This document shows positions 1 to 64,000 of a stretch of 64,000 nt of DNA, piece after piece. Source of the stretch: Minisyncoccota bacterium (GTDB lineage: Bacteria; Patescibacteriota; Minisyncoccia; Phycocordibacterales; PALSA-1337); assembly GCA_041671485.1 (NCBI GenBank), contig JBAZBL010000006.1, positions 6,539 through 70,538 on the forward strand, written 5' to 3'. The position numbers were made by a program, and so were the translations under genes. The notes beneath the pieces are model-generated. The model was not told the origin of the DNA, did not search any database, and saw nothing but the letters and a program-made list of their open reading frames with translations. The number at the start of each line of letters is the position of its first letter. Within the stretch, counting starts at the first letter, position 1.

Positions 1-2
1 CC

Positions 3-182
3 CTAGACGGTCTATCACTTATCGGAATAAATGATATTGCACTCAAAGTACATGAAGAAGCAATAGAATACGATAAAATATTTAGAGAACTATCCATGAA
101 ATGTACTGCCGAATTGGCACTCCTGTCTATGGATGATATCAAAGAGAGGCATTCTCGATTTCTTGTACGAGAATTTGTTTGA
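3..182 (+). CDS. 3' fragment of an unidentified gene (59 C-terminal codons ending in TGA)
   Basis: Open frame from the window edge reading ...LDGLSLIGINDIALKVHEEAIEYDK...RFLVREFV*. No recognisable motif. Confidence 0.25.
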   Translation, partial: LDGLSLIGINDIALKVHEEAIEYDKIFRELSMKCTAELALLSMDDIKERHSRFLVREFV

Positions 183-187
183 GTATC

Positions 188-1363
188 TTATTCTTTGACT
201 ATGTCTTTCTTGTCTGAATTCTCCGATTCTTCTGCCTCTGCTTCATCACCAAGGGCAGACTTGATATCTATTTTCCAACCAGTGAGTTTTGCAGCCAAGC
301 GTACATTTTGACCACCTTTGCCGATAGCTAGAGACTGTTCGTCTTCGGTAACTGTAACTATTGCCCTACGTTCTTCGTCTATGAGCTCCAAGGAGACTAC
401 CTCTGCAGGCGACAATGCTTCTTCGATAAATAAAGCTGGATCATCATTCCATTCGATAATATCTATCTTTTCGCCAGAAAGTTCGCTTGTGACAGTAGAT
501 ACTCTTACACCTCTTTGGCCTACTAGAGAGCCTATCGGATCGATATGTGGATCGTGAGAAACAACAGCTATTTTGGATCTAGAACCTGCTTCGCGAGCAA
601 TTGCTTTTATCTCAACCACGCCCTGTGCTATCTCTGGAGCTTCGGTTTCAAACAGTTTTGCCAAGAATTTGGGATGTGCTCGAGATAATTTCAAGACAAT
701 ACCTCTGGGGGATTCTTCTACAGCGTATAGGAATGCGCGGATACGGTCACCAGTCTTCCAGCGTTCTGTAGGTATTTGTTCATCATAAGATATGATGCCG
801 AGAGCGCGTCCCATATTTACGAAGACTGTACCACGTTCGACGCGCTCGACTATACCAGCAACAATCTCACCTTCCTTTTGTCCATATTCACTCATTACAG
901 ATACTTTTTCGGCTTCACGAATCTTTTGGATTATGACTTGTTTTGCAGTTTGTGCGGCAATACGGCCAAAATCTGCTTTGACTTCGAGAGGAAATACCAA
1001 TTCATCATTGATCTTTGCATCCTTCTTTATTTTTCTTGCATCTTCCAAGAGCATATGTTGTTCAGGATTGAAACGGATCTTTATATCTTCTACTTTAGTA
1101 TCTTTCAATTCATGATGTCCCATCTCTTCATCTCCTTCCATTATTACTTGATCTCTTTCAACTACGATCTTTACTTGCCAGAATTCTACAGTACCAGAAT
1201 TTGGATCAAATGAAGCGCGTATGATCTGTCCCTTTTTGCCATATTCTTTCTTGTATGCAGTTGCAAGAGACATGGCTATTGCTTCCAATGTTTTTTCACG
1301 CGGAATACCACGCTCTTCTTCGAGTTGCTCTACCACCGAATTGATCACTTTTAGGTCAAACAT
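188..1363 (-). CDS. nusA: Transcription termination/antitermination factor NusA
   Basis: 391 aa. NusA N-terminal domain, S1 domain, then two KH domains. The motifs GQRGVRV...GEKIDII and AIGKGGQNVRLA are typical of NusA. Confidence 0.9.
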   Translation of the reverse strand: MFDLKVINSVVEQLEEERGIPREKTLEAIAMSLATAYKKEYGKKGQIIRASFDPNSGTVEFWQVKIVVERDQVIMEGDEEMGHHELKDTKVEDIKIRFNPEQHMLLEDARKIKKDAKINDELVFPLEVKADFGRIAAQTAKQVIIQKIREAEKVSVMSEYGQKEGEIVAGIVERVERGTVFVNMGRALGIISYDEQIPTERWKTGDRIRAFLYAVEESPRGIVLKLSRAHPKFLAKLFETEAPEIAQGVVEIKAIAREAGSRSKIAVVSHDPHIDPIGSLVGQRGVRVSTVTSELSGEKIDIIEWNDDPALFIEEALSPAEVVSLELIDEERRAIVTVTEDEQSLAIGKGGQNVRLAAKLTGWKIDIKSALGDEAEAEESENSDKKDIVKE

Positions 1364-1410
1364 GATATTTGATTGTTATTTTATTGTTATTAAGTTTTTC
1401 GAACTTGTTT

Positions 1411-1427
1411 ACGAGGTCCGACCCCGT
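1411..1427. promoter_or_regulatory. 17-bp near-palindrome ACGAGGTCCGACCCCGT, copy 1 of 4; sits in the loop of a larger hairpin between divergent nusA and pilB
   Basis: The same 17-mer recurs at 10837, 31111 and 34141. Here it is flanked by the inverted repeats cgaacttgttt / aacaaacaagttcg. Confidence 0.4.
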
Positions 1428-1570
1428 AAGTTTTTAACAAACAAGTTCGCCGACTGGCGAACCCATATACAAATACAAGTATAGGGTATTTGAGAGATTC
1501 TGTCAAATCTCTATAAATATTTCAACAGGGCTTGTTATAGTAATACGTAATACACAAGCGTTTCCGCCTA

Positions 1571-3343
1571 TTGTCTGCTAAAATAGTATCAATGTTTGTC
1601 GAAGATACTCAACTTTATAAATTTATTCTCGATTCTGGTCTTGTCTCAAAGGAAGATCTCGATTTGGCCAAGAAAGAATCCGAGGAAAAGAACAAACACC
1701 TAGGTGATATTTTGGTTGCCCAAGGCAAGATTGGTGCTGACAACTTGCGACGTATGCAAGCATATACTCTAGGCATTCCTTTTGTTGATCTCAAAGATAA
1801 GAAAATTCCTTTTGATACACTTTCCCTCATACCAGAGCCAATAGCAAGAACGCACAATATAGTTGCTTTCAAAAAAACAGATACATCCCTAGAAGTGGCA
1901 ATGCTCGATGTCAATGATCTTTCTGCAATTGACTTTATAAAGAAAAAGGTTCGCCTCAAGATATTGGCTCGACTTACGGACTCTGATTCGATCAAAGAAG
2001 CTCTTGTTCAATATCAAAAGAGTTTGAAAGCGGAATTTGGAGATATTATACAAAAGGAAACAGAATCACTTCAGATGATATCAGAAAATAAAGGGAAAGA
2101 TGCTTCTTCACCTGAAGATCTGAAGAAAATAGCAGAGGATTTGCCGGTAGTTCGTATAGTAGATACTCTCATCAAGCATGCAATAATACAAAATGCTTCT
2201 GATATCCACATAGAGTCAATGGAAGAACAAGTACTTGTTCGATATAGGATAGACGGACTTTTGCATGATGCCATGATGCTTCCCAAGCAGGCAGGTCCAT
2301 CTATAACTGCACGTATCAAGGTGCTTTCAAACTTGAAACTCGATGAAAAGCGTTTACCACAAGATGGACGTTTCAAAGTTGATATGAATAAAGAGAAAGT
2401 ATCATTTCGTGTTTCTATATTGCCTACATATTATGGAGAAAAGACTGTTATGCGCTTATTGCGTGATAATATATCTGGTTTTACATTGGAATCTCTAAAT
2501 TTCCACGGAGAAGGATTGGATAGGATTCATAAAGCACTAAAGAATACAACAGGTATGATATTGACTACTGGACCAACCGGCTCTGGCAAGACCACAACTT
2601 TGTATACAATGTTGGACATATTGAATACAATAGATGTCAATATTTCTACGATAGAAGACCCTATAGAATACCAATTGGCAAGGATCAATCAGACACAGGT
2701 TCGTCCAGAAATAGGATTTTCATTTGCTCAAGGTATCCGTACTCTAGTCCGACAAGATCCAGATATAATAATGGTTGGTGAAATAAGAGACAATGAAACT
2801 GCCGCTCTCGCAGTCAATGCTTCACTTACAGGACACCTTGTCCTTTCTACATTACATACAAATTCTGCCGCAGGCGCTATACCTCGTTTGCTCGATATGA
2901 AAGTAGAGCCATTTCTCCTTGTTTCTACACTCGATATTGTTATTGGTCAACGTCTCGTACGCAGACTCACTGATACAAAAGAAAAATACAAATTATCAAA
3001 GGCTGAATTTGCACAATTGGAAAAGATAATTGATAAAGATCATGTTCTTTCTACATTGAAGGAAGACAAAATAATCAAACCAAGCGATTCTTGGGATGAT
3101 ATTCCTTTCTGGAGGGCAGTACCAGCCGGAGATGATGATGGTTTCAAGACCCGCGTTGGTATACATGAAGTTCTCCAGATGACACAAACTATCAAAGATC
3201 TCATAATGAAAAATGCAACAGCAAATGATATAGAAATACAAGCCAAGAAAGAAGGAATGTTGACTATGCTCGAAGACGGTATTTACAAATGCGTTGCAGG
3301 TATGACGACCATAGAAGAAGTATTGAGAGTTGTGACTGAATAA
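1571..3343 (+). CDS. pilB: Type IV pilus assembly ATPase PilB (GspE family)
   Basis: 590 aa. Walker A GPTGSGKTT, GspE N-domain, Asp box and His box are present. pilC follows directly. Confidence 0.9.
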   Translation: MSAKIVSMFVEDTQLYKFILDSGLVSKEDLDLAKKESEEKNKHLGDILVAQGKIGADNLRRMQAYTLGIPFVDLKDKKIPFDTLSLIPEPIARTHNIVAFKKTDTSLEVAMLDVNDLSAIDFIKKKVRLKILARLTDSDSIKEALVQYQKSLKAEFGDIIQKETESLQMISENKGKDASSPEDLKKIAEDLPVVRIVDTLIKHAIIQNASDIHIESMEEQVLVRYRIDGLLHDAMMLPKQAGPSITARIKVLSNLKLDEKRLPQDGRFKVDMNKEKVSFRVSILPTYYGEKTVMRLLRDNISGFTLESLNFHGEGLDRIHKALKNTTGMILTTGPTGSGKTTTLYTMLDILNTIDVNISTIEDPIEYQLARINQTQVRPEIGFSFAQGIRTLVRQDPDIIMVGEIRDNETAALAVNASLTGHLVLSTLHTNSAAGAIPRLLDMKVEPFLLVSTLDIVIGQRLVRRLTDTKEKYKLSKAEFAQLEKIIDKDHVLSTLKEDKIIKPSDSWDDIPFWRAVPAGDDDGFKTRVGIHEVLQMTQTIKDLIMKNATANDIEIQAKKEGMLTMLEDGIYKCVAGMTTIEEVLRVVTE

Positions 3344-3392
3344 TCTCAAATTTAAAGCTAATCCGCCGATAGGCAAATCAAATCTTATAAAT

Positions 3393-4613
3393 ATGGCACA
3401 CTTTGTATTCAAAGCAAAAAAAAGAGATGGTGAAATATATGAAGGTGAGCAAAATGCCACTGATCGATTTGAACTTTATAAACTCATACGAGAAGATGGC
3501 GGAGAGATAATATCTGTAAAAGAAAAAGGAGAAAAAGGCCGTATAATCAAAAACCTTTCAGCAATAAAATTATTTAATAGGGTAAAGACTATTGAAAAGA
3601 TCAATTTTGCACGGAATCTTGGTTCAATGCTCGAAGCGGGCCTTGCTCTATCTAGAGCCATATCTGTTTTGGAAAGACAGACAAACAATAAATTCTTTTC
3701 AAAAATAATCAATAACGTCAATACAGAGATCCGTAAAGGCACAACTTTTTCGGATTCATTGGCAAAACATCCAAAAGTATTTTCTCAATTGTTTATTTCG
3801 ATGGTTCATGCAGGAGAACAGTCTGGAACATTGGCAGAATCATTGAAAGTGGTATCTATACAGATGAACAATTCTTATACTCTCGAAAGGAGAGTGAGAG
3901 GTGCTCTCATCTATCCATCAATAATAGTTTTCATAATGGTTCTCATCGCTATCCTCATGTTTTTATTTGTTGTGCCAACACTTTTGAAAACATTTACAGA
4001 AATGAATGTCACATTACCTCTAACAACAAGGATTGTACTTGGTATAAGTGAAGCTTTTCAGAATTATGGCTTATTGATTCTCATTGCTTTCTTGGCCATA
4101 TCAGGCGGGCTTTATTGGTTTTCAAAACAATATATAGGCAAAAAGATTATACATTTGGGAATATTGAAAATACCAATCATTGGTTCTCTAGTGCAGGAGG
4201 TAAATGCGGCGCGTACAGCAAGAACATTGTCATCACTTCTAAAGGCCGGTGTTCCAGTCGTAGAATCAGTAAGTATCACTTCGGAAGTTGTGCAAAATAT
4301 ATATTTCAAAGCAGTTTTATGCAAAGCAGAAGAAACAATAAAAAAAGGTGAATTGATGTCACAAATATTCAATGAAAATTCAAAACTTTATCCTGTATTT
4401 ATGGCTGAAATGATGAGCGTTGGTGAAGAGACAGGACAGATTGCAGAGACTCTCATGAATGTAGCAACATATTATGAAAATGATGTTGAACAAAAAACAA
4501 AAGATATGTCTACGATTATCGAACCAGTACTCATGGTTATCATTGCAAGTGCGGTAGGATTCTTCGCAATATCTATGATATCTCCAATGTATTCATTGGT
4601 AGATGCAATATAA
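3393..4613 (+). CDS. pilC: Type IV pilus platform protein PilC (GspF family)
   Basis: 406 aa with two T2SS-F domains and three TM segments. Directly downstream of pilB. Confidence 0.9.
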   Translation: MAHFVFKAKKRDGEIYEGEQNATDRFELYKLIREDGGEIISVKEKGEKGRIIKNLSAIKLFNRVKTIEKINFARNLGSMLEAGLALSRAISVLERQTNNKFFSKIINNVNTEIRKGTTFSDSLAKHPKVFSQLFISMVHAGEQSGTLAESLKVVSIQMNNSYTLERRVRGALIYPSIIVFIMVLIAILMFLFVVPTLLKTFTEMNVTLPLTTRIVLGISEAFQNYGLLILIAFLAISGGLYWFSKQYIGKKIIHLGILKIPIIGSLVQEVNAARTARTLSSLLKAGVPVVESVSITSEVVQNIYFKAVLCKAEETIKKGELMSQIFNENSKLYPVFMAEMMSVGEETGQIAETLMNVATYYENDVEQKTKDMSTIIEPVLMVIIASAVGFFAISMISPMYSLVDAI

Positions 4614-6385
4614 TGAAAAAAGGATTTACTCTAGTTGAAGTGCTCGTCGGTTCTGCTGTTTTTGTGGTAGTAGCTATAGCGGCATATGGTGCTTATGCTG
4701 GCGTATTCAAACTAGCAAATCTAAATCAGATGAAAGTTATTGCTGTGCAACTAGCCAATGAACAGTTTGAAATTGCAAGGAATATGACATATGACGATAT
4801 TGGTATAGTGAACGGTATACCAAATGGCACTTTACAGGGTACACAAACACTTACAAGAGCTGGAATGACATTTACTGTTACTAAGATTGTGCGCAATATT
4901 GATTTGCCTACTGACGGACTCATAGGTGGTACACCAAATGATCTTACGCCAGCTGATAATAAATTGATGCAAATAACTGTATCCTGTGCATCCTGCCAGA
5001 ATTTTGGACCCATAGTTTTGTCTGGTCAGATTGCACCAAAAAATGTTGAAGCAGTTTCTACAAATGGTTCCTTGAGAATACAAGTTCTCGATGCAAGTGG
5101 AAATGGAGTTCCTAGTGCAACAGTACGTATAGAATATACAGCTACAACAAGCCCTGTAATAATAAATGATACAACAGATAATAGTGGAATATTGCAGATC
5201 ATAGACATTCCACCCGCTACAGCGGCCTACAATATATATATATCCAAATCAGGATATTCTAGTGATCGTACTTATGCACCTACTCCTCAAAATCCAAATC
5301 CAGACAAACCACCAGCTACGGTTGCTGCACAACAGTTGACTCAAATAAGTTTTGTTATTGATGAATTGAGCAAGCTTTCTTTCAGTAGTGTTACACCATC
5401 ATGTGAAATTGTTCCAAATTTTGATTTTAGTCTAAAGGGTGACAGATTGATAGGTCAAGAATTATCAAGATATTATGTCAATGTTTCAACTAATTCTTCT
5501 GGTATATTAAATATGGATCCTATAGAATGGGATTCCTATACAGTTACACCCAACGATGGTGCTTATGATCTTGCTGGTATCAATCCACTAAATCCTATAA
5601 GTTTAAACCCTGGTAGTACTCAATCAGTGCAATTGATAGCAATTCCTCAAAATACCAATAGTTTACTCTTTACGATCAAGGATAGTTCTACTGACCTACC
5701 ACTATCTGGTGTACTTGTTAAATTATATAGATCTGGGTCTTTGATAGGATCCAAAACTACTGGACAGGGTCATTTGGATCAAGCTGATTGGTCAGGTGGT
5801 GGAGGGCAGGTAGGATTTGTTGATTCAACAAAATATTGGAGTACAGATGGCAATATTGATACTTCATCTGGAGGAAATATTCTCTTGAGAAAAATATTTG
5901 AAAATTATAGTTCAAATGGAATGCTAGAATCATCTACTTTCAATACTGGTACATCTAGTAATTTCTACAATATATCTTGGAGTCCTGGTATACAACCATT
6001 AGTTACTGGACAGGATAGCGCGCGCTTGCAATTTGCTACAAGTCCATCTTCTACACCAGCAATATGGAATTTCTTTGGTCCAGATGGTACAGCGACAACT
6101 TATTATGTAAGTCCAGAATCACCAATCAACAATATACATAGTGGTGATCAATATGCACGTTATCGTGTATATCTTTCAACTATTACAGCGACATCAACAC
6201 CAAATATATCAAATATTTCTTTTACATATACATCCGATTGTATACCTCCTGGACAGGTCATATTTTCGGGTCTATCTAGTGGTACATATACAATAGAAGT
6301 ATCAAAAAGTGGATACTCTACATATTCGAGAGAAATATATCTGGAAAGTTCATGGCAAGAAGAGCAAGTCCTTCTTGGACCATAA
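4613..6385 (+). CDS. Giant prepilin-type protein (590 aa) with carboxypeptidase-regulatory-like beta-sandwich repeats
   Basis: N-terminus MKKGFTLVEVLVGSAVFVVVAIA matches the class III prepilin cleavage/methylation motif G|FTLVE. The C-terminal part has repeats such as RIQVLDASGNGVPSATVRIEY and SGTYTIEVSKSGYSTYS (CarboxypepD_reg-like). Confidence 0.7.
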   Translation: MKKGFTLVEVLVGSAVFVVVAIAAYGAYAGVFKLANLNQMKVIAVQLANEQFEIARNMTYDDIGIVNGIPNGTLQGTQTLTRAGMTFTVTKIVRNIDLPTDGLIGGTPNDLTPADNKLMQITVSCASCQNFGPIVLSGQIAPKNVEAVSTNGSLRIQVLDASGNGVPSATVRIEYTATTSPVIINDTTDNSGILQIIDIPPATAAYNIYISKSGYSSDRTYAPTPQNPNPDKPPATVAAQQLTQISFVIDELSKLSFSSVTPSCEIVPNFDFSLKGDRLIGQELSRYYVNVSTNSSGILNMDPIEWDSYTVTPNDGAYDLAGINPLNPISLNPGSTQSVQLIAIPQNTNSLLFTIKDSSTDLPLSGVLVKLYRSGSLIGSKTTGQGHLDQADWSGGGGQVGFVDSTKYWSTDGNIDTSSGGNILLRKIFENYSSNGMLESSTFNTGTSSNFYNISWSPGIQPLVTGQDSARLQFATSPSSTPAIWNFFGPDGTATTYYVSPESPINNIHSGDQYARYRVYLSTITATSTPNISNISFTYTSDCIPPGQVIFSGLSSGTYTIEVSKSGYSTYSREIYLESSWQEEQVLLGP

Positions 6386-6394
6386 TATAAAAAA

Positions 6395-7024
6395 ATGAAG
6401 TATAAACAATATTATAATAAAAATTATGGCATGACTCTTGTAGAAGTATTGGTTGCTCTTGCTATATTTGTAGTTATTATGGGTGCAGTTATTACATTTC
6501 AGATAAATGTATTTTCATATGAACGTACTGCTTCTGGATCTTTCATAACTGTTCAAGATGCACAAACTATATTGAAAGTTATGGGTAAAGAATTGCGTAT
6601 GGCTTCACAAGGAGGTGATGGTTCATATGCCATACAGGGAGCGAGCACAAGCACTGTTACTTTCTTTGCTGATATCAATAATGATAATAAAAAAGAAAAA
6701 GTTAAGTATTATTTTTCGAAAAGTACTTCATCTATACTAAAGACGACTACTTTACCAACAGGAAGTCCTGCGACATATAGTAATATAAACACTTCTACGA
6801 CTACTATTATGGTGAATGTTCGTAATGCTACATCAACACCAATGTTTGAATATTTCGATTCAGACTATAATGGTAGTGGAATAGCTTTGACACAACCAGT
6901 TGTAAATACTTCAATACGTTTGATCAGGGTCAATATTACATTGGATACAGATCCAAATAAACTACCAGAACCGAGAACATATTCAACACAAATAACACTC
7001 CGTAATCTAAAAGATAATTTATGA
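6395..7024 (+). CDS. Prepilin-type minor pilin
   Basis: 209 aa. GMTLVEVLVALAIFVVIMGAV N-terminal methylation motif. Confidence 0.7.
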   Translation: MKYKQYYNKNYGMTLVEVLVALAIFVVIMGAVITFQINVFSYERTASGSFITVQDAQTILKVMGKELRMASQGGDGSYAIQGASTSTVTFFADINNDNKKEKVKYYFSKSTSSILKTTTLPTGSPATYSNINTSTTTIMVNVRNATSTPMFEYFDSDYNGSGIALTQPVVNTSIRLIRVNITLDTDPNKLPEPRTYSTQITLRNLKDNL

Positions 7025-8457
7025 TTAGAATATATAATAAAGGAGATATTCTCGTTTCGGTTTTAGTCTTTTCTGCTATAGCAATTACTATCACTATAGG
7101 ACTTGTAAATTGGGGTTCTATATTATTGAAAAGTGTTCGTACTTTGGCAGATAAAGGACAAGCATTACAAATTGCCGAGGCCGGAATTGATTATTATCGA
7201 TGGCATCTAGCTCATATGCCAGAAGATTTCATGGATGGTACAGGACAAACTGGACCATATATTCATGAATTCAAAGATAAAGATGGCAATCTAATAGGTA
7301 CATATACTCTTACTATAACTCCTCCATCAATCGGTTCAACTGTTGTAACTATTGTCTCCAAAGGAGCGCTCAATTCAAATCCGAATATTACAAGAAGTAT
7401 CAAAGCTATATTGGCAATACCTTCTTGGGCTCAATATGCTAGTGTAGCAAATGATAATATGCGTTTTGGTTCTGGCACAGTAATTTATGGACCAGTACAT
7501 TCGAATAAAGGTATTCATTTCGATGGTATAACATATGGATTGATGTCGAGTGCTCTCACAACATATGTAGATCCCGATTATGGAGCCAATCGTTGGGCCG
7601 TTTATACGCTTACTAGTCCTTCTGATCCAAACCCTCCAACACCACTACCTTTGAAACCAAATATATTTACTGCAGGCCGTAAAATATCTGTACCAGCCGT
7701 TGATTTTACTGGGCTTACTGCCAATCTGGCTCAATTGAGAACTTTGGCCCAATCAAATGGTATTTATTTGAGTCAATCTCAATACAAAGGGAAATCAGCG
7801 CTAGGTTATCATATTACACTCAAAACCAATGATACTTTCGATGTTCGTGTAGTAACTGCTATAAATAATCCACCAAACAGTAGTTGTTGGAATCTTCTCA
7901 ATCAAAATCAGTGGAGTACATGGAGTATCAAAACCGAGCAATCAGCAGTCAACTATCCAATACCTACAAATGGTATTATCTTTGTGGAAGATAATGTTTG
8001 GGTAGACGGACAGATAAATACTGCAAGATTGACCATAGCAGCTGGGAAATTGCCAGATCCAGGAGCATCAAAATGGTCTAATATCATAATTAATAATGAT
8101 ATTTTGTATACAAATCATGATGGTAATGATGTGATCGGTCTTATTGCTCAAGGAGATGTAAATATCGGTCTTTCTAGTGCAAATAGTCTCGATATTGACG
8201 CAGCTCTTGTTGCACAAAATGGTCGTGTAGGGAGGAATTATTATTCATATTATTGCGGTTCTTCTTATATTCGATCAGATATAAATCTGTATGGCATGAT
8301 CGCTACAAATCAGCGATATGGTTTTGCATATACAGACGATACTGGTTATCGTGATAGGAATATATCTTATGATCCAAATCTCCTATATAGTCCACCACCG
8401 TCATTTCCACTCACATCGAGCTATTATTCTACATTATCTTGGCAAGAAATTAACTAG
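7021..8457 (+). CDS. PilX-like minor pilin / pilus-associated protein with N-terminal TM helix
   Basis: 478 aa. Hydrophobic N-terminus ILVSVLVFSAIAITITIGLV. Last gene of the pilB-pilC-pseudopilin operon. Confidence 0.5.
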   Translation: MIRIYNKGDILVSVLVFSAIAITITIGLVNWGSILLKSVRTLADKGQALQIAEAGIDYYRWHLAHMPEDFMDGTGQTGPYIHEFKDKDGNLIGTYTLTITPPSIGSTVVTIVSKGALNSNPNITRSIKAILAIPSWAQYASVANDNMRFGSGTVIYGPVHSNKGIHFDGITYGLMSSALTTYVDPDYGANRWAVYTLTSPSDPNPPTPLPLKPNIFTAGRKISVPAVDFTGLTANLAQLRTLAQSNGIYLSQSQYKGKSALGYHITLKTNDTFDVRVVTAINNPPNSSCWNLLNQNQWSTWSIKTEQSAVNYPIPTNGIIFVEDNVWVDGQINTARLTIAAGKLPDPGASKWSNIIINNDILYTNHDGNDVIGLIAQGDVNIGLSSANSLDIDAALVAQNGRVGRNYYSYYCGSSYIRSDINLYGMIATNQRYGFAYTDDTGYRDRNISYDPNLLYSPPPSFPLTSSYYSTLSWQEIN

Positions 8458-8503
8458 CTTATTGCTAACTGACGATATATTGTGATTATGCTAAAATGTC
8501 CCT

Positions 8504-9268
8504 ATGAGTAAAAAGCTTATAGTAGGCAATTGGAAGATGAATCCAGGAACATTGGTTGAGGCAAAGAAAATAGCTGGGAAGATAAAAAGAATATCCAAAA
8601 GACTTCAGAATTCAGAAGTAATCATATGTCCACCACTTCCTTTTATTACAAGTTGTGTTTCCAAGAAGAATACAAATAATTTTCATGTTGGTGTTCAGAC
8701 AGTATCTATAGAAAAGGAAGTTGGTCCATTTACTGGGGAAGTGAATGCAAAGATGATGAATAGTATAGGTGCAGAGTATGTAATAGTTGGACATTCTGAA
8801 GAAAGGAAGAGGGGCGATAGCAATGAAATAGTCTCAAAGAAATTGATAAATACTTTGGATGCTGGATTGATATCCATCGTCTGCATAGGAGAAAAAGTCC
8901 GTGACGAAGGAGGTTTATATCTAGAAGAATTAAAAAATCAAATAAAAGAAAGTATTGCAAATATACCAAAGAAATTTGCTAAAGATATAATTATTGCTTA
9001 TGAGCCAATATGGGCAACTGGAGCACAAGAGTCAATGGTGCCTGAACAAATATTTGAAATGTCACTTTTTGCAAAAAAGGCCTTTTCAGATATTTTTGGT
9101 GCCGAAAACGGTCTCAAAGTAAAAGTTTTGTATGGTGGGGCAGTGAACTTCCGGAATGCAGTAGATATCATAAATATAGGCAAGGTAAATGGACTTCTCA
9201 TAGGTCGTGAAAGCGTCAATACTCCAGGATTTATAGAGCTTATTAAGGCGGTGGATAAAATTGCATGA
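8504..9268 (+). CDS. tpiA: Triosephosphate isomerase
   Basis: LIVGNWKMN N-terminal signature, catalytic region AYEPIWAIGTG-like (AYEPIWATGA), GGAVN. Confidence 0.9.
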   Translation: MSKKLIVGNWKMNPGTLVEAKKIAGKIKRISKRLQNSEVIICPPLPFITSCVSKKNTNNFHVGVQTVSIEKEVGPFTGEVNAKMMNSIGAEYVIVGHSEERKRGDSNEIVSKKLINTLDAGLISIVCIGEKVRDEGGLYLEELKNQIKESIANIPKKFAKDIIIAYEPIWATGAQESMVPEQIFEMSLFAKKAFSDIFGAENGLKVKVLYGGAVNFRNAVDIINIGKVNGLLIGRESVNTPGFIELIKAVDKIA

Positions 9269-10398
9269 AATTTATCAAAGAAATTGAACACCTAGAAGGT
9301 GTGAAAGTACTTGTCCGCGTTGACTTCAATGTACCAATAAAAAATGGCATTGTTACAGAAGATCTACGTATCCGATCTGCATTAGGAACGATAGACTTTC
9401 TCACTTCAAAGGGTGCAAAAGTTATCCTCATCAGTCATATTGAAGTTTTGGATGGAGAAGATAATTCTCTAAAACCCATTGCAGAACGTCTCATTGATCT
9501 AGGAGAAAAAGTTGATTTTATACCAAATATTCGTGAAGCATATGACTTTATAGAAAATCATATGAAAAATGGTGAATGTATTCTCTTGGAAAATCTCCGT
9601 AAATTTGATGGTGAAAAGACAAATGAAGAGAAGTTTGCAAAAGAATTGGCGTCTCTAGGTGACATATTTGTAAATGAGGCCTTCCCAGCATGTCACAGAG
9701 AGCATGCTTCTATAGTTAGTGTGCCAAAATATTTACCAAGTTATGCAGGCCTACAGCTCGAAAAGGAAATTGCCAATCTATCACTCGCTTTCAATCCAGC
9801 ACATCCATTCCTTTTCATATTGGGAGGTGCAAAATTTGAGACAAAATTATCACTATTAGAAAGATTCATTACAGTTGCCGACAAAATATTTATAGGGGGT
9901 GCTTTGGCAAATGATTTCTTCAAAGCAAAGGGGTATGAGATAGGGCATTCTGTTGTATCAAAGGGTAATTTTGACTTATCTCCTTTTATAGGCAATACAA
10001 AGATAATGATTCCTACAGACGTAATGACAGAAAAAGGCGAGTATAAAGCATTAGATGGATTGGATAAGGATGATAAGATCGTAGATATTGGCCCAAAAAC
10101 TTTGGCTCTTTTGGAAGCAGAAGTAAATATAGCCAAATTTGTTTTGTGGAATGGTCCACTTGGTATATATGAAAAAGGATTTGATGGACCATCTATAGAA
10201 TTGGCAAAGACAATGGCAAATTTATCTTCTTCTGGTGCTACATCAATAGTAGGTGGAGGTGATACTATTGCTACGATAGAATCTCAAAATATTCAAGATA
10301 AATTTACTTTTCTTTCAACTGGAGGTGGTGCAATGCTTGAATTTTTGGCAAAGGGGAGTTTGCCTGGGATTGATGCTTTGAATAATTCAGATAAATAA
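9265..10398 (+). CDS. pgk: Phosphoglycerate kinase
   Basis: 377 aa. RVDFNVP N-terminus and conserved nucleotide-binding region. Start overlaps the tpiA stop (ATGA), consistent with translational coupling. Confidence 0.9.
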   Translation: MKFIKEIEHLEGVKVLVRVDFNVPIKNGIVTEDLRIRSALGTIDFLTSKGAKVILISHIEVLDGEDNSLKPIAERLIDLGEKVDFIPNIREAYDFIENHMKNGECILLENLRKFDGEKTNEEKFAKELASLGDIFVNEAFPACHREHASIVSVPKYLPSYAGLQLEKEIANLSLAFNPAHPFLFILGGAKFETKLSLLERFITVADKIFIGGALANDFFKAKGYEIGHSVVSKGNFDLSPFIGNTKIMIPTDVMTEKGEYKALDGLDKDDKIVDIGPKTLALLEAEVNIAKFVLWNGPLGIYEKGFDGPSIELAKTMANLSSSGATSIVGGGDTIATIESQNIQDKFTFLSTGGGAMLEFLAKGSLPGIDALNNSDK

Positions 10399-10419
10399 AT
10401 TTTTTGAGAGACAGAGACT

Positions 10420-10806
10420 TTATTTTTCTATATTTTTGGAGATTTTTTCTTTATTGCCAATAAAGTCTTTTGCATCGCCATTTATTTCTTTGTTTGGGAA
10501 TACCCATATATGAGCATGAGGTATTTCATCCCCAACTATTTTGCTAAGTATCCAGTCTGTATCAAATGCTTTCATTTGGGCTTTGGCGATTTTCTGTGCT
10601 ACCCCAAAGTATTCTCCTATATTTGGTGAATTACTATTATCACTCGGTATATCCCAAACCCAACGATAATGTTTTTTTGGTATTACTTGGGTATGACCTG
10701 GCGTATGTGGATTGATATCCAAAAATGCAATATAATTTTCATCTTCATAGACAATATGAGCAGGAATTTCTTTATTGGCAATTTTACAGAAAATGCAGTC
10801 TTCCAT
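10420..10806 (-). CDS. HIT-family (histidine triad) hydrolase
   Basis: 128 aa with the HIT motif HAHIWVFP (HxHxHxx). Confidence 0.8.
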   Translation of the reverse strand: MEDCIFCKIANKEIPAHIVYEDENYIAFLDINPHTPGHTQVIPKKHYRWVWDIPSDNSNSPNIGEYFGVAQKIAKAQMKAFDTDWILSKIVGDEIPHAHIWVFPNKEINGDAKDFIGNKEKISKNIEK

Positions 10807-10836
10807 ACATAAATGATAACATTTTGTCGTTAAATT

Positions 10837-10853
10837 ACGAGGTCCGACCTAGT
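10837..10853. promoter_or_regulatory. 17-bp palindrome ACGAGGTCCGACCTAGT, copy 2 of 4; lies between divergent HIT and recJ, 30 bp upstream of the recJ start
   Basis: Second copy of the 17-mer also found at 1411, 31111 and 34141. Confidence 0.4.
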
Positions 10854-10882
10854 AGTTTACTCTCTATGGTATACTCACTTTT

Positions 10883-12757
10883 ATGAAGTATTTGATTTAT
10901 AGACAATTGAGCAATGATGAGCAAAAAAAATTGAATTCATTTTCACCACTTATTGCACATCTACTATTTCATAGGGGCGTTATAGATAGTGTTTCAGCAG
11001 ATAAATTTCTTAATCCTGATTATGATAGGGATATACATGATCCAACACTATTGAAAGATGCCGATAAATCAGCTGATAGGATCATTCAAGGTATAAAAAA
11101 AGATGAAAAGATAGCTATTTATGCTGACTATGATGCAGATGGTATACCAGGAGCAGCTATTTGGCATGATTTCTTCGACAGGATTGGTTTTAAAAACTTT
11201 ATTATTTATATTCCACATAGACATGATGAGGGTTTTGGCATGAATGTAGAAGCAGTCGAACAGTTGAATGATGCTGAAGTGAAGTTAATAATTACTGTTG
11301 ATTGTGGTATCTCTGATGTATGTCCTGTGGCAAAAGCAAATGAATTGGGTATAGATGTTATCATCACGGATCACCATGAATCTCCTAGTAAAATGCCAAA
11401 AGCTTTTGCAATAGTTGATCATAAACAAGATGATTGCAATTATCCTGATAAAAATCTATGTGGAGCAGGAATTGCATATAAATTGATACAATTGATCCTT
11501 TCAAAAGAGCGCTTTGGTCTCAAAGATGGACTAGAGAAATGGTTATTGGATCTTGTTGGTATGGCAACTCTCTCTGATATGGTTCCTCTCACTGGTGAAA
11601 ATAGGGTATTTGCTCATTATGGTCTTACTGTATTGAAGAAGGGCCACAGGAAAGGTCTTAGAAGATTGTTTGAAAAGCTTCGTATAGAACAGAGACATAT
11701 AAATGAAGATGATATTAACTTCATGATTACACCACGTATCAATGCGGCCTCGCGCATGGGTATGCCAAGGGACGCTTTCAATCTATTGATTGCAAAGAAT
11801 GATGAAGAAGCAGATAAGTATGCGGAGCATTTGGATCATATAAATAGCAAGAGGAAAACGGCGGTGGCAGTACTAGTAAAAGAAGTCAAGAAAATTATTC
11901 ATGAAAGGTTTCTTGATGTCTCATTATTAAAGACGGATGAGAATGGGCAGGACACTACCTCCTTCGGCGACGAATCGCACCTCCGCCAACTGGCGGATAA
12001 GTCGCCTCAGGAGGTGTGTCCTGCCCATTCCCACAAGGGTTTAATTTTATCAAATACAAAATTACCAAACGTAATTGTTCTAGGTAATCCAAATTGGAGA
12101 CCATCACTTTTGGGTTTGGTTGCAAATAGTTGTGTACAAGAATTTGATAGGCCTGTTTTCCTCTGGGGAAGAGATGGAGACAATACTATCAAGGGCTCCT
12201 GCCGATCGCGAGGTAATACAAGTGTTGTCGAGATTATGAAGGCTGTGCCAGAAGGAATAATATCGCAATTTGGTGGACATAAGAATTCTGGAGGATTTGC
12301 TGTATTTGATGATAAGATATATTTCTTGGACAAATATCTTAATGAGGCATTTGAATTACTTATAAAGAAGTCAAAAGAACAAGAAAATGTTGATATATTG
12401 GAGAAATATATTGATGCAGAATTATCGATTGATGAAGTCAATATAGATCTGTACAATGAAATTGCCAAATTGGCGCCATTTGGTTCTGGCAATCATAAAC
12501 CAGCCTTCTTATTTAGGAAGATAAAGCCTGTATCAATAAAGCGCTTTGGTAAAGGCAATGAACATATAAGAATGGATTTTAGTAGATCAAATAGGACAAA
12601 AATTTCTGCTATTTCATTCTTTGGAATAGAGAATGAATGGAATAATATAGTTCGAGAAAATGAATCAATAGATCTTGTGGCTTCACTCGAGAAATCTTGG
12701 TATAGGAATAGTCCGGAGTTGCGATTAAAAGTAATTGATGTTTTCATTAATCCATGA
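10883..12757 (+). CDS. recJ: Single-stranded-DNA-specific exonuclease RecJ
   Basis: 624 aa. DHH motifs IYADYDADGI and ITDHHE, plus a DHHA1 domain. Confidence 0.9.
   Translation: MKYLIYRQLSNDEQKKLNSFSPLIAHLLFHRGVIDSVSADKFLNPDYDRDIHDPTLLKDADKSADRIIQGIKKDEKIAIYADYDADGIPGAAIWHDFFDRIGFKNFIIYIPHRHDEGFGMNVEAVEQLNDAEVKLIITVDCGISDVCPVAKANELGIDVIITDHHESPSKMPKAFAIVDHKQDDCNYPDKNLCGAGIAYKLIQLILSKERFGLKDGLEKWLLDLVGMATLSDMVPLTGENRVFAHYGLTVLKKGHRKGLRRLFEKLRIEQRHINEDDINFMITPRINAASRMGMPRDAFNLLIAKNDEEADKYAEHLDHINSKRKTAVAVLVKEVKKIIHERFLDVSLLKTDENGQDTTSFGDESHLRQLADKSPQEVCPAHSHKGLILSNTKLPNVIVLGNPNWRPSLLGLVANSCVQEFDRPVFLWGRDGDNTIKGSCRSRGNTSVVEIMKAVPEGIISQFGGHKNSGGFAVFDDKIYFLDKYLNEAFELLIKKSKEQENVDILEKYIDAELSIDEVNIDLYNEIAKLAPFGSGNHKPAFLFRKIKPVSIKRFGKGNEHIRMDFSRSNRTKISAISFFGIENEWNNIVRENESIDLVASLEKSWYRNSPELRLKVIDVFINP
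11941..12030. repeat. 90-nt GC-rich palindromic element inserted in frame inside recJ (adds 30 codons)
   Basis: Perfect 15-nt inverted arms gaatgggcaggacac / gtgtcctgcccattc. Nested inner stems cctcc..ggagg, ggcgac..gtcgcc and ccgcc aact ggcgg. Much GC-richer than the surrounding coding sequence. Confidence 0.6.
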
Positions 12758-13245
12758 AGTATATAATTTTTACAGATGGTTCTTCTCGAGGCAATCCAGG
12801 GCGTGGTGGCTGGGCAGTCGTTATTATTGAGGATGATTCTATGGTTATTGAACTTGGTGGCAGGGAAGACAAGGCTACGAACAATAGGATGGAATTAACC
12901 GCAGCAATTGAAGCTCTTTCACAAACATCAAGAGATGCAGATATAACTCTATATACAGATTCATCTTATCTCATAGGTGGTATCACAAAATGGGTTAAAG
13001 GATGGAAGAAAAATGACTGGAAAAGAGATATTTGGCAGAAAGATATAAAAAAAGATGTTTTGAATAGAGATCTTTGGGAGAAACTTGATGAATTGAATAT
13101 GGTACGAAATGTTAAATGGAATTATATAAGAGGACATACTGGTAATCATGGAAATGAAAGATGTGACGAAATAGCAACTGCTTTTGCAGATGGTGAAAAA
13201 ATCAGTCTTTTCGAGGGGAAAATGGAAGTCTGGCAGAAAAAATAG
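12754..13245 (+). CDS. rnhA: Ribonuclease HI
   Basis: 163 aa. TDGSSRGNPGRGGWAVVI plus DEDD catalytic residues and GHTGNHGNERCDEIA. Confidence 0.9.
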   Translation: MKYIIFTDGSSRGNPGRGGWAVVIIEDDSMVIELGGREDKATNNRMELTAAIEALSQTSRDADITLYTDSSYLIGGITKWVKGWKKNDWKRDIWQKDIKKDVLNRDLWEKLDELNMVRNVKWNYIRGHTGNHGNERCDEIATAFADGEKISLFEGKMEVWQKK

Positions 13246-13259
13246 GTATTATCGAGATC

Positions 13260-13286
13260 TATTACCGAGATCCGATCTCGGTAATA
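13260..13286. terminator. 27-nt perfect palindrome immediately after the rnhA stop
   Basis: tattaccgagatc c gatctcggtaata. A partial direct repeat tattatcgagatc precedes it. Confidence 0.35.
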
Positions 13287-13296
13287 ATACCGAGTC

Positions 13297-13443
13297 CCCG
13301 AGGCCCGCCTTCGGCGGGGTAGGCCTCGGGAGTGGATTTTATCATTTCTTCAGCAGAATTTTATCAGGATTTTATCTCATTGTGATATCGTGCAGGTTGT
13401 GGAGGTTTCGTTGCGCAGGTCTACCCTGCGCAACGAAACCTCC
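13297..13443 (+). repeat. Composite repeat element, copy 1: GC hairpin (ggtaggcctcgg type), 42-nt AT-rich motif with three ATTTTATC repeats, TGaTAT box, then a REP hairpin
   Basis: Same layout at 17004-17157 and 42798-42916 (reverse strand). The 42-nt motif lies at 13337-13378 and the REP unit cgcaggtctaccctgcg at 13414-13430. The element ends 10 nt before the comEC start. Confidence 0.7.
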
Positions 13444-13453
13444 GCAAAAACCT

Positions 13454-14827
13454 ATGAAGAAAGGCGTGTTTATATTCTGGTTTATTATCATCGGAATCAC
13501 AGTTTTCCGTCTGGTATTTTCTTATGCATCAAATATTTCTATTACAAATGATTGTATGAAAGAGAAGGTGACTGGAATGGGTATGATTACCGAAGAACCG
13601 GAGCGCAAAGAAACTGGGCAAATCCTAATAATCAAAGTAGATGAATTATTAACAAATGAAGCAGATAAATGTTCTAGTGATATATTGATTCGTGCAAAGA
13701 CAAAATTATATCCACGATTTTCTTTTGGAGATCACATCAAATTTATTGGTAATTTATCTGAACCATATAATTTCTCTAGTAATGATGGTAGAACATTCGA
13801 TTATCGTAATTATCTAGCCAAAGACGACATTTATTTTGAGATCAAAAGTGCAATAGTAGAGAAGATCAATGAAGAAAAATCATTTTCAATAAAAGGATCA
13901 CTATATAAGATAAAAAGAAGATTTGTTTCAAATATAGAGCAAGTATTGGGAGAACCTCATTCTGCATTTGCTGCTGGTTTGGTGGTTGGTGAGAAGGGTT
14001 CGATAGGGAAGAGTTTACTCGATGATTTTAGGATTACAGGATTGATACATATCGTCGTTCTGTCTGGCTTCAATATCACAATCATTGCCGATGCTATCAG
14101 GAAACTTCTGTCGAGATTGCCTAGAATGTGGGGTATTTTGCTTGGTGGCCTAGGTATTATTCTCTTTGGAATAATGGTTGGTGGTGGAGCTACGGTTATA
14201 CGTTCTTGTGTTATGGCGAGCATTGCTCTATCTGCCGAATTGGTTAGGCGAGATTATAGTGTTGTACGTGCACTTGTATTTGCAGGAATGATAATGCTCA
14301 TACAAAATCCTATGATCTTATTTCACGATCCATCTTTCCAGCTTTCTTTCTTGGCAACACTGGGTTTGGTCATTCTCGCAAGGCCGATAGAAGATAGACT
14401 GACGTTTTTGCCAGAGAAGTTTGGTTTTAGGAGTATAATATCTGCTACATTTGCTACTCAAATATTTGTATCACCATTTATTCTCTATATGATGGGTCAA
14501 TTGTCTATTATTGGTGTTGTAGTCAATGTCTTGGTCTTGCCATTTATACCTATTACTATGCTAGCTGTATTTCTCGTAGGTATTTCTGGCTTTATTTTTG
14601 AACCCATATCACAATTTTTCAGCTATTTCGCATACGCCCTTCTCTCTTATGAACTCAATATGGTCGAATATTTCGCAAAAATACCCTTTGCCTCATTCAA
14701 AATCCCCGCATTTTCATTCTGGTGGGTTGTGGGGTTTTATCTGGGGTTTTCAATAATCTTTTACTATTTTTATCGGAGAAATAGAGTGAGGGCAGAGAAT
14801 AATATGCTCATTACCTCGACCCATTGA
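13454..14827 (+). CDS. comEC: ComEC/Rec2 competence membrane channel (N-terminal DUF4131 + competence domains, no MBL domain)
   Basis: 457 aa and polytopic. The ORF-track start at 13184 only translates the upstream repeats. ATG 13454 begins MKKGVFIFWFIIIGITVF. The Competence-domain core GLIHIVVLSGFNITIIADAI is present. Confidence 0.75.
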   Translation: MKKGVFIFWFIIIGITVFRLVFSYASNISITNDCMKEKVTGMGMITEEPERKETGQILIIKVDELLTNEADKCSSDILIRAKTKLYPRFSFGDHIKFIGNLSEPYNFSSNDGRTFDYRNYLAKDDIYFEIKSAIVEKINEEKSFSIKGSLYKIKRRFVSNIEQVLGEPHSAFAAGLVVGEKGSIGKSLLDDFRITGLIHIVVLSGFNITIIADAIRKLLSRLPRMWGILLGGLGIILFGIMVGGGATVIRSCVMASIALSAELVRRDYSVVRALVFAGMIMLIQNPMILFHDPSFQLSFLATLGLVILARPIEDRLTFLPEKFGFRSIISATFATQIFVSPFILYMMGQLSIIGVVVNVLVLPFIPITMLAVFLVGISGFIFEPISQFFSYFAYALLSYELNMVEYFAKIPFASFKIPAFSFWWVVGFYLGFSIIFYYFYRRNRVRAENNMLITSTH

Positions 14828-14887
14828 CATTTTAGTCAATATGTATAATATAGATTTTAGAACACCTTAACAAAAAGGATACAACAT

Positions 14888-15598
14888 ATGTCTGAAAAGT
14901 CTGAAAGTTTGTACGAATTGGTTCCCCACAAAGGAGATTCTCCTTTGAGAGTGGAACTGAACAAAGGAGTCGCAAGACTTCAATCTGCGCAAAACACTCA
15001 ATTCCGTCCCCACGTCTGTTTAAACGGTGAGGATGGGATTAAAGTCATTCAAAGAATAGTTGCTGATCCGGAAAAAGCAAATACTGCATACTGGCTCAAT
15101 GACTGTTTCATTGTCTCTGGAGATGATGTATGGCTCAATACGAGACTAAGCATCTTCCTGGATTCAATTGGTTCTAGCAATCATGTATTGTTGAGTCCAC
15201 AACAGACTGGCTATATCGTGGGCAATCTTCGGGAAGAATCCAAGAGGATTGTCGTTGAAAAGGTCAAGACATGGTTCATTGGGAAAGTCTTACCAGGTGT
15301 GCAAAAGGGTCTAGATACTATCAAAGAACAGTTTGAGAAAGGGGACCCTCTCATTGCAAGTGACCATAGAAATCGGATATTTGATATCCATGGTGGATGT
15401 TCTATGGAGGATATTCCTTATACCGAAACTGTTGTTGCTGGAGAGGAACTCTTCTGGTCAGTTGTTCATGGAAACAGTCTTTATAGTTACGGTTGTGATG
15501 GGTACAATAATGCCGATGAAGTCATAACTGGACGAAGGAATGAGCAGAGAGCTGCGGTTGGGGAGTTTTTGGGAGCTTTTCGCGCAATTAGGCGCTAA
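14888..15598 (+). CDS. Hypothetical protein; local GC higher than surroundings
   Basis: 236-aa ORF with no recognisable motif. Followed by a weak terminator-like hairpin. Confidence 0.45.
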   Translation: MSEKSESLYELVPHKGDSPLRVELNKGVARLQSAQNTQFRPHVCLNGEDGIKVIQRIVADPEKANTAYWLNDCFIVSGDDVWLNTRLSIFLDSIGSSNHVLLSPQQTGYIVGNLREESKRIVVEKVKTWFIGKVLPGVQKGLDTIKEQFEKGDPLIASDHRNRIFDIHGGCSMEDIPYTETVVAGEELFWSVVHGNSLYSYGCDGYNNADEVITGRRNEQRAAVGEFLGAFRAIRR

Positions 15599-15805
15599 TT
15601 GTCAGTTCTGTATGAAAGCGTTTTACTCTGTGGTAGGGCGCTTTTTCTTTTCCAAACAATACTGATTAGATCAAAAACCAATGTAATATCGCTTCTTCTG
15701 CTTTTCTATTTAAAATTACTTCTAAGGCTATAGTATGAACCTTCAAAGAGGGGTTGCAATTAGCCTGCAAATTCACTCCTCACAATTTGACAAGACTAAT
15801 GATAT

Positions 15806-16321
15806 ATGCTACCATCTTGGGTAGGAGTTTTATTCCAAATAATAACAACCATCAACAAAAGGAAATGGATGAAAGATTTTTTCGACATTAGCGATCAGGA
15901 GGAATTCAAGCAGTGGGCAGATGAAATCTGTGCACTTGCTCAGATTCCAACTCAACATTCTGATGTTACGGCATATTACAGGAAATCCATCGAGGAATGG
16001 TATTGCATAGAGACATGGCAACGCGAGGAACTCATGGAGTCTTACGAGAAATGGTTATCAGAGCTTGCTGCTGATTCGTCAGCATACTGTTCTGTAAAAC
16101 TTTCGGTGGGTGAGTTGAGAAACTTGTCTATCGTGGATCTCGACAACTTTAGCTCCTATGTCATAACTTTCTTGCCATCCAGAGTTGTTCATGAACGTAA
16201 CGAGGCTGAAGGTCTAACCGAAGAACACACAAAAAGAGCATTGGTCAAGTTCCAGAAGTTGCTAAATGATGCTCTAGAACGAGAACGAATACTCGACGAA
16301 ATCTCTAAGATTGGTCAATAA
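15806..16321 (+). CDS. Hypothetical protein (true start probably 15869, MKDFF...)
   Basis: 171-aa ORF. A TTGACA (15787-15792) / TACCAT promoter-like pair overlaps the first ATG. An AAAGGA Shine-Dalgarno precedes the ATG at 15869. Confidence 0.45.
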   Translation: MLPSWVGVLFQIITTINKRKWMKDFFDISDQEEFKQWADEICALAQIPTQHSDVTAYYRKSIEEWYCIETWQREELMESYEKWLSELAADSSAYCSVKLSVGELRNLSIVDLDNFSSYVITFLPSRVVHERNEAEGLTEEHTKRALVKFQKLLNDALERERILDEISKIGQ

Positions 16322-16435
16322 CTGATTTGGGGATTCAATACAATCTAACTGCAATCTGGAATATGGTTGCAGTTGTTTTTTGTCTTTTTCTAAACATCAA
16401 CCCAAAATCTATGTAATGTCACTTATTCTGCTTTT

Positions 16436-16981
16436 CTATTTGAAATTCTTCTCCACCACTTCCCAATTCAAATTTTCGAAAAAGTCATCCACATATTGCT
16501 TCTTGCCACTCGGCTGATAGTCAGCAACATAGGCATGTTCCCACATATCGAGGGCGATGATGGGGGACAGGCCTGTTAAGTGGCCGATGTGCTGTTCATC
16601 CACCCATTGATTGAATAGGCGTTTGGTATGTGGATCATAATACAAGAAAGCCCAGCCGATACCGCGGGTTAGGGCAAGACTCTTGAATTGGGTCAGCCAA
16701 TTTTCAAAAGAATTCCATTCTTGAGCGATGGTTTTTACCAAAGGACTATTTGAGTTGAATGGAGTTGAGCCGCCTTCAAATTGCGTGAAATAATATTCAT
16801 GATTTCTCATACCATCAAATTCAAAAGCGAAACGGCGCTGGAGTTCATTATCACCAGTTTTTTCTAGAATTAAATTGGCATTTTTCACATAACCAGCATA
16901 AAGCTTGAGATGCTCTTCTATATTCTTGGTCGAAATGCCTTTTAATACAGGAATACTGAACTTTTTTTCATTGAATGCCAT
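16436..16981 (-). CDS. sodA: Fe/Mn superoxide dismutase
   Basis: 181 aa with the C-terminal signature DMWEHAYV. The N-terminal His ligand region is atypical. Confidence 0.8.
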   Translation of the reverse strand: MAFNEKKFSIPVLKGISTKNIEEHLKLYAGYVKNANLILEKTGDNELQRRFAFEFDGMRNHEYYFTQFEGGSTPFNSNSPLVKTIAQEWNSFENWLTQFKSLALTRGIGWAFLYYDPHTKRLFNQWVDEQHIGHLTGLSPIIALDMWEHAYVADYQPSGKKQYVDDFFENLNWEVVEKNFK

Positions 16982-17003
16982 AGTGGTATTGTAACATATG
17001 TTT

Positions 17004-17157
17004 TTCCCGATGCCTACTCTCGGAGGTCGTCGATTTTATCATTTCTTCAGCGAAATTTTATCAGGATTTTATCTCGATATGATATGGTGCAAGTTGCGGA
17101 GGCCTTGTTGCGCAGGGTAGACCTACGCACAACGTGCGTAGGTCTACCCTGCGCAAC
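17004..17157 (+). repeat. Composite repeat element, copy 2: degenerate GC hairpin, 42-nt ATTTTATC motif, TGaTAT box, then a REP doublet
   Basis: 42-nt motif at 17034-17075. REP doublet cgcagggtagacctacg (17111-17127) and cgtaggtctaccctgcg (17136-17152). Ends 10 nt before the ATG at 17168. Confidence 0.7.
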
Positions 17158-17167
17158 GAAAACTACC

Positions 17168-18094
17168 ATGCTCAAACGAATAATTATTTTCATAGTAATC
17201 TTTGGTCTTTTATCTGGTGCTGTTTTCTACATATATCATCTAGAAAACCGCGCGCAATTGCTCGAAATATTCGTTTTTAATATTAAAAGTGGTAATTCTA
17301 TATTCATTCGCACCCCAAATGATAAAAGGATACTCGTAAATGGTGGTTCGAATTCGCAAGTCTTGAGAGAAATAACAAAGATTTTGCCTTTTTATTCACG
17401 TCGTATAGATATGGTTATTGCTACAAATACAGAAGGCAAGAATGTTGCGGGGCTGATTGACATTCTAGGTCGTTATAAAGTCGATCGAGTCATATTATCA
17501 GCAATTACTTTGCAATCCATAGGTCTTTCGACAAGTACTGATCTCATATATGAGACTTTTTTGGATTCGATAAATATTCCAAAAAGGGAAGTTAGTGCTG
17601 GAGAATCGATAGTGTTGGACAAATCAAATGGGAATGATGATTTTGGAGAAAATGATATAGTTGCCGATATTTTATTTCCAGTATCAGCCGACACATTTTC
17701 CTATTCAAAGACAAGTGATCCAGAAATTGTTCTAAATATTAATTTTGGCTCAACAAATATATTGCTAGTCGGTAACACCACGCCAAAGATTCAAAAGTTC
17801 ATCACTTCGACCGCTGAATTGGACAGGATTATGAATAATACCAATGTATTGGTAATTTCTAATAATGCTTCGAAGACAAATTTGGCAAAACAAATGGTTG
17901 ATGAATTTAAGCCCAAATATGTAATCTATTCAAAGTTATTATCAAGTGGCAAGACGGCAAATGGTTCAATAGAAAATACCAAAGATGATCCACTTCTCGG
18001 CATTCCCGAAGCAAATAGATATAATATAAAAGAAAAAGGATCCATAAGGATCATTTCTGATGGCTCTATTGTAAGAGTCGAAGAGTCTAGATGA
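17168..18094 (+). CDS. ComEC C-terminal-like metallo-beta-lactamase-fold domain protein (degenerate; HxHxDH absent)
   Basis: 308 aa. VFNIKSGNSIFIRTPNDKRILVNGG resembles the ComEC MBL region LDVGQGDAILI...ILIDGG. The His motif is replaced by ATNTEGKNVAG. The ORF-track start at 17084 translates the REP. Confidence 0.5.
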   Translation: MLKRIIIFIVIFGLLSGAVFYIYHLENRAQLLEIFVFNIKSGNSIFIRTPNDKRILVNGGSNSQVLREITKILPFYSRRIDMVIATNTEGKNVAGLIDILGRYKVDRVILSAITLQSIGLSTSTDLIYETFLDSINIPKREVSAGESIVLDKSNGNDDFGENDIVADILFPVSADTFSYSKTSDPEIVLNINFGSTNILLVGNTTPKIQKFITSTAELDRIMNNTNVLVISNNASKTNLAKQMVDEFKPKYVIYSKLLSSGKTANGSIENTKDDPLLGIPEANRYNIKEKGSIRIISDGSIVRVEESR

Positions 18095-18329
18095 TGCCTG
18101 CAGTTTTGAGCGCACGGAAAGCGCCATTTTTCTCTATTGTTCGTAATCCTCTTGCTGATACGTTCATAATAACAGTTTTCTTCAATTCTGGTATATAAAT
18201 ACGCTTTTTCTGTAGATTTGGGTAACGACGAATAGAACCACAAGGATTGAATTGTGTTGCGCGAGTTCTATTGGAATAACGGCCTCCAGAAATCGAACCC
18301 CTCTTTGTTATTGCGCATATTTTTGCCAT
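18087..18329 (-). CDS. rpmB: 50S ribosomal protein L28
   Basis: MAKICAITKRGSISGGRYSNRTRATQFNPCGSIRRYPNLQKKRIYIPELKKTV...SARGLRTIEKNG matches the L28 family. Lies inside the longer ORF 18087..18410. Confidence 0.8.
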   Translation of the reverse strand: MAKICAITKRGSISGGRYSNRTRATQFNPCGSIRRYPNLQKKRIYIPELKKTVIMNVSARGLRTIEKNGAFRALKTAGII

Positions 18330-18354
18330 GATAGTTGGTGAGAGATATGTTATC

Positions 18355-18984
18355 ATGAATGAAGTAAAAAGGCAAAAAATGTTTACCATAATCTCTATAA
18401 TAATCCTCATAATGTCTGTAGTTGTCCATGAATTGGCTCATGGCTTCACTGCCAATGCTATGGGTGATCCAACTGCTCGTTTGCAAGGCCGACTGACTCT
18501 CAACCCCATCTCTCATATTGATCCAGTTGGTTCAATAATAGTGCCACTCATCACATCTCTTTTTGGTTTTACTTTCGGCTGGGCAAAACCAGTGCCTTAC
18601 AATCCTTATAATATAAAGAATAAAAGGATGGGTGAATTCCTGATAGCCGCAGCAGGTCCTGGTTCCAACCTATTATTGGCACTCATATTTGGTACATTTA
18701 TCAGATTTACTGCTGGAATTCCGGGCTTTAGTTCATTTATAGAAATCTCTTCATATATAGTCATAATAAACATTATTTTGGCCATATTTAACCTCATTCC
18801 TTTGCCACCACTTGATGGATCAAAATTATTATTTGCTATTTTGCCAAATCAATATGGTCGTGCACGTATGACGCTCGAAGCCTATGCGCCTTTTTTCATT
18901 ATCATTGTAGTCTTCTTCCTCTGGCAGGCTATAGTGCCTATAATTCCTTTTATTTTTGGGATTTTTACTGGGGTTAGTTTTTGA
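18355..18984 (+). CDS. Peptidase M50 family membrane zinc metalloprotease (site-2-protease-like)
   Basis: HELAHG zinc motif in the first TM helix, polytopic, LDGSKLL. Start chosen downstream of the divergent rpmB start. Confidence 0.75.
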   Translation: MNEVKRQKMFTIISIIILIMSVVVHELAHGFTANAMGDPTARLQGRLTLNPISHIDPVGSIIVPLITSLFGFTFGWAKPVPYNPYNIKNKRMGEFLIAAAGPGSNLLLALIFGTFIRFTAGIPGFSSFIEISSYIVIINIILAIFNLIPLPPLDGSKLLFAILPNQYGRARMTLEAYAPFFIIIVVFFLWQAIVPIIPFIFGIFTGVSF

Positions 18985-19094
18985 GGATGTATGGCTGTTG
19001 CGGAGGTGCGAGGTCGCACCTCCACAAAAAGAGTAGCAAATTTTGGACGATTGTGATATATTCTGACACAGAGATAGAGAAAGGGATAGTAATT

Positions 19095-19298
19095 ATGAAT
19101 GATAAAATTTCCGATGAATTGGTCGATCTTATAAGATCAACCAGAAAGATCAAACCAAGAGAACTTTGTGACTTGGCGGTCAACAGAGGTCTTGTGGAAG
19201 TAAGTGTCAAGGATTGTATAGCTTCCTTGATCGAAAGAAACAAAATTCAATTCGACAGGGATTGGTCACTGTTCATCAATCCTAGGTGGGAATCGTGA
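19095..19298 (+). CDS. Small hypothetical protein (67 aa)
   Basis: MNDKISDELVDLIR... Preceded by a palindrome ggaggtgcga g gtcgcacctcc, a TGaTATATT extended -10-like box, and a GGGATAG Shine-Dalgarno. Confidence 0.3.
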   Translation: MNDKISDELVDLIRSTRKIKPRELCDLAVNRGLVEVSVKDCIASLIERNKIQFDRDWSLFINPRWES

Positions 19299-19558
19299 GT
19301 TTTGATGAATTATGAATAACGAAACAGGCAAGTTGAACTCGGACGCCGACGACGACTTGCTTTTTTTATTGAAAATTGTTAAGATTCTTCTACTGCTAAT
19401 ATTTGGCATGTTTATTATAGAGGCAAGAATGAGTAATCAATTTCGGCAAAACTCAAGCCGTAATTTGGTGAAGAATTCAGTATTGCCAACGGTTTGTAAA
19501 AAGCATTTGTCCATATTCGTAGATTTGTAAAATTCGTTAATTCGTATATATAGTTTAT

Positions 19559-19978
19559 ATGCCAACAATAAATCAACTCATAAAGAATTCTCGCAAGCGT
19601 TTCAAGCGCAAGTCAAAGTCTATTGCTCTCACTCGAACATTCAATTCGATAAAAAATCGTCCAGTCTTTTTCCCATCTCCTTTCAAGAGAGGAGTATGTA
19701 TCAAAGTAACTACTAGAACACCAAAGAAACCAAACTCTGCTATAAGAAAGATTGCTCGTGTTAGACTGACAAATGGCATGGAAGTAACCGCATATATTCC
19801 GGGAATGGGGCATACACTGCAGGAACACTCTGTAGTTCTATTGCGTGGTGGTCGTGTCAAGGACGTAGGACTAAGATATTCCATAGTGCGTGGTGTTCTC
19901 GATGCTACGGGCGTAGAAGCTAGGAGAAAAGGTCGAAGTCAGTATGGTAATAAGAAGCCAAAGGCTGCAAAAGTATAA
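19559..19978 (+). CDS. rpsL: 30S ribosomal protein S12
   Basis: KRGVC...[11 protein letters not shown]...[32 protein letters not shown]. Carries about 12 extra residues near the N-terminus. Confidence 0.95.
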
Positions 19979-19982
19979 ATAT

Positions 19983-20453
19983 ATGCGCAGGAAAATAAAT
20001 ATAAAAAGAGAATTGAGACCAGATGTTGTATTCGATTCTGTAAAAGTCTCAAAATTCATCAACTATGTTATGCAGGAAGGCAAGAAGAATATTGCTCGAA
20101 CTATTGTTTATGATTGTCTCGACTATATAAAAGAACAAACAAAAACAGAAAATCCAATAGAGATTCTCGATGCAGCTCTCCGAAATACTACACCTATGAT
20201 GGAAGTACGATCGAGACGTGTCGGTGGAGCAAATTATCAAGTTCCTAGAGAAGTTCGTCCAGAGAGGAAACAAGCATTATCTATAAAGTGGATTATCAAT
20301 GCTGCACGATCCAAAAAGGGCAAGCCAATACATATAAAACTTGCCGATGAAATCATTGCTGCATCAAAGAATGAAGGTGAAGCAGTCAAGAAGCGCGAGA
20401 ATGTCCACAAAATGGCAGAATCAAATAAAGCTTTTGCTCACTTTGCTTGGTAA
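19983..20453 (+). CDS. rpsG: 30S ribosomal protein S7
   Basis: Conserved S7 core EVRSRRVGGANYQVP. Start placed after the rpsL stop. Confidence 0.9.
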   Translation: MRRKINIKRELRPDVVFDSVKVSKFINYVMQEGKKNIARTIVYDCLDYIKEQTKTENPIEILDAALRNTTPMMEVRSRRVGGANYQVPREVRPERKQALSIKWIINAARSKKGKPIHIKLADEIIAASKNEGEAVKKRENVHKMAESNKAFAHFAW

Positions 20454-20459
20454 TTTAAT

Positions 20460-22604
20460 ATGAATCGCGATTATCCATTAGATAAAGTAAGAAATTTCGG
20501 CATTATTGCCCATATTGACGCTGGTAAGACGACTACTAGCGAAAGAGTTTTATTCTATACGGGTATGACACATAAGATAGGTGAAGTACATGAAGGTGAG
20601 ACTGTGACTGACTGGATGGAACAAGAGAGAGAAAGAGGTATCACTATAACCGCAGCTGCTATCACTTGCTTTTGGAATCCTACATATATGCCCTCGACCG
20701 ATATTTCCAAGAAAGTCCGTTTCAATATCATAGATACTCCTGGACATATTGACTTTACTGCTGAAGTCAAAAGGTCACTTCGCGTTCTTGACGGAGCAGT
20801 TGTAGTATTTGATGGTGTTGCTGGTGTAGAACCACAATCAGAGACAAATTGGCGTTATGCAGATGAAGGCGAAGTACCGCGACTTTGTTTCATCAATAAG
20901 ATGGACAGAATGGGTGCATCTTTCGAATTTTCATACAATTCTATATTGGAGCGTCTAAACAAAAATGCAATAAGATTTCAGATACCTATAGGCCTAGAGG
21001 GAGATCACAATGGTGTAGTAGATCTACTCCGTATGAAGGCATATTATTTCGAAGGCGAAATGGGAGAAAAAGTCGTAGAAAAAGAGATACCGCCTGAACT
21101 CCTAGAAGATGCAAAGAAATATCGTGCAGAAACTATAGAAAAGATAGTAGATCATGATGATGGTTTGATGCATAAATATCTCGAAGGTCAAGAAATAAGT
21201 CTCGAAGAATTGAAACCAGTCATACGTAAAGCGGTTATAGCAAATAAAATTTTCCCTGTCTTTACTGGTTCTGCATTGAAAAACAAAGGAGTTCAATTGG
21301 TTCTTGATGCAGTTGTTGACTATCTTCCTTCTCCACTCGATATGCCTCCAGTAAAAGGTATCAATCCAGAAACAGGAGAAGAAGTCATACGCCATGCAAG
21401 TGATGAAGAACCTTTTTCTGCACTAGCATTCAAACTTCAAAATGATCCTTTTGTAGGACAGCTCACATTCTTTAGAGTCTATTCAGGTACAATAGAAGCT
21501 GGAACATATATATACAATTCATCAACAAATAAAAGAGAGAGACTCGGTCGCATCGTACGACTTCAGGCCAATGAAAGAGAAGAAGTCAAAAAAGTTTTCT
21601 CTGGAGAGATAGCTGCGGCAGTAGGACTCAAAGATACACTTACATCCAATACTTTTTGCGATGAAAACAATCCAATAGTACTTGAAGTGATCAAATTTGT
21701 AGAGCCTGTTGTATCACTCCGTATAGAGCCAAAAACAAAAGCAGATCAAGAAAAAATGGGTCTTGCTTTGCGCAAACTTTCCAATGAAGATCCAACTTTC
21801 AAGATTTCAACAAATTCTGAAACAGGCGAAACTATCATTTCTGGTATGGGAGAACTACATCTAGAGATCATGGTTGATCGTATGAAAAGAGAATTTACTG
21901 TAGAAGCAAATGTAGGTGAACCTCAAGTTGCATATAGAGAGACGATTCTCGGTACTGCAGAAGCAGAAGGCAAATATATCAAACAAACTGGTGGTAAAGG
22001 TCAATATGGTCATGTCAAACTCAATATCAAACCTATGGAGCCAGTACAAGAAGGCAAGAAAAAGTCAAAAAATATTCATAGACATGATGATTATGAATTC
22101 GTTGATTCGATCAAGGGTGGTGTTATCCCACAAGAATTTATCCCTGCCGTTGAAAAGGGTGTAAAAGAAGCGATGGATAGGGGTATTGTTGCTGGTTTCA
22201 AGATGGTAAATATTTCCTGTGAATTGACATATGGCTCATATCACGACGTTGACTCATCTGAAATCGCATACAAAATAGCAGCTTCAATGGCATTCCAAGA
22301 CGCTGTCAAACGTGCCAAGCCAGTTCTACTAGAGCCAATAATGAAGCTCGAAGTTGTAGCACCAGAAAAGTATATGGGTGATATCAACGGCTCTATTGCT
22401 TCAAAGAGGGGTACTATCGAAGGCAGTCAGCCAAAAGGCCAAGTACTCTCTATCATTGCAAAGGTTCCTCTTGCAGAAATGTTTGGCTATACTACACAAC
22501 TACGTTCTATGACTTCTGGTCAAGGCAGTGCAATGATGGAATTTGACCATTATGAGGTTGTACCAGCGAATGTGGCGTTGGAGATTATAGAGAAGAGGAA
22601 GTAG
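20460..22604 (+). CDS. fusA: Elongation factor G
   Basis: 714 aa. G1 AHIDAGKTT, DTPGHIDF, NKMD, and domains II-V. Confidence 0.95.
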   Translation: MNRDYPLDKVRNFGIIAHIDAGKTTTSERVLFYTGMTHKIGEVHEGETVTDWMEQERERGITITAAAITCFWNPTYMPSTDISKKVRFNIIDTPGHIDFTAEVKRSLRVLDGAVVVFDGVAGVEPQSETNWRYADEGEVPRLCFINKMDRMGASFEFSYNSILERLNKNAIRFQIPIGLEGDHNGVVDLLRMKAYYFEGEMGEKVVEKEIPPELLEDAKKYRAETIEKIVDHDDGLMHKYLEGQEISLEELKPVIRKAVIANKIFPVFTGSALKNKGVQLVLDAVVDYLPSPLDMPPVKGINPETGEEVIRHASDEEPFSALAFKLQNDPFVGQLTFFRVYSGTIEAGTYIYNSSTNKRERLGRIVRLQANEREEVKKVFSGEIAAAVGLKDTLTSNTFCDENNPIVLEVIKFVEPVVSLRIEPKTKADQEKMGLALRKLSNEDPTFKISTNSETGETIISGMGELHLEIMVDRMKREFTVEANVGEPQVAYRETILGTAEAEGKYIKQTGGKGQYGHVKLNIKPMEPVQEGKKKSKNIHRHDDYEFVDSIKGGVIPQEFIPAVEKGVKEAMDRGIVAGFKMVNISCELTYGSYHDVDSSEIAYKIAASMAFQDAVKRAKPVLLEPIMKLEVVAPEKYMGDINGSIASKRGTIEGSQPKGQVLSIIAKVPLAEMFGYTTQLRSMTSGQGSAMMEFDHYEVVPANVALEIIEKRK

Positions 22605-22694
22605 ATAAATCACGCTTGACACCGTTTATATAATGTATATTATGTAACTATAGGTGCAAAAAACACAGTATTTCTGCCCCTAAAGGTTCAAAAA

Positions 22695-23828
22695 ATGCAA
22701 ATCCATCGAAAAATGGCTGAAAATATAGAGAATTGGCTGTTTAAAGGCAAGGTCATTATTCTTTATGGACCTAGACAGGTTGGTAAAACTACTTTAGTCA
22801 AAGAATTAGTTTTGAAACATGGTGATGATCGAAGTTATATAAATTGTGAAATATTGGAAAATCAACAAGCTTTGGCAGTACAAAATCCTGCAAAACTCAA
22901 AACATTTTTGGGACCAGGCAGGTTTTTTGTCTTTGATGAAGCACAAAAAGTTGATAATATAGGACTTGCACTCAAATTACTCATTGACACTTATCCAGAT
23001 CTGCAGGTTATTGCAACAGGTTCTTCGAGTTTCGATCTATCAGCAAAGGTCAATGAACCACTTACTGGTAGGTCAATAGAATTCAAATTATATCCGATCT
23101 CCTATGAAGAGATATCCGATGGTAAACAAGAATGGGAAATCAGTGCAGTCATGGAATCAATGTTGGTGTATGGTTCGTATCCCGAAATTATCAAGAATCA
23201 ATTCAAGGATGCCGAAACAGCTCTAAATAATATTTCTTCCAATTATCTATTTAAGGATATTTTTGAATATGAAGGTATCAAAAAACCAAAATTACTCACA
23301 AATCTTTTGCAATTATTGGCTCTACAGGTTGGCAATGAAGTCTCTCTAAATGAGTTGTCAATCAAGCTAGAGACTAGTCGCAAGACAGTCGCCAAATACA
23401 TTGATCTGCTCGAGAAAACATTTGTAATCTTTACATTATATCCTTTGTCACGAAACCCAAGAAATGAGATTGGTCGGAAAAATAAGATCTACTTTTATGA
23501 TCTGGGGATAAGAAATAATCTTATAGGCAGGGTTATACCTTTATCAAAAAGGGAAGATATTGGTGCTTTGTGGGAGAATTTTTGCGTGGTAGAAAGGAAA
23601 AAATACTTAGAATGTCGTATGCGTTATGGCAATCAGTTCTTCTGGAGAAATACGCGTGGCAAAGAAGTTGACTATATAGAAGAGGGTGGTGGAATATTCT
23701 CTGCTTATGAATTCAAATGGTCAGAACAAAAAACAAAATTTCCAAAAGATTTTATCGAGACCTATAAACCAAAAACAGAGCTTATACACAAGGGAAATAT
23801 AAAAGAATTTTTATTAGACCGTGCTTAG
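22695..23828 (+). CDS. AAA+ ATPase of the DUF4143 family
   Basis: Walker A GPRQVGKTT, Walker B FVFDEAQ. The DUF4143-like C-terminal region is common in small genomes. Confidence 0.7.
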   Translation: MQIHRKMAENIENWLFKGKVIILYGPRQVGKTTLVKELVLKHGDDRSYINCEILENQQALAVQNPAKLKTFLGPGRFFVFDEAQKVDNIGLALKLLIDTYPDLQVIATGSSSFDLSAKVNEPLTGRSIEFKLYPISYEEISDGKQEWEISAVMESMLVYGSYPEIIKNQFKDAETALNNISSNYLFKDIFEYEGIKKPKLLTNLLQLLALQVGNEVSLNELSIKLETSRKTVAKYIDLLEKTFVIFTLYPLSRNPRNEIGRKNKIYFYDLGIRNNLIGRVIPLSKREDIGALWENFCVVERKKYLECRMRYGNQFFWRNTRGKEVDYIEEGGGIFSAYEFKWSEQKTKFPKDFIETYKPKTELIHKGNIKEFLLDRA

Positions 23829-23981
23829 TTGTGTCCGATAGTAGACCTCGAACATAATATGTGGATAAGAGAGTTTTGCAAGTTGTCGGGGGGGTATACT
23901 ATATATGGGTAAGCGGAGCATATCGTAACTCTGCACTTTGCTGTTATTTGTACTCTATTAGTATTAGTTAATCTTATTTAA

Positions 23982-26900
23982 ATGAAAAAAATAATATCTT
24001 TCGTCCTGCCACTCACAATCTTTGTATTTGCTATAGTTATTGTGGTTATGCCGAACAATGTTTCTGCGCAGACTGCCGTTGAGTGTCCTGTTGGGTATAC
24101 ATGTACACCGATTACAGTTACTCCTGTTGCACCATCGCCTATTCCAGTTCCGATTCCTCCTACGACAGTTTATCCATCATGTTATGTATTCTCAACTAAT
24201 CTTCAGATCGGAAGTAAAGGTGCTGATGTTGTAGCTTTACAGACATGGCTGATTGAGCATGGTTTTGATATTCCAGCTATCACGCAAGAGTTTGCATCTA
24301 AGGGATATTTTGGTCCCGCGACTGCTTCAGTGGTCAAAAAATATCAGGCCAGTGTAGGTATAGAGTCAACAGGATACTTTGGTCCGGAGACTAGAGCGAG
24401 AGTGAATGGGGAGTGTGGTGGTGGGATTGTTCCGACTTCAAATATATTTACTTTTATTAGTCAAAACATAGCATCCAATGCGGGTGTAGTAGATGTTGCA
24501 TCGAGTTCATTGACAGGAAAAGTTGTGTTCAAGATGAAAGCCATAGGTGGAGATATGACAAAGCCAGTTGCTAGTGATTTTGATGTTGTTTTTAGTAGTC
24601 CTTCTGTGGTAATACCGATACAACCAATTATTACAGTTACTCCAAATGATACTGCAATAGCAGAGAGTGGCGAATATACGGTTATTATTGCTGGTACATT
24701 GTATTCAAACAATCCATCTGTACCAGCAGGCTCAAATATTTATCAGATGCTGATTAAAAGTGCAAAGTATCATATCATTGGAAAAACAGTATCTAGTCAG
24801 TTAACTCCATATCTCAAAACTACTCAAGCATCACTGTTCAAAAGTGGTTCAAGTTCTACACAATCTTCTGTAATTATTTCTCAAAATTCTATTAACTTTT
24901 CTGCTAATCAGGGTGATACTCAGTATCAGCAAAAGTCATTGACAATTACTAACACAAGTAGTACGAATATTAGTTTCAATATAAGTGTACCCAATCAGCC
25001 AAGCTGGCTTAATGTATCATATAACACAAATACGATGATCGCCTACCCAAACAGTCCTGTTGGGATTGGAGCATCACTTGATCCAAAGAGTCTATCAGTT
25101 GGAACATATAGCACAAACATAATTCTAACTGGTAATTTCCAAGGCTCTCCTATAAACATTCCGGTTAAAGTAACCATCTTGCCACAATCAGCTACTTCTA
25201 CGACAAACCCTGAAGTTTCGGCTTCACCTGCGAGCGTTTCCTCTGGTGGCACTAGTTTTATCAGATTTACTATGCCTGCAAATACGGTGTCAGCCACCCT
25301 AACTCTCTCTTGTCCTTTTGGTGTTTCTGTTAAGGGTTATGACAGTATGAGAAATATAGTTGGTTCGGAGGAACTCTGTAGCAAAAATCAGAATATAAGC
25401 ATTTATGCAAGTGGTGAGGAAATAATGTTGACAAATACTTCTTTGGTGAGTACTAACATTGTTGTCGCTAATTTCTCTGTTTATACACTAGACAATCCAA
25501 ACTATGCTCGAACTGTTTCTGTGAAGATTACTGTAGCTCCTACTCAAGCCACTCAACCCTCCATCACCGTCTTGAGTCCAAATGGAGGAGAGGTGTGGAG
25601 TATTGGGAATAAATACACAATTAAATGGTCAAGCACAAATTTGAAGCAAAATAATGTTCGTATTGGTATTGTAGATTCACGTTCAGGAGTCAATGCTGGC
25701 GGAGACATAGTAGTTACTCCAAATACAGGAAGTTACATGTGGACAGTACCACAAAGTATTGGAAATATTGATTTCACCTCAAATACTTTACCTATTTATA
25801 AAATAGCAGTTTCTTCAGAGAATGTTGTCAATGGTGATTTTGCCGCAGATCTCAGTAATAAACCGTTCACCATCACTTCTCAAACCACTAAACCATATAT
25901 CACTTCTGTCGCAGGCAAAGCCGCTGGAAATGGTGAAATTGATGCTGGTGGAACAGTTGGCATCCAAGGAACAAATCTTCTTGGATATAAAGACAGCACG
26001 AATGTGTATATAGGCGGGCAAGTGTGCACGATTACACAGTTGAGCAACACGTTAATCTATTGTACTGCTCCTTCTACATTGCAGGTTGGTAGTGTCTATG
26101 ATCTCTACATAAATACCACAGGAATGGGTGGTGACAAAGTTACTAGCAATATAGTAAAAGTGAAAGTTCTAAGTAATGTCTCCAAGCCCTCTATCACCGT
26201 CTTGAGTCCGAATGGGGGAGAAAGTTTTGTGGCAGGAGGCAATCTTACTGGATCATTTGCGTCAAATAATCTTTCTGTAGGTAATACTTACGAAGTTGCT
26301 TTAGTTGGTCAGGGATATGATAGAGATATAGGTTATGGTCTCATCACTTCTACATCTGTTGATAAGCAATCTCTATCTGTAAATATTCCAAATGATGTTC
26401 CTGCAAAAGAAAATTATTACCGTGTTCGTTTGGTAGTTGGATGCAATAATTCAGGAGAATTATGTGTACAGGATCAAAGTGATCGTAATTTTACCATCAC
26501 TTCTTCAAATACTAAACCCTCCATTACCATCCAAAGTCCAAGAGGTGAAGAAACATATAAGATTGGCGATAAAGTAAAGGTTAAATGGGAAACAAGAAAC
26601 ATCTCTTCAAATGCCTACTTAGACATAATTCGTTTGAGGAATCTCAATCTTCAACAAGAATACTCACTTGCTTCACCTGTAATAAATGATGGCAATGAAA
26701 CTGTGACGATACCATCTGTGCCAGCGGGAACATATACTCTTGAAATCAAATCATCTGTTAAAGGTTACGTGGATGCTATTACGGGATCAAGCGGAAAATT
26801 CACAATAACTTCTCCAAATTCTCAACCCTCCATCACCGTCTTGAGTCCAAATGGGGGAGAGATATATAGAGTGGGAAACAGGGTAAATGTAAATTGGTCT

Positions 26901-28451
26901 ATTGGTGGTTCAATCCCTACCTCTTGGCCAACAGATAATGTAGGTCGCCCTCAGGTTATAATTGATTTATATACAAGTGGAGGTAATTTTGTTCAGCATC
27001 TTTCGGCTTTGCATGGTGGAGGCCCGACATTTCCATTTGATATACCAAATGTGTTACCGGGTAATTATGTAATTAGAGTGTGGGCTGTAAATAACCTTCC
27101 ATATTTTGGACAAAGCGGAACATTTACCATCACTTCAGCGACTCAAAATATACTAACAGTTTCAGTCGCACCTTCATCTGTACAGGCGGCATCTGCAGGA
27201 ACAAGTAATGTTGATCTCTTAGATGTGGATCTTAATGTGAACACTGGCGTAGCAAATATTGCTGGCATAAGTGTTACTGATATTTCTCCGAATAACAAAA
27301 CAAATCTTACAAATCTATGGCTTTCAGGTAGCAATTTGGCGGGGGCAAGAATTACTGGTGTAACTAGAAGTATCCCTCTCGTTAATAGTACGTACCCGAA
27401 TGCAATGCAATATGATTTTGATTTTCCAACTACTATCAATATCATCGCTGGTCAGCCACTACACCTTCATGTAATGGGTGATGTAACTTCTCGAGCAAGT
27501 GGCTATATACAACTTCAATCTTCTGGCGTGGGATATAACGATTCGACTTTAAAGGTAAATAGTGTAGGTCAGTATGGAAATAGAATTCAAGTATGTCAGT
27601 TAGGACAATTTTGGAACGGTTCGTCATGCGTTATCTCAACTCCTGCCAACCGCCCACCTGTCATAAGTGGTGGCACATTCCCAACAACACTAAATGTTGG
27701 TGAGACTGGAACATGGAGGGTGAATGCAAGTGATCCGGAGAATGGACCTATAAGTTACGAAATAGATTGGGGTGATACTGGGGCAGGGTCAGCTACGCCT
27801 CCTCTATTAGAGTCTCCCCTTGTAGATACTCATCTCTATTCTTCTGCGGGCACATATACAGTGAAGTTTACAGTTACAGATAATGGTGGACTATCAGCAC
27901 AGACGACTGCTACAGTACAAATAAACAGTCAAACAACCTCTACTGTAACCCGCGAAGCGGTCCGTCAGCTCTATCTTACATTACTTCGTCGCGAACCAGA
28001 TCAGCAGGGTTGGGACTATTGGATGAAGTATTCTAGCAATATTGATGTGATCAAACAGGCTATTATGAATACCACTGAATATCGAAATCTACAATTGCCA
28101 ACAGTCACTCTATCTGCCACTTCTGTTGCCAGTTCAGATGCAGTAGCCAAGTCATACACCGTGAAATGGTCTTCAACAAATATGAATTCTTGTACTCTAA
28201 CGACGAATGCTACGAAAGGAGATGAAGATTCAGATAATTGGTCAGGATATATTGGTCCAGTGAATACCTCTGGCAGTATTACTGCTCCTGTTTCTGGTTC
28301 TCTTACAGTAACAGTTACTTGTACTGGCTCTGCCGGTAGTACTTCAAAGAGCGTTACTCTGACTGGGAATCAAGCATATGCACCAAGTAACAGTTTGAAT
28401 GCCGCGATCTGGGATGCTATTAGAGAATATTTCAGGAATGGTGGGAGGTGA
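23982..28451 (+). CDS. Giant secreted/cell-surface protein (1489 aa)
   Basis: Signal/TM N-terminus. PG_binding_1-like module GSKGADVVALQTWLIEHGF...YFGPATASVVKKYQ. Repeated PSITVLSPNGGE... modules, three with near-identical nucleotide sequence at about 25555, 26185 and 26823. PKD domain EIDWGDTG...GTYTVKFTVTDNGG. DUF4214-like REAVRQLYLTLLRREPDQQGWDYW. Confidence 0.8.
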   Translation: MKKIISFVLPLTIFVFAIVIVVMPNNVSAQTAVECPVGYTCTPITVTPVAPSPIPVPIPPTTVYPSCYVFSTNLQIGSKGADVVALQTWLIEHGFDIPAITQEFASKGYFGPATASVVKKYQASVGIESTGYFGPETRARVNGECGGGIVPTSNIFTFISQNIASNAGVVDVASSSLTGKVVFKMKAIGGDMTKPVASDFDVVFSSPSVVIPIQPIITVTPNDTAIAESGEYTVIIAGTLYSNNPSVPAGSNIYQMLIKSAKYHIIGKTVSSQLTPYLKTTQASLFKSGSSSTQSSVIISQNSINFSANQGDTQYQQKSLTITNTSSTNISFNISVPNQPSWLNVSYNTNTMIAYPNSPVGIGASLDPKSLSVGTYSTNIILTGNFQGSPINIPVKVTILPQSATSTTNPEVSASPASVSSGGTSFIRFTMPANTVSATLTLSCPFGVSVKGYDSMRNIVGSEELCSKNQNISIYASGEEIMLTNTSLVSTNIVVANFSVYTLDNPNYARTVSVKITVAPTQATQPSITVLSPNGGEVWSIGNKYTIKWSSTNLKQNNVRIGIVDSRSGVNAGGDIVVTPNTGSYMWTVPQSIGNIDFTSNTLPIYKIAVSSENVVNGDFAADLSNKPFTITSQTTKPYITSVAGKAAGNGEIDAGGTVGIQGTNLLGYKDSTNVYIGGQVCTITQLSNTLIYCTAPSTLQVGSVYDLYINTTGMGGDKVTSNIVKVKVLSNVSKPSITVLSPNGGESFVAGGNLTGSFASNNLSVGNTYEVALVGQGYDRDIGYGLITSTSVDKQSLSVNIPNDVPAKENYYRVRLVVGCNNSGELCVQDQSDRNFTITSSNTKPSITIQSPRGEETYKIGDKVKVKWETRNISSNAYLDIIRLRNLNLQQEYSLASPVINDGNETVTIPSVPAGTYTLEIKSSVKGYVDAITGSSGKFTITSPNSQPSITVLSPNGGEIYRVGNRVNVNWSIGGSIPTSWPTDNVGRPQVIIDLYTSGGNFVQHLSALHGGGPTFPFDIPNVLPGNYVIRVWAVNNLPYFGQSGTFTITSATQNILTVSVAPSSVQAASAGTSNVDLLDVDLNVNTGVANIAGISVTDISPNNKTNLTNLWLSGSNLAGARITGVTRSIPLVNSTYPNAMQYDFDFPTTINIIAGQPLHLHVMGDVTSRASGYIQLQSSGVGYNDSTLKVNSVGQYGNRIQVCQLGQFWNGSSCVISTPANRPPVISGGTFPTTLNVGETGTWRVNASDPENGPISYEIDWGDTGAGSATPPLLESPLVDTHLYSSAGTYTVKFTVTDNGGLSAQTTATVQINSQTTSTVTREAVRQLYLTLLRREPDQQGWDYWMKYSSNIDVIKQAIMNTTEYRNLQLPTVTLSATSVASSDAVAKSYTVKWSSTNMNSCTLTTNATKGDEDSDNWSGYIGPVNTSGSITAPVSGSLTVTVTCTGSAGSTSKSVTLTGNQAYAPSNSLNAAIWDAIREYFRNGGR

Positions 28452-28487
28452 TTATTGACAAACAGTTTTGACCTCCGTAGCTTGTGC

Positions 28488-28514
28488 AAAACCGCATTCT
28501 TTAAGGCGGTTTTG
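28488..28514 (+). terminator. Rho-independent terminator after the giant surface protein gene
   Basis: aaaaccgc attctttaag gcggtttt followed by a T-run. Confidence 0.5.
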
Positions 28515-28608
28515 CTTATAATCAATTTAAGGTCACATTTTGTGACCTTAAAACAGATATAATTAATAAAATTGGGTTTTGGTAGATTTTATCAAAAATT
28601 TAGGAGTA

Positions 28609-28650
28609 TTTTATCATTTCTTCAGCCAAATTTTATTTGGATTTTATCTC
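28609..28650 (+). promoter_or_regulatory. Third copy of the 42-nt AT-rich ATTTTATC-triplet motif, without flanking REPs; lies 23 nt upstream of ORF 28673
   Basis: ttttatcatttcttcagccaaattttatttggattttatctc. Followed by the palindrome ttggtca gtaa tgaccaa. Confidence 0.5.
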
Positions 28651-28672
28651 TCTCTGATACAGTTGGTCAGTA

Positions 28673-29068
28673 ATGACCAATAAATGGCGTAATATAGTTG
28701 GGAATGCAAGAGAAAAATACAAGAAAATGCAACCTGTTGCATGTCCAGCCTTTGGTGGTGAACTAGTGTATTTCAATAAACATGGATTCAATCATCTCAT
28801 AAGAAAAGGTCGAAGATTTCGCAAAATAGATGTCCAAATTGATCGCATTCAATTAATTGGAACAGCTATCGATACCCTGCAAAGATCTTCTACGGTTTAT
28901 CGTTATCGTAAGGTAAATACTGTAAAATCAGTAATGCAGTTCTGGGCATTCGAAGACGATCTCATAATAGATAATAAAAAAGTATCCATAATAGTCGTTG
29001 TCAGAAAAATGAACAATGGTAAAATTCATTTTTTTAGTATATTCAAGAGAAAACACAAAACCCCCTAA
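28673..29068 (+). CDS. Hypothetical basic protein (131 aa)
   Basis: ORF with the conserved AT-rich motif upstream and a terminator overlapping its stop. No recognisable domain. Confidence 0.45.
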   Translation: MTNKWRNIVGNAREKYKKMQPVACPAFGGELVYFNKHGFNHLIRKGRRFRKIDVQIDRIQLIGTAIDTLQRSSTVYRYRKVNTVKSVMQFWAFEDDLIIDNKKVSIIVVVRKMNNGKIHFFSIFKRKHKTP

Positions 29069-29076
29069 GGGGTTTT
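29057..29076 (+). terminator. Perfect hairpin terminator aaaaccccc taa ggggtttt overlapping the stop of ORF 28673
   Basis: 8-bp GC-rich stem flanked by A-run and T-run on either side. Confidence 0.6.
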
Positions 29077-29305
29077 GTAGATCTGCCACCAGCATTTTAC
29101 CGATAACATCAACTTGAGATTAATCTCAATGACATGCAGATCAACAACTTGCCACCAGCTTTAGCCGATAATATCGCCATGGAATCAATCCACCAACCGC
29201 AAGCTATATACTGGTATGCTATCAGAAAATCATAAAAAGTCAAGCCCATGAAATTACTAGATGGATCTATTTTACCACCACTTCATTCATGGTATTATCT
29301 AATAT

Positions 29306-30505
29306 ATGAAAACAGATATAAATAAAGAAAAAATAGAAGAACTTTTTGCTCGTGGCACGGTCGTAGAAATTCTGCCTACAAAAGATGCATTTATTGAAAA
29401 GTTGATGAAGGGCGAAAAATTGAGGATATACATAGGCGTAGATCCAACAGCCGAAGCTTTGCATTTGGGGCATGCCAAAAACATCATGTTTCTAGAAGAA
29501 TTACGACAACTAGGCAATGAAGTTATATTACTTTTTGGTGATTTTACTGCGCGTATAGGGGATCCAACAGGCAAAAGCACTACACGCAAGCAATTGACAG
29601 AAGAAGAAGTCAAGAAAAATGTCTCAAAATGGCTCGATCAAGTGAAGCCACTCATAAATATTGAAGACAAAGAAAATCCAGTAAAGATAATGTACAATTC
29701 CGAATGGTTGGGCAAATTAACATTTGCAGAAATTGTTGACATTGCTTCCAACTTCACAGTTCAACAAATGATAGAGCGTGATATGTTCGAGAAGAGGATA
29801 AAGGATGGCAATCCTATCCATTTGCATGAATTTATGTATCCACTTATGCAAGGTTATGACAGTGTAGCTATGGACGTAGACGCAGAATTGTGTGGTACAG
29901 ATCAGGTTTTCAATGCATTGGCTGGACGTACGCTTCTGAAGAGATATAAAAATAAAGATAAATTTGTTATTGCACTCAACCTAATTGCCAATCCAAAGAC
30001 AAGGGAATTGATGTCCAAGAGCAAAGGCACTGGAGTATTCATAAATACATCTCCAAATGAATTGTATGGAGCTATTATGGCATTGCCAGATCCAATGATA
30101 GAGCCACTATTTATCAATTGTACGAGGATACCCCTGAATGAAAAAGAGTCAATAATGAAATTGGGACCAAGAGATGCAAAAGCATATATAGCACTAGACA
30201 TCGTAAAGAGATTTCATGGCAAAGAGAAAGCCGAAGGTGCGGCAGAAACATTTGAAAAGACTTTTGCGAAAGGTGGTGTGCCAGACGATATTTTGGAAAT
30301 TGTCCTGAAAGATGGTGATGTTCTATCTGATGTTTTAGTCAAGGCTGGAATTGTGCCATCGAAGACAGAATGGAGGAGACTGGTCACAGATGGTGCTGTG
30401 AGGAAAGAAGATGATTCTAAAGTTGATGATATAAATTATCTGCCAAAGGAGACTACTATTCTAAAGATAGGGAAACGCAGGTTTGTGAAAGTGATTGTTC
30501 AGTGA
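29306..30505 (+). CDS. tyrS: Tyrosyl-tRNA synthetase
   Basis: GVDPTAEALHLGH (HIGH motif), KMSKS-like LMSKSKG, C-terminal S4 domain. Confidence 0.9.
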   Translation: MKTDINKEKIEELFARGTVVEILPTKDAFIEKLMKGEKLRIYIGVDPTAEALHLGHAKNIMFLEELRQLGNEVILLFGDFTARIGDPTGKSTTRKQLTEEEVKKNVSKWLDQVKPLINIEDKENPVKIMYNSEWLGKLTFAEIVDIASNFTVQQMIERDMFEKRIKDGNPIHLHEFMYPLMQGYDSVAMDVDAELCGTDQVFNALAGRTLLKRYKNKDKFVIALNLIANPKTRELMSKSKGTGVFINTSPNELYGAIMALPDPMIEPLFINCTRIPLNEKESIMKLGPRDAKAYIALDIVKRFHGKEKAEGAAETFEKTFAKGGVPDDILEIVLKDGDVLSDVLVKAGIVPSKTEWRRLVTDGAVRKEDDSKVDDINYLPKETTILKIGKRRFVKVIVQ

Positions 30506-30514
30506 ATATCTGGT

Positions 30515-30713
30515 CCCCGAGAATAATTGTCATTCTGTGAATCGAGGACTGTTTGAGCGACTATAAATTGCTTGATAAAATGCGTATGTTGTGGGAATTG
30601 CTACGATACTAAGGCATTTCTAATGCCGAAGTATCGAGCAATTCAATAGCATTTTATCTAGCAATTTAAGGAGCGAGTTCCGCAGATTCACAGAATGACA
30701 ATTATTCTCGGGG
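30515..30713. repeat. 199-nt element bounded by perfect 29-nt inverted repeats, with nested inner hairpins (MITE-like or structured RNA)
   Basis: ccccgagaataattgtcattctgtgaatc (30515-30543) and its reverse complement (30685-30713). Inner stem gaattgctacgatact / agtatcgagcaattc encloses ggcatt tcta atgcc. Fills the whole tyrS/comF convergent spacer. Confidence 0.6.
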
Positions 30714-30719
30714 ACATTA

Positions 30720-31397
30720 TTAGTGTGCTAGAGAAATACCTAAAATTCTTTCAAATCCACTTTTTTGTAGTGTATCAATAGCTTCTTTCATCGTACTACC
30801 GGTAGTGATTACATCATCAATGACAATAATTGGTATTTTATTTTGATTTGTGTCATTTTTGATTTTATCTGCAAATATATCATCCACAGAAAATATTCCC
30901 TTTGCATCTGTCAGTCGGTCAGTACGATCTTTGAGTGTTTGCCGATCGGCATGATGAATACGTCTCAAAAGTTCTTTTTCAATCACAAATCGTTTTTCTG
31001 TATCAAGCCTTGCAATTTCATCGGCCAATAATTCACATTGATTGTATCCACGTTCGTTTTTCCTCCTTTTTGTTATTGGTATAGGGATTATGATTCGTGT
31101 ATTCTCTTTTACGAGGTCGGACCTCGTGATCTCAATAAGCTTGCTATAAAGTGCATAACCACCTATCTCTGTCGCTCGTTTAGACTTCTTGTATTTGATA
31201 TTCCATATCAATCTTGTGACACGATCATCTTTATAGGCAAAGGTGGATCTCATATTTGTAAAAGGAGTTTCTGGAGCGCGAGGTAATATCTCCAATGCCT
31301 GTTCTGGCGATAGAGAAAACAACTCTTTTTCTGATTTTGTAGAAGGAAAAAGAGCTTCTAGCATTGTCTTATATATGGTAGTCAGAAAAGTTATCAT
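30720..31397 (-). CDS. comF: ComF-family competence protein (phosphoribosyltransferase fold)
   Basis: C-terminal PRTase motif IIVIDDVITTGSTM. Conserved ComF region IIIPIPITKRRKNERGYNQ. Confidence 0.8.
   Translation of the reverse strand: MITFLTTIYKTMLEALFPSTKSEKELFSLSPEQALEILPRAPETPFTNMRSTFAYKDDRVTRLIWNIKYKKSKRATEIGGYALYSKLIEITRSDLVKENTRIIIPIPITKRRKNERGYNQCELLADEIARLDTEKRFVIEKELLRRIHHADRQTLKDRTDRLTDAKGIFSVDDIFADKIKNDTNQNKIPIIVIDDVITTGSTMKEAIDTLQKSGFERILGISLAH
31111..31127. promoter_or_regulatory. 17-bp palindrome ACGAGGTCGGACCTCGT, copy 3 of 4, the most symmetric copy; lies inside the comF coding region (encodes ITRSDLV)
   Basis: Identical core to the copies at 1411, 10837 and 34141. Confidence 0.35.
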
Positions 31398-31450
31398 AAG
31401 TTAATCACTTCTACTTTTACACTTTTGGAGTTAAAATATCAAGTATAATT

Positions 31451-34141
31451 ATGAAAAAATATTTTGTTATTGTTTTCTCTGCAGTTTTTATCTTTTTGGA
31501 ATTGTATTTTTTGCCGACAGATGCACTTGCACAATGTTCAGGAAGTCCTGATCTTGCAACTCATGCGAGTGAACAGATTGACAGTAGAATAAGCCAAGCA
31601 TCTTCAGGGACTGGTCTCAATTTATTTTCTGATTTTATGTCAACTCTCAATATGACCGGCGCACAACTTGTTTCTCTCACCGATAAACCAAACTCAATGC
31701 AAGAGAACATTGATTCATGGGCAAAGAAGGGAATACCTCTTGATTTTACTGGAGTAGCTACATGGAACGATTGGAATGGATCATCAAATCCTGTTTATCA
31801 GGGCGCGGCTACTCTTATTACACCTAGACATTTTGTAACTGCTACCCACATTAAACTACCCGTTGGAACAAAAGTCACATTTATCAAACCAGATGCGAGT
31901 ACTACTACAAGAATAGTTACTGGTTTTGAGAATATACCAAATAGTGATGTGACTGTAGAGGTGCTTGATAGCGATGTTGATCCCTCCATAAAGTATTACA
32001 AAGTAATAGATATTACAACTTTTTGGAGTCTTCTATCTAAGAATGTTCTTGAAGGGTCTTCAGAAGTTCCAATTGCTGTTTTTAACCAAGGACGACAGCC
32101 TTTTATACATTCCTTGGGTGTAAATTTGGCAAATCCATATAATAAAAATCCATACAATAGTATTCCGCATTATCCAAGTTCTATAAGAGCGAGTTTTAGT
32201 TCTTATGTAGGACCTGGTGATTCTGGTCAACCGGGATTTTTGATTGTTGAAGACACGCCAATACTTCTTTTTGTAAATACAACTAATACTGAAGGGTCAA
32301 ATGTTGGTTCTCGCATTACAGAGATCAATCAAGCTATCAATTCTCTGGGAAGTGGTGGTTATAGCGCAACTCTATATAATTCATCTTGTTTTACAAAATA
32401 CCCGATTACTCCTACTGTCACTTCTATTTTAACAGACGTTGGTTCTATTAGTTGTCTCCAAAATACGCCAACCTGTAGAATGACAATATTTGGTATTGGA
32501 TTCACATCTCAAAATAATACAGTTAAAGTTGGTATATTAGATATTGGTAATATCTCCTCATATAATAATGGTACTGCGATTGATGTTAATATTCCAACTG
32601 ATTTATCTGCTGGTACTTACAATGTTGTGATCTCTAATAGCGAGGGTACATCAAATCCAAAAATATTCATGATGCTAAATAATTCCTCATTTCCATCTAT
32701 CACATCTGTCTCTCCTTCATCTGGTCCAATGGGTTCAACAATCACTCTAATAGGTGCGAATTTCTCAATAAGTGGTACAAATAATATAAAATTTGCACCT
32801 ACTACAGGTTTTAAACCTGAAATTTCTCTTCAATCTACAAATGTAACTCAAAACGGAACTCGTCTTACAGCAACTCTTCCAAACGAAGATTATCCTGTAG
32901 GTACAGTATTTACTATTTGGATTGATAATGCCGAATTTGGCTATAGCGATGAAAATTCATCATATGAGAGAAATCCTAAAACATTTACTGTAGCTTTACC
33001 ACCACCAGTAGTAGAACAAGACACTACTCCTCCTGTTCGAAGTAATGGATTACCATCAAGCACTCTATCAGCCACAACAAATTCTACGAATGTCTCTCTT
33101 AGTACAAATGAATCAGCTGTCTGTCATTGGAGTAGTGGACCAAATAATACTTTTGATCAGATGTCAGGCAGATTTAACAGTTCCAATAATGGAACATCTC
33201 ATTCTGTGAGCGTTACTCTAACTCCTGGTAATTCATATAGTTATTACATAAAGTGTCGTGATCAAGCAGAGAATACAAATACTCAAGATTTTCCTATATT
33301 ATTTGCTGTTGCTAGTTTGCCAGCCGAAGAAAACCCTCCTTCCGATACTACTCCTCCAAATATCTCTATCAATTCTCCATTAAATAATGAATCGTTCGTT
33401 GAGGGTACAAAGACTATCAGTGTTTCTACTTCTGATAATGTGGGTGTAGTCGGTGTTCAATATTATCTAGATGGGACAAGGCTAGATTCCGAAAAGACGA
33501 CAGCACCTTGGACTATTACAAAAACTTTTACTCCTGGTACATACAGTATATATGCAATTGCTCGTGATGTGGCTGGTAATCGCAAGACATCAAATACTAT
33601 TATATTTAATGTAACTAAAAAACCAGTTGTTATTGTCCAACAACAACCAATCATTAATCCTCCAATTATAAATCCTATAAACACTCAACCACCAGTCATG
33701 CCTATTCAAGAAAATGATGAAGTTCCATTCAAGGCCGTTGCTACAGAGATCAATCGCAACCTTGCCCTAAATGATGAAGGTGAAGATGTTCTCCTATTAC
33801 AGAAAGTTCTTAATAAGCTTGGCTATGAAGTTGCTACCAATGGTCCTGGCTCTATTGGTAAAGAAACGACATATTTTGACAATAATACAAAAGAAGCACT
33901 TGCGAAGTATCAATCTGATCATTCTGAAGAAGGGATAGTATCTACTGGCATACTAGATAATGTAACTATGGCTATAATAAATGTCGAAGCAGAAAAGTTG
34001 ATCAAATACACAGAAGATGAAGCAACTTCTACAGATCAGATTCTGGATAAAAGAGTAGAAATAACATCAGTAGCGACTTTCTTTCTGTATATATTTGATA
34101 CATTAAGATTATGGGGATCTAGTATCATCAACTTGTTTTGA
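31451..34141 (+). CDS. Large secreted surface protein (896 aa) with Ig-like repeats and a C-terminal peptidoglycan-binding domain
   Basis: Signal peptide, Ser/Thr/Asn-rich repeats, Big-like modules (DTTPPNISINSP...YAIARDVAGN). PG_binding_1-like LNDEGEDVLLLQKVLNKLGY...EALAKYQ. Confidence 0.7.
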   Translation: MKKYFVIVFSAVFIFLELYFLPTDALAQCSGSPDLATHASEQIDSRISQASSGTGLNLFSDFMSTLNMTGAQLVSLTDKPNSMQENIDSWAKKGIPLDFTGVATWNDWNGSSNPVYQGAATLITPRHFVTATHIKLPVGTKVTFIKPDASTTTRIVTGFENIPNSDVTVEVLDSDVDPSIKYYKVIDITTFWSLLSKNVLEGSSEVPIAVFNQGRQPFIHSLGVNLANPYNKNPYNSIPHYPSSIRASFSSYVGPGDSGQPGFLIVEDTPILLFVNTTNTEGSNVGSRITEINQAINSLGSGGYSATLYNSSCFTKYPITPTVTSILTDVGSISCLQNTPTCRMTIFGIGFTSQNNTVKVGILDIGNISSYNNGTAIDVNIPTDLSAGTYNVVISNSEGTSNPKIFMMLNNSSFPSITSVSPSSGPMGSTITLIGANFSISGTNNIKFAPTTGFKPEISLQSTNVTQNGTRLTATLPNEDYPVGTVFTIWIDNAEFGYSDENSSYERNPKTFTVALPPPVVEQDTTPPVRSNGLPSSTLSATTNSTNVSLSTNESAVCHWSSGPNNTFDQMSGRFNSSNNGTSHSVSVTLTPGNSYSYYIKCRDQAENTNTQDFPILFAVASLPAEENPPSDTTPPNISINSPLNNESFVEGTKTISVSTSDNVGVVGVQYYLDGTRLDSEKTTAPWTITKTFTPGTYSIYAIARDVAGNRKTSNTIIFNVTKKPVVIVQQQPIINPPIINPINTQPPVMPIQENDEVPFKAVATEINRNLALNDEGEDVLLLQKVLNKLGYEVATNGPGSIGKETTYFDNNTKEALAKYQSDHSEEGIVSTGILDNVTMAIINVEAEKLIKYTEDEATSTDQILDKRVEITSVATFFLYIFDTLRLWGSSIINLF

Positions 34142-34157
34142 CGAGGTCTGACCTAGT
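34141..34157. promoter_or_regulatory. 17-bp palindrome ACGAGGTCTGACCTAGT, copy 4 of 4; lies 45 bp upstream of pilM, flanked by gtttt / aaaac
   Basis: Shares the core with the other three copies. Confidence 0.4.
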
Positions 34158-34201
34158 AAAACATCGTTGCTTCTTTCTTTTTTTGCTTATACAATATAGT
34201 T

Positions 34202-35299
34202 ATGTCGTTTTTCTCTTCATTTTTCAAGAAAGAAGTCAGCGTTCTAGGACTAGATATAGGTTCTTCGGCTATCAAAATAGTACAGATCAAGAAAAAACGG
34301 GGAAGAGCCGTTCTAGAGACTTATGGCGAATTGGCACTTGGTCCTTATGCAGGAGTAGAGATAGGCAGAGCAACTAGTCTACTAACAGAGAAGATAATAG
34401 AAGCAGTAAAAGATATATTACGTGAAGCAAAGACAACTACAGTATCGTGCGGTTCAGCATTACCACTATCTTCTAGTCTCATAACCTTTATCACAATTCC
34501 TGCTGTTTCAGAAAAACAGATTGCAGATGTTATAGCACTAGAAGCACGTAAATATATACCAGTACCACTTAGTGAAGTCATGATTGACTATTCTATAGTT
34601 CCACGCGAAGAAGCATATGCTACAGAAGACGAGACGACCAAAACAGAAAAAGCAGGTAGAGACGTACTTGTAATTGCAGTTCACAATGAATATATCAATT
34701 CGTATCAATCAATATTATCAGGCTCTGGTCTTGTGCCTAGCTTTTATGAAATAGAGATTTTCAGTTCGATCCGTGCTGTTATGGACCAAGGTCTTAGTAC
34801 AAGTATGATTCTCGATTTTGGCGCACGTTCTACCAAGCTATATATCGTAGAGCGTGGAATATTGCGTTCATCACATATCATCAATAAAGGCAGTCAAGAT
34901 ATCACTCTTGCATTGTCAAAAGCATTGTCTATATCTATAAGCGAGGCCGAAAACCTAAAGCGTGTCCGTGGTTTGAAAGGTGGACCAGAATACAAAGAGC
35001 TGACAGAGATCATAACTGTAAATCTTGATTATATATTTTACGAGGCAAATGCTACACTTTTGAGCTATCAAAAGAAATATTCCAAGAATGTAAGTAGAGT
35101 CATACTTACAGGTGGTGGAGTTTTACTCCAAGGATTCACTGATTTGGCAAAGGTCGGTTTCCAAACAGAAGTTTTGTATGCAAATCCATTTGCAAAACTA
35201 GATACACCAGCATTCCTGGGAGAAGAATTTGCAAAAGCAGGACCAGAATTTGCAGTTGCTATAGGTATTGCATTACGTAGATTGTCGGAAGTTGAATAA
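34202..35299 (+). CDS. pilM: Type IV pilus assembly protein PilM (actin-like ATPase)
   Basis: 365 aa. LGLDIGSSAIKIVQI N-terminus with an FtsA/PilM fold. Followed by membrane proteins in pilN/O/P positions. Confidence 0.8.
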   Translation: MSFFSSFFKKEVSVLGLDIGSSAIKIVQIKKKRGRAVLETYGELALGPYAGVEIGRATSLLTEKIIEAVKDILREAKTTTVSCGSALPLSSSLITFITIPAVSEKQIADVIALEARKYIPVPLSEVMIDYSIVPREEAYATEDETTKTEKAGRDVLVIAVHNEYINSYQSILSGSGLVPSFYEIEIFSSIRAVMDQGLSTSMILDFGARSTKLYIVERGILRSSHIINKGSQDITLALSKALSISISEAENLKRVRGLKGGPEYKELTEIITVNLDYIFYEANATLLSYQKKYSKNVSRVILTGGGVLLQGFTDLAKVGFQTEVLYANPFAKLDTPAFLGEEFAKAGPEFAVAIGIALRRLSEVE

Positions 35300-35349
35300 G
35301 TTTACACAGGGTAGACCTGCGTATATACGCAGGTCTACCCTGTGTAAAC
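35300..35349. repeat. REP doublet (REPIN-like) placed just after the pilM stop
   Basis: gtttacacagggtagacctgcg tatata cgcaggtctaccctgtgtaaac, a 50-nt perfect palindrome. Confidence 0.8.
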
Positions 35350-35396
35350 TTATTCACAGCGTAAAAAGACTTTATATCTGATATAATACACAAAGT

Positions 35397-36071
35397 ATGG
35401 AGACAAAATTCCAGACTTCTTTTATTCCAAGAAAGCCACTACCTTCTATAGGTGGTGTTGGTGCAAATGCAGGTGTCGGACTTGCACCACATAGGCCGAG
35501 ACATTCAAATAGTGTTTTCTTCAATCTCGCTTTATTGCTGTTTATCATATCTCTTGGTGCAGGAGGAGGAATGTTGGCACTCAAAAGTATGACTCTATCT
35601 TCGCAAGAAGGTCTCAAGACACAACTTTCCGAGAGAAGAAAACAGTTCAACCCTGATCTTATCGAAGAATTAAAACGCATAAATGTCAAAATAGACAATT
35701 CGAAACAAGTCGTAGAGAATCACCTCATATTATCCAATATATTTGATGTGATAGGAAGATTGACCATAGAAAAAGTCAGATTTACAAATATGGATCTTTC
35801 AGTTGATAGAGAACATTCAAATGATATAAAAGTATCTCTAAATGGTTATGGCACGAGTCTTGCTGCTGTAGCATTCCAATCTGATGTCTTGAATCAGCTT
35901 CAAGAATATGGTCTGCGCAAAATCGTAAAAAATCCAATGATTTCAAATCCAACATTGGATACTACTGGTAATGTCAATTTTGGATTTTCAGCATCTATAG
36001 ATCCTACAAGCCTCCGTTATACTGATGCATCAATATCTTCTACAACAGGAGATCAATACAACAATGAATAA
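35397..36071 (+). CDS. PilN-like membrane protein (hypothetical)
   Basis: 224 aa with a single TM helix (LALLLFIISLGAGGGMLAL), in the pilN position. Confidence 0.45.
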   Translation: METKFQTSFIPRKPLPSIGGVGANAGVGLAPHRPRHSNSVFFNLALLLFIISLGAGGGMLALKSMTLSSQEGLKTQLSERRKQFNPDLIEELKRINVKIDNSKQVVENHLILSNIFDVIGRLTIEKVRFTNMDLSVDREHSNDIKVSLNGYGTSLAAVAFQSDVLNQLQEYGLRKIVKNPMISNPTLDTTGNVNFGFSASIDPTSLRYTDASISSTTGDQYNNE

Positions 36072-36645
36072 AAACGTTATAGCAACAATTTTATTTGTAC
36101 TTGCAATCGGGATTTATTTCTCATTTACTAGTAATAAATGGACAGAGATAAAGGCAATACGTGTTGTAAACAATCAATATTCCGAAGCCATTGCAAATTC
36201 TGACAAACTGATCAAGGTTCGTGATAAAGTCCTAAAAGAATACAATGCCTTGTCTGCCGAGGACAGAGATCGTTTGGACAAGATGATACCAAATACAGTA
36301 GATAATATTCGTCTCATCATTGATCTAAATAATGTTGCTTCAAGGCGTGGTATATCACTCAAAAATGTCAAAGCTGATACTTCGGAAGCTATTGGTGGAA
36401 CAGTTTCAAACTCTATTCCTAGTTCTATTGGCAATCGTGGAGAATATATTCCAACCCCTGTTCTTGATGAGGTCAATATATCATTTAGTGTTAGTGCATC
36501 ATATGAAAAATTTATAGATTTTATGCGTGATCTAGAGATCAATTTGCGAGTAATGGACTTGACCCATCTCTCTGTATCTGTAAATGAAAGTGGTATATAT
36601 GATTATGGTGTAGAGTTGTCAACTTATTGGTTGCGTCAACAATAA
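36064..36645 (+). CDS. PilO-like membrane protein (hypothetical)
   Basis: N-terminal TM helix then a coiled-coil region. Start overlaps the upstream stop (ATGAATAA). Confidence 0.45.
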   Translation: MNKNVIATILFVLAIGIYFSFTSNKWTEIKAIRVVNNQYSEAIANSDKLIKVRDKVLKEYNALSAEDRDRLDKMIPNTVDNIRLIIDLNNVASRRGISLKNVKADTSEAIGGTVSNSIPSSIGNRGEYIPTPVLDEVNISFSVSASYEKFIDFMRDLEINLRVMDLTHLSVSVNESGIYDYGVELSTYWLRQQ

Positions 36646-36647
36646 AA

Positions 36648-36944
36648 ATGAAAAATCAATCTTCAAAAAAATCATGGTTGATAATCAGTGGTATAATAAT
36701 AATTGCAATCATTGTTTATTTTATGTTCTTCTCTGGAACACCAGACATTGAAGATCAAACAATGTTGCAAATGACAAATGCTGAAGAAACAGGTATGGAT
36801 GTACTATCTCTTTTAAATCAGATTCAATCACTTAGGATAGATTCGGAATTCTTTGATAGTACGGTTTACAAATCTCTTCAGGATTATTCTGTTGCAATAC
36901 CAACACAGGATGTTGGCAGGGACAATCCATTTGCTCCAATCTAA
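36648..36944 (+). CDS. Small membrane protein, possibly PilP-like
   Basis: 98 aa with an N-terminal TM helix. Last small gene before pilB2. Confidence 0.3.
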   Translation: MKNQSSKKSWLIISGIIIIAIIVYFMFFSGTPDIEDQTMLQMTNAEETGMDVLSLLNQIQSLRIDSEFFDSTVYKSLQDYSVAIPTQDVGRDNPFAPI

Positions 36945-37001
36945 TAGATATTGTTCAAAGAATTACATTTATTCATGAATAATGTCTCATGAATCTATAA
37001 T

Positions 37002-38717
37002 ATGAGCATCCTCAATACACTTTTAGACAAAAAATTGATATCCAAAGAGGATATTCGCGCAATACAGAAGCAAATATCTAGCGGAGTTTCCATAGATGAA
37101 GCACTTATATCAATTGGTGTAAAACCAGAAGATATTTTGATTGCTCGTGGAGAATTTTTGAGTATTCCAGTAAGGTCTGTGCCAGAAGGTAGTGTACCAT
37201 TTGAAGCATTGGATTATATTCCAGAAGAATCAGCCACGCATTATAGATTCGTACCAATTGGTCTTAAGGAAGGAATGCTAGAAGTAGGTATAGTTGATCC
37301 TGACAATATGGAGGCGCGTGATGCAATAAACTTCTTGGCAGCAAAAAACAATATACCCTATAAAGTATTTCTAATTACACTGGATGATTTTAATAAGATA
37401 TTGGAATCATACAAAGGCTTGACTGGAGAGGTTTCCAAAGCTCTTACTGAACTCGAAACAGAGCTTTCCGATGAGACAGATACAGTCAAGAAGAAGAAAG
37501 AAGTTAGAGAAGAAAAGAAGCCAGAAGATGAGACTCTTATCATCGAAGATGCACCTGTTGTAAAGATTGTTGCGACAATAGTTCGTTATGCAGTAGAAGG
37601 AGAAGCATCCGATGTACATATAGAGCATGTAAGAGATAAAGTGAGAGTACGTTTTCGAGTAGATGGAATCCTAAATACATCTCTAGTTTTGCCACCACAA
37701 GTGCATTCAGCTGTAGTTGCACGTATAAAAGTGCTTTCAAATATGCGTTTGGATGAGAAAAGGAAGCCACAAGACGGCCGTTTCTCGGCAAGAATTGATG
37801 GTAGGCGTATAGATTTCCGTGTTTCTACATTCCCGGCTTATTATGGCGAGAAGATCGTTATGCGTATATTGGATCAAGCCAAGGGTATTCGTACACTAGA
37901 CGACCTCGGTCTCTCGAAGGAAAATCTCCAATTATTCCGCGATGCTATATCAAAGCCATATGGTCTTGTACTTATCACTGGTCCTACAGGTTCAGGAAAA
38001 TCTACAACTCTATATTCTGTACTTTCAGAGATAGATCGTGAAAGTTACAATGTATTGTCACTAGAAGATCCTGTCGAATATCAGGTAGAGGGAGTGAGTC
38101 AATCACAAGTAAGACCAGAGATAGGTTATGACTTTAGTACAGGATTGCGTACTACACTACGTCAAGACCCGGATATTATAATGGTTGGTGAGATAAGAGA
38201 TAAAGAAACAGCGCAATTGGCTGTTCAAGCTGCTCTTACTGGTCATTTGGTATTCTCTACATTGCATACCAATACTGCGGCTGGTGCAATACCACGTTTG
38301 ATTGACATGGGTGTAGATCCATATCTTATTGCCCCAACTCTGATCTTGGCCGTGGCTCAAAGACTAGTGTCTTTGATAGTTGGTGGTGAAGAAACAAAAG
38401 TCGAGGGAAGTATCAAATTGATGATAGAGCATCAATTTGCTGATTTGCCACAGCAATTCAGGTCGAAGATACCAGTTTCTGATACCGTTCTCAAGATAAA
38501 ACCTAGTTCAGAATGTCCAAAGGGCACACGAGGCCGTATGGCTGTATTTGAGATGTTTCCTATGGACAAAGATATAGAACAAGTAGTCCTCAAAAATGCA
38601 ACAGAAACAGAGATAACAAAGATACTTCGATCAAAGGGTGTATTTTCTATGAAGGACGATGCAATCATAAAGGCATTTGAGAAGAAAATACCATTTGAAG
38701 AGATAAATAAGCTATAA
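37002..38717 (+). CDS. Second PilB/GspE-family pilus ATPase
   Basis: 571 aa. Walker A GPTGSGKSTT. Paralogue of the pilB at 1571. Confidence 0.9.
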   Translation: MSILNTLLDKKLISKEDIRAIQKQISSGVSIDEALISIGVKPEDILIARGEFLSIPVRSVPEGSVPFEALDYIPEESATHYRFVPIGLKEGMLEVGIVDPDNMEARDAINFLAAKNNIPYKVFLITLDDFNKILESYKGLTGEVSKALTELETELSDETDTVKKKKEVREEKKPEDETLIIEDAPVVKIVATIVRYAVEGEASDVHIEHVRDKVRVRFRVDGILNTSLVLPPQVHSAVVARIKVLSNMRLDEKRKPQDGRFSARIDGRRIDFRVSTFPAYYGEKIVMRILDQAKGIRTLDDLGLSKENLQLFRDAISKPYGLVLITGPTGSGKSTTLYSVLSEIDRESYNVLSLEDPVEYQVEGVSQSQVRPEIGYDFSTGLRTTLRQDPDIIMVGEIRDKETAQLAVQAALTGHLVFSTLHTNTAAGAIPRLIDMGVDPYLIAPTLILAVAQRLVSLIVGGEETKVEGSIKLMIEHQFADLPQQFRSKIPVSDTVLKIKPSSECPKGTRGRMAVFEMFPMDKDIEQVVLKNATETEITKILRSKGVFSMKDDAIIKAFEKKIPFEEINKL

Positions 38718-38736
38718 TTTGTGATACAATCTATAT

Positions 38737-39147
38737 ATGGATGAAAATATAAAAAAGAAAATAATATTTGTTGATGATGATAAATTCCTTCTAGATATGT
38801 ATGCAATGAAGTTTGCAAAAGCTGGATATGAAGTAAAAACTGCTGATAATTCTGAATCTGCTCTCAAAATGATTCGTGATGGTTATACACCAGATATTAT
38901 CCTTGCAGATATTGTTATGCCGGGCATGGATGGTCTAGAATTTATAGGGATATTACGTAAAGAGCATTTGGCTAGCGATTCTGTTGTCATTATGCTATCA
39001 AATCAAGGTGCATCTGAAGATATAGAGAATGCCAAGAAGCAAAATGTCAATGGTTATATAATAAAAGCGACTACTATACCATCTGATGTTTTGAAAGAAG
39101 TAGAAAAGATATACAAAGCAGGCCGTCAGGAACAGATACAAAAATAA
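38737..39147 (+). CDS. Stand-alone response-regulator receiver (CheY/PilH-like)
   Basis: 136 aa. IIFVDDD...DIILADIVMPGMDG, conserved Lys. No output domain. Confidence 0.85.
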   Translation: MDENIKKKIIFVDDDKFLLDMYAMKFAKAGYEVKTADNSESALKMIRDGYTPDIILADIVMPGMDGLEFIGILRKEHLASDSVVIMLSNQGASEDIENAKKQNVNGYIIKATTIPSDVLKEVEKIYKAGRQEQIQK

Positions 39148-39166
39148 TATAATATCAATAAAAACT

Positions 39167-40225
39167 ATGGATCAAAAAAAAGAAATTGATGAATTGGTAG
39201 ATCTAATTTTGAAGGAGAATGCATCTGATCTGCACCTCTCTTCTGGTAGGCAACCTATCATACGTGTGGCAGGAGGACTTATACCACTGGTCAAAAAACC
39301 ACAATTGACCGATGAAGATATGAAGCAAATCCTCAATGTATTCCTGACTCCAGAAAATAAAATACTTCTAGAAAAAGACAAAGATGTTGATTTTTCATAC
39401 AGTCTCACAAATGCTCGATTTCGTGGCAATGCATACTATCGTCAAGGGTCTCTATCGATAGCTTTGAGACTAATACCAAAAGCAATCCGCTCTATATCCG
39501 AACTCAATTTGCCACCAATATTGGAGTCTTTTACTAGGAAAGCACAAGGTTTCTTCTTGGTTGTTGGACCAATAGGCCAAGGGAAGACCACCACTCTTGC
39601 TAGTTTGATAGAACTTATCAATCAGACTAGGACAGAACATATCTTGACTATAGAAGATCCAATAGAATATTTATTTGAATCTAAAAAATCAATTGTTGAT
39701 CAAAGGGAAGTGCGTTTGGATACACCAGATTTTCACAATGCTTTGACTGCCATGTTTCGTGAAGATATGGATGTATGTATGGTAGGTGAAATGCGTGATG
39801 TAAATACCATGGCAACGGCTGTTACTGCAGCAGAGACAGGACATCTCGTATTCTCTACATTGCATACGAACAATGCATCACAAACTATAAACCGTATTAT
39901 TGACTCTTTTCCTTCTACGCAACAAGATCAAATACGTGTACAATTGGCAGGCTCTCTTACAGGTATTTTCTCGCAACGTTTGATATCACGTATTTCTGGC
40001 GGTCTCATTCCTGCCTATGAGCTTCTTATCAACAATAATGCTGTGTCAAATCTGATTCGTGAAAAGAGAATACATGAAATACAGACTGTTATAGAGACTA
40101 GTTCTCAAGAAGGTATGGTAGATATGAATCGCTCTCTCTCTGAACTTGTTCGAACAGGGGAAATAACAGTAGAGAGTGCATATATGAATTCGTTAAATCC
40201 AAAAGTATTGGAGCGTATGCTATAG
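39167..40225 (+). CDS. pilT: Twitching-motility/retraction ATPase PilT
   Basis: 352 aa. Walker A GPIGQGKTTT, PilT motifs. Confidence 0.9.
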   Translation: MDQKKEIDELVDLILKENASDLHLSSGRQPIIRVAGGLIPLVKKPQLTDEDMKQILNVFLTPENKILLEKDKDVDFSYSLTNARFRGNAYYRQGSLSIALRLIPKAIRSISELNLPPILESFTRKAQGFFLVVGPIGQGKTTTLASLIELINQTRTEHILTIEDPIEYLFESKKSIVDQREVRLDTPDFHNALTAMFREDMDVCMVGEMRDVNTMATAVTAAETGHLVFSTLHTNNASQTINRIIDSFPSTQQDQIRVQLAGSLTGIFSQRLISRISGGLIPAYELLINNNAVSNLIREKRIHEIQTVIETSSQEGMVDMNRSLSELVRTGEITVESAYMNSLNPKVLERML

Positions 40226-40234
40226 AAAATTATT

Positions 40235-41446
40235 ATGTTATTCAATTATCAAGCATTAGACCAGAGTGGGGCAAAGAAAGAAGGAGCAATTGATGCTATC
40301 AATGTTGATATTGCTATATCATCTCTACAGAGGCGTGGCTTTGTTGTTACTGGTATCAGAGAGGCAGATAGTGGCAGGTCACTCTTATCTAGAAATATTG
40401 CATTTTTTGATCGTGTATCTACGAAAGAGGTTGTTATATTGTCTAGACAACTTGCAACATTATTCGAAGCACAGGTTTCTGCCTTGCGCATATTCCGCCT
40501 ACTTGCTGCAGAAACAGAAAATGCAACATTGGCAAAAAAGTTAACAGAAGTTTCCGATGATTTGCAAAGTGGTAATTCTATATCTGGAGCATTGTCAAAA
40601 CACCCCAAGATATTTTCCCAATTTTATATAAGTATGGTAAAAGCTGGAGAAGAATCTGGCAAACTAGACGATACTTTCCAATATCTAGCCGACTATCTAG
40701 ATCGTACATACGAATTGTCTTCAAAAGTCAAAGGAGCACTCATATATCCTGCTTTCGTCGTATTTACATTCATTACTGTTATGATACTCATGTTTACGGC
40801 TGTAATACCAAAGATAAGTGCTATCATAGTAGAATCAGGCACAGAAATACCTGTATATACAAAGATAGTTCTAGGTATTAGCAACTTTCTTACTAGTTAT
40901 GGATTTGTCATTCTTGGAGTACTTATCATTCTAGGGTTCTTCCTCATACGCTTTATACGTACACCTCCTGGACGATATGCATACGACCATTTCAAGCTGG
41001 AAATACCTTATATTAGTAGTTTATTTAGGAAACTTTATTTAGCAAGAATGGCAGACAATATGTCTACTATGCTATCTTCTGGTATTCCTATGATAAGGGC
41101 TCTAGAACTAACTTCCGATGTTATAAACAATACTGTATACAAAAATATCTTGTCCGATGCAGTAGAGTCGGTAAAAGGAGGACAGACTCTTTCGGATTCT
41201 CTTTCGAATAATCCACGTGAAATACCGGGTATCATGACTCAAATGATGAAAGTCGGTGAAGAATCGGGTGAGCTTGCAACGATATTGAAGACTGTTGCAA
41301 AGTTCTATGGTAGGGAAGTGACTACTGCGATAGACTCTCTAGTTTCTCTCATCGAACCAGCTATGATCGTCCTTTTGGGAGGTGGTGTAGCGGTACTTCT
41401 AGCATCGGTTCTTCTGCCTATTTACAATATTGCAAGTACGCAGTAA
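40235..41446 (+). CDS. Second PilC/GspF platform protein
   Basis: 403 aa with two T2SS-F domains. Confidence 0.9.
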   Translation: MLFNYQALDQSGAKKEGAIDAINVDIAISSLQRRGFVVTGIREADSGRSLLSRNIAFFDRVSTKEVVILSRQLATLFEAQVSALRIFRLLAAETENATLAKKLTEVSDDLQSGNSISGALSKHPKIFSQFYISMVKAGEESGKLDDTFQYLADYLDRTYELSSKVKGALIYPAFVVFTFITVMILMFTAVIPKISAIIVESGTEIPVYTKIVLGISNFLTSYGFVILGVLIILGFFLIRFIRTPPGRYAYDHFKLEIPYISSLFRKLYLARMADNMSTMLSSGIPMIRALELTSDVINNTVYKNILSDAVESVKGGQTLSDSLSNNPREIPGIMTQMMKVGEESGELATILKTVAKFYGREVTTAIDSLVSLIEPAMIVLLGGGVAVLLASVLLPIYNIASTQ

Positions 41447-41510
41447 TTTGTTTACCATTTTTGATTTTTTATCTTTGATTTTTGATTTATATTGTTATCC
41501 CCAATTGCTC

Positions 41511-41541
41511 TTGAATATATTAAAGTCATAGATGTTATAAT
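41511..41541 (+). promoter_or_regulatory. Candidate sigma70-type promoter for pilA: TTGAAT, 19-nt spacer, extended -10 TGtTATAAT
   Basis: TATAAT at 41536-41541 with TG two bases upstream. About 70 nt upstream of the pilA ATG. Confidence 0.4.
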
Positions 41542-41609
41542 ATGTCTTGAACAACCTTGTTTAAGGTCTGTTATTAAAGGTTTTATTATTAATAATTATT
41601 AAATAAAAT

Positions 41610-42101
41610 ATGAAAAAATCATATTCAAGAGGTTTCACTCTTATAGAATTGCTAGTTGTTATTGCCATCATCGGTATTTTGGCGTCAGTTGTGTTGGTGA
41701 GTTTGAATAGTGCGAGAAATAAGGGAAAAGATGCTAGAATCATTTCAAGTGTTCAACAGATTAGAACATTGGCAGAGGGGGGTTACAATAATGGTCTTTA
41801 TCTTGATTTTATTGGCGACAGTGACACAACATACAATGAGACAGTTGCTGGTGCTTTAAATACTGCCGGCCCAAACAATACAGCGGTTGCACAGCTTGTA
41901 GCTGATATGACAGCAAATGCTGGATCTGTAGTTTATATGGTTACTGAGGGTAGTACTAACATTGGTGTATCTGCTTATGCAGTATATGGAGCTCTTCCAA
42001 GCTCTCCATCTGGTTCAACCAAGTATTTCTGTCTTGATTCTACTGGAAAGACTAATCAATATGCTAGTGCTGCTTCAACCGTAACTTGCCCAGCTAACTA
42101 G
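41610..42101 (+). CDS. pilA: Major type IV pilin PilA
   Basis: MKKSYSRGFTLIELLVVIAIIGILASVVLV is a class III prepilin leader and conserved N-terminal helix. Confidence 0.85.
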   Translation: MKKSYSRGFTLIELLVVIAIIGILASVVLVSLNSARNKGKDARIISSVQQIRTLAEGGYNNGLYLDFIGDSDTTYNETVAGALNTAGPNNTAVAQLVADMTANAGSVVYMVTEGSTNIGVSAYAVYGALPSSPSGSTKYFCLDSTGKTNQYASAASTVTCPAN

Positions 42102-42179
42102 TACCTAGAGACTTTCTTTATGCCCCATACGTGGTAAATCATCAAAACCTAGTTTCGGCTAGGTTTTGTGTTTGGGGGA

Positions 42180-42234
42180 GTTTACGCAGGGTAGACCTGC
42201 GGGGGAATCCCCCGCAGGTCTACCCTGCGTAAAC
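42180..42234. repeat. REP doublet (REPIN-like) next to the RAYT gene
   Basis: gtttacgcagggtagacctgcg ggggaatcccc cgcaggtctaccctgcgtaaac, a 55-nt perfect palindrome. Preceded by the pilA terminator aaaacctagtttcggctaggtttt. Confidence 0.8.
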
Positions 42235-42792
42235 TCTAATAATACTACCTTGAGGTCTATTTTCTCCCAAATAGTCTTTATAACTAGAGAATTCGTATTT
42301 CTTTGAGTATTCTATTGCTTGAGCCAAATATTCAGGTTTGGCAGTTTTCATGAGATCTGGTTCATCTATACTATACGGATTCAAGTGTATGTATTGGATC
42401 AAATATCTCAAATATTCATCATTATCAATATGTTTTTCTTTGTATTGTCCTTGAAATATTGTTCCAGAGTGGTCATATTTTCTGTTGTAATACATTGCGT
42501 ATGATGTGCACAGTTTACGAATAAATCTAGTAATACCACCATCAGTTTTTTCTTCTACTCCTATATGAAAATGGTTTGGCATAAGACAATAGGCAAATAT
42601 GTCGACAATTATATCTCGATTATATTGAAACATGTCTAATGGCTTTATACTACGCAGGTCTACCCTGCGTGTATCATTTGCTGTGTAGAGTAGAGTTATA
42701 AATCTTTCATAATCACCCCTATCTAAAAATATTGGTGCTTTATGGGCTCCACGATTGTATATATGATATTTTTCTCCTAATATATGTGACAT
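42220..42792 (-). CDS. IS200/IS605-family Y1 (HUH) transposase of the REP-associated type (RAYT, TnpA_REP-like)
   Basis: 190 aa from ATG 42792 (MSHILGEKYHIYNRG...). HUH motif NHFHIG, catalytic Tyr region YLRYLIQYIHLNP. Flanked by REP hairpins. The ORF-track start at 42828 translates a REP. Confidence 0.8.
   Translation of the reverse strand: MSHILGEKYHIYNRGAHKAPIFLDRGDYERFITLLYTANDTRRVDLRSIKPLDMFQYNRDIIVDIFAYCLMPNHFHIGVEEKTDGGITRFIRKLCTSYAMYYNRKYDHSGTIFQGQYKEKHIDNDEYLRYLIQYIHLNPYSIDEPDLMKTAKPEYLAQAIEYSKKYEFSSYKDYLGENRPQGSIIRVYAG
42653..42669. repeat. Single REP unit inside the RAYT coding region, in frame
   Basis: cgcaggtctaccctgcg encodes part of ANDTRRVDLRSIKP between the first conserved block and the HUH motif. 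Confidence 0.6.
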
Positions 42793-42797
42793 TAAAT

Positions 42798-42916
42798 TTA
42801 CGCAGGGTAGACCTGCGTAAACAACCATATCACACCGAGATAAAATCCTGATAAAATTTTGCTGAAGAAATGATAAAGTTTTTATCCGAGGGTAGGCCTC
42901 GGAGGCCTACCCTCGG
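42798..42916 (-). repeat. Composite repeat element, copy 3 (reverse strand): GC hairpin ccgagggtaggcctc g gaggcctaccctcgg, 42-nt ATTTTATC motif, TGaTATGGT box, REP; directly upstream of the RAYT start
   Basis: 42-nt motif at 42837-42878 (reverse strand). REP cgcagggtagacctgcg at 42801-42817. 31-nt perfect GC palindrome at 42886-42916. Confidence 0.7.
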
Positions 42917-42961
42917 CAAACCGCGGTGGTTGCAACATAAATAACATGTTATAATCCTTGT

Positions 42962-43429
42962 ATGAAAAAGTCTGGCTTTACTCTAATAGAACTTCTAGTT
43001 GTGATTGCTATTATCGCCATATTGACATCCATCGTAATGACCAATTTCTCATCATCGCGCTCCAGGGCGCGAGACGCTAAGAGGGTTTCAGATTTGGGAC
43101 AGATTCAGTTGGCGCTTGAACTTTATTTTGATAGGTGTAAGGAGTATCCAGGTTCATTTTCTACGTCTGCTAATAATGGTTGCCCTTCAGGTATTAGTCT
43201 AATTACATATATTTCACAGATTCCATCATCTCCATCACCAGGATCATATGGCTATCATTTTAATGATAATACTGTTCCTTATAATCCTAATGATTATGTC
43301 TTACATGTAACTCTTGAAAACCAGAATGAAGTCACAATAGATGGAAGACAAAATATTTCAGGTATAGTTTATCCAACTCCATTGCCAACTTGTAATCAAG
43401 TTAAAGAATATTGCATCGGCCCCAAATAA
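42962..43429 (+). CDS. Second type IV pilin
   Basis: MKKSGFTLIELLVVIAIIAILTSIVM prepilin N-terminus. 155 aa. Confidence 0.8.
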   Translation: MKKSGFTLIELLVVIAIIAILTSIVMTNFSSSRSRARDAKRVSDLGQIQLALELYFDRCKEYPGSFSTSANNGCPSGISLITYISQIPSSPSPGSYGYHFNDNTVPYNPNDYVLHVTLENQNEVTIDGRQNISGIVYPTPLPTCNQVKEYCIGPK

Positions 43430-43444
43430 TACCCCTATCTGTAA

Positions 43445-44245
43445 ATGAATACCTCATCACTCATCCTTTCCTTCATCTTCGGTGCTGTGGTCGGTAGTTT
43501 CTTGAATGTTGTAGCAATTAGATTTAATACTGGCAAAAATATAGGTGGTAGGTCGAAATGCATGTCTTGTAGCAAGACACTTGAATGGTTCGAACTTGTA
43601 CCTATATTTAGTTTTATTTTCCAGAGAGGAGCGTGCAAGAAGTGCAAAAGCAAGATTTCTTGGCAATATCCACTCGTAGAATTTATCGCAGGAGCTATAT
43701 TTGTCTTGTTATTCTTCACATTCCCGCCAATATCCTATATTTCTGGCATAACTACATTCATCCAGATATTGTGTGCCTGTTTACTTCTAGTCATTGTAAT
43801 ATATGATATAAAACACAAGATAATACCAGATTCATTTGTATATTCATTTGATATTATTGCTCTTCTTGGCCTATTTATCGGTGGAATTTCTCTTTGGCAT
43901 ATACCTACTTTCTCGCAATTGATAGCTGGTCCACTTCTTGCTATACCTTTTGCATTTCTATGGCTCATATCTGGAGGGAAGTGGATGGGCTTCGGTGATG
44001 CAAAACTTGTACTCGGCATAGGGTGGCTTTTGGGTATAAATGCAGGAATAAATGCAATCATACTTTCTTTCTGGATAGGTGCTATAGTGTCTGTCGCTTG
44101 GCTTTTTGTGAATTACAAAACATTCAAGCGCAATGTTGAAATACCATTTGGTCCATATCTTGTACTTGGAATGTATCTTGTTCTCATATTTGGTATACAA
44201 GTGATCAATCTTGATATTTTATTGACAGCGATTGGTTTTTCGTAG
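43445..44245 (+). CDS. pilD: Prepilin peptidase PilD (A24 family)
   Basis: Tetracysteine CMSC...CKKC, polytopic membrane domain with conserved Asp residues. Confidence 0.85.
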   Translation: MNTSSLILSFIFGAVVGSFLNVVAIRFNTGKNIGGRSKCMSCSKTLEWFELVPIFSFIFQRGACKKCKSKISWQYPLVEFIAGAIFVLLFFTFPPISYISGITTFIQILCACLLLVIVIYDIKHKIIPDSFVYSFDIIALLGLFIGGISLWHIPTFSQLIAGPLLAIPFAFLWLISGGKWMGFGDAKLVLGIGWLLGINAGINAIILSFWIGAIVSVAWLFVNYKTFKRNVEIPFGPYLVLGMYLVLIFGIQVINLDILLTAIGFS

Positions 44246-44247
44246 CA

Positions 44248-44297
44248 GTCCCGCAGGGTAGACCTGCGGGGGATCACGCAGGTCTACCCTGCGGGAC
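44248..44297. repeat. REP doublet (REPIN-like) between pilD and the pseudopilin operon
   Basis: gtcccgcagggtagacctgcg ggggatca cgcaggtctaccctgcgggac. Confidence 0.8.
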
Positions 44298-44320
44298 AGG
44301 AAAAGATGTATAATATAATC

Positions 44321-44959
44321 ATGAAATTACGTTGCGAACTCGGTAGTCGTGCTTTTACACTCATTGAACTTCTTGTATCTATATCAATATTTGTATTTAT
44401 GACAGCACTCCTTCTAGCCAAATATGGCAATTTCAATCAGAGCGTTCTCATGACAAATCTAGCATACGATATGGTTCTCACTCTTCGTACTGCGCAAACA
44501 TATGGTTTGAGCGTTCAAGGAGATACTAGTGGTTCATCACCGACATTTGGGCAGGCATATGGTGTTGCGTTTTGCAAGAATACTTCTTGCAATGGCACAT
44601 CGAACAATCAAAATATGATAATGTTTGCTGATAATAATAAGAATGGAGTATATAATACTGGTACTCCTCCAGATTCTATAGTTGCAAATTATTCTATAAA
44701 GCGTGGAGCAAAAGTACTTGGTTTTTGTGATAAACAAGATGGAAGCGGTTGCATTAGTACTGGTGGTACAAATAGTTCAATAAGCAGTGTTGATATAAGT
44801 TTCCTGCGCCCAGATCCAAATGCAATTATTTGTACTACAAAGAATAGTTCTGTAGATTGTAATAATAATTATATAAAAGTTATCCTACAAAGTAGTGATG
44901 CTTCAAATATTAGAAGTATAGTCGTACGTAGTACAGGACAGATGTCTGTAGAAGAATAA
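44321..44959 (+). CDS. Prepilin-type pseudopilin
   Basis: SRAFTLIELLVSISIFVFMTALLL N-terminus. The first ATG of the ORF is at 44306; the start is ambiguous. Confidence 0.6.
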   Translation: MKLRCELGSRAFTLIELLVSISIFVFMTALLLAKYGNFNQSVLMTNLAYDMVLTLRTAQTYGLSVQGDTSGSSPTFGQAYGVAFCKNTSCNGTSNNQNMIMFADNNKNGVYNTGTPPDSIVANYSIKRGAKVLGFCDKQDGSGCISTGGTNSSISSVDISFLRPDPNAIICTTKNSSVDCNNNYIKVILQSSDASNIRSIVVRSTGQMSVEE

Positions 44960-44960
44960 T

Positions 44961-45566
44961 ATGAAATACCGAGGATTTACACTCATAGAAATGATAGTGT
45001 CTCTAGGGATCTTTTCCGTTGTTGCTGTCATATCGCTCGGAGCATTGATGAGGATAATCTCTGCAAATCACAAAGCACAAGCTATACAATCAGCATTCAC
45101 AAACCTCAATTTTGCCCTAGAATCTATGTCTCGCGAAATAAGAATGGGGGCAAACTATCATTGCGAAGCAGGATTCAATACATATTCTGGAAGTGGCATT
45201 TCAGGTAAAGCATGTGATATCGGCAATAATTCGACAATATTTTTTGAATCATCCAAAACCAAAACATTACAAAGTGGTAATGGTAGTTGCCGTTTGGTAT
45301 ATAGTTATTATTTTAGTGGTTCTGCTCCCAACTATATTCTCAAGAAAGCTCAACAAAGTAATTGTAATGACCCTATAAATAACAATAGTTTTTCAGAAGT
45401 CATTTCACCCAATATAACTATTACAGATTACAAACTAGGAGTAATAAAAGGATCAACTGACAATTATCCCAAAGTCTTTATCCGTATATCTGGCGAAGCA
45501 GGTATAAAAGAAAAAGAAAAGACGTTTTTTGATGTGCAGACTAGTATATCGCAGAGGATTCGATAA
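44961..45566 (+). CDS. Prepilin-type pseudopilin
   Basis: MKYRGFTLIEMIVSLGIFSVVAV. Confidence 0.7.
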   Translation: MKYRGFTLIEMIVSLGIFSVVAVISLGALMRIISANHKAQAIQSAFTNLNFALESMSREIRMGANYHCEAGFNTYSGSGISGKACDIGNNSTIFFESSKTKTLQSGNGSCRLVYSYYFSGSAPNYILKKAQQSNCNDPINNNSFSEVISPNITITDYKLGVIKGSTDNYPKVFIRISGEAGIKEKEKTFFDVQTSISQRIR

Positions 45567-45574
45567 ATAAAAAT

Positions 45575-46093
45575 ATGAAGCAAATATCAAATAGGAAAAA
45601 TAATGTAAGAGGGTTCACCATAGTAGAAACATTGGTGGCAATAACCATTCTTATGATAGCTATTGCAGGCCCACTCGTTGCTGCAAATAGGAGTTTGACT
45701 GCTGCACTATATGCAAAAAATCAGGCAATAGCATCATTTTTGGCAATGGAGGAGATAGAATTGATAAGGTCGTACAAAGATAACACTTCCAATTTCAGTA
45801 CTTTCAAAAATCTTTGTACTTCTGGTAGTTATTGTTATGCCTCATGGGATAATAGCGGTTCAATAGGCTATGGACAGTGTAATCCGATAGCAAATTCTTG
45901 TAAGATATATTTCAATAATAGTTATGGTTATACAAATCTAGCTGTTAGCACAAATACTATATTCAATAGATATTATATCTTTAATGAGATTTCTAGTAAT
46001 GAAGTCAAGGTCACAGCATTCGTATATTGGAATGAAGGCAAAATACCGAGTGAGGTTAGGATTACAAGCTATATGACTGATGCATCACTCTGA
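45575..46093 (+). CDS. Prepilin-type pseudopilin
   Basis: VRGFTIVETLVAITILMIAIAGPL. Confidence 0.7.
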   Translation: MKQISNRKNNVRGFTIVETLVAITILMIAIAGPLVAANRSLTAALYAKNQAIASFLAMEEIELIRSYKDNTSNFSTFKNLCTSGSYCYASWDNSGSIGYGQCNPIANSCKIYFNNSYGYTNLAVSTNTIFNRYYIFNEISSNEVKVTAFVYWNEGKIPSEVRITSYMTDASL

Positions 46094-46098
46094 TCATT

Positions 46099-46635
46099 AT
46101 GACAAATAGGAAAATACAATCTGGATACACATTACTATTTGCTGTTCTCACCGCATCTCTTGTCTTGGGCGTTGCAGCTTTTGTTGCTGGAATTGCTAGG
46201 AAGCAATATATAATATCTGCTACAGCTAGAGATTCTATCTATTCATTTTATAATGCAGATAGTGCTATAGAATGTATCATATCTAGTATGTCTAGTTGGC
46301 CTAGCGCCACTTCGAGTCTTGCCAGTGTTACTTGTAATAATGTTACTACAACATTAGGAGTTTTTAGTGATCTAGGATTAGGAATTCCCTCATTCAATGG
46401 CTCATATAAGGTATATGAAAATATTAATAATATTTCTTTTGGTTTAAATGGTTCAGATGGTTGCTCTGTTTATAGTATAAAGGTTGGATACAATACTGAT
46501 ACTCCACCAATGGAGAAGGTGGTAATAGAAGCAAGTGGTTACAATGTCTGTATCGAGGATCCTACTAGTCCAGGAAACTTTAAACCAGCCAATAGTCGTC
46601 GAACTGTAGAAAGGACTATTCGTCTGACTCAATAA
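46099..46635 (+). CDS. PilX-like or minor-pilin membrane protein (hypothetical)
   Basis: 178 aa. N-terminal hydrophobic helix GYTLLFAVLTASLVLGVAAFVAG. Last gene of the pseudopilin run. Confidence 0.4.
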   Translation: MTNRKIQSGYTLLFAVLTASLVLGVAAFVAGIARKQYIISATARDSIYSFYNADSAIECIISSMSSWPSATSSLASVTCNNVTTTLGVFSDLGLGIPSFNGSYKVYENINNISFGLNGSDGCSVYSIKVGYNTDTPPMEKVVIEASGYNVCIEDPTSPGNFKPANSRRTVERTIRLTQ

Positions 46636-46663
46636 AAATGCCAATTCATGGTATTCTAAAGCC

Positions 46664-48727
46664 ATGAAAACAGTAGAGAAAAAAGCTACAAAAGAGGCAA
46701 AAGAGCGCCTAAATAAGCTCAAAGAGACGATAGAATACCATCGTTACAATTATCATGTACTCGATAAGCAAGAGATTTCAGCATCGGCACTTGATAGTCT
46801 AAAACATGAATTGGCAATCCTCGAGACAAAATATCCAGAATTGATTACCACTGATTCACCATCACAGAGAGTAGGAGGGGAACCACTTCCAGAATTCAAG
46901 AAGGTAAAACACGTCATACCACAATGGTCTTTAAATGATGCCTTTGCTCCAGAAGAAATACAAGAATTTGATGCAAGAGTAAAAAGGTTCTTGATACAAG
47001 GTGGTATAAATAATCCCAAGCCAACATATACTTGTGAGCATAAGATAGATGGACTAAAAATTGTACTTAATTATGAAAATGGTGTACTAAAGCAAGTTGC
47101 AACTAGAGGAGATGGCATTGTCGGTGAAGATGTTACAAATAATGTGAGAACCATAGATTCTGTACCATTGAAGCTCAAAAAACCATTGTCAATCATCGTT
47201 GAAGGAGAAGCGTGGATGGCAAAGAGTACACTTAAAAGCTTGAATAAAGAACGTATCAAAGATAGAGAAGAGCCATTTGCGAATCCTAGGAATCTAGCGG
47301 CTGGTTCTATTCGCCAACTGGATCCGAAAGTAGTGAGAGAAAGGGGGTTAGATTCATTTATTTATGATATTGCGAGGATTATACCACCGCCTGCGACGGT
47401 CGAGGCGGCTACGATCTTGCCGTCAACACAATTGGCTGAGTTAAATCTTTTAAAGTCGCTTGGTTTCAAGGTAAATAAGCACTATAAACATTGCAACAAT
47501 ATTGAAGAAGTCATTGCATATTGGCGAGAATGGCAAAATAAAATGCCAAAAGAGGATTATTGGGCTGATGGTATTGTAGTAAAAGTAGATGAATTGGAAT
47601 ACCAAAAAATTCTAGGATTTACAGGCAAAGCACCACGTTGGTGTATAGCATTCAAATTCCCAAGTGAAGAAGTTACGACTATTCTAGAAGATATTGTCTT
47701 TCAAGTTGGGCGTATGGGCACTATTACACCAGTTGCTATATTGAAGCCAGTGTCTATAGGAGGTTCAACAGTTTCTAGAGCAACATTACACAATGAAGAT
47801 GAAATAAAACGTCTTGATGTTCACATTGGTGATACTGTCATACTCAAGAAAGCAGGAGATGTAATACCAGATATAGTTGGTATTGTGAAAGAGATGAGGA
47901 AGAGCAATTCTAGACCATTCAAATGGCCTACACATATAGCAGGATGTGGTGGGGATGGAAAGATAGAGAGAGTACCCGGTGAATCGGCATGGAGATGTGT
48001 AAATAAAAATTCTTTTGAACAAGAAAAGCGTAAACTTTACTATTTCACTTCTAAACACTGCTTTGATATTGACGGACTAGGTCCAAAGATCATAGATCTT
48101 TTGCTAGAACACAATCTTATTGCAAGCTCAGATGATATATTTACACTAGAAAAGGGCGATCTCGATAGTTTGCCACGTTTTGCGGATAAATCTGCAGACA
48201 ATCTGATAAAAGCTATTGAAAAAGCAAAGAAGGTGACATTGCCAAGATTTTTGGCCTCACTTTCTATCCCTCAACTAGGAGAAGAGACATCATATGATAT
48301 AGCCAAGAATTTTGGAACAATTGAAAATATTCAAGATGCAACAAAAGAAAAGTTTGAATCAATCTATGGTGTTGGGCCAGTAGTTGCCAAGTCTATTGCA
48401 GATTGGTTCAAAAAAAGTGAAAACCGTAAATTAGTTAGCAATCTACTGAAATACGTGAAGATAATTCCCGATGAATCAAATGCAAATGAAGCCAGTCAAA
48501 TTTTCAACGGTAAATCTTTTGTATTTACTGGTACTTTGCCAACATTGGAGCGTGAAGAAGCACAGCAATTAGTAAGAAAAAATGGAGGGAATGTATCTAG
48601 TTCCGTATCAAGCAAGACTTCATTTGTAGTTGCTGGCGATGATGCTGGGTCAAAGTTAGATAAAGCGAGGAGTTTGGGGGTGAATATAATAGATGAGAGT
48701 GAGTTCCTAAGGCTTTGCGCAGGGTAG
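46664..48727 (+). CDS. ligA: NAD-dependent DNA ligase
   Basis: Adenylation motif KIDG (CEHKIDGLK), OB fold, Zn-finger region, HhH and BRCT domains. Stop codon TAG lies inside a REP unit. Confidence 0.95.
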   Translation: MKTVEKKATKEAKERLNKLKETIEYHRYNYHVLDKQEISASALDSLKHELAILETKYPELITTDSPSQRVGGEPLPEFKKVKHVIPQWSLNDAFAPEEIQEFDARVKRFLIQGGINNPKPTYTCEHKIDGLKIVLNYENGVLKQVATRGDGIVGEDVTNNVRTIDSVPLKLKKPLSIIVEGEAWMAKSTLKSLNKERIKDREEPFANPRNLAAGSIRQLDPKVVRERGLDSFIYDIARIIPPPATVEAATILPSTQLAELNLLKSLGFKVNKHYKHCNNIEEVIAYWREWQNKMPKEDYWADGIVVKVDELEYQKILGFTGKAPRWCIAFKFPSEEVTTILEDIVFQVGRMGTITPVAILKPVSIGGSTVSRATLHNEDEIKRLDVHIGDTVILKKAGDVIPDIVGIVKEMRKSNSRPFKWPTHIAGCGGDGKIERVPGESAWRCVNKNSFEQEKRKLYYFTSKHCFDIDGLGPKIIDLLLEHNLIASSDDIFTLEKGDLDSLPRFADKSADNLIKAIEKAKKVTLPRFLASLSIPQLGEETSYDIAKNFGTIENIQDATKEKFESIYGVGPVVAKSIADWFKKSENRKLVSNLLKYVKIIPDESNANEASQIFNGKSFVFTGTLPTLEREEAQQLVRKNGGNVSSSVSSKTSFVVAGDDAGSKLDKARSLGVNIIDESEFLRLCAG

Positions 48728-48757
48728 ACCTGCGTGAACACGCAGGTCTACCCTGCG
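48718..48757. repeat. REP doublet overlapping the ligA stop codon
   Basis: cgcagggtagacctgcg tgaaca cgcaggtctaccctgcg. The ligA stop is TAG 48725-48727. Confidence 0.8.
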
Positions 48758-48784
48758 CAACCTCAAATGTGATAAACTCACAAT

Positions 48785-49078
48785 ATGATAACAGTAAAAG
48801 AAATCGAATATCTAGCAGGATTGGCGCGAATAAAGCTATCAAAAGATGATGAAAAATCATTGGTCAAAGAATTTGACTCTATTTTGGGCTATATAGATCA
48901 ATTGAAGAAAGTCGAAGTCTCTACAGATGTATCTTCTAGAGTTGGTATGGTCAAAAATGTCATGCGTGAGGATAAGGCTTTACCTATTTCTCTGGAAAAT
49001 AGAGAGCAATTGCTGGATGAAGCACCAGATAGAGAAGGGGACTTTATCGCGGTTAAGAAGATAATTGAGCAGGATTGA
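48785..49078 (+). CDS. gatC: Asp/Glu-tRNA amidotransferase subunit C
   Basis: 97 aa. Typical GatC sequence (LARIKLSKDDEKSL...LGYIDQL). Confidence 0.85.
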   Translation: MITVKEIEYLAGLARIKLSKDDEKSLVKEFDSILGYIDQLKKVEVSTDVSSRVGMVKNVMREDKALPISLENREQLLDEAPDREGDFIAVKKIIEQD

Positions 49079-49083
49079 GAAAG

Positions 49084-49158
49084 TGTGTCATCCTCGCGAA
49101 AGCGAGGATCCACAATGTTATGAAAGACATGGATCCTCGCTTTCGCGAGGATGACACA
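49084..49158. repeat. 75-nt palindromic double-hairpin element filling the gatC-gatA spacer
   Basis: gtgtcatcctcgcgaaagcgaggatcca ... tggatcctcgctttcgcgaggatgacac. Each arm contains its own cctcgc gaaa gcgagg hairpin. Confidence 0.6.
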
Positions 49159-49170
49159 AAATAAATTATT

Positions 49171-50613
49171 ATGAAAATAGATTTAAAAGATCTGACAATA
49201 GAAAAGACTCACGAACATTTCAAAAATGGTGATTTTACTTCTGTAGAGTTGACTGAAAACTATTTGGATGAAATAGCAAAGAAAAACAAAGATATAAATG
49301 CGTATCTGGAAGTATTCGATGATGCTATAAATGCAGCAAAACAAGCTGATCTAATGTTGAATAGTGATAAGAGTAATGTTTTGACAGGCATTCCTTGCGC
49401 AATAAAAGATAATATTTTGATAAAAGGCAAAATTGCAAGTGCCTCTTCCAAAATTCTCGAAAAATATAAAGCTACATACAATGCAACTGTGATATCGAAA
49501 CTGGGCAGAGAAAATGTTGTTTTCTTGGGCCGAACCAATATGGATGAATTTGCTATGGGTGGTTCTACAGAAAATTCTGCATATGGCGTGACTAAGAATC
49601 CATACGATACAGAAAGAGTGGCTGGTGGTTCATCGGGCGGGTCTGCGGCGGCGGTAGCCATGGACGGAGCATTATTTGCCCTAGGATCGGATATGGGTGG
49701 ATCTGTACGTCAACCGTCAAGCTTTTGTGGCGTTATTGGGCTAAAACCGACCTATGGTGCTATTTCTAGATATGGTTTGATGTCTGTGGGTTCTTCTCTC
49801 GATCAGATAGGACCAGTAACAAAAACAGTTGCTGACTGTGAAATAGTTTTCAATGCAATAAAAGGAATTGATGAGAAAGATGGAACTACTTTAATACCAA
49901 ATAACAAGCACCAATTTCCAAATAAATCACAAAATACAAATTACAAATCTATAATCGGTGTGCCGTATCATTTCTTGGAGGGGGATGGAATAGATAAAGA
50001 AGTTATATCTTTATTTAATAAAGCTATTGATACATTCAAAGCAAAAGGATATGAAGTAAAAGAAATAAAGTTACCAAATATAGCATATTCTCTGATGGCT
50101 TATTATATTATCATGCCAGCAGAAGTTTCTTCGAATATGGCACGTTTTGATGGAGTAAAATATGGACTACATATAGATGGCAAAGATATAATAGATGACT
50201 ATCTAGAAACTCGTCATTCTGGCTTTGGGAAAGAAGTGATAAGAAGAATACTTCTAGGCACATATGTACTTTCTTCTGGTTACTATGATGCATATTACAA
50301 TAGGGCAAATGCAGTGAGACGCATGATAACAGATGATTTCAAAAAAGCTTTTGAATCTGTAGATATTATAGCTACACCGACTACACCAGGTCCTGCATTC
50401 AAGATAGGCGAAAAGACAGATGATCCAATGAAGATGTATCTAGAAGATATATTCACTGTTACAGCCAATCTGACTGGACTACCAGCTATATCTATACCAT
50501 GTGGCTTTATGAAAGAAGGTGGTAATGATCTGCCAGTCGGTTTACAACTAATGACTAGACATTGCGAAGAAGATACTCTATTTGAAGCTGGAAAAGATTA
50601 TTCTTCGAAATAA
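49171..50613 (+). CDS. gatA: Glu-tRNA(Gln)/Asp-tRNA(Asn) amidotransferase subunit A
   Basis: Amidase signature GGSSGGSAAAVA and Ser-cisSer-Lys triad context. 480 aa. Confidence 0.9.
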   Translation: MKIDLKDLTIEKTHEHFKNGDFTSVELTENYLDEIAKKNKDINAYLEVFDDAINAAKQADLMLNSDKSNVLTGIPCAIKDNILIKGKIASASSKILEKYKATYNATVISKLGRENVVFLGRTNMDEFAMGGSTENSAYGVTKNPYDTERVAGGSSGGSAAAVAMDGALFALGSDMGGSVRQPSSFCGVIGLKPTYGAISRYGLMSVGSSLDQIGPVTKTVADCEIVFNAIKGIDEKDGTTLIPNNKHQFPNKSQNTNYKSIIGVPYHFLEGDGIDKEVISLFNKAIDTFKAKGYEVKEIKLPNIAYSLMAYYIIMPAEVSSNMARFDGVKYGLHIDGKDIIDDYLETRHSGFGKEVIRRILLGTYVLSSGYYDAYYNRANAVRRMITDDFKKAFESVDIIATPTTPGPAFKIGEKTDDPMKMYLEDIFTVTANLTGLPAISIPCGFMKEGGNDLPVGLQLMTRHCEEDTLFEAGKDYSSK

Positions 50614-50630
50614 ATTGGTATAATATAACC

Positions 50631-51218
50631 ATGGAATCAGAACTAAAATTACCTGCAATAGACTATGCACCATTCATCCAATCTACTAGTAAAACCATAG
50701 TCAATAGTTATCCATCTGCTGTCGAGACAGCAAAAGATATTGGAGGTATATTGATAGGAATATGTATACCATTATCAGTTTTTTTTCTTATAGTTATAGT
50801 CTATTGTGTCGAACAATTGAAAAGGATTAGGAATAAAGAAGCAGAAATGTTCGATCTCAAAGTTGTGCCGATATACGAAAAGAATACAGGGTCAAATCCT
50901 GGCATGGTAAAGCGTTGGGAAAGTGCAAAGATCCATATTGCTTCAAATAATCCAAATGATTGGCGTCAAGCAATAATTGATGCAGATATTATCTTGGATG
51001 AAATCTTGACTCAAATGGGCTATCAGGGCCAAACAGTCGGAGACAAGTTGAAGAGGGTTGCAAAAGGAGATTTCAATACTCTAAATGATGCTTGGGAAGC
51101 ACATAAAGTGAGAAATATGATTGCCCATGAAGGATCTAGTTTTTCCTTGAATGAAAACGATGCAAAAAGCGCTTTCAGTGCCTATAAAAGGGTATTTGAA
51201 GAGTTTTATTATGTGTAG
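50631..51218 (+). CDS. Membrane-anchored protein with a C-terminal HEPN-like (DUF4145-type) domain
   Basis: N-terminal TM helix ILIGICIPLSVFFLIVIVY. C-terminus AWEAHKVRNMIAHEG fits the Rx4H HEPN motif of the DUF4145 family. Confidence 0.45.
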   Translation: MESELKLPAIDYAPFIQSTSKTIVNSYPSAVETAKDIGGILIGICIPLSVFFLIVIVYCVEQLKRIRNKEAEMFDLKVVPIYEKNTGSNPGMVKRWESAKIHIASNNPNDWRQAIIDADIILDEILTQMGYQGQTVGDKLKRVAKGDFNTLNDAWEAHKVRNMIAHEGSSFSLNENDAKSAFSAYKRVFEEFYYV

Positions 51219-51268
51219 TTAGTAAAAATATCCTTGAAATTCTGATGGATTTATGATAATTTTTTTCA

Positions 51269-51625
51269 ATGGAACCGAAATTAGATCCAGTAGAGTATTG
51301 TAAATTATTAAGTTCAACTATTCGAACCGCTTATAATGCTATAGGTCGGGTATCCTGCCAGATTTTGCAGAAGAATGTGGTTTTTAACGCAAAGGGATTT
51401 CACCTTCCCCTAGCTGTTGCAGTTGTGAGAAATGCAACAGCGATTGATGAAGAACGAGAGGTGATAATTTCTAAAAAAAGAAAAAAAGGCGCAAAGAGAG
51501 TTAAGGCGAAACAGTATGCATTGGTTGCCACGGTTGGTAGAAATAATCCTGTTAGGGTGAGAGTAATTGTTATGGAAGTAGAAAATAGTCAAAATCCTAT
51601 CTTTTGGAGCATAATGAGGGACTAA
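51269..51625 (+). CDS. Hypothetical protein with a Lys/Arg-rich segment
   Basis: 118-aa ORF followed by the hairpin terminator aaaaaccacgatcatttgtggttttttt (about 51627-51655). Confidence 0.4.
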   Translation: MEPKLDPVEYCKLLSSTIRTAYNAIGRVSCQILQKNVVFNAKGFHLPLAVAVVRNATAIDEEREVIISKKRKKGAKRVKAKQYALVATVGRNNPVRVRVIVMEVENSQNPIFWSIMRD

Positions 51626-52095
51626 AAAAACCACGATCATTTGTGGTTTTTTTAGTTGTGCCCGCTTTTCGACTTAAGATATATCTTTTGCCGAACAAGG
51701 CTTACGCCCACGGACACACTCATAGATTACACTATCACACGACATTTGTCAATACCGAAGTGAAAACTACAAGTGTACCCACAAGCTACATAAAGTATAC
51801 CTTAATAGTGAAGAAAAATTAAGGAAATTATTACTGTCAACTGTGGATAGTGATGATATACTGCGTACACGAAAATGTAAAGGGTTTAATATTTTGTTGC
51901 ACAGGTGAGACAGGATTGGAACCAGATTATGGAAAGCATTAGGGGATTGCATGAACTTTCCATTGAATCTCATGTGTAGTTTTTGAATTGTAATCAAATA
52001 GCGTAATGGTGCTTGATTTATAATGTCATATATGTTTGAATGGTTATCCACCCTACGGACTATGTCTATATGTCAGGGAGTGGTAAACTCATCAT

Positions 52096-52440
52096 ATGAA
52101 TATTCAAAGGCCTAAAAATACTAAAGAGCGTGGTACCATCGAATGTCTCGTATACAAAGATGGTGCTACTTATATTGGTGTCTGTCTAACTTTTGATATT
52201 GTAGAGGAAGGTAGTAACCCAACTGAACTGATGAAAAGTATTAAGGAAGCTGCCGAACTGCATCTTGAAACGGTAATACGGGAAAATCTATCTGATGACC
52301 TTTTGAATCGGTATGCTCCTGAAGACTACTGGAAAAAGTATTTTGCAGTTGCAAGAGAAATTGAGAAACCTTCAATAACAAGCACAAACAATCTAACTGT
52401 ATCCCCTTACTATCGTTCTCTAACGGCTCAGATGGCATAA
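52096..52440 (+). CDS. hicB: HicB-family antitoxin
   Basis: YIGVCLTFDIVEEGSNPTELMKSIKEAAELHLE matches the HicB/UPF0150 N-domain. GGGAG Shine-Dalgarno upstream. Confidence 0.65.
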   Translation: MNIQRPKNTKERGTIECLVYKDGATYIGVCLTFDIVEEGSNPTELMKSIKEAAELHLETVIRENLSDDLLNRYAPEDYWKKYFAVAREIEKPSITSTNNLTVSPYYRSLTAQMA

Positions 52441-52441
52441 A

Positions 52442-52681
52442 ATGGCAAAAGGTCTGAATAACTGGTGTTATAAAGACATCTGTGATTTTTTGAAAGAACA
52501 TGGGTTTGAGTTTCTTGAATATCGTAAGGGGTCTCATGAGGCTTGGATTAATCGTACTACCAATGCAGTCGTGGAAATAAACGTCCATGGCTCGAAGAGT
52601 TTTGCTATCCGAACCCTTGAGACAATGATTCGTCAATCTAAAATTGATAAAAAAGAGTGGCGCGACTGGACTACATATTAG
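52442..52681 (+). CDS. hicA: HicA-family mRNA interferase toxin
   Basis: DICDFLKEHGFEFLEYRKGSHEAW...VVEINVHGSK is the HicA/YcfA fold signature. Starts 2 nt after hicB. Confidence 0.65.
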   Translation: MAKGLNNWCYKDICDFLKEHGFEFLEYRKGSHEAWINRTTNAVVEINVHGSKSFAIRTLETMIRQSKIDKKEWRDWTTY

Positions 52682-52766
52682 GAGTTATCTTATGTTGATT
52701 TTGGTATCCTACCTTTACGCTATATGCACTATTACTCAAAATATATGGTAAAATATAGCTATCTAT

Positions 52767-53168
52767 ATGGCTATGACACTAGAAAAAGCAATAACTTTGG
52801 TAGGAAATTATAGGAAAGCGGGTTTTAAGGCTGGCCAAGCTCTTCTAGATACGGGCTATAGTGAAAGCATGGCTCTGAAGAAGTCTGGGGTCACTCTAGA
52901 TCGTGCATATAAGGCTATTGCCAAACATGACCTAGAAACGGCTCTTGAGAGTCCAAATCCGGCACAAGAGTTGTTCCGATTCATTAAGATGAGTGAGTAT
53001 GACATTGTTAGGGAGTACAGAGAGATCATTATGCAGAATGATAACTTTGCCGTAAAACTAAAAGCCTTGACACCTCTGTTGTCGGAGATGGGTATACAGT
53101 GGAATAACGATGCGGGTAAAACCTCAGCTGTTCCGACACTTAATCTTACTGTTTGCAAATTATTATAA
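52767..53168 (+). CDS. Small HTH protein resembling phage terminase small subunits / phage regulators
   Basis: GNYRKAGFKAGQALLDTGYSESMALKKSG resembles the Terminase_2 N-terminal HTH (..AAIRAGYS..TA...G). Weak. Confidence 0.3.
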   Translation: MAMTLEKAITLVGNYRKAGFKAGQALLDTGYSESMALKKSGVTLDRAYKAIAKHDLETALESPNPAQELFRFIKMSEYDIVREYREIIMQNDNFAVKLKALTPLLSEMGIQWNNDAGKTSAVPTLNLTVCKLL

Positions 53169-53278
53169 CTCCAAATAAGAGGGGTGGGGGTAGTCGGTTT
53201 TGATATTTGATATGTGAACGCAAGAAGGGGGTCAGGCGCAAAATCTTCAAAAATAATCAGTTTCCAAGATCACGTCAA

Positions 53279-54073
53279 TCAAATTGAAAACTTTGGGTTA
53301 ATGAGGTACTTCTTGAACGAATTATACAGCCTTAGAACCTCATCCTTTGGTACGCCAGCATCCTCGATAGTCTTTAGTTGAAAGTTACCTTCATCATCGG
53401 CATCGCTAACCCATGCCCGTAATATTCGATCTGGTTTATCTGCAAATAACAGGAAAATATCATAACCCTGACCGATATGTTTGAAGATGGCAAAAGGAGT
53501 AAATCGACTTCTATAGTATGCCTCATCAAAACCATCTAGTCCAAATGTAGTGTCAGAAACAATATGGCATTGTCTCGTCATGTTTTCTGAAAAAATAGAA
53601 ATTTCCTTTCCACTAATATAATCATCAAAGGTTTTTCGTAAAAAAATTACCGGTGGTCTTTTGATTGACTCTTCTTCAAAACCATCTAGATCATCGGCAG
53701 ACAGCTCCACGGCATGATCCGGTATAACAGCTTCTCCGTTAGTTAACTCTTGCAATTTTGTTGGGAAGGATCGAGTGGCTAGGGTTGATGGTGCATCGAA
53801 TTCAAGATTAGGATCAACAGAACTCCCAAACTTACTGATTATTTCCCTCTGCCTATTTTGGAAAGCCAAATAGACGGTAAATTTACATGCTTCATTATTT
53901 AGGCACTCTTCATGTGATAATTTAGAGTAGTCCCTGTCTAGATTAACCTCTTCGCAGGCGGCTTCAGGAATTGATGTTTGATTAGTTATATCTCTTGTGC
54001 CTAAAACAAAATAAGCTCCCACTGCAAAAACAACTATAACAATGGTTATCAAAATACATGGTTTGTTTATCAT
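53279..54073 (-). CDS. Hypothetical membrane-anchored protein (264 aa)
   Basis: N-terminal TM helix ILITIVIVVFAVGAYFVL. No known motif. Last gene of a four-gene minus-strand cassette. Confidence 0.45.
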   Translation of the reverse strand: MINKPCILITIVIVVFAVGAYFVLGTRDITNQTSIPEAACEEVNLDRDYSKLSHEECLNNEACKFTVYLAFQNRQREIISKFGSSVDPNLEFDAPSTLATRSFPTKLQELTNGEAVIPDHAVELSADDLDGFEEESIKRPPVIFLRKTFDDYISGKEISIFSENMTRQCHIVSDTTFGLDGFDEAYYRSRFTPFAIFKHIGQGYDIFLLFADKPDRILRAWVSDADDEGNFQLKTIEDAGVPKDEVLRLYNSFKKYLINPKFSI

Positions 54074-54103
54074 AATGATACTGTTTTACTAATCTTCATA
54101 AGA

Positions 54104-54523
54104 TTATTTCATTACCTTCGGTTTCCAGTCAATAATTGGTTTTTCAGTATTCCATCTATCTAGTCCCTCAAGCTCAGGCATATAGTTTATATCGGTAATC
54201 ATTTTGTATGCTCCTTTTTTACAAATCATTACCCATAATCTTGGCATGAAGATGGAAAAAACCTTTGCATAACTTTTCAATTGTTTTTTACTCCAGAGAA
54301 TCAATATTTCTTGATCGGCAACCCTTTTTCTGAAAGCTTCCGAAAGATTGTGGAAGTCTACTTTATGGGTGATGAATCCAGTTATTTCCATCGGTAATTT
54401 ATTGCATTCTAAAACAACCGACGCGTAGGGGAGAAGATTATTTCCACTTGAAGATAATGGAGTAAAACTAATTACTCTACAAATTTCACCATCAATTTTT
54501 TTCCAATCTTTATTTTTTAACAT
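54104..54523 (-). CDS. Hypothetical protein (139 aa)
   Basis: ORF in tandem, with tight spacing, to neighbouring genes in the cassette. Confidence 0.45.
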   Translation of the reverse strand: MLKNKDWKKIDGEICRVISFTPLSSSGNNLLPYASVVLECNKLPMEITGFITHKVDFHNLSEAFRKRVADQEILILWSKKQLKSYAKVFSIFMPRLWVMICKKGAYKMITDINYMPELEGLDRWNTEKPIIDWKPKVMK

Positions 54524-54545
54524 GTTATTATAGTAGATTTCAATT

Positions 54546-54737
54546 CTAGGAATTTTTCATTGATGAAGATAAGGAGACTACAATAAACTCCGATATTCCT
54601 CCATAAACAAACAGTTTTAACCCAAATTCACGTAGAAAGTCTGAAGACCATATTGGTGCGGAGGTTTCTGCAAAGGCAATACCAGCAACGATGACAATCA
54701 CTAGAATAAAGACTTGCTTTGAAGTAAATGTTTTCAT
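54546..54737 (-). CDS. Small secreted/membrane peptide (63 aa)
   Basis: Signal-peptide-like N-terminus VFILVIVIVAGIAFAETSA. Confidence 0.35.
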   Translation of the reverse strand: MKTFTSKQVFILVIVIVAGIAFAETSAPIWSSDFLREFGLKLFVYGGISEFIVVSLSSSMKNS

Positions 54738-54806
54738 GTTATATTGGCTATAGTTATCGAGGGTATAGCGAGTATCAATATAACTCCAGACAGGAATGAC
54801 AGTATT

Positions 54807-55127
54807 TTACTTGTTTTCATGTTTCACATTAATTAAAAAATTAATCAGCTCATCTTTTGTCTTAAATCTTTTTATGATATCTACTGCAATTTGCTCTATC
54901 GGGCTACCAATAAAGTTTGTTCTTAATACAGGAAAACTTTTTTCAATAAAAGAAGCATTATCACATCTCCAAATAAGTCGCGGAAATATTATTAGGAAGT
55001 GGTCGTATATCTTTATTCCGTTAGATGAATTGCCAATGGTCACTTTCTCTCTACTGTCTAAAAGTACTTCAAATCCACTCGGGTATGTTGATGTACTGTC
55101 TTGAAATTTATGAATTATTCTACCCAT
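54807..55127 (-). CDS. Hypothetical protein (106 aa)
   Basis: First gene of the minus-strand cassette, divergent from ORF 55377. Confidence 0.4.
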   Translation of the reverse strand: MGRIIHKFQDSTSTYPSGFEVLLDSREKVTIGNSSNGIKIYDHFLIIFPRLIWRCDNASFIEKSFPVLRTNFIGSPIEQIAVDIIKRFKTKDELINFLINVKHENK

Positions 55128-55139
55128 TTTAATATTTAA

Positions 55140-55275
55140 GCAAAAAGCCCATCACGGGTAGAGTCCGAAGACTCTCATACAAGTTTCCCTGTATGGCGGA
55201 TTACGCGACCCCATGATGGGTTCTTTATGCGTAATCCGACTTCCTTTCGCCATGCCCCAAAAAGAGGTTTAGGCT
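55140..55275. other. About 135-nt densely structured non-coding region (candidate ncRNA or replication/recombination site)
   Basis: Nested stems gagtc cgaa gactc, ggattacgc...gcgtaatcc, cccatgatggg and atggcg...cgccat. Lies between the divergent cassette and ORF 55377. Confidence 0.3.
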
Positions 55276-55376
55276 ATTTCTAAATATTCAGTTGTAAGTT
55301 AAGCATACAACTCCGTTTAGATATTGTCGAGGTTAATCTAGTGTGTAAAATCTTTGAAAGGTGCTAGCTTATAAGT

Positions 55377-56027
55377 ATGAGAACTGCTGCTTCTGTTTCA
55401 GGTCGTGTCAAGACTCGATCTCGCAAGATAGCTCAAAAATTGATTCTTGATCATCTTATTATTTTGAATAGTAATAGACTTTGGAAATCTTGTTTCTATC
55501 GTAATAGGATAGGTGTGAAAGGTTGGCGAGCTAGAAGAATTGTAAGAATACCGTCACCAAAATCATATAATTGGTTGAAGACCTATTTGGAAAATACTAA
55601 AGGAGAAATAATAACATTATCTGAAGGTGGATATTCTTTTGTACCTATTCCAGAGGGATATCTCATAATTAATGATAGAGGTGAAAACTTTAATATAAAA
55701 AGATTCAAGGCAAGAAAAAATTTCAGTTTGTTTTTATACAGACTTTTTGCTCTTTCTGTTCTTCGGCCAGCTTATGAAGAGTATGAAAAAAAGGAAGCAA
55801 GAAAGAATAGCTACGAAAGGATAGTTGCAAAATCAAAAGAATGCTCGGCTAAGGAGACTCTATCATTTGGAAATACAAGAATTACTGTAGTGCACACAAA
55901 CAAAATGAAAAGAGTTGAGCCTAAAATCATAGGTATCGAAAGTCAATTTGTTAAAAAATTTTGGGATGGAAGCTATGAAGATTATAAAAAATTTAGACTG
56001 AAAGTGAGGAAAGAAGGTCTGATTTGA
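55377..56027 (+). CDS. Hypothetical basic protein (216 aa)
   Basis: Arg/Lys-rich N-terminus. No recognisable domain. Upstream of the replication gene. Confidence 0.45.
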   Translation: MRTAASVSGRVKTRSRKIAQKLILDHLIILNSNRLWKSCFYRNRIGVKGWRARRIVRIPSPKSYNWLKTYLENTKGEIITLSEGGYSFVPIPEGYLIINDRGENFNIKRFKARKNFSLFLYRLFALSVLRPAYEEYEKKEARKNSYERIVAKSKECSAKETLSFGNTRITVVHTNKMKRVEPKIIGIESQFVKKFWDGSYEDYKKFRLKVRKEGLI

Positions 56028-56183
56028 GAGTGTCCAAATGTTTCCCTGTTGCTGATATTATCACGCGTAAAATTATTATAGCGTGTTTTTTTGTTTAGGA
56101 AAAATTGCTGCAAAAGTCCATTGTGCGCTGGGCTGGTGTAGAAGCAGCAATCTCTACCAGTCAAGCGCAGAGTGGATTTTTTT

Positions 56184-56324
56184 ATGCTAACCATCAATGA
56201 ATGTAAAAAATATCTCAGTTCAGAGATTATAGAGAAGACAACTGACGAAAATATTTTACAAATTCGTGATGCGTTATACAAGCTGGCCGAGCTTGCATTA
56301 GAAACATTAAATAACAAAAAATAA
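56184..56324 (+). CDS. Small ORF (46 aa), possible regulator/excisionase-like helper
   Basis: MLTINECKKYLSSEIIEKTTDENILQIRDALYKLAELALETLNNKK. Ends 2 nt before the primase-polymerase gene. Not in the ORF track because it is shorter than 60 aa. Confidence 0.25.
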   Translation: MLTINECKKYLSSEIIEKTTDENILQIRDALYKLAELALETLNNKK

Positions 56325-56325
56325 T

Positions 56326-58158
56326 ATGCAAAAATCAGATGTCAATTTATTAGAGATAGCGTTACAGTATTTAAGTTTTGGTCTATCTATAATACCTGTA
56401 AACGGAAAACAGCCGTGCGTAAAGTGGACAGAATACCAAACAAGGAAACCGACTATAGCAGAAATAACTGAATGGTTTTCACATCCGGATGTGACTGGAA
56501 TAGGGATAATTACAGGTTTGATTTCAGGGATTGGCGTTCTGGATATTGATAATGGATCTGACACATCAAGTCTTCAGTTACCGCCTACAGTTGCCGTTAA
56601 AACTGGAGGTGATGGTCAACATCACTACTATAGGTATCCCTTCAATACGGTCATCAGAAATACAACTGGATTACTACCACATATAGATTTCAGAGGTGAC
56701 GGGGGTTATGTTGTCGCGCCACCATCGATGCACCAATCTGGAAATAAATATGAATGGTTGTTGGACTTTAAGCGCGAGGATTTGGCTGATATTCCTGATT
56801 GGCTTCTAACCCGCTTGGTTGGTGAAAAGAGTCATCCGAACATCACGGATATATTAAGTGGCGTCTCTCAAGGGACTAGAAATGAGTCGGCGACAGTGAT
56901 TGTTGGGAAACTGATTCATCATTTGCCATCCTACGAATGGGAAACTTTAGCATGGCCTTACCTTAGATGGTGGAATGATCGAAATCAACCACCACTAGGT
57001 ATGAAGGAGCTTCGTGTTACATATGAATCTATTATTGGCAGAGAAAATAAGAAAGAGCAAAAGCAAGAACAGACACTAAAGATATTACAGTGGAAAGATT
57101 TTGATCAAGTGAAATTTCCCGAAGCGAAGTGGTTAATAAAAGACCTAATACCGACAGGAACTGTCACTATTATTGCCGCCCCATCGGGGGAAAAGAAAAC
57201 ATGGGTGGGTATGGAGATGTCTCGTTGTATAGCTCTCGGTATACCCTTTATCAACCACTTCGAAACGAAAAAGGGTAATGTATTATATATAGAGCAAGAA
57301 ACATCCCAACGCCTAATTCAAGATCGAGGTAGAAAGTTAGGATTCAATCTTGTGAATGATGGTATTTTCCTTCTTAGCCAAGATTCACTTAATTTGAATG
57401 AAGATCGTTCGATACAGTTGTTACATGAGTTTATCGAGAGAAATCATATAGAGTTTGTGGTTATCGATACGCTTAGAAGTGTTGCGGGTGGGATAAAAGA
57501 AGAAAAAGCAGAGGAAATAAGGATGTTCTTTAATCGTCTAAAGCCGTGGAAGGATAAGGGTATAAGCTATTTAGTCCTTGATCACTGTAGAAAGCCTGCA
57601 AGATTTGAGAGTACACAGGTGCCTAAAAAGGAGCAACTACTTGGAAGCCAAGACAAAACAGCCTCCGTTGAGGTGCTTCACATGATAAGAAGTGAGGAAA
57701 AAAGTAATGAGATAATGTTCTACCCAAAGAAATCTAAAGTTGCAAGGGAAATATCCCCGTTCAAAATTTTGATGTTAGATGAAATCACCGAACACGGTGA
57801 GGTTGTGAGGTTGACATATGGCGGAGAGATTGAAGAAAAAAAGTTGAAAGCAGAGGAGGCGGAAGGCATGATAAAAGCATATCTACTGGAATCCAATGAG
57901 CATAGAACATCTAAAGAGATTCAGGAGGCTCTGGACGGAGAAGCTGGGAAGACTGCCATCGAAGATGCGCTTAAAAAAATGCGAGAAGACAAGGAGAATA
58001 TTGTCCATCATGAAAAAGTTGGTCAAGCGTATAAATATTGGATACCAAAAGATAAACCAGATGAGCTTGATATATTTGATGAGGTTCCTAAGTCTGATTT
58101 AGGAAGTCCGCAGACGCTGCTATTAGAAGCTTCAACTGAGCCACAAATTGCTGCCTAG
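56326..58158 (+). CDS. Bifunctional primase-polymerase (Prim-Pol) N-domain fused to a P-loop RecA/DnaB-like ATPase (mobile-element replication protein)
   Basis: Prim-Pol motifs GIGIITGL..GIGVLDIDNGSD and DFRGDGGYVVAPPS. Walker A AAPSGEKKTW. AAA_25-like region VVIDTL. Confidence 0.8.
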   Translation: MQKSDVNLLEIALQYLSFGLSIIPVNGKQPCVKWTEYQTRKPTIAEITEWFSHPDVTGIGIITGLISGIGVLDIDNGSDTSSLQLPPTVAVKTGGDGQHHYYRYPFNTVIRNTTGLLPHIDFRGDGGYVVAPPSMHQSGNKYEWLLDFKREDLADIPDWLLTRLVGEKSHPNITDILSGVSQGTRNESATVIVGKLIHHLPSYEWETLAWPYLRWWNDRNQPPLGMKELRVTYESIIGRENKKEQKQEQTLKILQWKDFDQVKFPEAKWLIKDLIPTGTVTIIAAPSGEKKTWVGMEMSRCIALGIPFINHFETKKGNVLYIEQETSQRLIQDRGRKLGFNLVNDGIFLLSQDSLNLNEDRSIQLLHEFIERNHIEFVVIDTLRSVAGGIKEEKAEEIRMFFNRLKPWKDKGISYLVLDHCRKPARFESTQVPKKEQLLGSQDKTASVEVLHMIRSEEKSNEIMFYPKKSKVAREISPFKILMLDEITEHGEVVRLTYGGEIEEKKLKAEEAEGMIKAYLLESNEHRTSKEIQEALDGEAGKTAIEDALKKMREDKENIVHHEKVGQAYKYWIPKDKPDELDIFDEVPKSDLGSPQTLLLEASTEPQIAA

Positions 58159-58309
58159 TTTCCTAGTACATATATATGTTATGATTACAATGCTACACAA
58201 GGGATTAGGGACGTTATTTATTTTAATTGAGTCCAAAAGCGGGGTAACAGAACTCTCTTGTGTAGCAACTTGAGACGTCCACTGTTACCCCACTTTTGTA
58301 ATTAAAAAT

Positions 58310-59851
58310 ATGAAAAAAGGAATTATATATGTTCGAGTATCATCGAACGAACAAGTACAAGGTACAAGTCTCGATAATCAAGAGAGGGCTTGTTTGGAAT
58401 ATGCGGAGAAAAATAATATTGAGGTGGTAAAGATTTATATTGAGAAAGGGGAATCGGCAACTGCCGCCAATCGTACCGAATTTCTGAAGGCACTGGAGTA
58501 TTGTCGAATACATAGTAAAGAGGTGGAGTCTTTCATTGTTTGGAAGATCGATCGCTTCGCCCGTAATACCACAGACCATTTTGCAGTCCGCGCTAAACTA
58601 ACTCAGTACGGTGTTACTCTCCAATCAGTTACTGAACCAATCACAAATGATCCTAGCGGTAAACTGATGGAGACACTTCTTGCTGGATATGCAGAATTTG
58701 AAAACGATATACGTAAGCAGAGGTGTATTGGTGGCATGCAAGGCAGATTACGTGAGGGAATCTGGTGCTGGTCGCCTCCAATAGGGTATACAAACTCTAT
58801 GAAGATGAAAGACAGAAAGAAAACCTTACCGGATGTTCCGGATGAAGAAAGATTCTACCTGATTCAAAAGGGATTAAAACTATATAAAGCCGGCAATCAC
58901 ACTATTACAGCTCTTGCCCAAGAGAGTAGTAAATGGGGACTTAAAACTCGAACTGGTAGGCCAATGAGAAAACAGTTATGGGATACTATTCTCACCAATA
59001 AATTCTATGCTGGTATCCTCGTCGATCCGTGGAGCCTTGAAGAACAACAAGGACAACATAAGCCTATGATTACTTTAGAAGATTTCAATCACATCCAGAT
59101 GATAAAAAAGAATTTGTCCAACAACGCCACCGCTTCACGACTCTCTACCAATCCCGATTTTCCACTTCGCCGTTTTGTGTTATGTGAATGTCATCATCTC
59201 TATACCGCCTCGTGGAGTACCGGCCGAAGTAAAAAATATGCCTCTTACCACTGTCACGGCAAGCAATGCGTACATTTTGGTCACACTGTTGCCAAAGATA
59301 CGCTCGAAGATGAATTCTATAAGCTTTTACAAAAGGTAGCTCCACAGACTAAGTTCCTTAAACTGTTTGAACGGATCGTTATAGAGACCTATAAAAACCA
59401 ACATACTCTTGTTAAGCAGGAAAAGGATCACTATGAGCGAAATCTATCCAAGTTGGAAGCACGTAAGAAAGAATTGATGGAAATGAGAATAAGCCGTGAG
59501 ATTTCAAAGGAAGACTATAAAGATCTTAAAGATGCTTTGGATAATCAGATTACCAGTCTCCATATCTCAAGAAATGAAGCTCAGATAGAAGAATTTGATA
59601 TGGAGATCGCTATAGCTCACACTACGAAGCTGATCGGTGATGTTGCCAATCAATGGAAGCTTATGAGTCCGATTCAGAAGCAAAAACTTCAGAAATTGGT
59701 GCTACCACAAGGGATCACCTACCAAAAATCGACCGGTACATTTGGAACCGCCATTCTGTCGCCTGTATTCAAGCTTAATGAGACATTTACGGCTATGCCG
59801 TCCGAACTTGTTGCGGGGGTCGGAATCGAACCGACAATCTTCAGGTTATGA
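58310..59851 (+). CDS. Large serine recombinase (phage-integrase-type resolvase/invertase family)
   Basis: Catalytic N-domain IYVRVSSNEQ...DRFARN. Recombinase domain. Zinc ribbon CECHH...YHCHGKQC. Coiled-coil C-terminus. The last 41 nt overlap tRNA-fMet on the opposite strand. Confidence 0.85.
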   Translation: MKKGIIYVRVSSNEQVQGTSLDNQERACLEYAEKNNIEVVKIYIEKGESATAANRTEFLKALEYCRIHSKEVESFIVWKIDRFARNTTDHFAVRAKLTQYGVTLQSVTEPITNDPSGKLMETLLAGYAEFENDIRKQRCIGGMQGRLREGIWCWSPPIGYTNSMKMKDRKKTLPDVPDEERFYLIQKGLKLYKAGNHTITALAQESSKWGLKTRTGRPMRKQLWDTILTNKFYAGILVDPWSLEEQQGQHKPMITLEDFNHIQMIKKNLSNNATASRLSTNPDFPLRRFVLCECHHLYTASWSTGRSKKYASYHCHGKQCVHFGHTVAKDTLEDEFYKLLQKVAPQTKFLKLFERIVIETYKNQHTLVKQEKDHYERNLSKLEARKKELMEMRISREISKEDYKDLKDALDNQITSLHISRNEAQIEEFDMEIAIAHTTKLIGDVANQWKLMSPIQKQKLQKLVLPQGITYQKSTGTFGTAILSPVFKLNETFTAMPSELVAGVGIEPTIFRL

Positions 59852-59882
59852 GCCTGACGAGCTACCGTTACTCTACCCCGCG
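59811..59882 (-). tRNA. Initiator tRNA-fMet (anticodon CAT)
   Basis: Cloverleaf with a C1·A72 mismatch and an A11:U24 pair, both initiator hallmarks. Anticodon loop CUCAUAA. T-arm GTCGG TTCGATT CCGAC. Close to E. coli tRNA-fMet. Confidence 0.85.
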
Positions 59883-59984
59883 ATGTTCTAACTATTTTGC
59901 CACAATTGATGTAGTTGCGCAAGTGAATAAATTTAGATATTGTATAGCTTGAGTATTAGACATGGTTTTTGCTCGATATTCAAT

Positions 59985-60058
59985 GCCGGCGTAGCTCAGG
60001 TAGTTAGAGCATAGCACTCATAAAGCTAAGGTCGCAGGTGCAAGTCCTGCCGCCGGCA
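59985..60058 (+). tRNA. tRNA with anticodon CAT (elongator Met or lysidine-modified Ile2)
   Basis: Acceptor GCCGGCG/CGCCGGC. Anticodon loop CUCAUAA. One A·A mismatch at 31-39. Confidence 0.7.
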
Positions 60059-60185
60059 CAATAGTTTTCGTCAGTATCTTGACTTTCGTAGAATATTTTT
60101 GCTAGAGTATCTTTAATACTTGCTTGCGACCGATGGAGTTGCGCCCAGATCGGTCTATCGCAGAAGCGATGGTGAGCACTATGAC

Positions 60186-60214
60186 AAGCCCCTTACGGGG
60201 CTTGTGCGCTTTTT
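60186..60214 (+). terminator. Rho-independent terminator after the CAT tRNA
   Basis: aagcccc ttac ggggctt followed by gtgcgctttttg. Confidence 0.5.
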
Positions 60215-60281
60215 GTTGATTTTATCCATTACACTAAAGAAGTGTTTGTGACCATTATTCAATTGTGGTATTTTTCTAGTA

Positions 60282-60965
60282 ATGCCAATATACAAAAAGG
60301 TTAATAAAGATTTTTTCAAAGTATGGACTCCAAAGATGTCATATATACTGGGATTCTTTGCTGCTGACGGTTATATGACTCTAAACAAAAGAGGTGCTTA
60401 TTTTTGGAATATTCAAATTACAGACAAAAAATTATTAGAGGATATCAGACGAACAATTGGATCCAATCATAAAATCAGTGTTCGTATTGGAAAAGTGAAT
60501 GAAAGACCTTTGTATCGTTTACAGATTGGTAGCAAGAAAATGTACTATGATCTATTGGCTTTAGGATTTAATCAGGGAAAAACAAAGAGTTTGGCTGTTC
60601 CAAATGTTCCAGCAATATATTTTAGAGATTTTGTCAGAGGTTATTTTGATGGTGATGGTAATGTTTGGAGCGGACATATTCATCGCAATAGACCTAGTAA
60701 TACATTGATTATTACTGTGGTATTTACTTCCAGTTCATTTCAATTTTTATCGGAAATAAGGCGAAGATTACGATTGTTTATGATATTTAAAGGAGTTTTA
60801 AGTAAGGGGAAAGGTAATTATTATAGGTTAGTTTACAGTATTCGTGACTCTTTGAAATTACACGATTTCATGTATAATCATCCTATACTTGCAAAGGATG
60901 ACATTTTTCTTCAAAGGAAGAGAATTATATTCGAGAAGTACTTAAAGATACGAATGCGGCCGTAG
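60282..60965 (+). CDS. LAGLIDADG homing endonuclease (double-motif)
   Basis: Two LAGLIDADG motifs, LGFFAADGYM and GYFDGDGNV. The TAG stop overlaps the first 10 nt of tRNA-Asp. Confidence 0.85.
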   Translation: MPIYKKVNKDFFKVWTPKMSYILGFFAADGYMTLNKRGAYFWNIQITDKKLLEDIRRTIGSNHKISVRIGKVNERPLYRLQIGSKKMYYDLLALGFNQGKTKSLAVPNVPAIYFRDFVRGYFDGDGNVWSGHIHRNRPSNTLIITVVFTSSSFQFLSEIRRRLRLFMIFKGVLSKGKGNYYRLVYSIRDSLKLHDFMYNHPILAKDDIFLQRKRIIFEKYLKIRMRP

Positions 60966-61029
60966 CGAAACTGGTTATCGCACCGCCCTGTCACGGCGGG
61001 GATTGCGGGTTCGAGTCCCGTCGGCCGCG
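60956..61029 (+). tRNA. tRNA-Asp (GTC)
   Basis: Anticodon loop CUGUCAC. T-arm GCGGGTTCGAGTCCCGT identical to E. coli tRNA-Asp. Discriminator G. Confidence 0.9.
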
Positions 61030-61106
61030 CATAGGAAATCACTCAACATTCTGTTTTATTACGTCCACCAAAAGAGTGCTATAATTCACCATAGAAAGAG
61101 GTTCAT

Positions 61107-61535
61107 ATGAGAACGTTAACAATGCTAGTTGCAGTGATCAGTTTCACTCTATTTGCCAATGCTGGCGAAAAGAGATCTGGGCTGGAGGGTGAGATGCCCA
61201 ATAGCTTGACGAATCACATTCTCGCAGTCGAGATGTCCAAAGGTGGGTCTTTGGAACCAATTGACACAAAAGATTTCCACAATATGATCATTCAGTACTT
61301 GGTAAGAATGAATACGAATGAGACTTTTGGTCCTTTGTGGAAAGGTATGGAATTTGAATCCGAAAGTTTCTACATCGGCTGGAAGCAGGGCCGAGATGAA
61401 TTTCGGTTCAACTTCCTGCCAGTGACAAGACGAGGATTTCGAGCGGGTGGTATGATAGTCAGTGAATATCCGCTTGCACCAAACAATCTTCGAGATTGTT
61501 ACTTTGTCGGTCTATTTGTCTCGCGACATTTTTGA
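61107..61535 (+). CDS. Hypothetical secreted protein (142 aa), markedly higher GC
   Basis: Signal peptide MRTLTMLVAVISFTLFANA. Followed by the terminator gcggtcgtgttcggaacacgaccgc plus a T-run. Confidence 0.45.
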   Translation: MRTLTMLVAVISFTLFANAGEKRSGLEGEMPNSLTNHILAVEMSKGGSLEPIDTKDFHNMIIQYLVRMNTNETFGPLWKGMEFESESFYIGWKQGRDEFRFNFLPVTRRGFRAGGMIVSEYPLAPNNLRDCYFVGLFVSRHF

Positions 61536-61562
61536 GGACTAGCGAGACAGGGTGGGGAAGAT

Positions 61563-61596
61563 GCGGTCGTGTTCGGAACACGACCGCTTTTATTTC
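61563..61596 (+). terminator. Rho-independent terminator
   Basis: gcggtcgtg ttcggaa cacgaccgc then ttttatttc. Confidence 0.6.
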
Positions 61597-61673
61597 GATT
61601 GAAAAGCTGTGATTTCTGTATTATGATGCAATGACTGCCAATGTAACTCTTTTGGTGGTAGATATATAAATAT

Positions 61674-61746
61674 GCCAAGATAGCTCAGTTGGTAGAGCAC
61701 GCCATTGGTAATGGCGAGGTCCCGAGTTCAATCCTCGGTCTTGGCT
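61674..61746 (+). tRNA. tRNA-Thr (GGT)
   Basis: Anticodon loop UUGGUAA. Canonical cloverleaf close to E. coli tRNA-Thr(GGU). Confidence 0.9.
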
Positions 61747-61851
61747 CCCCACTCCGCCTCACCCCTTATGGGTTGAGGCTTCGCGGGGCAAGCCCACAAT
61801 GTAGTTGTGCTTGCACCGCGAAGCTCCGACTGGAAGGAGGAGCGAAGTGGT

Positions 61852-61924
61852 GCCAAAGTAGCTCAGTTGGTAGAGCATCGCTTTCGTAAAGCGAGGGTCC
61901 CCGGTTCGATCCCGGGCTTTGGCT
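61852..61924 (+). tRNA. tRNA-Thr (CGT)
   Basis: Anticodon loop UUCGUAA. Canonical cloverleaf. Separated from the first Thr tRNA by a GC-rich structured 105-nt spacer. Confidence 0.9.
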
Positions 61925-61966
61925 CAAAATAGATCAAAGATAAAAGGTCAAAGATCAAAAATATAG

Positions 61967-62866
61967 ATGGACAAAGAGAAAATACAAAAGAAAATAGCAG
62001 AGCTCGAAAGTGCAATGAATGCACAGGACTTTTGGTCTGATAAAGTAAAAGCACAAAATGTAATTAGCGAAATAAAGAAACTCAAAGAGGATCTCGAAGG
62101 TGTAGGTAAATATGATAAAGGTGATGCTATATTATCTGTCCTCTCTGGCGCTGGTGGCGATGATGCAGAAGATTTTTCTCAAATGCTTGTTAGGATGTAT
62201 AACAAATATTCTGATTCAAACAATTGGGTTTGGTCTGTAATTCATTCAAATGAGAATGATCATGGTGGATATAGGAATATAACAGTAGAAATCTCTGGAG
62301 GTCTGACCTCCGTAGGTTTGGGTCCATATGGCATATTGAAGAATGAATCTGGAGTACATCGCTTGGTACGAATTTCGCCATTCAATGCAAATGATAAAAG
62401 GCATACATCTTTCTCTATGGTAGAAGTATTGCCAAAGTTTGAAAAGACTTCTTCTCATGATATTGTCATTTCAGATAATGATATAGAGATATCTATTGCA
62501 AAGTCAGGAGGTCCAGGAGGCCAGAATGTAAACAAACGCGAGACGGCAGTACGGATATTGCATAGACCAACAGGTATATCTATACACGTTACGTCAGAAC
62601 GCTCACAAGCTCAAAACCGTGAAAAAGCCATGGATATTCTACGAGCAAAACTGTGGAAGCGTATGGAAGATGTGAGGATAGCAAAAGAGAAGGGTATGCA
62701 AATATCTTCTACTACATCTATAGAATGGGGCAATCAGATAAGGTCATATGTATTGCATCCGTACAAAATGGTAAAGGATCATAGGACAGAGTATGAGACA
62801 AATCAGGTTGATAAAGTATTGAATGGTGATATAGAAGCATTTATCGATGCAGAAAAGATGCTATAA
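61967..62866 (+). CDS. prfB: Peptide chain release factor 2 (N-terminally short; no programmed frameshift site)
   Basis: SPF tripeptide (RF2-specific) and GGQ motif. Begins 42 nt after tRNA-Thr, so there is no room for an upstream frame-0 segment. Confidence 0.85.
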
Positions 62867-62874
62867 TTAGTTGA

Positions 62875-63555
62875 ATGATATATTACGATAAAGTCACAAA
62901 GATCTATCCAGACCACTCTGTAGCACTAGAAGATGTAACTTTTGGTGTTGAACCCAAAGAATTTGTCACAATCGTCGGTCATTCTGGTGCTGGCAAAACA
63001 ACATTGATGAAACTTCTTATTGGAGAAGATAGACCAACAAATGGCATTGTCTTCTTCGAATCATCTGATATTCATAGATTGAATAAAAGGGATATGAGCA
63101 AGATAAGAAGAAGGATTGGTACAATATTTCAGGATTATAGGCTAATACCATCAAAGACAGTATATGAGAATATTGCTTTTGCCATGGAAGCAGCAGGTAG
63201 GAAAGATGATGAAATATCAGCCGATGTACCTCATGTACTTGAGCTCGTTGATCTAGCCCGTAAGATATGGAATTTCCCACATGAATTGTCAGGGGGCGAA
63301 AGACAGCGCGTAGCTATTGCTCGAGCAATAGTCAATCAACCAGATATAGTTATTGCCGATGAACCAACGGGCAATTTGGATCCGTCAAATACTTTTGAAA
63401 TTGCAAGAATTTTGAAAAAGATAAATGAATTGGGTACGACTGTCATACTCACTACTCACAATAAAGGCATGGTTGATGCTATAGGAGGTAGGATTATCAC
63501 CATGGAAAGGGGTAAAGTAGTCAAAGACAGTAAAGATGGCAAGTATTTGTTATAG
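62875..63555 (+). CDS. ftsE: Cell-division ABC ATPase FtsE
   Basis: Walker A GHSGAGKTT, ABC signature LSGGERQR, Walker B IVIADEPTGNLD. Confidence 0.9.
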   Translation: MIYYDKVTKIYPDHSVALEDVTFGVEPKEFVTIVGHSGAGKTTLMKLLIGEDRPTNGIVFFESSDIHRLNKRDMSKIRRRIGTIFQDYRLIPSKTVYENIAFAMEAAGRKDDEISADVPHVLELVDLARKIWNFPHELSGGERQRVAIARAIVNQPDIVIADEPTGNLDPSNTFEIARILKKINELGTTVILTTHNKGMVDAIGGRIITMERGKVVKDSKDGKYLL

Positions 63556-63590
63556 ATCAAAGATTAAAAATCAAAAATCAAAAATTATCA

Positions 63591-64000
63591 ATGTTTACTA
63601 TTCTCAAACGTATAACTAAGACAGGCTTTGTAAATTTCTGGCGTAATGGCTTTTTGTCATTTGCAGCGATTGTAGTCATCACATTGTCTCTTTGTGCTTT
63701 TGGAGCGCTTATATTTGGTAGTGCATTTGGTAGGTCATTCCTGAATGATATAAAAGAAAAAGTTGATATAAATGTTTACTTTACTCTATCAACACCAGAA
63801 TCCGATATAGTTGCTCTCAAAAAAGATATAGATGCTCTGCCAGAAGTAGCAAAAACAGAATATATATCAAGAGGTATGGCTCTTGCTACATTCAAGCAAA
63901 AATGGCAAGACAATGCTCTTATAATGCAAGGACTAGATGAAATAGGTGACAATCCTTTCCCAGCATCTATAAATATAAAAGCAATTGATCCAGGGCAATA
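63591..64000 (+). CDS. ftsX: Cell-division permease FtsX (5' part; continues beyond the window)
   Basis: Open frame to the window end. N-terminal TM helix LSFAAIVVITLSLCAFGALIFG then a periplasmic domain. Directly downstream of ftsE. Confidence 0.75.
   Translation, partial: MFTILKRITKTGFVNFWRNGFLSFAAIVVITLSLCAFGALIFGSAFGRSFLNDIKEKVDINVYFTLSTPESDIVALKKDIDALPEVAKTEYISRGMALATFKQKWQDNALIMQGLDEIGDNPFPASINIKAIDPGQ

Follow-up and report, generated by a model that had tools for sequence, protein, structure and literature searches.

Results

The recJ gene and its hairpin element

The DNA analysed here, hereafter the window, is a 64-kb stretch of the genome of an uncultured Candidatus Paceibacterota bacterium in which the DNA-repair gene recJ occupies positions 10883-12757 of the forward strand. 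The assignment of this 624-residue ORF is based on the ORF list, on three Pfam domains (DHH, residues 76-228; DHHA1, 396-490; RecJ_OB, 510-619) and on a match to the RecJ structure 8y30 in the PDB (E = 1.9e-70), and the name RecJ is also the one given by NCBI and JGI. Within the gene lies a GC-rich nested hairpin element of 90 nt (11941-12030, forward strand) with a GC content of 61%, against approximately 37% in the surrounding gene and in the genome. An earlier note on this DNA had described a GC-rich palindrome of this length in recJ, and our results agree with that description as well as with its count of exactly 30 codons and its statement that the frame is not disrupted. Since the length of the insert is divisible by three and no stop interrupts it in the recJ frame, it would be read through, and the element is presumably translated as residues ~353-383. 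The peptide quoted for it was displaced by two bases, as the element begins at the third base of codon 353; the insert-encoded peptide includes NGQDTTSFGDESHLR.

The earlier note had also placed the element between the DHH/DHHA1 catalytic core and the C-terminal domain, but the actual site is between DHH, with the helix at residues 307-343 that follows it, and DHHA1. Alignments with RecJ proteins of the PDB stop at residue 337 and restart at residue 397, and no Pfam family falls on the insert, all three domain hits being outside it. In the AlphaFold model of the protein pLDDT averages 87.7; it falls under 50 at residues 350-353 and 355-391 and, apart from these, over a few residues further on (500-506). 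In this model the insert, with a pLDDT of about 40, is flanked by the helix 307-343 on one side and by the first DHHA1 strand (398-401) on the other, it lies outside the catalytic core elements, and the remainder of the structure is confident. Modelling, which had been suggested as a check on whether the insert falls in a surface loop, thus assigns it to a linker at the surface, predicted to be disordered, that connects the long inter-domain helix with DHHA1.

Folding of the element gives a single nested hairpin with 15 + 7 + 6 + 6 = 34 Watson-Crick pairs, as expected from the perfect arms and nested stems noticed previously. The outer stem is formed by perfect 15-nt inverted repeats 60 nt apart, GAATGGGCAGGACAC (11941-11955) and GTGTCCTGCCCATTC (12016-12030), and is separated on its 5' side by a 1-nt bulge (11956) from a second stem, present in both the MFE and the centroid structures, in which ACCTCCT (11957-11963) pairs with AGGAGGT (12009-12015). 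A third stem pairs GGCGAC (11966-11971) with GTCGCC (12001-12006). The interior is asymmetric, with an internal loop of 10 nt against 3 nt and a separate apical hairpin, TCCGCC-AACT-GGCGGA (11982-11997), of a 6-bp stem and a 4-nt loop. As RNA the element folds at -65.3 kcal/mol (z = -8.4; 0 of 200 shuffles equally stable), and as DNA its z is -7.5. The 100-nt fold at the element (-64.9, window mean -17.2, sd 6.4) is among the most stable of the window, where only a REP doublet at ~42121-42280 is lower (-76.2), and the element is the only strong hairpin of the window that lies well inside a well-supported ORF. Longer, imperfect arms of 30 nt (11926-12045, 80% complementary) were considered and rejected, because the extension is not kept in the related recJ described below. 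An intrinsic terminator was rejected as well, with no site called and no terminator-like tail.

A long stable hairpin is the type of structure used in ribosome bypassing or RNase III processing, and in principle the segment might never appear in the mature product, either because it is cut from the mRNA or because ribosomes bypass it as in T4 gene 60. However, since the frame is open and continuous no removal is needed, and bypass signals of the T4 gene 60 type were not found, there being neither a stop at the 5' edge of the element, where take-off would occur, nor matching take-off and landing codons. Rfam, including its introns, returned no family at gathering score for the element; the best matches (21 bits against 200, and 19 against 65) are generic hairpin matches. 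An assembly artefact would be another way for the segment to be missing from the product, but the element is identical in three assemblies (the window, L001 and L002) and 95.6% identical in two more (L003 and L004), and because ENA and Logan assemblies made independently from four samples contain the same sequence, assembly error is an unlikely source. Data of the two lineages are under the accessions ERZ27249449 (ENA), SRR18595301, SRR6484324, SRR22216451 and SRR22216446. Taken as a whole, this explanation is very unlikely.

The linker in RecJ orthologues

Alignment of RecJ orthologues, the comparison that the earlier note had proposed, indicates that the 30 residues are an insertion. The linker between the helix and DHHA1 has a median length of 6 residues in 120 orthologues (exactly 6 in 66 of them, with a spread of 2-80), against 53 residues here and 44 in the orthologue P0002, and about 118 of the 120 do not have the element. 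The hairpin supplies just 30 of the ~47 extra residues; the others come from AT-rich linker in which the two carrier lineages differ from each other.

Several orthologues have unrelated extra sequence at the same site. The earlier note had held that such sequence, in relatives with no repeats of this kind, would count against an insertion, and the two cases examined at the DNA level turned out to be GC-rich hairpin or REP insertions themselves. In one of them (P0004, locus L019) this linker contains, in frame, two GC-rich hairpins different from that of the window, and the other (P0083, locus L018) has the REP GTCATTCCCGCGAAAGCGGGAATCC in frame there, with two variant copies elsewhere in recJ and one in an RNase H gene. 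A further orthologue (P0069, locus L021) has a hairpin of 66% GC in a different loop of RecJ, and in the genome of the window itself an insertion of ~53 residues in pyrG includes a hairpin of 78 nt (z = -4.6). In related genomes, unrelated hairpins are seen in frame both in this linker and in other genes, those of the other orthologues and of pyrG each being unique in sequence.

Conservation of the hairpin between two lineages

The element is known from two lineages only, that of the window and that of L003, whose recJ is 89% identical. Four of its 90 nt differ between them, and all four changes are nonsynonymous (G>S, E>K, Q>R, P>L) and none synonymous, so that 4 of the 30 residues of the peptide differ. 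Two of the changes are in unpaired loops, L003 differing at base 11988 of the apical loop, and the other two make up one compensatory pair of the third stem (11966/12006), which is G-C in the window and A-T in L003. The outer arms and the second stem are invariant, the terminal arms reaching 16 nt in L003, and 34 of 34 pairs are Watson-Crick in both lineages with no G-U pair at all; the chance that all 34 would survive four random transitions in this form is 0.006.

In the rest of recJ, changed codons comprise 101 synonymous and 44 nonsynonymous ones, and with this nonsynonymous share of 30% the chance of four out of four is ~0.008 (0.30 to the fourth power). The adjacent linker behaves differently. 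Directly downstream of the element and ahead of the first DHHA1 strand, 13 codons (12032-12070, forward strand) differ at 16 of 39 nt (41%; Fisher p = 7e-7 against the element), and directly upstream, outside the hairpin, there is a 27-nt indel, the AT-rich segment encoding LDVSLLKTD (11913-11939, forward strand) being missing from L003. At 4.4%, the element as such is not significantly less diverged than the whole gene (10%; p = 0.10). The comparison shows that, at the level of sequence, the conserved unit is the hairpin and not the encoded peptide, since the changes are all nonsynonymous and either in loops or compensatory while the adjacent linker has diverged. Because only two lineages carry the element, the covariation evidence consists of a single compensatory pair.

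These observations bear on two further explanations. The 30 residues could be an adaptive addition to RecJ, such as a partner-binding loop on its surface, with the palindromy left over from its origin. The insert has been kept in frame over ~10% nucleotide divergence and is modelled at a surface position adjoining DHHA1, but an adaptive role is hard to reconcile with substitutions that all change the peptide, some of them non-conservatively (E>K, P>L), in a region that is predicted to be disordered and has neither a Pfam match nor any peptide relative found, and we regard it as very unlikely. The alternative that the hairpin is a selected cis-acting structure for recJ expression, as RNA or DNA, for instance by way of RNase III cleavage, mRNA stability or ribosome pausing at the DHH/DHHA1 boundary, has more in its favor: the peptide would then be incidental, the fold is very stable (-65 kcal/mol), its location is exactly at the domain boundary, and every pair has been retained, with one compensatory change, next to a linker that has diverged by 41%. 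Against it, nearly all orthologues do without the element, no RNA family was matched at threshold, there is no terminator-like tail and a T-rich run 3' of the element is not kept in L003. Unrelated hairpins at this and other sites in other lineages also suggest opportunistic insertion rather than a dedicated regulator. We therefore consider a cis-acting role unlikely.

Search for further copies and relation to REPs

The earlier note had regarded the element as a miniature inverted-repeat insertion. The insertion itself is borne out by the length of the linker, but its status as a repeated mobile family is not, since no second copy was found in the sequence searched and no target-site duplication is visible. 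In the window the flanks are GGATGA|element|CCACAA, and in L003 they are GTTCTG|element|CCGTCC, with no direct repeat. Searches with blastn-short, nhmmer and a covariance model detected no other copy in the window or in any of the loci examined, and the best local match elsewhere in the window is 12 nt long (E ~1), which is chance level. Together with ~16 kb more of the same genome, the sequence without a second copy amounts to ~80 kb, or ~10% of a genome of the size estimated as typical for this group.

Other copies of the arms, which had also been proposed as a check, were sought with the pattern GGGCAGGACAC-N40-70-GTGTCCTGCCC in GTDB representative genomes, JGI metagenomes and IMG/VR. No second copy was returned, and the matches were unrelated (a conserved structure of Desulfurococcales archaea, a Lachnospiraceae contig and assorted metagenome contigs). 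The locus of the window itself was not returned either, from which it follows that the source genome is not in these collections and that the negative result is a weak one. At the protein level, a HMMER search of the 42-residue peptide against 1.84 billion representative proteins gave no relatives, matching only two low-complexity repeat proteins, while word-index searches with a six-frame composite peptide and with the 104-residue linker segment were uninformative, as they missed P0001 even though phmmer finds it at E = 7e-11. A phage database searched in distant mode had no match to the element, and no related autonomous element or parent IS with the same ends was seen.

A true REP family is present in the window, with 13 copies of GCAGGGTAGACCTGC against 0.04 expected, and copies of it flank a Y1_Tnp (IS200-like) ORF at 42220-42828 that, judged by its sequence, is a hairpin-mobilising enzyme present in this genome. 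The recJ element has no match to the REPs that flank this ORF, and we agree with the earlier note that it is distinct in sequence from the CGCAGG REPs. The motif GGAGGTG, which had been said to be common to the element and two other hairpins, is found in both arms of the hairpin at 19001-19023, whereas that at 13401-13443 has GGAGGTT instead. It occurs 12 times in the window against 3.5 expected, mostly within coding sequence, and kinship on this basis was rejected, because a 7-mer is too short and the longest common stretch has an E of ~1. The pyrG hairpin and the recJ element have CCTCC-TC-GGCGACGAA in common, a borderline local alignment (p = 0.05), but with the covariance model built on the element the pyrG hairpin obtains only 9.6 bits (E = 2.9), the level of noise. 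Kinship between these two in-frame hairpins is thus not demonstrable, and a common family was rejected.

The absence of copies and of a target-site duplication would also fit a palindrome that arose de novo by template switching or fold-back repair and was never mobile. The linker, at 2-80 residues among orthologues, is a hotspot for indels, and the hairpins of other orthologues and of pyrG, each unique, fit this view as well. In the Ripley model of quasi-palindrome mutagenesis, template switching can produce perfect arms, and a two-sided "compensatory" change can result from a single templated event, so that selection is unnecessary; strict Watson-Crick pairing with no G-U is what a templated process at the DNA level would leave, and arms and compensatory pair would both reflect self-correction of the quasi-palindrome. 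That model does not explain the foreign GC content or where the 90 nt came from. A local inverted duplication should match the composition around it, which at ~37% GC is far from the 61% of the element, the asymmetric interior is unlike a simple fold-back copy, and the lack of copies weighs little when the source genome is missing from the collections scanned. On balance a de novo origin seems doubtful, though it is the strongest of the alternatives considered here.

Discussion

Here, we propose that the 90-nt sequence in recJ is a tolerated and translated hairpin element, similar in kind to the palindromic elements of Rickettsia, that landed in the RecJ linker, where the hairpin has been kept and the peptide is a passenger. 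We consider this the probable explanation, although the element is at most a candidate member of a mobile family. A piece of GC-rich DNA able to form a hairpin, presumably of mobile origin, would have landed in the variable linker between the inter-domain helix and DHHA1 in a common ancestor of at least two Paceibacterota lineages. Read through, it would add ~30 residues of disordered surface loop that the enzyme probably tolerates with no effect on its activity. Thereafter the Watson-Crick hairpin would have been retained and the peptide not. Its persistence could be that of a selfish element of REP or MITE type, whose working form is the single-stranded hairpin, or could be due to self-correction of the palindrome through intrastrand templating.

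More tentatively, as a possibility for which we would claim somewhat less than even chances, Paceibacterota (CPR) genomes may hold a varied set of GC-rich hairpin elements, not described until now, that spread into protein-coding genes in frame, as RPEs do, outside the Rickettsiales. The hairpin would be their conserved unit, and some loops would be recurrent landing pads, among them the RecJ helix-to-DHHA1 linker and, in CTP synthase, one in the glutamine amidotransferase (GATase) domain. A co-option of the recJ hairpin, in addition, as an mRNA structure at the domain boundary is less likely. If the wider reading is true, what is known from Rickettsia, where proteins have gained surface loops from selfish palindromes, extends to the candidate phyla radiation, whose genomes are likewise very small and whose proteins contain many insertions that lack an explanation. 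A GC-rich insert of low complexity in a CPR protein may then represent a hairpin element and not a functional domain, with consequences for annotation, structure prediction and phylogenetic alignment. At recJ, a hairpin that is conserved stands beside a peptide free to drift and an adjoining linker that decays fast. This contrast is unusually clean, and it offers a small natural test of whether intragenic palindromes are maintained by selection on structure, by self-templated correction or by ongoing mobility.

Our literature search found nothing relevant that links Patescibacteria or CPR to REPs, RAYTs, MITEs or in-frame palindromes, and, among the papers listed, no occurrence of the REP-derived peptide motifs PAKAGIQ and SRLRGND. 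Classical bacterial MITEs, for example Correia, ERIC and BOX (reviewed in PMC10969869), resemble the recJ element in being small and non-coding in origin, the latter having perfect 15-nt terminal inverted repeats, and in allowing in-frame fusion on insertion within a gene. Unlike them, it lacks a target-site duplication, and neither an IS with matching ends that could be its parent nor a further copy turned up in the sequence searched. It also folds along its entire length into a nested hairpin, where a MITE has inverted repeats flanking an unrelated core.

REP and REPIN elements are described as mobilised by RAYTs, which are IS200-like Y1 transposases (PMC2817692, PMC3116915, PMC3733652). Similarities are the GC-rich hairpin in an AT-rich genome, a length of ~90 nt that recalls the long hairpin of a REPIN, the genuine 13-copy REP family and REP-flanked Y1_Tnp gene in the window, and the in-frame REPs in recJ of a related lineage. 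However, REPs are high-copy and mostly extragenic, while the recJ element is intragenic and at a single locus in the sequence searched, has no similarity to GCAGGGTAGACCTGC and has no GTAG or CGTC tag at its ends.

The closest parallel, one of form, is with the Rickettsia palindromic elements, which are reported to interrupt many protein-coding genes in frame (Ogata et al. 2000, as cited in the review PMC10969869). RPEs belong to repeat families that are well defined, number tens of copies in a genome and encode a conserved peptide, whereas the recJ element is known from one locus in two lineages, its peptide is not conserved and it belongs to another phylum (Patescibacteria/Paceibacterota). 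In both cases, a hairpin-forming palindrome of ~100 nt lies in a housekeeping ORF whose frame continues through it, the extra peptide falls in a surface region compatible with the fold, and the host genome is small.

Results

The 90-nt element at window positions 11941-12030 lies inside an ORF (10883-12757, + strand) coding for RecJ, which matches PDB RecJ 8y30 (E 1.9e-70) and whose product is identical to a protein of a Candidatus Paceibacterota MAG named RecJ by both NCBI and JGI. The element reads GAATGGGCAGGACAC-T-ACCTCCT-TC-GGCGAC-GAATCGCACC-TCCGCC-AACT-GGCGGA-TAA-GTCGCC-TC-AGGAGGT-GTGTCCTGCCCATTC, and the perfect 15-nt inverted arms and nested stems described in an earlier note were both borne out, with a single nested hairpin of 34 pairs (15+7+6+6) drawn from all 90 nt. 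Folded as RNA it reaches -65.3 kcal/mol versus -35.0 ± 3.6 for dinucleotide shuffles (z -8.4, 0/200 as stable), and folded as DNA it gives a z of -7.5. When 100-nt segments were folded in a sliding scan along the window (mean -17.2, sd 6.4), it ranked among the most stable at -64.9, only a REP doublet at ~42121-42280 being lower (-76.2), and it is the sole strong hairpin that the scan found well within a well-supported gene. It matched no Rfam family and no terminator-like site was called in it. The element is 61% GC against ~37% for the window, and this foreign composition argues against a palindrome created de novo through template switching, an origin that we regard as rather unlikely.

The element is 30 codons long, as had been claimed, and stop-free; its first nucleotide is position 3 of codon 353, and three of the six frames are open. 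The earlier placement, after the catalytic core and ahead of the C-terminal domain, was wrong: Pfam assigns DHH to residues 76-228, DHHA1 to 396-490 and RecJ_OB to 510-619, and the order is DHH and a long inter-domain helix, then the element, then DHHA1. Alignment with orthologues showed that the segment is an insertion. With the 120 best orthologues aligned by MAFFT, the linker between query residues F343 and V397 has a median of 6 residues (exactly 6 in 66 of them), versus 53 in the query and 44 in its closest relative, P0002, while PDB RecJ sequences align to residue 337 and, after a gap, again from 397. The hairpin makes up only 30 of the ~47 extra residues, the remainder being AT-rich linker. 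An AlphaFold model from a 68-sequence alignment was confident (mean pLDDT 87.7, pTM 0.87), with pLDDT <50 at residues 350-353 and 355-391, which span the insert, and in a short separate stretch at 500-506. Since this low-confidence region lies between helix 307-343, which precedes the insert, and strand 398-401, which comes after it, the insert is predicted to form a disordered surface linker, in line with the surface loop envisaged earlier.

Two assemblies of other samples, one from ENA and one from Logan (L001, L002), carry the identical element, and it occupies the same place in P0002, which has 89% amino-acid identity and comes from Logan samples SRR22216451 and SRR22216446 (L003, L004). 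It is real and older than a single strain, and we give hardly any credence to removal, bypass or artefact as an explanation. Compared with that of L003, the window copy of the element has 4 substitutions in 90 nt, each a transition and each nonsynonymous (G>S, E>K, Q>R, P>L). Unpaired positions account for two (11972 and 11988), and the other two form one base pair (11966/12006), which is G-C in the window copy and A-T in that of L003, so that 34/34 pairs are Watson-Crick in both. Because a shuffle control is uninformative with two sequences, a simulation was run, in which four random transitions left all 34 pairs Watson-Crick in 0.6% of trials and all standard, counting G-U, in 16%; when 9 changes were made, the gene average, these values were 0.006% and 2.3%. 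Outside the linker, 170 of 1704 nt of recJ differ, the changed codons being 101 synonymous and 44 nonsynonymous, and the divergence of the element (4.4%) is not significantly below the gene average of 10% (p = 0.10). The 13 codons directly downstream have 16 differences in 39 nt, a higher rate than in the element (Fisher p = 7e-7), and a 27-nt segment directly upstream occurs in the window and not in L003. Pairing, substitution and linker comparisons indicate that the hairpin has been retained while the peptide drifts and the adjacent linker decays, a reading that rests on one compensatory event between two sequences. Selection for an adaptive peptide is highly improbable, since four nonsynonymous changes out of four would arise with a chance of ~0.008 given the ratio in the gene itself, and since disorder is predicted for the region.

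Comparable insertions turned up repeatedly elsewhere. Orthologue P0004 (661 aa; L019:3001-4986) has an 80-aa linker with two different, unrelated long GC-rich hairpins in tandem and in frame at the same place (insert 56% GC versus 45% for the gene; -122 kcal/mol over 273 nt), and in P0069 (L021:1001-2821) a hairpin of 66% GC occupies a different RecJ loop; within this one protein family, the two represent independent insertions of hairpins. In P0083 (701 aa; L018:3001-5106), a small REP, GTCATTCCCGCGAAAGCGGGAATCC, lies in frame in the same linker and is read as VIPAKAGIQ, with two variant copies elsewhere in that recJ (PAKAGV and, in opposite orientation, RLHGND) and an identical copy at L018:6093 within the adjoining enlarged RNase H gene (262 aa versus 163 aa in the window genome). 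The RecJ insertion of L022 is not a hairpin, so hairpins are not universal among insertions. In the window's own genome, pyrG (CTP synthase, 605 aa; L023:11826-13643) carries a 78-nt GC-rich in-frame hairpin at L023:12832-12909, ~2.2-2.3 kb past the window end (-48.6 kcal/mol, z -4.6), within a ~53-aa insertion relative to solved CTP synthases. It has CCTCC-TC-GGCGACGAA in common with the recJ element, a borderline, non-significant similarity (p = 0.05), and membership of the same family was rejected, the recJ covariance model scoring it at noise level (9.6 bits, E 2.9); we treat the two as alike in kind and not as one family. Selection for an mRNA or DNA structure at the domain boundary is an unlikely explanation, more so than template switching, given that ~118 of 120 orthologues are without the element and that unrelated hairpins elsewhere give the pattern an opportunistic look.

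The family implied by the term inverted-repeat element could not be shown: the 15-nt arms occur once in the 64-kb window, and no second copy lies there or in a further ~16 kb of this genome that was reached by way of flanking genes (L023, L026). Nothing related emerged when the exact arms were searched for in 185,579 representative genomes, JGI metagenome contigs and IMG/VR; since no scan returned the window's own locus, the source genome lies outside these collections, and its readable share is estimated at ~1/10. No match came from INPHARED phages, and when the insert peptide was run by exhaustive HMMER search against 1.84 billion representative proteins, two low-complexity repeat proteins were all that came back. 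The flanks of the element show no target-site duplication in either carrier (window, L003). An 11-nt arm pattern matched by chance a conserved 82-91-nt GC-rich hairpin in several crenarchaeal genomes (L006-L009, L014; Desulfurococcales / Acidilobaceae MAGs), which may be a structured RNA and has no relation to the recJ element.

The window holds 13 copies of the REP GCAGGGTAGACCTGC versus 0.04 expected, mostly intergenic inverted doublets with 20-32-bp stems, at 42178-42828 and also at 13415, 17112/17138, 35306/35329, 44253/44278 and 48719/48742. These REPs flank an ORF at 42220-42828 (- strand) with a Pfam Y1_Tnp domain (IS200-like; 34.4 bits against a cutoff of 23, E 2.6e-8), the same layout as described for RAYT transposases. 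The arrangement has the appearance of a RAYT/REPIN system, here in a Paceibacterota genome, and it shows that enzymes acting on single-stranded hairpins are present there. The recJ element is without the GCAGGGTAGACCTGC sequence and is, as proposed, unrelated to that REP family. The GGAGGTG motif said to be shared with other hairpins was traced to a small hairpin, GCGGAGGTGCGAGGTCGCACCTCCAC, at 18990-19035, whose 12-nt match to the recJ element has an E of ~1; it sits at the junction of two ORFs with GGAGGTG on both arms.

Further features were observed in the window. An intergenic hairpin at 49084-49158 is an inverted doublet of GTCATCCTCGCGAAAGCGAGGATCCA with the flanks and GAAA loop of the L018 REP GTCATTCCCGCGAAAGCGGGAATCCA and compensating stem differences, which suggests a REP superfamily common to Paceibacterota. 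A 203-nt palindromic element between convergent genes (30513-30715; perfect 31-nt arms, nested inner repeats, -113 kcal/mol) is a possible MITE from a further family. An Rfam LOOT RNA motif lies at 55160-55275 (- strand; 72.7 bits, gathering score 46.4), and 56326-61030 is probably an integrated mobile element, where a Prim-Pol/AAA_25 primase-helicase, a serine resolvase and a weak LAGLIDADG ORF adjoin a tRNA cluster (two Met, Asp, two Thr).

Discussion

The explanation we favor as probable is that the length-tolerant recJ linker received a GC-rich hairpin element of REP/MITE/RPE type, which would have survived there by preserving the frame and would be translated as a disordered loop. Its persistence as a hairpin would be due to constraint on the element or on its structure, or to self-templated correction. 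We infer that the insert is translated, of mobile origin and neutral for the enzyme. A full-text literature search found no paper linking Patescibacteria or CPR with REP, RAYT, MITE or in-frame palindromes, nor any report of a RAYT/REPIN system in CPR. As a single case the element is moderately interesting, and a recurrent in-frame hairpin pattern would gain interest if true phylum-wide.

Unlike REPs and REPINs, the recJ element is intragenic, single-copy in the sequence searched and without the sequence of the RAYT-flanking REP, and it differs from classical MITEs in having no target-site duplication. Rickettsia palindromic elements (RPEs), the closest known phenomenon, are ~150-bp palindromic repeats that occur in frame in many unrelated genes at fold-compatible positions (PMC10969869). 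The recJ element resembles them in each feature compared other than membership of a multi-copy family, which is a defining trait of RPEs and for which a single locus was seen in the ~1/10 of the genome read.

Follow-up and report, generated by a model that had tools for sequence, protein, structure and literature searches.

A probable regulon promoter module of tandem 11-bp units at competence, RAYT and toxin-like genes of Patescibacteria

Introduction

Pho boxes and the PhoP sites of B. subtilis are arrays of two to several 11-bp direct repeats, each with a core of ~7 nt and a spacer of ~4 nt. The proximal repeat lies ~10 bp from the -10 box, a -35 box is absent, and the repeats are bound head-to-tail by dimers of OmpR-family proteins. 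In IS200, the region 5' of tnpA contains a terminator-like hairpin, the promoter, and a 5'-UTR stem-loop that limits translation. For Patescibacteria, the uptake of DNA is regarded as a key part of a reduced way of life based on scavenging nucleotides. The arrangement of REP palindromes with a RAYT gene ("REPtron") is known from other bacteria, and the phyla listed for GTAG REPs do not include Patescibacteria (PMC3733652). The one genetic system available for Patescibacteria (CPR) relies on natural transformation (PMC10633639). Our literature searches yielded no account of how comEC is regulated or of promoter architecture in this phylum.

Here we describe a candidate promoter element with pho-box-like geometry that occurs four times in a 64-kb stretch of DNA from a Minisyncoccota bacterium (hereafter the window), upstream of two comEC genes, a RAYT gene and an LPD3-like gene, and that recurs in related genomes.

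Four arrays of tandem 11-nt units in the window

Allowing up to three mismatches, we found four copies of a 42-nt motif in the window, at 13337-13378 (+), 17034-17075 (+), 28609-28650 (+) and 42837-42878 (-). Each copy was oriented toward a gene whose start codon lay directly downstream, and none was found in 100 dinucleotide-preserving shuffles. The motif is thus not a random low-complexity sequence, and the fourth copy that the preliminary description had placed upstream of ORF 28673 was confirmed, without REPs at its sides. The window genome has a GC content of 37% and the array region is AT-rich.

The 42-mer had been described as containing three direct repeats. While the motif itself was conserved, it proved to be part of a longer block of ~55 nt that extends through the -10 box and is composed of four tandem 11-nt units with the core yTTnAkC, which takes the forms ATTTTATC and TTCTTCAGC in the window. 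Split into frames of 11 nt, its sequence is TTTTATCATTT / CTTCAGCnAAA / TTTTATCAGGA / TTTTATCTCnn. Array 1 (13333..13376, +) consists of the units TGGATTTTATC ATTTCTTCAGC AGAATTTTATC AGGATTTTATC and scored 33.1 with a position weight matrix (PWM) of the unit. Array 2 (17030..17073, +; score 33.4), which has 93% identity to array 1 across 44 nt, and array 3 (42839..42882, -; score 39.9) also have four units, and array 4 (28583..28648, +; score 29.8), which is free of REPs, has six.

The unit PWM, built from 49 units, has the consensus (A/G)wwTCTTTATC with highest conservation at T6 and T7 (0.97 each), followed by A9 (0.87) and C11 (0.83). Unit sequence variants among genomes include TTTTATC, TCTTCAkC, TTTTGAGC and TCTTGATC. 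The self-match of 19 arrays, which came from 11 genomes, amounted to 0.60 at lag 11 (z 17.7) and 0.62 at lag 22 (z 14.3), where shuffles gave 0.31, and no signal was seen at lags 10 and 12 in the same arrays. We scanned both strands of 1.46 Mb for four consecutive units by PWM. The 24 sites obtained grouped into 22 array clusters, compared to 0 in reversed-sequence controls. At 20 of the 24 listed array sites a TANNNT hexamer started 9-10 nt past the last unit. A loose regular expression, TTyATy-N8-11-TANNNT, was too unspecific and was replaced by the four-unit PWM.

As RNA, the array folded no better than shuffled sequences (z ~0) and no Rfam family was detected at the element; the idea of an RNA element was therefore dropped. 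A consistent reading frame common to the array copies was not found either. We also rejected an identification of the TTATC-containing units as DnaA boxes, as the units do not have the CACA half. A protein consisting of a DnaA_C domain only adjoins the locus in two relatives (L085 and P0026), with no homologue in the window or at the other loci.

Extended -10 boxes and predicted leaderless transcripts

Downstream of every array we found a sequence of the extended -10 type: TGaTATCGT at 13383..13391 (+), whose hexamer begins 9 nt past the end of array 1, TGaTATGGT at 17080..17088 (+) for array 2, TGaTATGGT at 42824..42832 (-) for array 3 upstream of the RAYT gene, and TGaTACAGT at 28655..28663 (+) for array 4, 9 nt before the ATG at 28673. 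Support for this assignment, which had been proposed for the TGaTATGGT box at the outset, came from a survey of the 60-nt upstream regions of 57 genes of the window and from the conserved position of the box in relatives. In 17 of the 57 genes a TGnTANNNT ended 5-9 nt before the ATG, compared to 0-2 genes at control offsets of equal width. The distance between both was 6 nt in 11 genes, 7 nt in four and 9 nt in two. Shine-Dalgarno cores were essentially absent from the same 57 upstream regions of 60 nt each. The position of TGnTANNNT together with this absence indicates that the genome uses extended -10 promoters and leaderless mRNAs, which bears on gene calling and on the design of expression constructs for these bacteria.

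Array copy 4 and the REP-free related genomes fit this rule of the genome directly, and copies 1-3 fit it once the REP between the -10 box and the start codon is discounted. Since the ATG lies only 6-9 nt past the -10 box, the REP-free transcripts are predicted to be leaderless. The arrays are not accompanied by a -35 box; their last unit is located at ~-27 to -22. A standard -35/-10 scan called no sigma-70 site at the arrays, which is consistent with a promoter lacking a -35 box. From its position we conclude that the array element is very probably a promoter, with start sites as predicted from spacing. Another 16 TGnTANNNT promoters of the window are not associated with an array. The small ORF 19096, for which a similar arrangement had been noted, is preceded by a terminator-like hairpin and by TGTGATATATT as an ordinary TGnTANNNT promoter, but because it has no array the site does not belong to the family.

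Genes downstream of the arrays

Array 1 precedes a gene for a protein of 457 aa (13454..14827, +) with the Pfam domains DUF4131 and Competence, here termed comEC-N, whose N-terminus M(K/R)KGVFIFW is kept in relatives. Most ComEC homologues of this group have a length of 440-500 aa, and a few have 600-640 aa. Array 2 is followed by comEC-C (17168..18094, +), which encodes a stand-alone ComEC beta-lactamase-like domain protein of 308 aa. While a Pfam search with this protein gave no match, a profile of five orthologues matched residues 530-746 of the ComEC structure 30bt_A in PDB (E=9e-12), compared to E=2.7e-4 in a single-sequence search. The metal-binding motif looks degenerate in that alignment (TNTEGKN versus THPDADH in PDB ComEC). 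Both genes had been regarded as comEC fragments. The gene order TIM-PGK-HIT-RecJ-RNaseH-ComEC-[variable]-SOD(-)-310-aa protein-...-S12-S7-EFG was, however, kept in six further assemblies, which shows that these are two intact genes and that the comEC split is ancient and not a result of fragmentation. Copies 1 and 2 of the array are 82% identical along a stretch of 101 nt that takes in the REP context; the two are related by duplication or by conversion.

Array 3 drives, by prediction, a RAYT (Y1 tyrosine transposase) gene of 190 aa (42220..42792, -), identified by Pfam Y1_Tnp (E=2e-8; 34.7 bits with a cut-off of 23) and with homology to NCBIfam REP_Tyr_transpos (E=2e-10, below the 80-bit cut-off). 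At least six related genomes have a RAYT homologue in the same gene order, pilC - RAYT(-) - pilin; another locus (L023) contained a partial RAYT match ~8 kb from pilC. The RAYT-type box TGATATnGT was also present at five other RAYT genes. Array 4 precedes a gene for an LPD3-like (BECR-fold-like) protein of 131 aa (28673..29068, +; Pfam LPD3 E=1.4e-5, just below cut-off). A homologue with 41% identity in one relative (L015) also lies behind an array.

Arrays in related genomes

The relatives compared here are uncultured Patescibacteria whose PilC proteins are 56-79% and whose ComEC proteins are ~60% identical to those of the window; L-numbers denote their loci. Each genome was covered in parts, and the list of array-associated genes refers to the genes within those parts.

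Searching for the exact pattern ATCATTTCTTCAGCNNAATTTTAT returned 0 matches in GTDB species representatives and one in JGI metagenomes (L001), which indicates that the exact array sequence is genome-specific. The PilC of L001 is 73% identical to that of the window and the synteny, pilC - X(-) - array - pilin, is shared with the window. This array carries an insertion of exactly 11 nt, so that the phase is kept, and no REP. It is followed by a PemK/MazF-like gene with its ATG 6 nt past TATGGT. The encoded 130-aa protein and the 131-aa protein of the window are not homologous and represent two different toxin-like families.

Whether the comEC upstream regions of relatives carry the element had been named as a check, and they do. 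At L085, comEC-N and comEC-C each lie behind a 66-nt array of six units, TTTCTTAGGCG AATTTTGAGCG AAAATTAGGCG TTTTTTGATTA CTTTTTGAGCG TTTCTTTATC, and the two arrays differ at one position. After the array follow 9-10 nt, TAAAAT or TAGACT, 7 nt and the ATG. Both comEC genes of L087 have ATCTTCATCATTTCTTCAGC...TTTCTTTATC arrays that are clearly homologous to those of the window, and arrays were also present at both comEC genes of L089. In these three loci the comEC ATG lies 6-8 nt past the -10 box and no REP is present. A fourth locus, L082, has GTTATC/GTAATC units and TGATATCGT upstream of comEC-N, with a hairpin other than REP1 between the -10 box and the ATG. Beyond comEC, arrays were found at RAYT promoters (L016, L005, L012), at PemK-like genes (L001, L008, L015) and at a PBECR3 nuclease-like gene (L038). 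The occurrence of the same five gene families behind arrays in many genomes and loci is, as judged from sequence, the signature of a regulon.

Within a genome the arrays were often more similar than between genomes. Measured over 44 nt up to and including the last unit, identity was 86-93% in the window, 97% in L085, 93% in L015 and 81% in L087; the arrays of L008 (77%) and L089 (59%) were less homogenised. Orthologous comEC arrays of different genomes were 50-65% identical. In L085 and L089 both the core -10 box (TAAAAT for comEC-N, TAGACT for comEC-C) and the discriminator are gene-specific and conserved between orthologues, whereas the upstream arrays differ. Tracking of a changing trans-acting factor, homogenisation by gene conversion, or a combination of the two might account for this pattern. 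The near-identity of arrays within a genome exceeds what a degenerate binding site needs, and gene conversion or recent copying alone could explain it.

REP palindromes around the arrays

The GC-rich palindromes around three of the arrays are REPs, a known kind of element. REP1 (CGCAGGGTAGACCTGCG) was found at 13 sites in the 64-kb window, as single copies or inverted pairs, corresponding to 26 matches with both strands counted versus ~0.04 expected by chance. The upstream hairpin that had been listed as GGTAGGCCTCGG-type is a second palindrome with REP1 architecture, REP2 (CCGAGGGTAGGCCTCGG), which in the window is confined to the three composite loci. These share the order that the preliminary description had reported, i.e. 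hairpin, 42-mer, TGaTAT(C/G)GT, CGCAGG-type REP and ATG, except that the upstream hairpin of array 2 is a single degenerate REP2 copy with one arm that forms a poor hairpin (17007..17023, -; 2 mismatches). Upstream of array 1 lies a REP2-like GC palindrome (13297..13330, +) with arms at 13297-13305 and 13322-13330 and 3 mismatches to CCGAGGGTAGGCCTCGG, and two overlapping inverted REP2 copies that form a perfect 15-bp palindrome (42886..42916) separate array 3 from the divergently oriented pilin gene at 42962.

Downstream of array 1, a hairpin with a 23-bp stem and a REP1 core (13414-13430) at its tip occupies the 5' UTR of comEC-N from about the predicted +1 (13397..13447, +). The 5' UTR of comEC-C contains an inverted REP1 pair forming a hairpin with a 24-bp stem (17107..17157, +). 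Predicted folding energies were -45.8 kcal/mol (z -10) and -54.4 kcal/mol (z -9.3), respectively. In the RAYT gene a REP1 hairpin (42797..42821, -; predicted fold -12.1 kcal/mol) starts at about the predicted +1 of the mRNA, and an inverted REP1 pair is located immediately 3' of the gene (42185..42229), so that REP1 flanks RAYT on both sides. The gap between hairpin and ATG was A-rich and unpaired in all three cases, with 6 nt before the ATG at 13454, 10 nt before that at 17168 and 4 nt before that at 42792.

All eight RAYT homologues (8/8) had a REP between promoter and ATG, starting 3-9 nt past the -10 box, and at least seven of the eight also had one upstream of the promoter, with that of L016 ~100 nt away. 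In the 5' flanks examined, each related genome had its own genome-specific REP beside RAYT. As a REP stood at the predicted +1 in 8/8 RAYT genes, a 5'-terminal REP stem-loop is probably ancestral in RAYT mRNAs.

REPs were associated with arrays above chance: among 39 intergenic gaps all three that contained REP2 were array gaps (P=4e-4), and REP1 was present at three of the four window arrays (P=0.014). Because copies 1 and 2 are duplicates over 101 nt, the number of independent REP-array events is lower than these counts. REP number, orientation and junctions differed among the three composite loci, and the comEC promoters of the window carried the RAYT-type -10 box TGATATnGT plus a REP. The REPs were probably acquired secondarily, by arrays that already existed, possibly through conversion from the RAYT promoter or through targeting as at that promoter. 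The hairpins might stabilise the mRNA, abolish leaderless translation or serve RAYT as a handle.

Origin and possible function of the array

We consider it probable that the array is an ancestral, lineage-wide regulon promoter module with pho-box-like geometry to which REPs were added secondarily, and not a mobile cassette. The preliminary description had offered two explanations. According to one, the 5' flank of RAYT, [REP2]-array-(-10)-[REP1], would have been mobilised by RAYT in a REPIN/MITE-like manner and transposed before the comEC genes, bringing a promoter and a 5'-UTR hairpin. Such a history would account for the confinement of REP2 to the three composite loci, the presence of REP1 at 3/4 arrays and the REPs between promoter and ATG in 8/8 RAYT homologues (upstream in at least seven), and it would also explain why the comEC promoters of the window use TGATATnGT instead of the TAAAAT and TAGACT of their orthologues in L085 and L089. 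However, in relatives (L085, L087, L089) the promoters orthologous to those of comEC-N and comEC-C already have homologous arrays and no REPs, copy 4 and the L001 copy are likewise REP-free, and the three composite loci differ in REP number, orientation and junctions instead of sharing common ends. The recurrence of arrays before the same gene families across genomes also fits a regulon and not random insertion. As an account of the origin of the array, mobilisation is therefore improbable; what stands of it is the association of REPs with arrays above chance and the combination of a RAYT-type -10 box with a REP at the comEC promoters. The other explanation, a binding array for a putative regulator, is better supported, by the 11-nt phasing, the fixed spacing to the -10 box and the recurrence of five gene families.

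The main rival to the regulon promoter is an upstream element that acts independently of any factor, in which phased T-tracts cause DNA curvature or UP-element-like contacts with the alpha subunits of RNA polymerase and thereby boost a promoter without -35 box. Each 11-nt unit does contain a T-rich run, the periodicity is exactly 11, the array lies at -22 to -65/-88 upstream of the -10 box, and our search for a regulator gene in the fetched loci found none. More specifically, no OmpR-type DNA-binding domain was found in the 1.46 Mb of fetched DNA, and tblastn with an approximate E. coli PhoB query gave only receiver-only matches in these 1.46 Mb, which represent parts of genomes; the one response regulator encoded in the fetched loci, located in the pilus cluster, is receiver-only. 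An extended -10 box with TG can work without an activator, and the -10 boxes of the window carry this TG, which counts against an activator. On the other hand, positions outside the tract are conserved like the T-run itself (A9 0.87, C11 0.83), the array is limited to a few gene families while 16 other TGnTANNNT promoters of the window have none, and from genome to genome the units change together, something that curvature by itself would not demand. We therefore regard a factor-independent element as rather unlikely. That the array is merely chance AT-rich low-complexity sequence, a structured RNA or a small ORF might be suspected from the AT-richness of the region in a genome of 37% GC, but with 0 shuffle matches, 0 clusters in reversed controls, no Rfam match, folding at shuffle level and no consistent reading frame across copies, it has next to no probability.

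If the array is a regulon promoter, its four to six tandem 11-bp units would lie along one face of the helix, with the last unit 9-10 bp before the -10 box and no -35 box. A putative DNA-binding protein would bind the units head-to-tail across ~-22 to -65 and act on RNA polymerase, by geometry as a class-II pho-box-like activator, with repression also conceivable. The co-regulated set would consist of the ComEC channel, the separate ComEC beta-lactamase-like protein, RAYT, and RNase-toxin-like genes of the PemK/MazF, LPD3 and PBECR types. Co-evolution with the factor, gene conversion, or both would keep the arrays of one genome alike. In the genome of the window, REP palindromes, which are RAYT's own repeats, would later have joined both sides of three arrays, and the downstream REP would place a very stable stem-loop at the 5' end of an mRNA that was leaderless before. 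This 5' hairpin would be ancestral at RAYT promoters and apparently secondary at the two comEC promoters.

More speculatively, the array might define a dedicated regulon for incoming DNA in this Paceibacteria (Taylorbacteria-like) family. One factor would read the 11-bp-phased array and switch on the split ComEC channel with its beta-lactamase-like partner, the REP-associated single-strand DNA transposase and the BECR/PemK-type nucleases, so that REP/RAYT activity would be tied to DNA uptake, at times when the cell contains single-stranded DNA, and array and factor would co-evolve fast. We hold this extended scenario to be possible yet doubtful.

A conserved cis-element before both halves of ComEC could serve as a handle for DNA-affinity capture, reporter design and regulon prediction. 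The array regulon, as a phased direct-repeat promoter-operator, would be a first testable handle on the control of competence genes in Patescibacteria, and a RAYT gene under the same control as DNA-uptake genes might give a clue to the timing of REP/RAYT activity.

Comparison with known systems

The REPs of the window agree with described REP/RAYT systems in that a Y1 transposase gene is flanked by its own GC-rich palindromes, which are scattered between genes, singly and as inverted pairs. They differ in that GTAG is found in the loop (CGCAGG-GTAGA-CCTGCG) and not at the 5' foot of the stem, that a REP sits precisely between the -10 box and the start codon, and that the RAYT promoter shares its array with competence genes of the host. 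The order of hairpin, promoter, hairpin and start codon before a Y1 transposase gene is shared with IS200 tnpA and suggests a likeness in arrangement. Here, however, the hairpins are REPs common to many loci, a Shine-Dalgarno sequence that could be sequestered is absent, and the architecture is also found at genes not encoding transposases.

With phased A/T-tract elements, such as those of C. perfringens plc and UP elements, the array has in common the helically phased T-runs upstream of a core promoter, while it differs by its conservation outside the T-runs, its restriction to few gene families and its concerted change between genomes. The Pho box of PhoB/PhoP shares the 11-bp direct repeats, the proximal spacing of ~10 bp and the absence of a -35 box. 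The array unit yTTnAkC is, however, unrelated to the CTGTCAT of PhoB or the TTAACA of PhoP, there are up to six units and predicted leaderless transcripts, and the genes concerned are those for DNA uptake, a transposase and toxins instead of phosphate genes. By this analogy, the array appears pho-box-like in geometry but is not a member of that class.

DNA-uptake genes and the position of the arrays

Functions in DNA uptake are densely represented in the window. Type IV pilus genes form two clusters (1571-8457 and 34202-46635), which hold two PilB, two PilC, PilT, PilM, PilO, PilD and several pilins, and a comF-like gene (30720-31397, minus strand) and recJ are also encoded. Among these DNA-uptake genes the array, i.e. 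tandem 11-nt units upstream of an extended -10 motif (TGnTANNNT), was found only at the two comEC genes. A full-length match to the LOOT RNA (Rfam RF03000) was additionally detected at 55160-55275 on the minus strand, scoring 72.7 bits where the gathering cut-off is 46.4.

Two arrays lie in divergent intergenic regions, array 2 between the superoxide dismutase gene (minus strand) and comEC-C (16982-17033) and array 3 between the RAYT transposase gene (minus strand) and a pilin gene on the plus strand (42880-42961). This divergent layout is also kept in relatives (e.g. locus L001, 2010-2137). The superoxide dismutase and pilin promoters could therefore also be influenced by the array.

Promoters and start codons

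The motif TGnTANNNT was present about 6-7 nt ahead of the ATG in 17 of the 57 window genes, placed at first genes (e.g. starts at 8504, 10883, 16981 on the minus strand, 29306, 42962, 46664 and 48785). Shine-Dalgarno sequences were apparently absent from the genome, based on gene starts throughout the window. With the motif so near to the start codon and no apparent Shine-Dalgarno sequence, leaderless mRNAs therefore look like the default in this genome, judging from sequence. At ORF 28673, which encodes an LPD3-like protein behind array 4, the perfect palindrome TTGGTCAgtaaTGACCAA (28663-28680) overlaps both the predicted transcription start site and the start codon. This palindrome could represent a separate operator, e.g. 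for toxin-type autoregulation.

REP-like palindromes

A third REP-like family, ACGAGGTCnGACCTnGT, occurs in four copies (1408-1427, 10834-10853, 31108-31127 and 34138-34157) and is similar to the REP flanking the RAYT gene of locus L034 (CGAGGTCTGACCTCG). The REP1 copy at comEC-N is nested in a longer palindrome, TTGyGGAGG...CCTCCrCAA (13397-13447), and a related palindrome, TTGCGGAGGTGCGAGGTCGCACCTCCACAA (18997-19028), lies 3' of an M50 peptidase gene. Copies were also seen inside coding sequence, namely a perfect REP1 within the RAYT ORF itself (42653-42669) and the third-family copy at 31108-31127 within the comF-like ORF.

A split ComEC and its neighbours

BECR-type nuclease domains are found in association with ComEC. 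The ComEC homologue P0005 is a PBECR3-ComEC fusion, a PBECR3 gene overlaps the end of comEC-C in locus L085 (9598-10065), and in L038 a PBECR3 gene is driven by an array (around 12600, minus strand). Some relatives further encode, between HIT and RecJ, a small protein consisting of the DnaA C-terminal DNA-binding domain alone (L085, 2771-3223, minus strand; also at the P0026 locus); none was found in the window.

In L088 no recognisable array stands upstream of comEC-C; a very long GC-rich palindrome is found there instead (approximately 7000-7100), with a stem of roughly 35-40 bp as judged by eye. Likewise upstream of comEC-C, L082 carries a short GC-rich inverted repeat, CGCCGCG...CGCGGCG (8150-8230).

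ComEC of this lineage consists of two proteins, both in the window and in L082-L089: a channel protein (comEC-N, 13454-14827, plus strand) and a separate beta-lactamase-like protein (comEC-C, 17168-18094, plus strand), which carries an N-terminal transmembrane helix. The superoxide dismutase gene is located between the two on the opposite strand. In a profile alignment to ComEC from the PDB, the beta-lactamase-like part appears to have a degenerate version of the metal-binding HxHxDH motif, which reads TNTEGKN in the window versus THPDADH in the PDB protein.

Follow-up and report, generated by a model that had tools for sequence, protein, structure and literature searches.

A two-gene ComEC in a Paceibacteria genome, with a decayed MBL-like module, matched promoter arrays and local REP hairpins

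The two comEC genes and the DNA between them

The window, a stretch of 64,000 nucleotides with a GC content of 0.374, contains two separate plus-strand genes related to ComEC. The first (13454-14827) encodes a channel subunit of 457 aa, ComEC-N, which matches the Pfam families Competence (PF03772, E 6.9e-51) and DUF4131 (PF13567, E 7e-9, 36 bits for a cut-off of 31.6), the latter identifying the N-terminal OB fold; its competence domain is also recognised by TIGR00360 (69.8 bits, cut-off 36.5). The full-length architecture, including a C-terminal MBL, is described by TIGR00361, against which the protein scores 91.7 bits, below the cut-off of 190, and the MBL module is found as a separate ORF. 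From its N terminus, ComEC-N has one TM helix, then the OB fold, then the competence domain; it stops after its TM10 counterpart, the last helix, which RRNRVR follows. In the known ComEC topology (PMC13539106), a helix on the cytoplasmic side links TM10 to TM11, and the MBL domain faces the periplasm.

The second gene (17168-18094) encodes a stand-alone C-terminal module of 308 aa that has no match in Pfam, Lactamase_B included. [quoted passage not shown] Its AF2 model (pLDDT 89.9) has the MBL domain of ComEC 9ic4 as top Foldseek match (E 1.1e-17, target-normalised TM 0.75), so that the predicted structure is an alpha-beta/beta-alpha MBL fold closest to the ComEC domain. [quoted passage not shown] Some gene callers start it at an ATG at 17084, giving a product of 336 aa (as in L083), a codon that sits inside a -10-like box. 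Aligned to the 801-aa Moorella protein (30bt_A), the two products cover residues 143-498 and 523-755, respectively. This complementary coverage, together with the homology of each product to ComEC, confirms at the level of sequence and modelled structure that they are two parts of one ComEC, as the initial annotation had proposed with positions accurate to within a few bases.

The same annotation had noticed that the second protein lacks the metal motif, and the alignment bears this out: HPDADH of ComEC is replaced by NTEGKN. The loss extends to every metal-ligand motif (the Asp of GQGD, HxDxDH, the Asp of TGD, the His of HHGS and the His of YGHP), with DVGQGD becoming IKSGNS, THxDxDH becoming TNTEGKN, TGD becoming VGN, GHHGS becoming SNNAS, and YGHP disappearing altogether.

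Between the two genes lie a superoxide dismutase gene and two ORFs with elevated GC, again as originally described. The Fe/Mn superoxide dismutase gene sodA (16436-16981; Pfam Sod_Fe_C, E 9e-24) is on the minus strand. The two ORFs have GC contents of 0.43 and 0.42, versus 0.36 for comEC-N and 0.34 for the MBL-like gene, and both they and sodA exceed the neighbouring genes in GC3. Each ORF sits in what appears to be a self-contained cassette of promoter, gene and terminator. Cassette 1 (14824-15645, plus strand) has a promoter-like TTGACA-16-TAATAT (14824-14851), an ORF of 236 aa (14888-15598) and a terminator-like hairpin (15614-15645). Its protein has no match in Pfam, NCBIfam or PADLOC and no fold match, and its 20 homologues, besides itself, lie in unrelated genomic contexts. 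Cassette 2 (15787-16375, plus strand) consists of a promoter-like TTGACA-17-TACCAT (15787-15815), an orphan ORF (15869-16321) whose homologue search returned nothing but itself, and a terminator-like hairpin (16346-16375). This second ORF is present, but its start had been placed at 15806, which falls inside its own promoter-like site; we therefore consider 15869 the most likely start, in line with the 150 aa given by gene calling.

A direct repeat also occupies this interval, with copies at 15674-15723 and 16404-16452 that are identical at 43 of 50 positions with one 1-nt indel, and that can be extended, allowing indels, to 15642 and 16379. It is unique within the window, and its local score of 80 is to be compared with at most 56 in 300 shuffles. 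The last part of copy 2 (16436-16452) is the final 17 nt of the live sodA, an overlap already seen in the first description. Copy 1, whose reverse strand contains NFK-stop, comprises a relic sodA 3' end with its downstream spacer. The repeat is consistent with a local insertion beside sodA, a footprint that the initial annotation had suspected and that we also find plausible. The contigs available from this population do not differ from one another, leaving no variant to compare with the insertion model.

Gene order and conservation across Paceibacteria

Sixty-six other Paceibacteria species genomes have the same order, ComEC-N(+), sodA(-), MBL-like(+), as part of a longer conserved synteny (RecJ-RNaseH-ComECn-sodA(-)-MBLlike-L28(-)-M50-S12) in which sodA takes the same position on the opposite strand. 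The MBL-like proteins of these 66 species are 32-48% identical to that of the window. The same synteny surrounds canonical stand-alone MBLs that match Lactamase_B (PF00753) and retain all metal motifs, and also one half-decayed MBL. Since canonical lineages share the gene order, the split and the placement of sodA are ancient and came before the loss of catalytic residues. In three genomes that have no sodA, the ComEC halves are still two ORFs. The two-gene ComEC is the normal, lineage-typical form of a large Paceibacteria clade (Patescibacteria/CPR). The implication that the gene was split recently, or by the DNA now lying between its parts, fails by the initial annotation's own standard, since relatives have the same split. 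An intact single gene, which that annotation had suggested looking for in relatives, was not encountered: the best 150 relatives of the MBL-like protein, among 1.84 billion representatives, include no fused ComEC and are all stand-alone proteins of 98-396 aa.

Only one junction of this neighbourhood is variable, the one from comEC-N to the 3' end of sodA, which holds 0-4 kb of unrelated cargo across the lineage. The gap measures at most 150 nt in 36 loci and more than 350 nt in 28, with a maximum of 3985 nt, and the cargo ORFs are mostly unrelated from species to species. The two cargo ORFs of the window occupy this lineage-wide slot and are unconnected to the comEC split.

Our homologue search recovered 129 MBL-like homologues. 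The 120 listed are stand-alone proteins of about 210-370 aa, none of which matches Lactamase_B. No member of the family has a His at the HxDxDH position; many retain one His at the HHGS position (SHSA), which is missing from the window protein. Conservation is nevertheless strong despite the loss of motifs: 28 sequences share 25 invariant columns, with a mean column identity of 37%, a pattern that indicates purifying selection. The loss of the canonical ligands argues for a dead nuclease, short of strict proof that every catalytic activity is gone.

Promoter arrays and REP hairpins

Both comEC genes are preceded by what had been described as a composite promoter-like element, and the two copies are indeed alike (82% identical over 101 nt; chance predicts no such match). 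The element is not one unit: it combines a conserved regulatory array with a species-specific REP hairpin. The AT-rich part consists of 4-7 tandem 11-nt units with the consensus YTTkAwC and a conserved T-T-x-A core. Upstream of comEC-N, four units (13335-13378, plus strand; gaTTTTATCAt, ttCTTCAGCAg, aaTTTTATCAg and gaTTTTATCTc) are followed, 9 nt past the last one, by a predicted extended -10-like box, TGaTATCGT (13383-13391). A second four-unit copy upstream of the MBL-like gene (17032-17075, plus strand) is followed by another predicted extended -10-like box, TGaTATGGT (17080-17088). Two further copies were found in the window, one with a REP hairpin upstream of a RAYT-like ORF (42837-42880, minus strand), and one with no REP hairpin (28609-28648, plus strand) upstream of an LPD3-like ORF of 131 aa (28673-29068), whose homologue in L047 is also preceded by an array. 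The presence of arrays before the RAYT-like gene and the LPD3-like ORF fits a pure competence regulon poorly.

In the relatives, arrays scoring at least 22 stand upstream of ComEC-N in 58 of 67 species and of the MBL-like gene in 55 of 77 loci, scored with a consensus taken from these same loci. When the best array is required to score at least 24, the figures are 34/67 and 40/77, whereas six neighbouring genes give 0/389 and random windows 2/383. Across 1.05 Mb, 63 of 91 arrays precede the two comEC genes, and about 12 more lie at the same two genes, mis-assigned to spurious ORFs. The distance from array to box (TAnnnT) is 9-10 nt in 55 of the 61 arrays for which a box was found (92 arrays examined). 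No -35 match exists at the array promoters, which is why a simple sigma-70 scan left these sites uncalled. Phased direct repeats that stand in for the -35 and keep a constant spacing to the -10 are an architecture of the OmpR/PhoB type. The arrays of the two comEC genes evolve in concert within genomes: their similarity within a genome is twice the between-genome value, and in 32 of 66 genomes the best match of an array is its own partner. Among ten window ORFs scanned, none encodes a DNA-binding regulator; a receiver-only protein was found at 38737-39147.

The GC hairpin of the composite element is a species-specific REP element, absent from the comEC loci of other species. In the 5' leader of comEC-N, it forms a 23-bp stem around GCGCAGGTCTACCCTGCGC (13397-13447), and in the leader of the MBL-like gene a REPIN-like inverted doublet with a perfect stem of 24 bp (17107-17157). 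The 19-nt palindrome occurs in 13 copies in the 64 kb, mostly as inverted doublets, versus 0 expected by chance. Copies at 42184-42230 and 42800-42818 flank the RAYT-like Y1 transposase ORF (42220-42792, minus strand; Y1_Tnp 34.7 bits, cut-off 23), so that short palindromes in many intergenic copies surround a Y1 (HUH) transposase gene, as in REP/RAYT systems. The RAYT equivalog NF047646 gives 40.6 bits, below the NCBIfam cut-off of 80.

This proximity raises an alternative for the arrays themselves, namely that they are a promoter module spread by gene conversion or by a mobile element and not the sites of a regulator. The greater likeness of array pairs within than between genomes would suit such copying, as would the contiguity with REP hairpins at three of the four window sites and the array preceding the Y1 transposase gene. 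We nonetheless regard it as rather unlikely: the fourth window array has no REP, other species lack the hairpin and yet most have arrays at the same two genes, and the 11-nt phasing, T-T-x-A core and fixed 9-10-nt spacing point to sequence-specific recognition on one helix face.

A two-part ComEC and its place among known systems

The reading that we favour, and consider quite likely, is that of an ancient two-gene ComEC with a decayed MBL module and matched promoters, to which REP elements and cargo were added locally. The first gene would supply the channel in the membrane together with the OB fold, ending in the cytoplasm after the TM10-equivalent helix; the N-in anchor of the second, equivalent to TM11, would put the beta-lactamase-like domain on the outside, where it also lies in one-piece ComEC. 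The MBL-like module would cut no DNA and may sit at the mouth of the channel as a partner that lends structure or guides DNA. As has been proposed for pneumococcus and H. pylori, another nuclease would deal with the strand that is not imported, or that strand would not be degraded at ComEC at all. Matching promoters would keep the two genes in step, the 4-7 tandem 11-nt units replacing the -35 and probably serving as sites of a tandem-binding activator. What would be local to this genome are the REP/REPIN hairpins in both 5' leaders, the two autonomous cassettes in the slot and the 50-82-nt duplication with its relic sodA 3' end; the latter would mark the insertion that brought ORF 15869-16321, possibly along with a replacement sodA.

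The MBL-like protein could instead be a neofunctionalised orphan with an unrelated envelope role, kept nearby through inherited gene order, while ComEC-N works alone like its H. pylori counterpart. Its loss of every catalytic motif would be expected then, as would the fact that no other gene of the neighbourhood evolves as fast (32-48% identity, versus 46-68% for ComEC-N), and the family carries an invariant, clade-specific motif, F-x-Y-S-K-x-S-x-P-E, which is missing from canonical ComEC MBLs. Moreover, the gene stands apart from ComEC-N in L029, where the locus has none, and in L034 and L051, where it is placed after type IV pilus genes; from these arrangements, physical linkage is not obligatory. 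We find this reading quite improbable, because the promoter array is common to the two comEC genes and not to their neighbours and evolves in concert, because in L058, where sodA is absent, the two ORFs overlap by ATGA and are thereby translationally coupled, and because the pilus genes of L034 and L051 are still DNA-uptake machinery, in an operon that carries an array. As for a recent disruption, in which sodA, two foreign ORFs and repeats would have broken an intact comEC in this genome and left an MBL remnant to decay, the raised GC3 of sodA and the cargo, the repeat flanking ORF 15869 and the lost metal motif deserve next to no weight against the synteny data, which refute it through the shared split with sodA in species this divergent and in canonical-MBL lineages, against the 25 invariant columns of the family, and against the lack of any fused close relative among the 150 best representatives.

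We also make a more tentative proposal, whose chances we place somewhat short of even: the arrays would be the operator of a lineage-specific Paceibacteria DNA-uptake regulon, with the dead MBL as an obligatory ComEC subunit. Such a regulon would include both comEC genes, for the channel and for the dead-nuclease subunit, along with operons of pilus ATPases and some small ORFs, and a putative tandem-binding activator would read the arrays and co-evolve with them. If true, this would be among the first cis-regulatory codes, and would add a pseudo-enzyme subunit, defined for CPR DNA uptake.

Pho boxes and other class II activator sites of the OmpR-PhoB type have direct repeats arranged in tandem every 11 nt, which abut the -10 and replace the -35. 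The likeness of our arrays to them is architectural only, with 4-7 units here versus 2 and a different consensus (YTTkAwC). The hairpins resemble REP/REPIN and RAYT systems in that copies of a 19-nt palindrome flank a gene like those of Y1_Tnp, or REP-associated tyrosine, transposases; they differ in that the RAYT-like protein is under the NCBIfam cut-off and in that hairpins lie downstream of promoters, in the 5' leaders of two genes.

With the one-piece ComEC/Rec2 of B. subtilis and Moorella/Neomoorella (30bt, 9ic4), the two genes share domains, order and topology: OB fold, competence channel, last peripheral TM helix and extracytoplasmic beta-lactamase-like domain. Unlike it, they yield two polypeptides: the break falls in the cytoplasmic loop that separates the equivalents of TM10 and TM11, the coding regions lie about 2.3 kb from each other with sodA in the interval, the OB fold has only one TM helix ahead of it, and the MBL metal-ligand motifs are all replaced. 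One N-terminal TM helix is also what H. pylori ComEC has (PMC13539106). A survey by Meheust et al. (2019, PMC6744442) reports that CPR genomes essentially lack the ComEC-MBL fusion, and the window is an instance of this; the separate MBL partner, the sodA synteny, the decay and the promoter arrays are found here and are not described in the accessible text of that paper. Import through ComEC in the absence of a catalytically competent MBL domain has precedents in S. pneumoniae, where the domain is probably inactive and EndA cuts the strand, and in H. pylori, whose ComEC/ComE3 has no MBL domain (PMC12455585). The inactive domain is thus fused in pneumococcus and gone in H. pylori, while here it is separate, conserved and, as the arrays suggest, co-regulated with the channel.

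The two halves of ComEC

The window has a GC content of 37% and derives from a metagenome-assembled genome of Paceibacteria (Patescibacteria/CPR). The features first described at this locus prove correct in every detail, and the proposal that it encodes ComEC in two separated parts is borne out by domains, profile and fold match alike. The ORF at 13454-14827(+) (457 aa; ComEC-N, the channel half) carries the Pfam DUF4131 and Competence domains, and its product aligns with residues 143-498 of Moorella ComEC, an 801-residue protein of solved structure. The product of the ORF at 17168-18094(+) (308 aa; the MBL-like protein), which NCBI lists under "Candidatus Paceibacterota" as hypothetical, has no match in Pfam or NCBIfam. 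[quoted passage not shown] Aligned to full-length ComEC, the two products thus correspond to complementary portions of the one-piece protein.

Judging from these alignments, the break separates the counterparts of TM10 and TM11; in the cryo-EM structure of ComEC a short cytoplasmic helix links these two (PMC13539106). RRNRVR follows the last helix of ComEC-N and KR precedes the sole helix of the MBL-like protein, a charge pattern that fits a cut in this cytoplasmic link. Some public gene calls, as in L083, over-extend both genes (13190-14827, 545 aa; 17084-18094, 336 aa) and translate across the promoter array and the REP hairpin described below; the ATG at 17084 lies inside a -10-like box.

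Elsewhere in the window, 30720-31397(-) encodes a ComFC-like protein of phosphoribosyltransferase fold (weak Pribosyltran match, motif ...VIDDVITTGSTM...), likely another competence gene. There are also two type IV pilus/T2SS-like clusters. One, at 1592-8457 and some 5 kb upstream of comEC, has genes of PilB-like, PilC-like and pseudopilin type; the other, at 34202-46635, comprises pilB, a response regulator with a receiver domain only (38737-39147), pilT, pilC, pilins, prepilin peptidase and minor pilins. The stretch 56326-60965 is probably an integrated mobile element, encoding a Prim-Pol and AAA_25 primase/helicase-like protein (56326-58158), a large serine recombinase (58310-59851) and, at 60282-60965, an ORF with a LAGLIDADG domain.

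Gene order and motif loss among relatives

The initial annotation carried the implication that the DNA lying between the two halves was an insertion that had split comEC. This is not supported, since 66 other genomes share the order ComEC-N / sodA / MBL-like. We retrieved 78 species-level loci and mapped the window proteins onto each; the usual order is RecJ - RNase H - ComEC-N(+) - sodA(-) - MBL-like(+) - L28(-) - M50 protease - S12, and identity to the window ranges over 46-68% for ComEC-N, 52-64% for sodA and 32-48% for the MBL-like protein. Even in the three genomes without sodA (L005, L011 and L058) the halves are two ORFs. In L058 an ATGA overlap joins ComEC-N (6538-7965) and the MBL-like gene (7962-8948), which suggests translational coupling of both halves. 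The ORFs between comEC-N and sodA are mostly unrelated from species to species, and what had looked like an insertion-broken comEC is the ordinary form for the lineage.

Protein searches also show the separation to be old. The exact MBL-like protein has no record in the contig index. All 120 listed of the 129 homologues of the MBL-like protein stand alone, at about 210-370 aa; in an exhaustive profile search of 1.84 billion representatives with the MBL-like family, 184 clusters fell below 1e-30, and the best 150 matches were 98-396 aa long, none of them fused. A published survey describes the ComEC-MBL fusion as essentially absent from CPR genomes (PMC6744442), and in the searchable literature on split CPR ComEC we found no description of a separate MBL partner, of its decay or of its regulation. 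Some loci are arranged differently: in L034 (3820-8882) and L051 (3700-9017) a pilus operon (PilB-like ATPase, PilC-like protein and pseudopilin-like ORFs) takes the place of sodA and ComEC-N immediately ahead of the MBL-like gene, and in L029 that gene directly follows RNase H, with ComEC-N missing at the locus.

The metal motif was correctly reported as missing from the MBL-like protein; indeed, every ligand motif is replaced or absent. When the window protein is aligned with canonical stand-alone relatives, DVGQGD is replaced by IKSGNS, T-H-x-D-x-D-H by T-N-T-E-G-K-N, TGD by VGN and GHHGS by SNNAS, and YGHP is absent. No member of the family alignment has a His at the HxDxDH position; many keep a single His at the HHGS position (SHSA), which the window protein does not. 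Loss of the motifs goes along with conservation: across 28 aligned sequences, whose mean column identity is 37%, 25 columns are invariant, and the conserved positions include a clade-specific motif, F-x-Y-S-K-x-S-x-P-E. By its sequence, the MBL-like protein is a conserved protein and not a decaying remnant.

Two stand-alone relatives (P0232 and P0225) retain a Pfam Lactamase_B match and all motifs, and are found in the context ComEC-N / sodA / MBL / L28. A third group of relatives is half-decayed (T-K-N-D-D-T-H, for example), and one such protein, P0195, shares that same context. Most likely, fission with sodA between the halves came first, and the catalytic residues were lost later in one sub-clade.

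The junction between comEC-N and sodA

Across loci, the gap from sodA (16436-16981(-) in the window) to the MBL-like gene is narrow (47-550 nt, median 185), and the distance from the 3' end of comEC-N to that of sodA varies from an overlap up to 3,985 nt (at most 150 nt in 36 genomes, more than 350 nt in 28). The window carries two self-contained cassettes in this slot. The first consists of a promoter-like TTGACA-16-TAATAT, ORF 14888-15598 and a terminator-like hairpin (15614-15645); the second of a promoter-like TTGACA-17-TACCAT, ORF 15869-16321 and a terminator-like hairpin (16346-16375). The start at 15869, likewise chosen by gene callers, is the likely one because 15806, proposed earlier, falls within the ORF's own promoter-like site. 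ORF 14888-15598 belongs to a small family, with 20 homologues in unrelated genomic contexts; it matches nothing in Pfam, NCBIfam or PADLOC, and its AF2 model (pLDDT 82.5) has no significant fold match in the PDB (best E 0.15). ORF 15869-16321 is an orphan whose sole match among 5.8 billion proteins is itself. The 3' coding region of comEC-N contains an array-like match (14735-14774(+), score 25 of 28), some 50 nt ahead of the promoter-like site for ORF 14888; it is probably a product of chance in a T-rich region coding for membrane helices.

A direct repeat flanks ORF 15869-16321. Its copies (15674-15723 and 16404-16452) are identical at 43 of 50 positions with one indel, score well above shuffles and occur nowhere else in the window, and through the T-runs before them the similarity reaches back to 15642 and 16379. 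Copy 2 takes in the final 17 nt of sodA; copy 1, read on the reverse strand, still ends N-F-K-stop, which identifies it as the relic of a sodA 3' end with its downstream spacer. The simplest reading of this sequence pattern is a recombination anchored in or beyond sodA, in which ORF 15869-16321 would have come in and the resident junction would have stayed on as a remnant. The same event may have replaced sodA itself. The GC3 of sodA is 0.43 against about 0.31 in conserved neighbours, the third largest excess (+0.12) among 65 genomes; sodA GC3 is also above its neighbours in 80% of related genomes (median excess +0.04), and as a sign of horizontal transfer the window value is suggestive, not decisive. 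Among the four contigs of this population, the three others that carry ORF 14888 are 100% identical to the window, stretch 15724-16403 included. Of the insertion footprint first proposed here, a small local event remains plausible, given the repeat and the relic sodA end, with no bearing on the fission of comEC.

A shared promoter array and its proposed role

A composite promoter-like element had been described at both halves. It is present at both, though not as one unit: its two components have separate histories. The AT-rich one comprises four 11-nt units (YTTkAwC) in an array, and 9 nt separate the last of them from TGaTATCGT or TGaTATGGT. Three other species each carry an exact 18-mer of the window array twice, upstream of both the comEC-N and the MBL-like gene. 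Scoring four phased YTTKAWC units, we found arrays at a score of at least 24 upstream of 34/67 ComEC-N and 40/77 MBL-like genes (58/67 and 55/77 at a score of at least 22), compared with 0/389 upstream of RecJ, RNase H, sodA, L28, M50 and S12 pooled (8/389) and 2/383 in random windows (19/383). The loci, 1.05 Mb in all, contain 91 arrays, of which 63 precede one of the two comEC genes and about a dozen more lie at these same sites, mis-assigned to spurious ORFs. Arrays mostly have 4-7 units, with T-T conserved at 94-97% and A at 91%, and in 55 of the 61 arrays with a TAnnnT box found the last unit ends 9-10 nt before it. A sigma-70 consensus scan misses these promoters because they have no -35. 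The two arrays of one genome are about twice as similar to each other as arrays from different genomes, and in 32 of 66 genomes an array matches its own partner best.

Genuine arrays elsewhere include those of the PilB-like ATPase operon in L034 and L051, before the ATPase gene, and of an LPD3-like small ORF. In the window, a copy without REP hairpin (28609-28648(+)) precedes a 131-aa ORF (28673-29068(+)) with a weak LPD3 match under the cut-off (E 1.4e-5), and a homologous 125-aa ORF in L047 (14429-14803, minus) likewise has an upstream array. Just upstream of the window copy lies the gene for a 1489-aa secreted, repeat-rich protein (23982-28451(+)). No array was detected upstream of the window's pilB-like gene at 1592 or of the ComFC-like gene, and a scan of the metagenome contigs with a 41-nt array core, for more copies in this genome, gave no matches. 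Three loci with a canonical stand-alone MBL likewise showed none, a sample too small to limit arrays to the decayed clade.

The GC-rich part is a hairpin with a 19-nt palindromic core, GCGCAGGTCTACCCTGCGC, present in 13 copies in 64 kb, mostly as inverted doublets (13413-13431, 17110-17154, 35304-35345, 42184-42230, 42652-42670, 42800-42818, 44251-44294 and 48717-48758). Copies flank a RAYT-like Y1-transposase ORF (42220-42792(-)), and one lies inside it. The hairpin is absent from all other species' loci examined, and is therefore a species-specific REP/REPIN element; REP/RAYT systems have been described chiefly in Proteobacteria. At both comEC halves of the window genome it separates the -10 box from the start codon, two elements that are only about 8 nt apart in most other species. 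A second type of GC-rich palindrome (CCGAGGGTAGGCCTC... / GAGGCCTACCCTCGG) lies directly upstream of the array at three sites (13283-13334, 17008-17031 and 42885-42925), and may be a second REP family or a piece of a longer composite unit.

The architecture of the arrays resembles that of OmpR/PhoB-type activator sites, and they could be binding sites of one activator that would keep both subunits co-expressed. We found no regulator among ten window ORFs, only the receiver-only response regulator, an AAA/DUF4143 protein and mobile-element genes.

The interest of these observations is lineage-wide and goes beyond this window: ComEC as a conserved pair of genes, a nuclease module that probably became a pseudo-enzyme, and a conserved, shared promoter array that evolves in concert. 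CPR bacteria are unable to synthesise nucleotides and are believed to rely on the uptake of DNA. ComEC ranks with the most conserved of their membrane proteins, and no genetic tool other than natural competence has so far been shown for them (PMC10187176). [quoted passage not shown]

As for its working, we propose that ComEC-N and the MBL-like protein would reassemble into a ComEC-like machine. In one-piece ComEC the active domain touches the OB fold at the channel mouth (PMC13539106), and the presumably dead domain could have a structural role at this same mouth. Strand degradation would then occur elsewhere or not at all, by analogy with two proposed precedents: pneumococcus, in which an inactive domain is accompanied by EndA, and H. 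pylori, which has no domain (PMC12455585).

Follow-up and report, generated by a model that had tools for sequence, protein, structure and literature searches.

The convergent tyrS and comF genes of an uncultured member of the Patescibacteria (CPR) are separated by a spacer that is almost completely occupied by a long palindrome, and the locus raises a simple question: does this palindrome serve the two genes, as a terminator, a switch or an RNA gene would, or is it the remnant of an insertion? NCBI MAG records label the organism Candidatus Paceibacterota. The nearest species representatives of this host are 73-74% identical in TyrS, and no near-identical cluster mates of TyrS were found. Sequence analysis of the window (the whole 64-kb stretch of DNA under study) delimited a quasi-palindrome with a total length of 203 nt, the parts of which are presented in Table 1. 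As a preliminary description made from the sequence had stated, it lies between two genes whose 3' ends both face it. The element was also said to fill the spacer exactly, which is nearly so: the spacer of 214 nt is almost all element, with 7 nt remaining on the left and 4 nt on the right, where the stop codon of the ComF-family gene lies 4 nt from the right arm. Its size is 203 nt at the place where 199 nt had been reported, and the arms, rightly described as perfect, form an inverted repeat of 31 nt instead of 29 nt. The arms flank an interior of 141 nt (30544-30684). Within it, a middle inverted repeat that had been overlooked (20 nt at 95% complementarity, 30564-30583 / 30649-30668) reaches ~22-23 nt when one bulge is allowed. 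The inner imperfect stem described earlier was recovered at 30595-30610 / 30630-30644 with one bulged A, and so was the hairpin at the apex, although its loop is not tcta: the sequence GGCATT-TCT-AATGCC closes on 3 nt.

Table 1 Parts of the palindrome and its neighbours at the tyrS/comF junction (positions in the window)
Feature	Position	Strand	Remarks
tyrS, tyrosine--tRNA ligase	29306..30505	+	PF00579; 3' end towards the element
Left flank CAGTGAATATCTG	30500..30512	+	contains the tyrS stop codon
Whole 203-nt quasi-palindromic insertion	30513..30715	.	folds into a hairpin rod whichever strand is read; missing at the corresponding junction in 13 relatives
Outer left arm, 31 nt, GTCCCCGAGAATAATTGTCATTCTGTGAATC	30513-30543	+	perfect complement of the right arm
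Left part of the outer loop region, GAGGACTGTTT	30544..30554	.	poorly paired
Left GAGCGA	30555..30560	+	copy of the 6-bp direct repeat, putative target-site duplication
Inner 110-nt palindromic MITE-like element	30561..30670	.	within the outer hairpin loop
Inner left terminal inverted repeat CTATAAATTGCTTGATAAAATGC	30561..30583	+	unit U1
Innermost 50-nt hairpin	30595..30644	.	apex loop TCT, 30619-30621
Inner right terminal inverted repeat GCATTTTATCTAGCAATTTAAG	30649..30670	-	unit U4; pairs with the left repeat except for 1 mismatch and 1 bulge
Right GAGCGA	30671..30676	+	copy of the 6-bp direct repeat
Right part of the outer loop region, GTTCCGCA	30677..30684	.	
Outer right arm, 31 nt	30685-30715	-	reverse complement of GTCCCCGAGAATAATTGTCATTCTGTGAATC
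ComF-family gene	30720..31397	-	weak Pribosyltran match; named ComF by JGI; 3' end towards the element

When the two halves of the element were aligned with each other, 85 of 109 columns matched, and all the mismatches were internal, leaving the outer 31 nt perfect. If decay were uniform, 31 perfect positions would survive in ~1% of cases by a rough estimate; therefore, the outer ends are either constrained, homogenised or young. A perfect 31-bp outer stem above a decayed interior could also reflect selection or gene conversion acting on the stem. The predicted RNA fold is one single rod on both the plus strand (-113.1 kcal/mol, z -15.4) and the minus strand (-107 kcal/mol, z -19.0), and the DNA fold of the 203-nt element reaches -70.5 kcal/mol (z -15.8); none of the 200 shuffles that served as controls was as stable as the element (0/200). 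The predicted pairs, 78 on the plus strand and 82 on the minus strand, are Watson-Crick throughout, with not a single G-U pair. In these models, the palindrome appears to be a symmetry at the DNA level and not a structure selected in RNA.

Comparison with related genomes indicates how the palindrome came to the junction. Among 13 relatives with a convergent tyrS/comF pair, the spacers measure -4, 0, -4, 483, -4, 2, 27, 120, 2, 1, 80, 2 and 23 nt, that is, between -4 and 27 nt in 10 of the 13, and none contains a comparable hairpin. The larger spacers (L006, L010 and L052) hold nothing like the element, and long hairpins do not recur at this junction. In the closest relative (L083), in which TyrS is 90% and ComF 82% identical, the flanking DNA is ~88-90% identical up to both gene ends, and the spacer of 23 nt carries one REP unit, GCACAGGGTAGACCTGCGC, and none of the 203 nt. 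Since the ComF C-terminus reads ..S[LV]AH* everywhere and TyrS stops a few residues past KRRFVK in the relatives, abutting or overlapping stop codons of tyrS and comF are the ancestral state, and the 203-nt element is a lineage-specific insertion. No similarity of the halves of the element to the flanks, to the rest of the window or to a further ~16 kb of the genome was detected by blastn; therefore, ~100 nt of unique sequence originated elsewhere. Other long inverted repeats in the related loci are unrelated to the element by sequence and context, and a likeness of the outer arm to the spacer of L085 was rejected, being a mirror image only and not a reverse complement. The left flank CAGTGAATATCTG may be a decayed REP core, as it agrees at 9/13 positions with CAGGGTAGACCTG, found at the same position in L083, and at 11/22 positions with the full REP.

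A footprint of transposition can be sought inside the palindrome. Between the outer arms and the middle repeat, the sequence is non-palindromic and holds two copies of GAGCGA, a perfect direct repeat that abuts the extended middle inverted repeat in the layout GAGCGA-CTATAAATTGC...GCAATTTAAG-GAGCGA. For random placements in the window, the chance of a 6-mer repeat at exact adjacency is 3e-4, or 5e-3 with a slack of +-3 nt, and a correction for the freedom to choose boundaries and nesting levels brings it to roughly 0.003-0.015. A systematic scan of all inverted-repeat boundaries identified GAGCGA as the sole non-trivial flanking repeat. We regard it as good, though not conclusive, evidence for a target-site duplication. 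The outer 31-nt arms have no such duplication, their flanks being ATATCTG and ATTA; the preliminary description had proposed looking for one at the ends of the element, and the answer is divided, with none at the outer ends and a candidate (6-bp GAGCGA) around the inner 110-nt part. This inner piece folds alone at -48.7 kcal/mol, and its removal together with one GAGCGA copy leaves a clean hairpin of 87 nt (-59.7 kcal/mol) with a 31-bp perfect stem and a loop region of ~25 nt. The inner piece consists of four copies of a ~20-nt unit, AATTGCTnGATA, with an invariant AATTGCT..GATA. There are two copies per arm, those of the right arm being 23 nt apart, and the arms of the innermost hairpin, U2 and U3 (GAATTGCTACGATACT.. 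/ ..AGTATCGAGCAATTC), are diverged copies of the unit that forms the inner terminal inverted repeat. The locus has three palindromes nested apex-in-apex, in a slot where the sister genome has a REP. The 87-nt outer hairpin is near in size to other hairpins of the genome, e.g., the 75-nt palindrome at 49084-49158.

Our preferred explanation, to which we give about an even chance, is that the element is a relic of two nested miniature mobile elements (MITE-like). An 87-nt hairpin element with a 31-bp perfect stem would first have settled in the near-zero tyrS/comF spacer, either by a duplication-free mechanism or with a duplication that has since decayed. The loop of this hairpin would then have received, by transposition, a 110-nt MITE-like element bounded by ~22-nt terminal inverted repeats, with duplication of GAGCGA; this second element was presumably moved in trans by a cut-and-paste transposase of the DDE type making a 6-bp staggered cut. 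Today, the element would be passive and appear as a near-perfect 3' hairpin of ~80 bp on read-through transcripts of tyrS and comF. Possible effects of such a hairpin are a barrier to 3' exonucleases or to polymerase read-through and the recruitment of RNase III; it was presumably not shaped for such a role, and any effect of this kind would be a passive one.

MITEs are small elements with terminal inverted repeats and flanking direct repeats that lack a transposase and fold into a long stem-loop (Delihas 2011, PMC3184786). The element under study combines terminal inverted repeats (outer 31/31, inner ~22 nt) and a non-coding core with a length below ~400 bp. It resembles the hairpin MITEs ERIC, YPAL, Correia and RUP (PMC3184786) in its size (203 bp in total, 110 bp for the inner piece), its terminal inverted repeats and lack of an ORF, its intergenic position at gene 3' ends, its folding as RNA into one long stem-loop, the direct repeat on both sides of the inner piece, which resembles a target-site duplication, and its presence or absence between related genomes. 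It differs from them in that the element is single-copy in the searched sequence and has no known parent insertion sequence, its outer 31-nt arms lack a target-site duplication, and two or three palindromes are nested at the apex, in place of one pair of terminal inverted repeats around a core.

The copy number was assessed in several ways. The outer arm is present only at its two positions within the window, where chance would yield 0 occurrences even if 3 mismatches were tolerated, and searches of the 64-kb window for the outer arm, the inner terminal inverted repeat and the unit motif found no further copy. The same was true of ~16 kb of additional sequence of the same genome (blastn-short), which brings the total to ~80 kb and, assuming a typical CPR genome size, presumably leaves roughly 90% of the host genome outside. 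In ~0.6 Mb of loci from related Paceibacteria, blastn-short and a fuzzy search for pairs of terminal inverted repeats revealed no second copy, and the unit motif AATTGCTNGATA did not occur again in the window or the related loci. Scans of larger collections were based on exact matches of 19-24 bases, and the host MAG lies outside those collections. The outer-arm 20-mer was absent from GTDB species representatives, JGI metagenomes and IMG/VR, the inner-TIR 19-mer was absent from IMG/VR, and the pattern of paired outer ends with a 160-190-nt gap had no match in JGI metagenomes. No match to the whole element was found by blastn among phage and plasmid records. A parent insertion sequence with the same ends was likewise not found in the GTDB representatives, JGI metagenomes or IMG/VR (exact 19-/20-mers), and the window has no transposase other than a Y1 gene at 42220-42828. 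The search for other copies of the arm, proposed in the preliminary description, has therefore found none in ~80 kb of the genome or in the scanned collections; that description would have taken uniqueness as favouring a simple terminator, a rule that does not follow from the evidence.

Of the three interpretations offered earlier, the MITE is the best. It agrees with an insertion, terminal inverted repeats, the lack of an ORF and the inner 6-bp repeat, and is weakened by outer arms without a duplication, by the missing second copy and by the failure to find a parent insertion sequence. Because no second copy was found in the searched sequence, membership in a MITE family is unproven, as it is for REPINs, and the element is most likely an orphan of a MITE-like kind.

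The strongest competitor, which we nevertheless consider fairly unlikely, is that the palindrome was made locally, by template switching or inverted duplication, was then homogenised by hairpin-templated repair, and was kept as a 3' insulator, terminator or stabiliser for tyrS and comF. It would account for the position exactly between two 3' ends, the extreme stability of the stem on both strands and the perfect outer 31 bp with a decayed interior, which could mean selection on the base of the stem. Perfect hairpins are also present in other intergenic spacers of this genome, and TTCAGTGAAT at the tyrS end weakly matches TTCTGTGAAT, where the arm meets the interior, in direct orientation (9/10). 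Several results speak against it. The tails beyond the stem, GGGGACATTATTA on the plus strand and GGGGACCAGATAT on the minus strand, contain no T/U run on either strand, and a terminator scan of 30200-31000 returned 0 terminator-like sites, whereas canonical short terminators occur elsewhere in the same genome (16346-16375 followed by TTTTTT, 15614-15645, 29054-29079 and 42143-42172). In most relatives, the stop codons overlap or abut and a hairpin is lacking. The ~100 nt of unique sequence have no local source, the GAGCGA direct repeat is left unexplained by an inverted duplication, and G-U pairs are absent. The element resembles an intrinsic terminator in being a hairpin between converging genes, but it has ~80 paired positions (vs 5-15), no U/A tracts and no counterpart in relatives. 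The long bidirectional terminator of the preliminary description is not supported either, in view of the missing T/U run, the short terminators elsewhere and the overlapping stops of the relatives.

A more far-reaching possibility, unlikely in our judgment, is that the locus belongs to a family of miniature palindromic elements of CPR/Patescibacteria that prefer the apical loops of other hairpin elements for insertion and could be mobilised as single-stranded hairpin DNA by an HUH/Y1 or unknown transposase, or that the 31-bp arms are recombination sites of a reversible switch; if true, either would be the first description for this phylum. Palindromes are known targets of insertion sequences (PMC1525189). 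Like IS1397, ISKpn1 and ISPpu9, which insert into REPs (PMC1525189, PMC12288879), the inner element occupies the apical loop region of a hairpin already in place, and the REP in the corresponding slot of the sister genome fits this likeness. Unlike them, the element contains no transposase gene, and targeting would be inferred from one case.

REPs themselves are biased to sites between convergent genes, and the genome is rich in palindromic repeat elements, including several REPIN-like perfect palindromes. Of the 11 occurrences of the REP core CAGGGTAGACCTG in the window, none falls within 30513-30715. Neither the genome REP CGCAGGGTAGACCTGCG nor the GGGTAG core is present in the arms of the element, and blastn found no REP similarity, so that the earlier statement that the element is unrelated to the REP families is right as far as sequence goes. 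The Y1/HUH gene at 42220-42828 is RAYT-like (PF01797, with HFH and YIHLNPY motifs) and has the CGCAGGGTAGACCTGCG REP at its borders, where the arms of the 203-nt element are missing. In common with REPINs, which are REP doublets mobilised by RAYTs (PMC3116915, PMC3337134), the element is a symmetric hairpin with conserved ends and a looser middle, its outer part has no target-site duplication, it is extragenic between convergent genes, and the same genome has a REP-flanked Y1/HUH transposase and REPIN-like palindromes. In contrast to REPINs, its arms carry neither CGCAGGGTAGACCTGCG nor the GGGTAG core, and the element is a singleton whose length exceeds that of the REPIN-like units of the window two- to fourfold. 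Its stem is not built of inverted genome REPs, and the RAYT-like gene is flanked by the genome REP.

Could the arms instead be recombination sites of an inverton, with the 141-bp interior flipping and switching antisense transcription into tyrS or comF? We regard this as improbable. The geometry of perfect 31-bp inverted repeats around a 141-bp segment would suit it, as would the contrast of perfect arms and a diverged interior, as if recombination homogenised the repeats. Moreover, the element contains one sigma-70-like match that has an extended -10 (30553-30581), and the window contains a serine recombinase gene (58310-59851). However, both neighbours turn their 3' ends to the element, leaving no gene to switch, promoter-like matches are at the chance level (2 observed vs 2.4 expected), and the interior is near-palindromic, so a flip would change little. 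The recombinase, a large serine recombinase of 513 aa, is encoded 27 kb from the element next to genes for Prim-Pol, LAGLIDADG and tRNA and is more likely an island integrase, and no recombinase was found within +-10 kb. The element thus shares with fimS-type and Bacteroides invertons the perfect inverted repeats of tens of bp that flank a 100-300-bp segment, and departs from them in its place between two 3' ends, chance-level promoter matches, lack of a nearby invertase and near-palindromic interior.

A free-standing gene for a structured small RNA, for example, a 6S-like rod with its own promoter, is very improbable. A length of ~200 nt and a rod with internal loops correspond roughly to the size and shape of 6S RNA, and the z-scores of the folds range from -15 to -19, but both strands fold equally well and without G-U pairs, and neither a promoter nor a terminator signal exceeds chance. 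The Rfam scan suggested in the preliminary description found no real family match: nothing reached the gathering score, and at E<=10, there were only chance matches to miRNA and snoRNA models, the best of which was a plant miRNA model with an E-value of 0.068. As the element is missing from all the relatives, there is neither conservation nor covariation, and its absence from the 90%-identical relative L083 effectively refutes a small RNA gene, judging from the sequence comparison. The structured small RNA proposed earlier is therefore not supported, with no Rfam match, 0 G-U pairs among 78-82 and no conservation in relatives.

Other candidates were also rejected: an attC site (the ends lack GTTRRRY), a dif site or origin (the cumulative GC skew is monotonic across the window, without an origin or dif signature), a retron or DGR (no reverse transcriptase nearby) and a small-protein gene (the longest ORF touching the element has 28 aa).

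CPR/Patescibacteria have small, compact genomes, the repeats and mobile elements of which have received little description; our literature search found no paper on MITEs in this group. Against this background, the locus represents a gain of about 220 nt at a junction that measures -4 to 27 nt in most relatives, and it carries a putative footprint of transposition. Should the full MAG contain further copies, they would document that miniature elements are active, and that insertion is directed at hairpins, in a symbiont with a reduced genome. As an orphan present only once, the element is most likely of little wider consequence and of a familiar kind, not a new type of gene or switch.

Finally, the palindrome could be an artifact, i.e., a fold-back chimera produced by the assembler or during amplification, which we consider hardly credible: chimeric contigs are known to arise at inverted-repeat junctions, and the 141-nt interior appears only in the MEGAHIT k141 contig, but indels, a direct repeat and nested units make the palindrome imperfect, unlike a fold-back product, its position is near the centre of a 70-kb contig, between intact genes, and three Logan contigs from two other read sets share the gene-to-arm junctions on both sides. 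The window itself matches ENA contig k141_132162. The Logan contigs L002 and L087 (SRR6484324) and L088 (SRR18595301) stop exactly 30 nt into the arm; L002 carries the tyrS-side junction, and L087 and L088, which were retrieved via a 214-aa ComF call and reach the arm only, carry the comF-side junction. Accordingly, the arms and both gene junctions are independently supported in three independent samples, and the interior is present in the k141 contig only. Logan assemblies use k=31, and the contigs end at 30 nt because an inverted repeat of 31 nt breaks the k=31 de Bruijn graph. In practice, perfect repeats of 31 nt interrupt such assemblies right at the element, as in these three contigs.

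The hairpin insertion between the convergent genes tyrS and comF is accompanied in the window by a second, apparently single-copy hairpin element of different sequence, a palindrome between gatC and gatA with 29-nt arms and a 17-nt loop, each arm of which contains a hairpin of its own (ATCCTCGC-GAAA-GCGAGGAT). Long inverted-repeat hairpins were also found in other Paceibacteria, ~10 of them in ~0.6 Mb of the loci. These hairpins have perfect arms of 19-31 nt and interiors of 50-140 nt; the one in L005 is G+C-rich and lies within a comF-like ORF. Lineage-specific long palindromes may be a general trait of Paceibacteria genomes. The locations of the features are presented in the table.

Location of palindromic elements and associated genes in the window and in related Paceibacteria (L-numbered loci)
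Feature	Location	Strand	Remark
75-nt perfect palindrome	window 49084-49158		between gatC and gatA
Unrelated long inverted-repeat hairpins	L005 5556-5688; L048 7629-7820; L052 4815-4927; L032 7265-7415; L066 5572-5694
Inverted repeat after tyrS	L084 5192-5228; L085 1260-1334		relative with 81% TyrS identity
Conserved structured element	L011 7578-7733; L037 7678-7825; L062 7951-8082		between pilB (T2SSE) and ruvB
REPIN-like perfect palindromes	window 13397-13447, 17107-17157, 35293-35356, 42178-42236, 44248-44297, 48715-48760
RAYT-like gene	window 42220-42828	-	PF01797 match and motifs
Palindromes at the RAYT-like gene	window 42178-42236, 42651-42670, 42797-42819, 42870-42915
Big_7/PG_binding_1 surface-type protein, 896 aa	window 31451-34141	+
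LOOT RNA	window 55160-55275	-	Rfam RF03000, 72.7 bits
Large serine recombinase, 513 aa	window 58310-59851

The relative whose TyrS is 81% identical has an inverted repeat (CAGGGGC ... GCCCCTG, ~55 nt apart) that begins after tyrS, and one Logan contig terminates within it. This may be a further palindromic element in the same slot, the available sequence stopping short of comF. The pilB/ruvB element, which is unrelated in sequence to the tyrS/comF insertion, is ~130-155 nt long and conserved in three distant Paceibacteria, with a near-invariant closing stem of 17 bp (ATAAAyCTCTAAGCAAT / ATTGCTTAGAGrTTTAT) and a variable branched interior. It matched nothing in Rfam, even at E<=1, and may represent either an RNA not described before or an element bounded by IRs.

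The REPIN-like palindromes of the window (arms of 22-32 nt, loops of 0-8 nt) are located in intergenic spacers and are inverted doublets of the REP CGCAGGGTAGACCTGCG, with 11 REP-core sites in the 64 kb; the same REP is carried at the tyrS stop codon of the closest relative, L083 (position 5199). Copies of this REP flank the RAYT-like gene, one more lies in frame within it, and a variant palindrome, CCGAGGGTAGGCCTCCGAGGCCTACCCTCGG, is found upstream. The 202-aa ORF matches Y1_Tnp (E 2.6e-8) and possesses HFH and YIHLNPY motifs. REP-RAYT systems have been described mainly from Proteobacteria; therefore, such a system in a Patescibacterium perhaps deserves attention.

The Big_7/PG_binding_1 gene is situated between comF and pilM, whereas pilM directly follows comF in L083, L003, L004 and L078, indicating that this gene was gained beside the hairpin insertion in the lineage of the window. 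Elsewhere, the LOOT RNA, which belongs to a class with no known function, adjoins a gene group (window 56326-61924) comprising a Prim-Pol/AAA_25 gene, the serine recombinase and a LAGLIDADG-type ORF, together with five tRNA genes; the region is probably an integrated mobile element next to a tRNA cluster.
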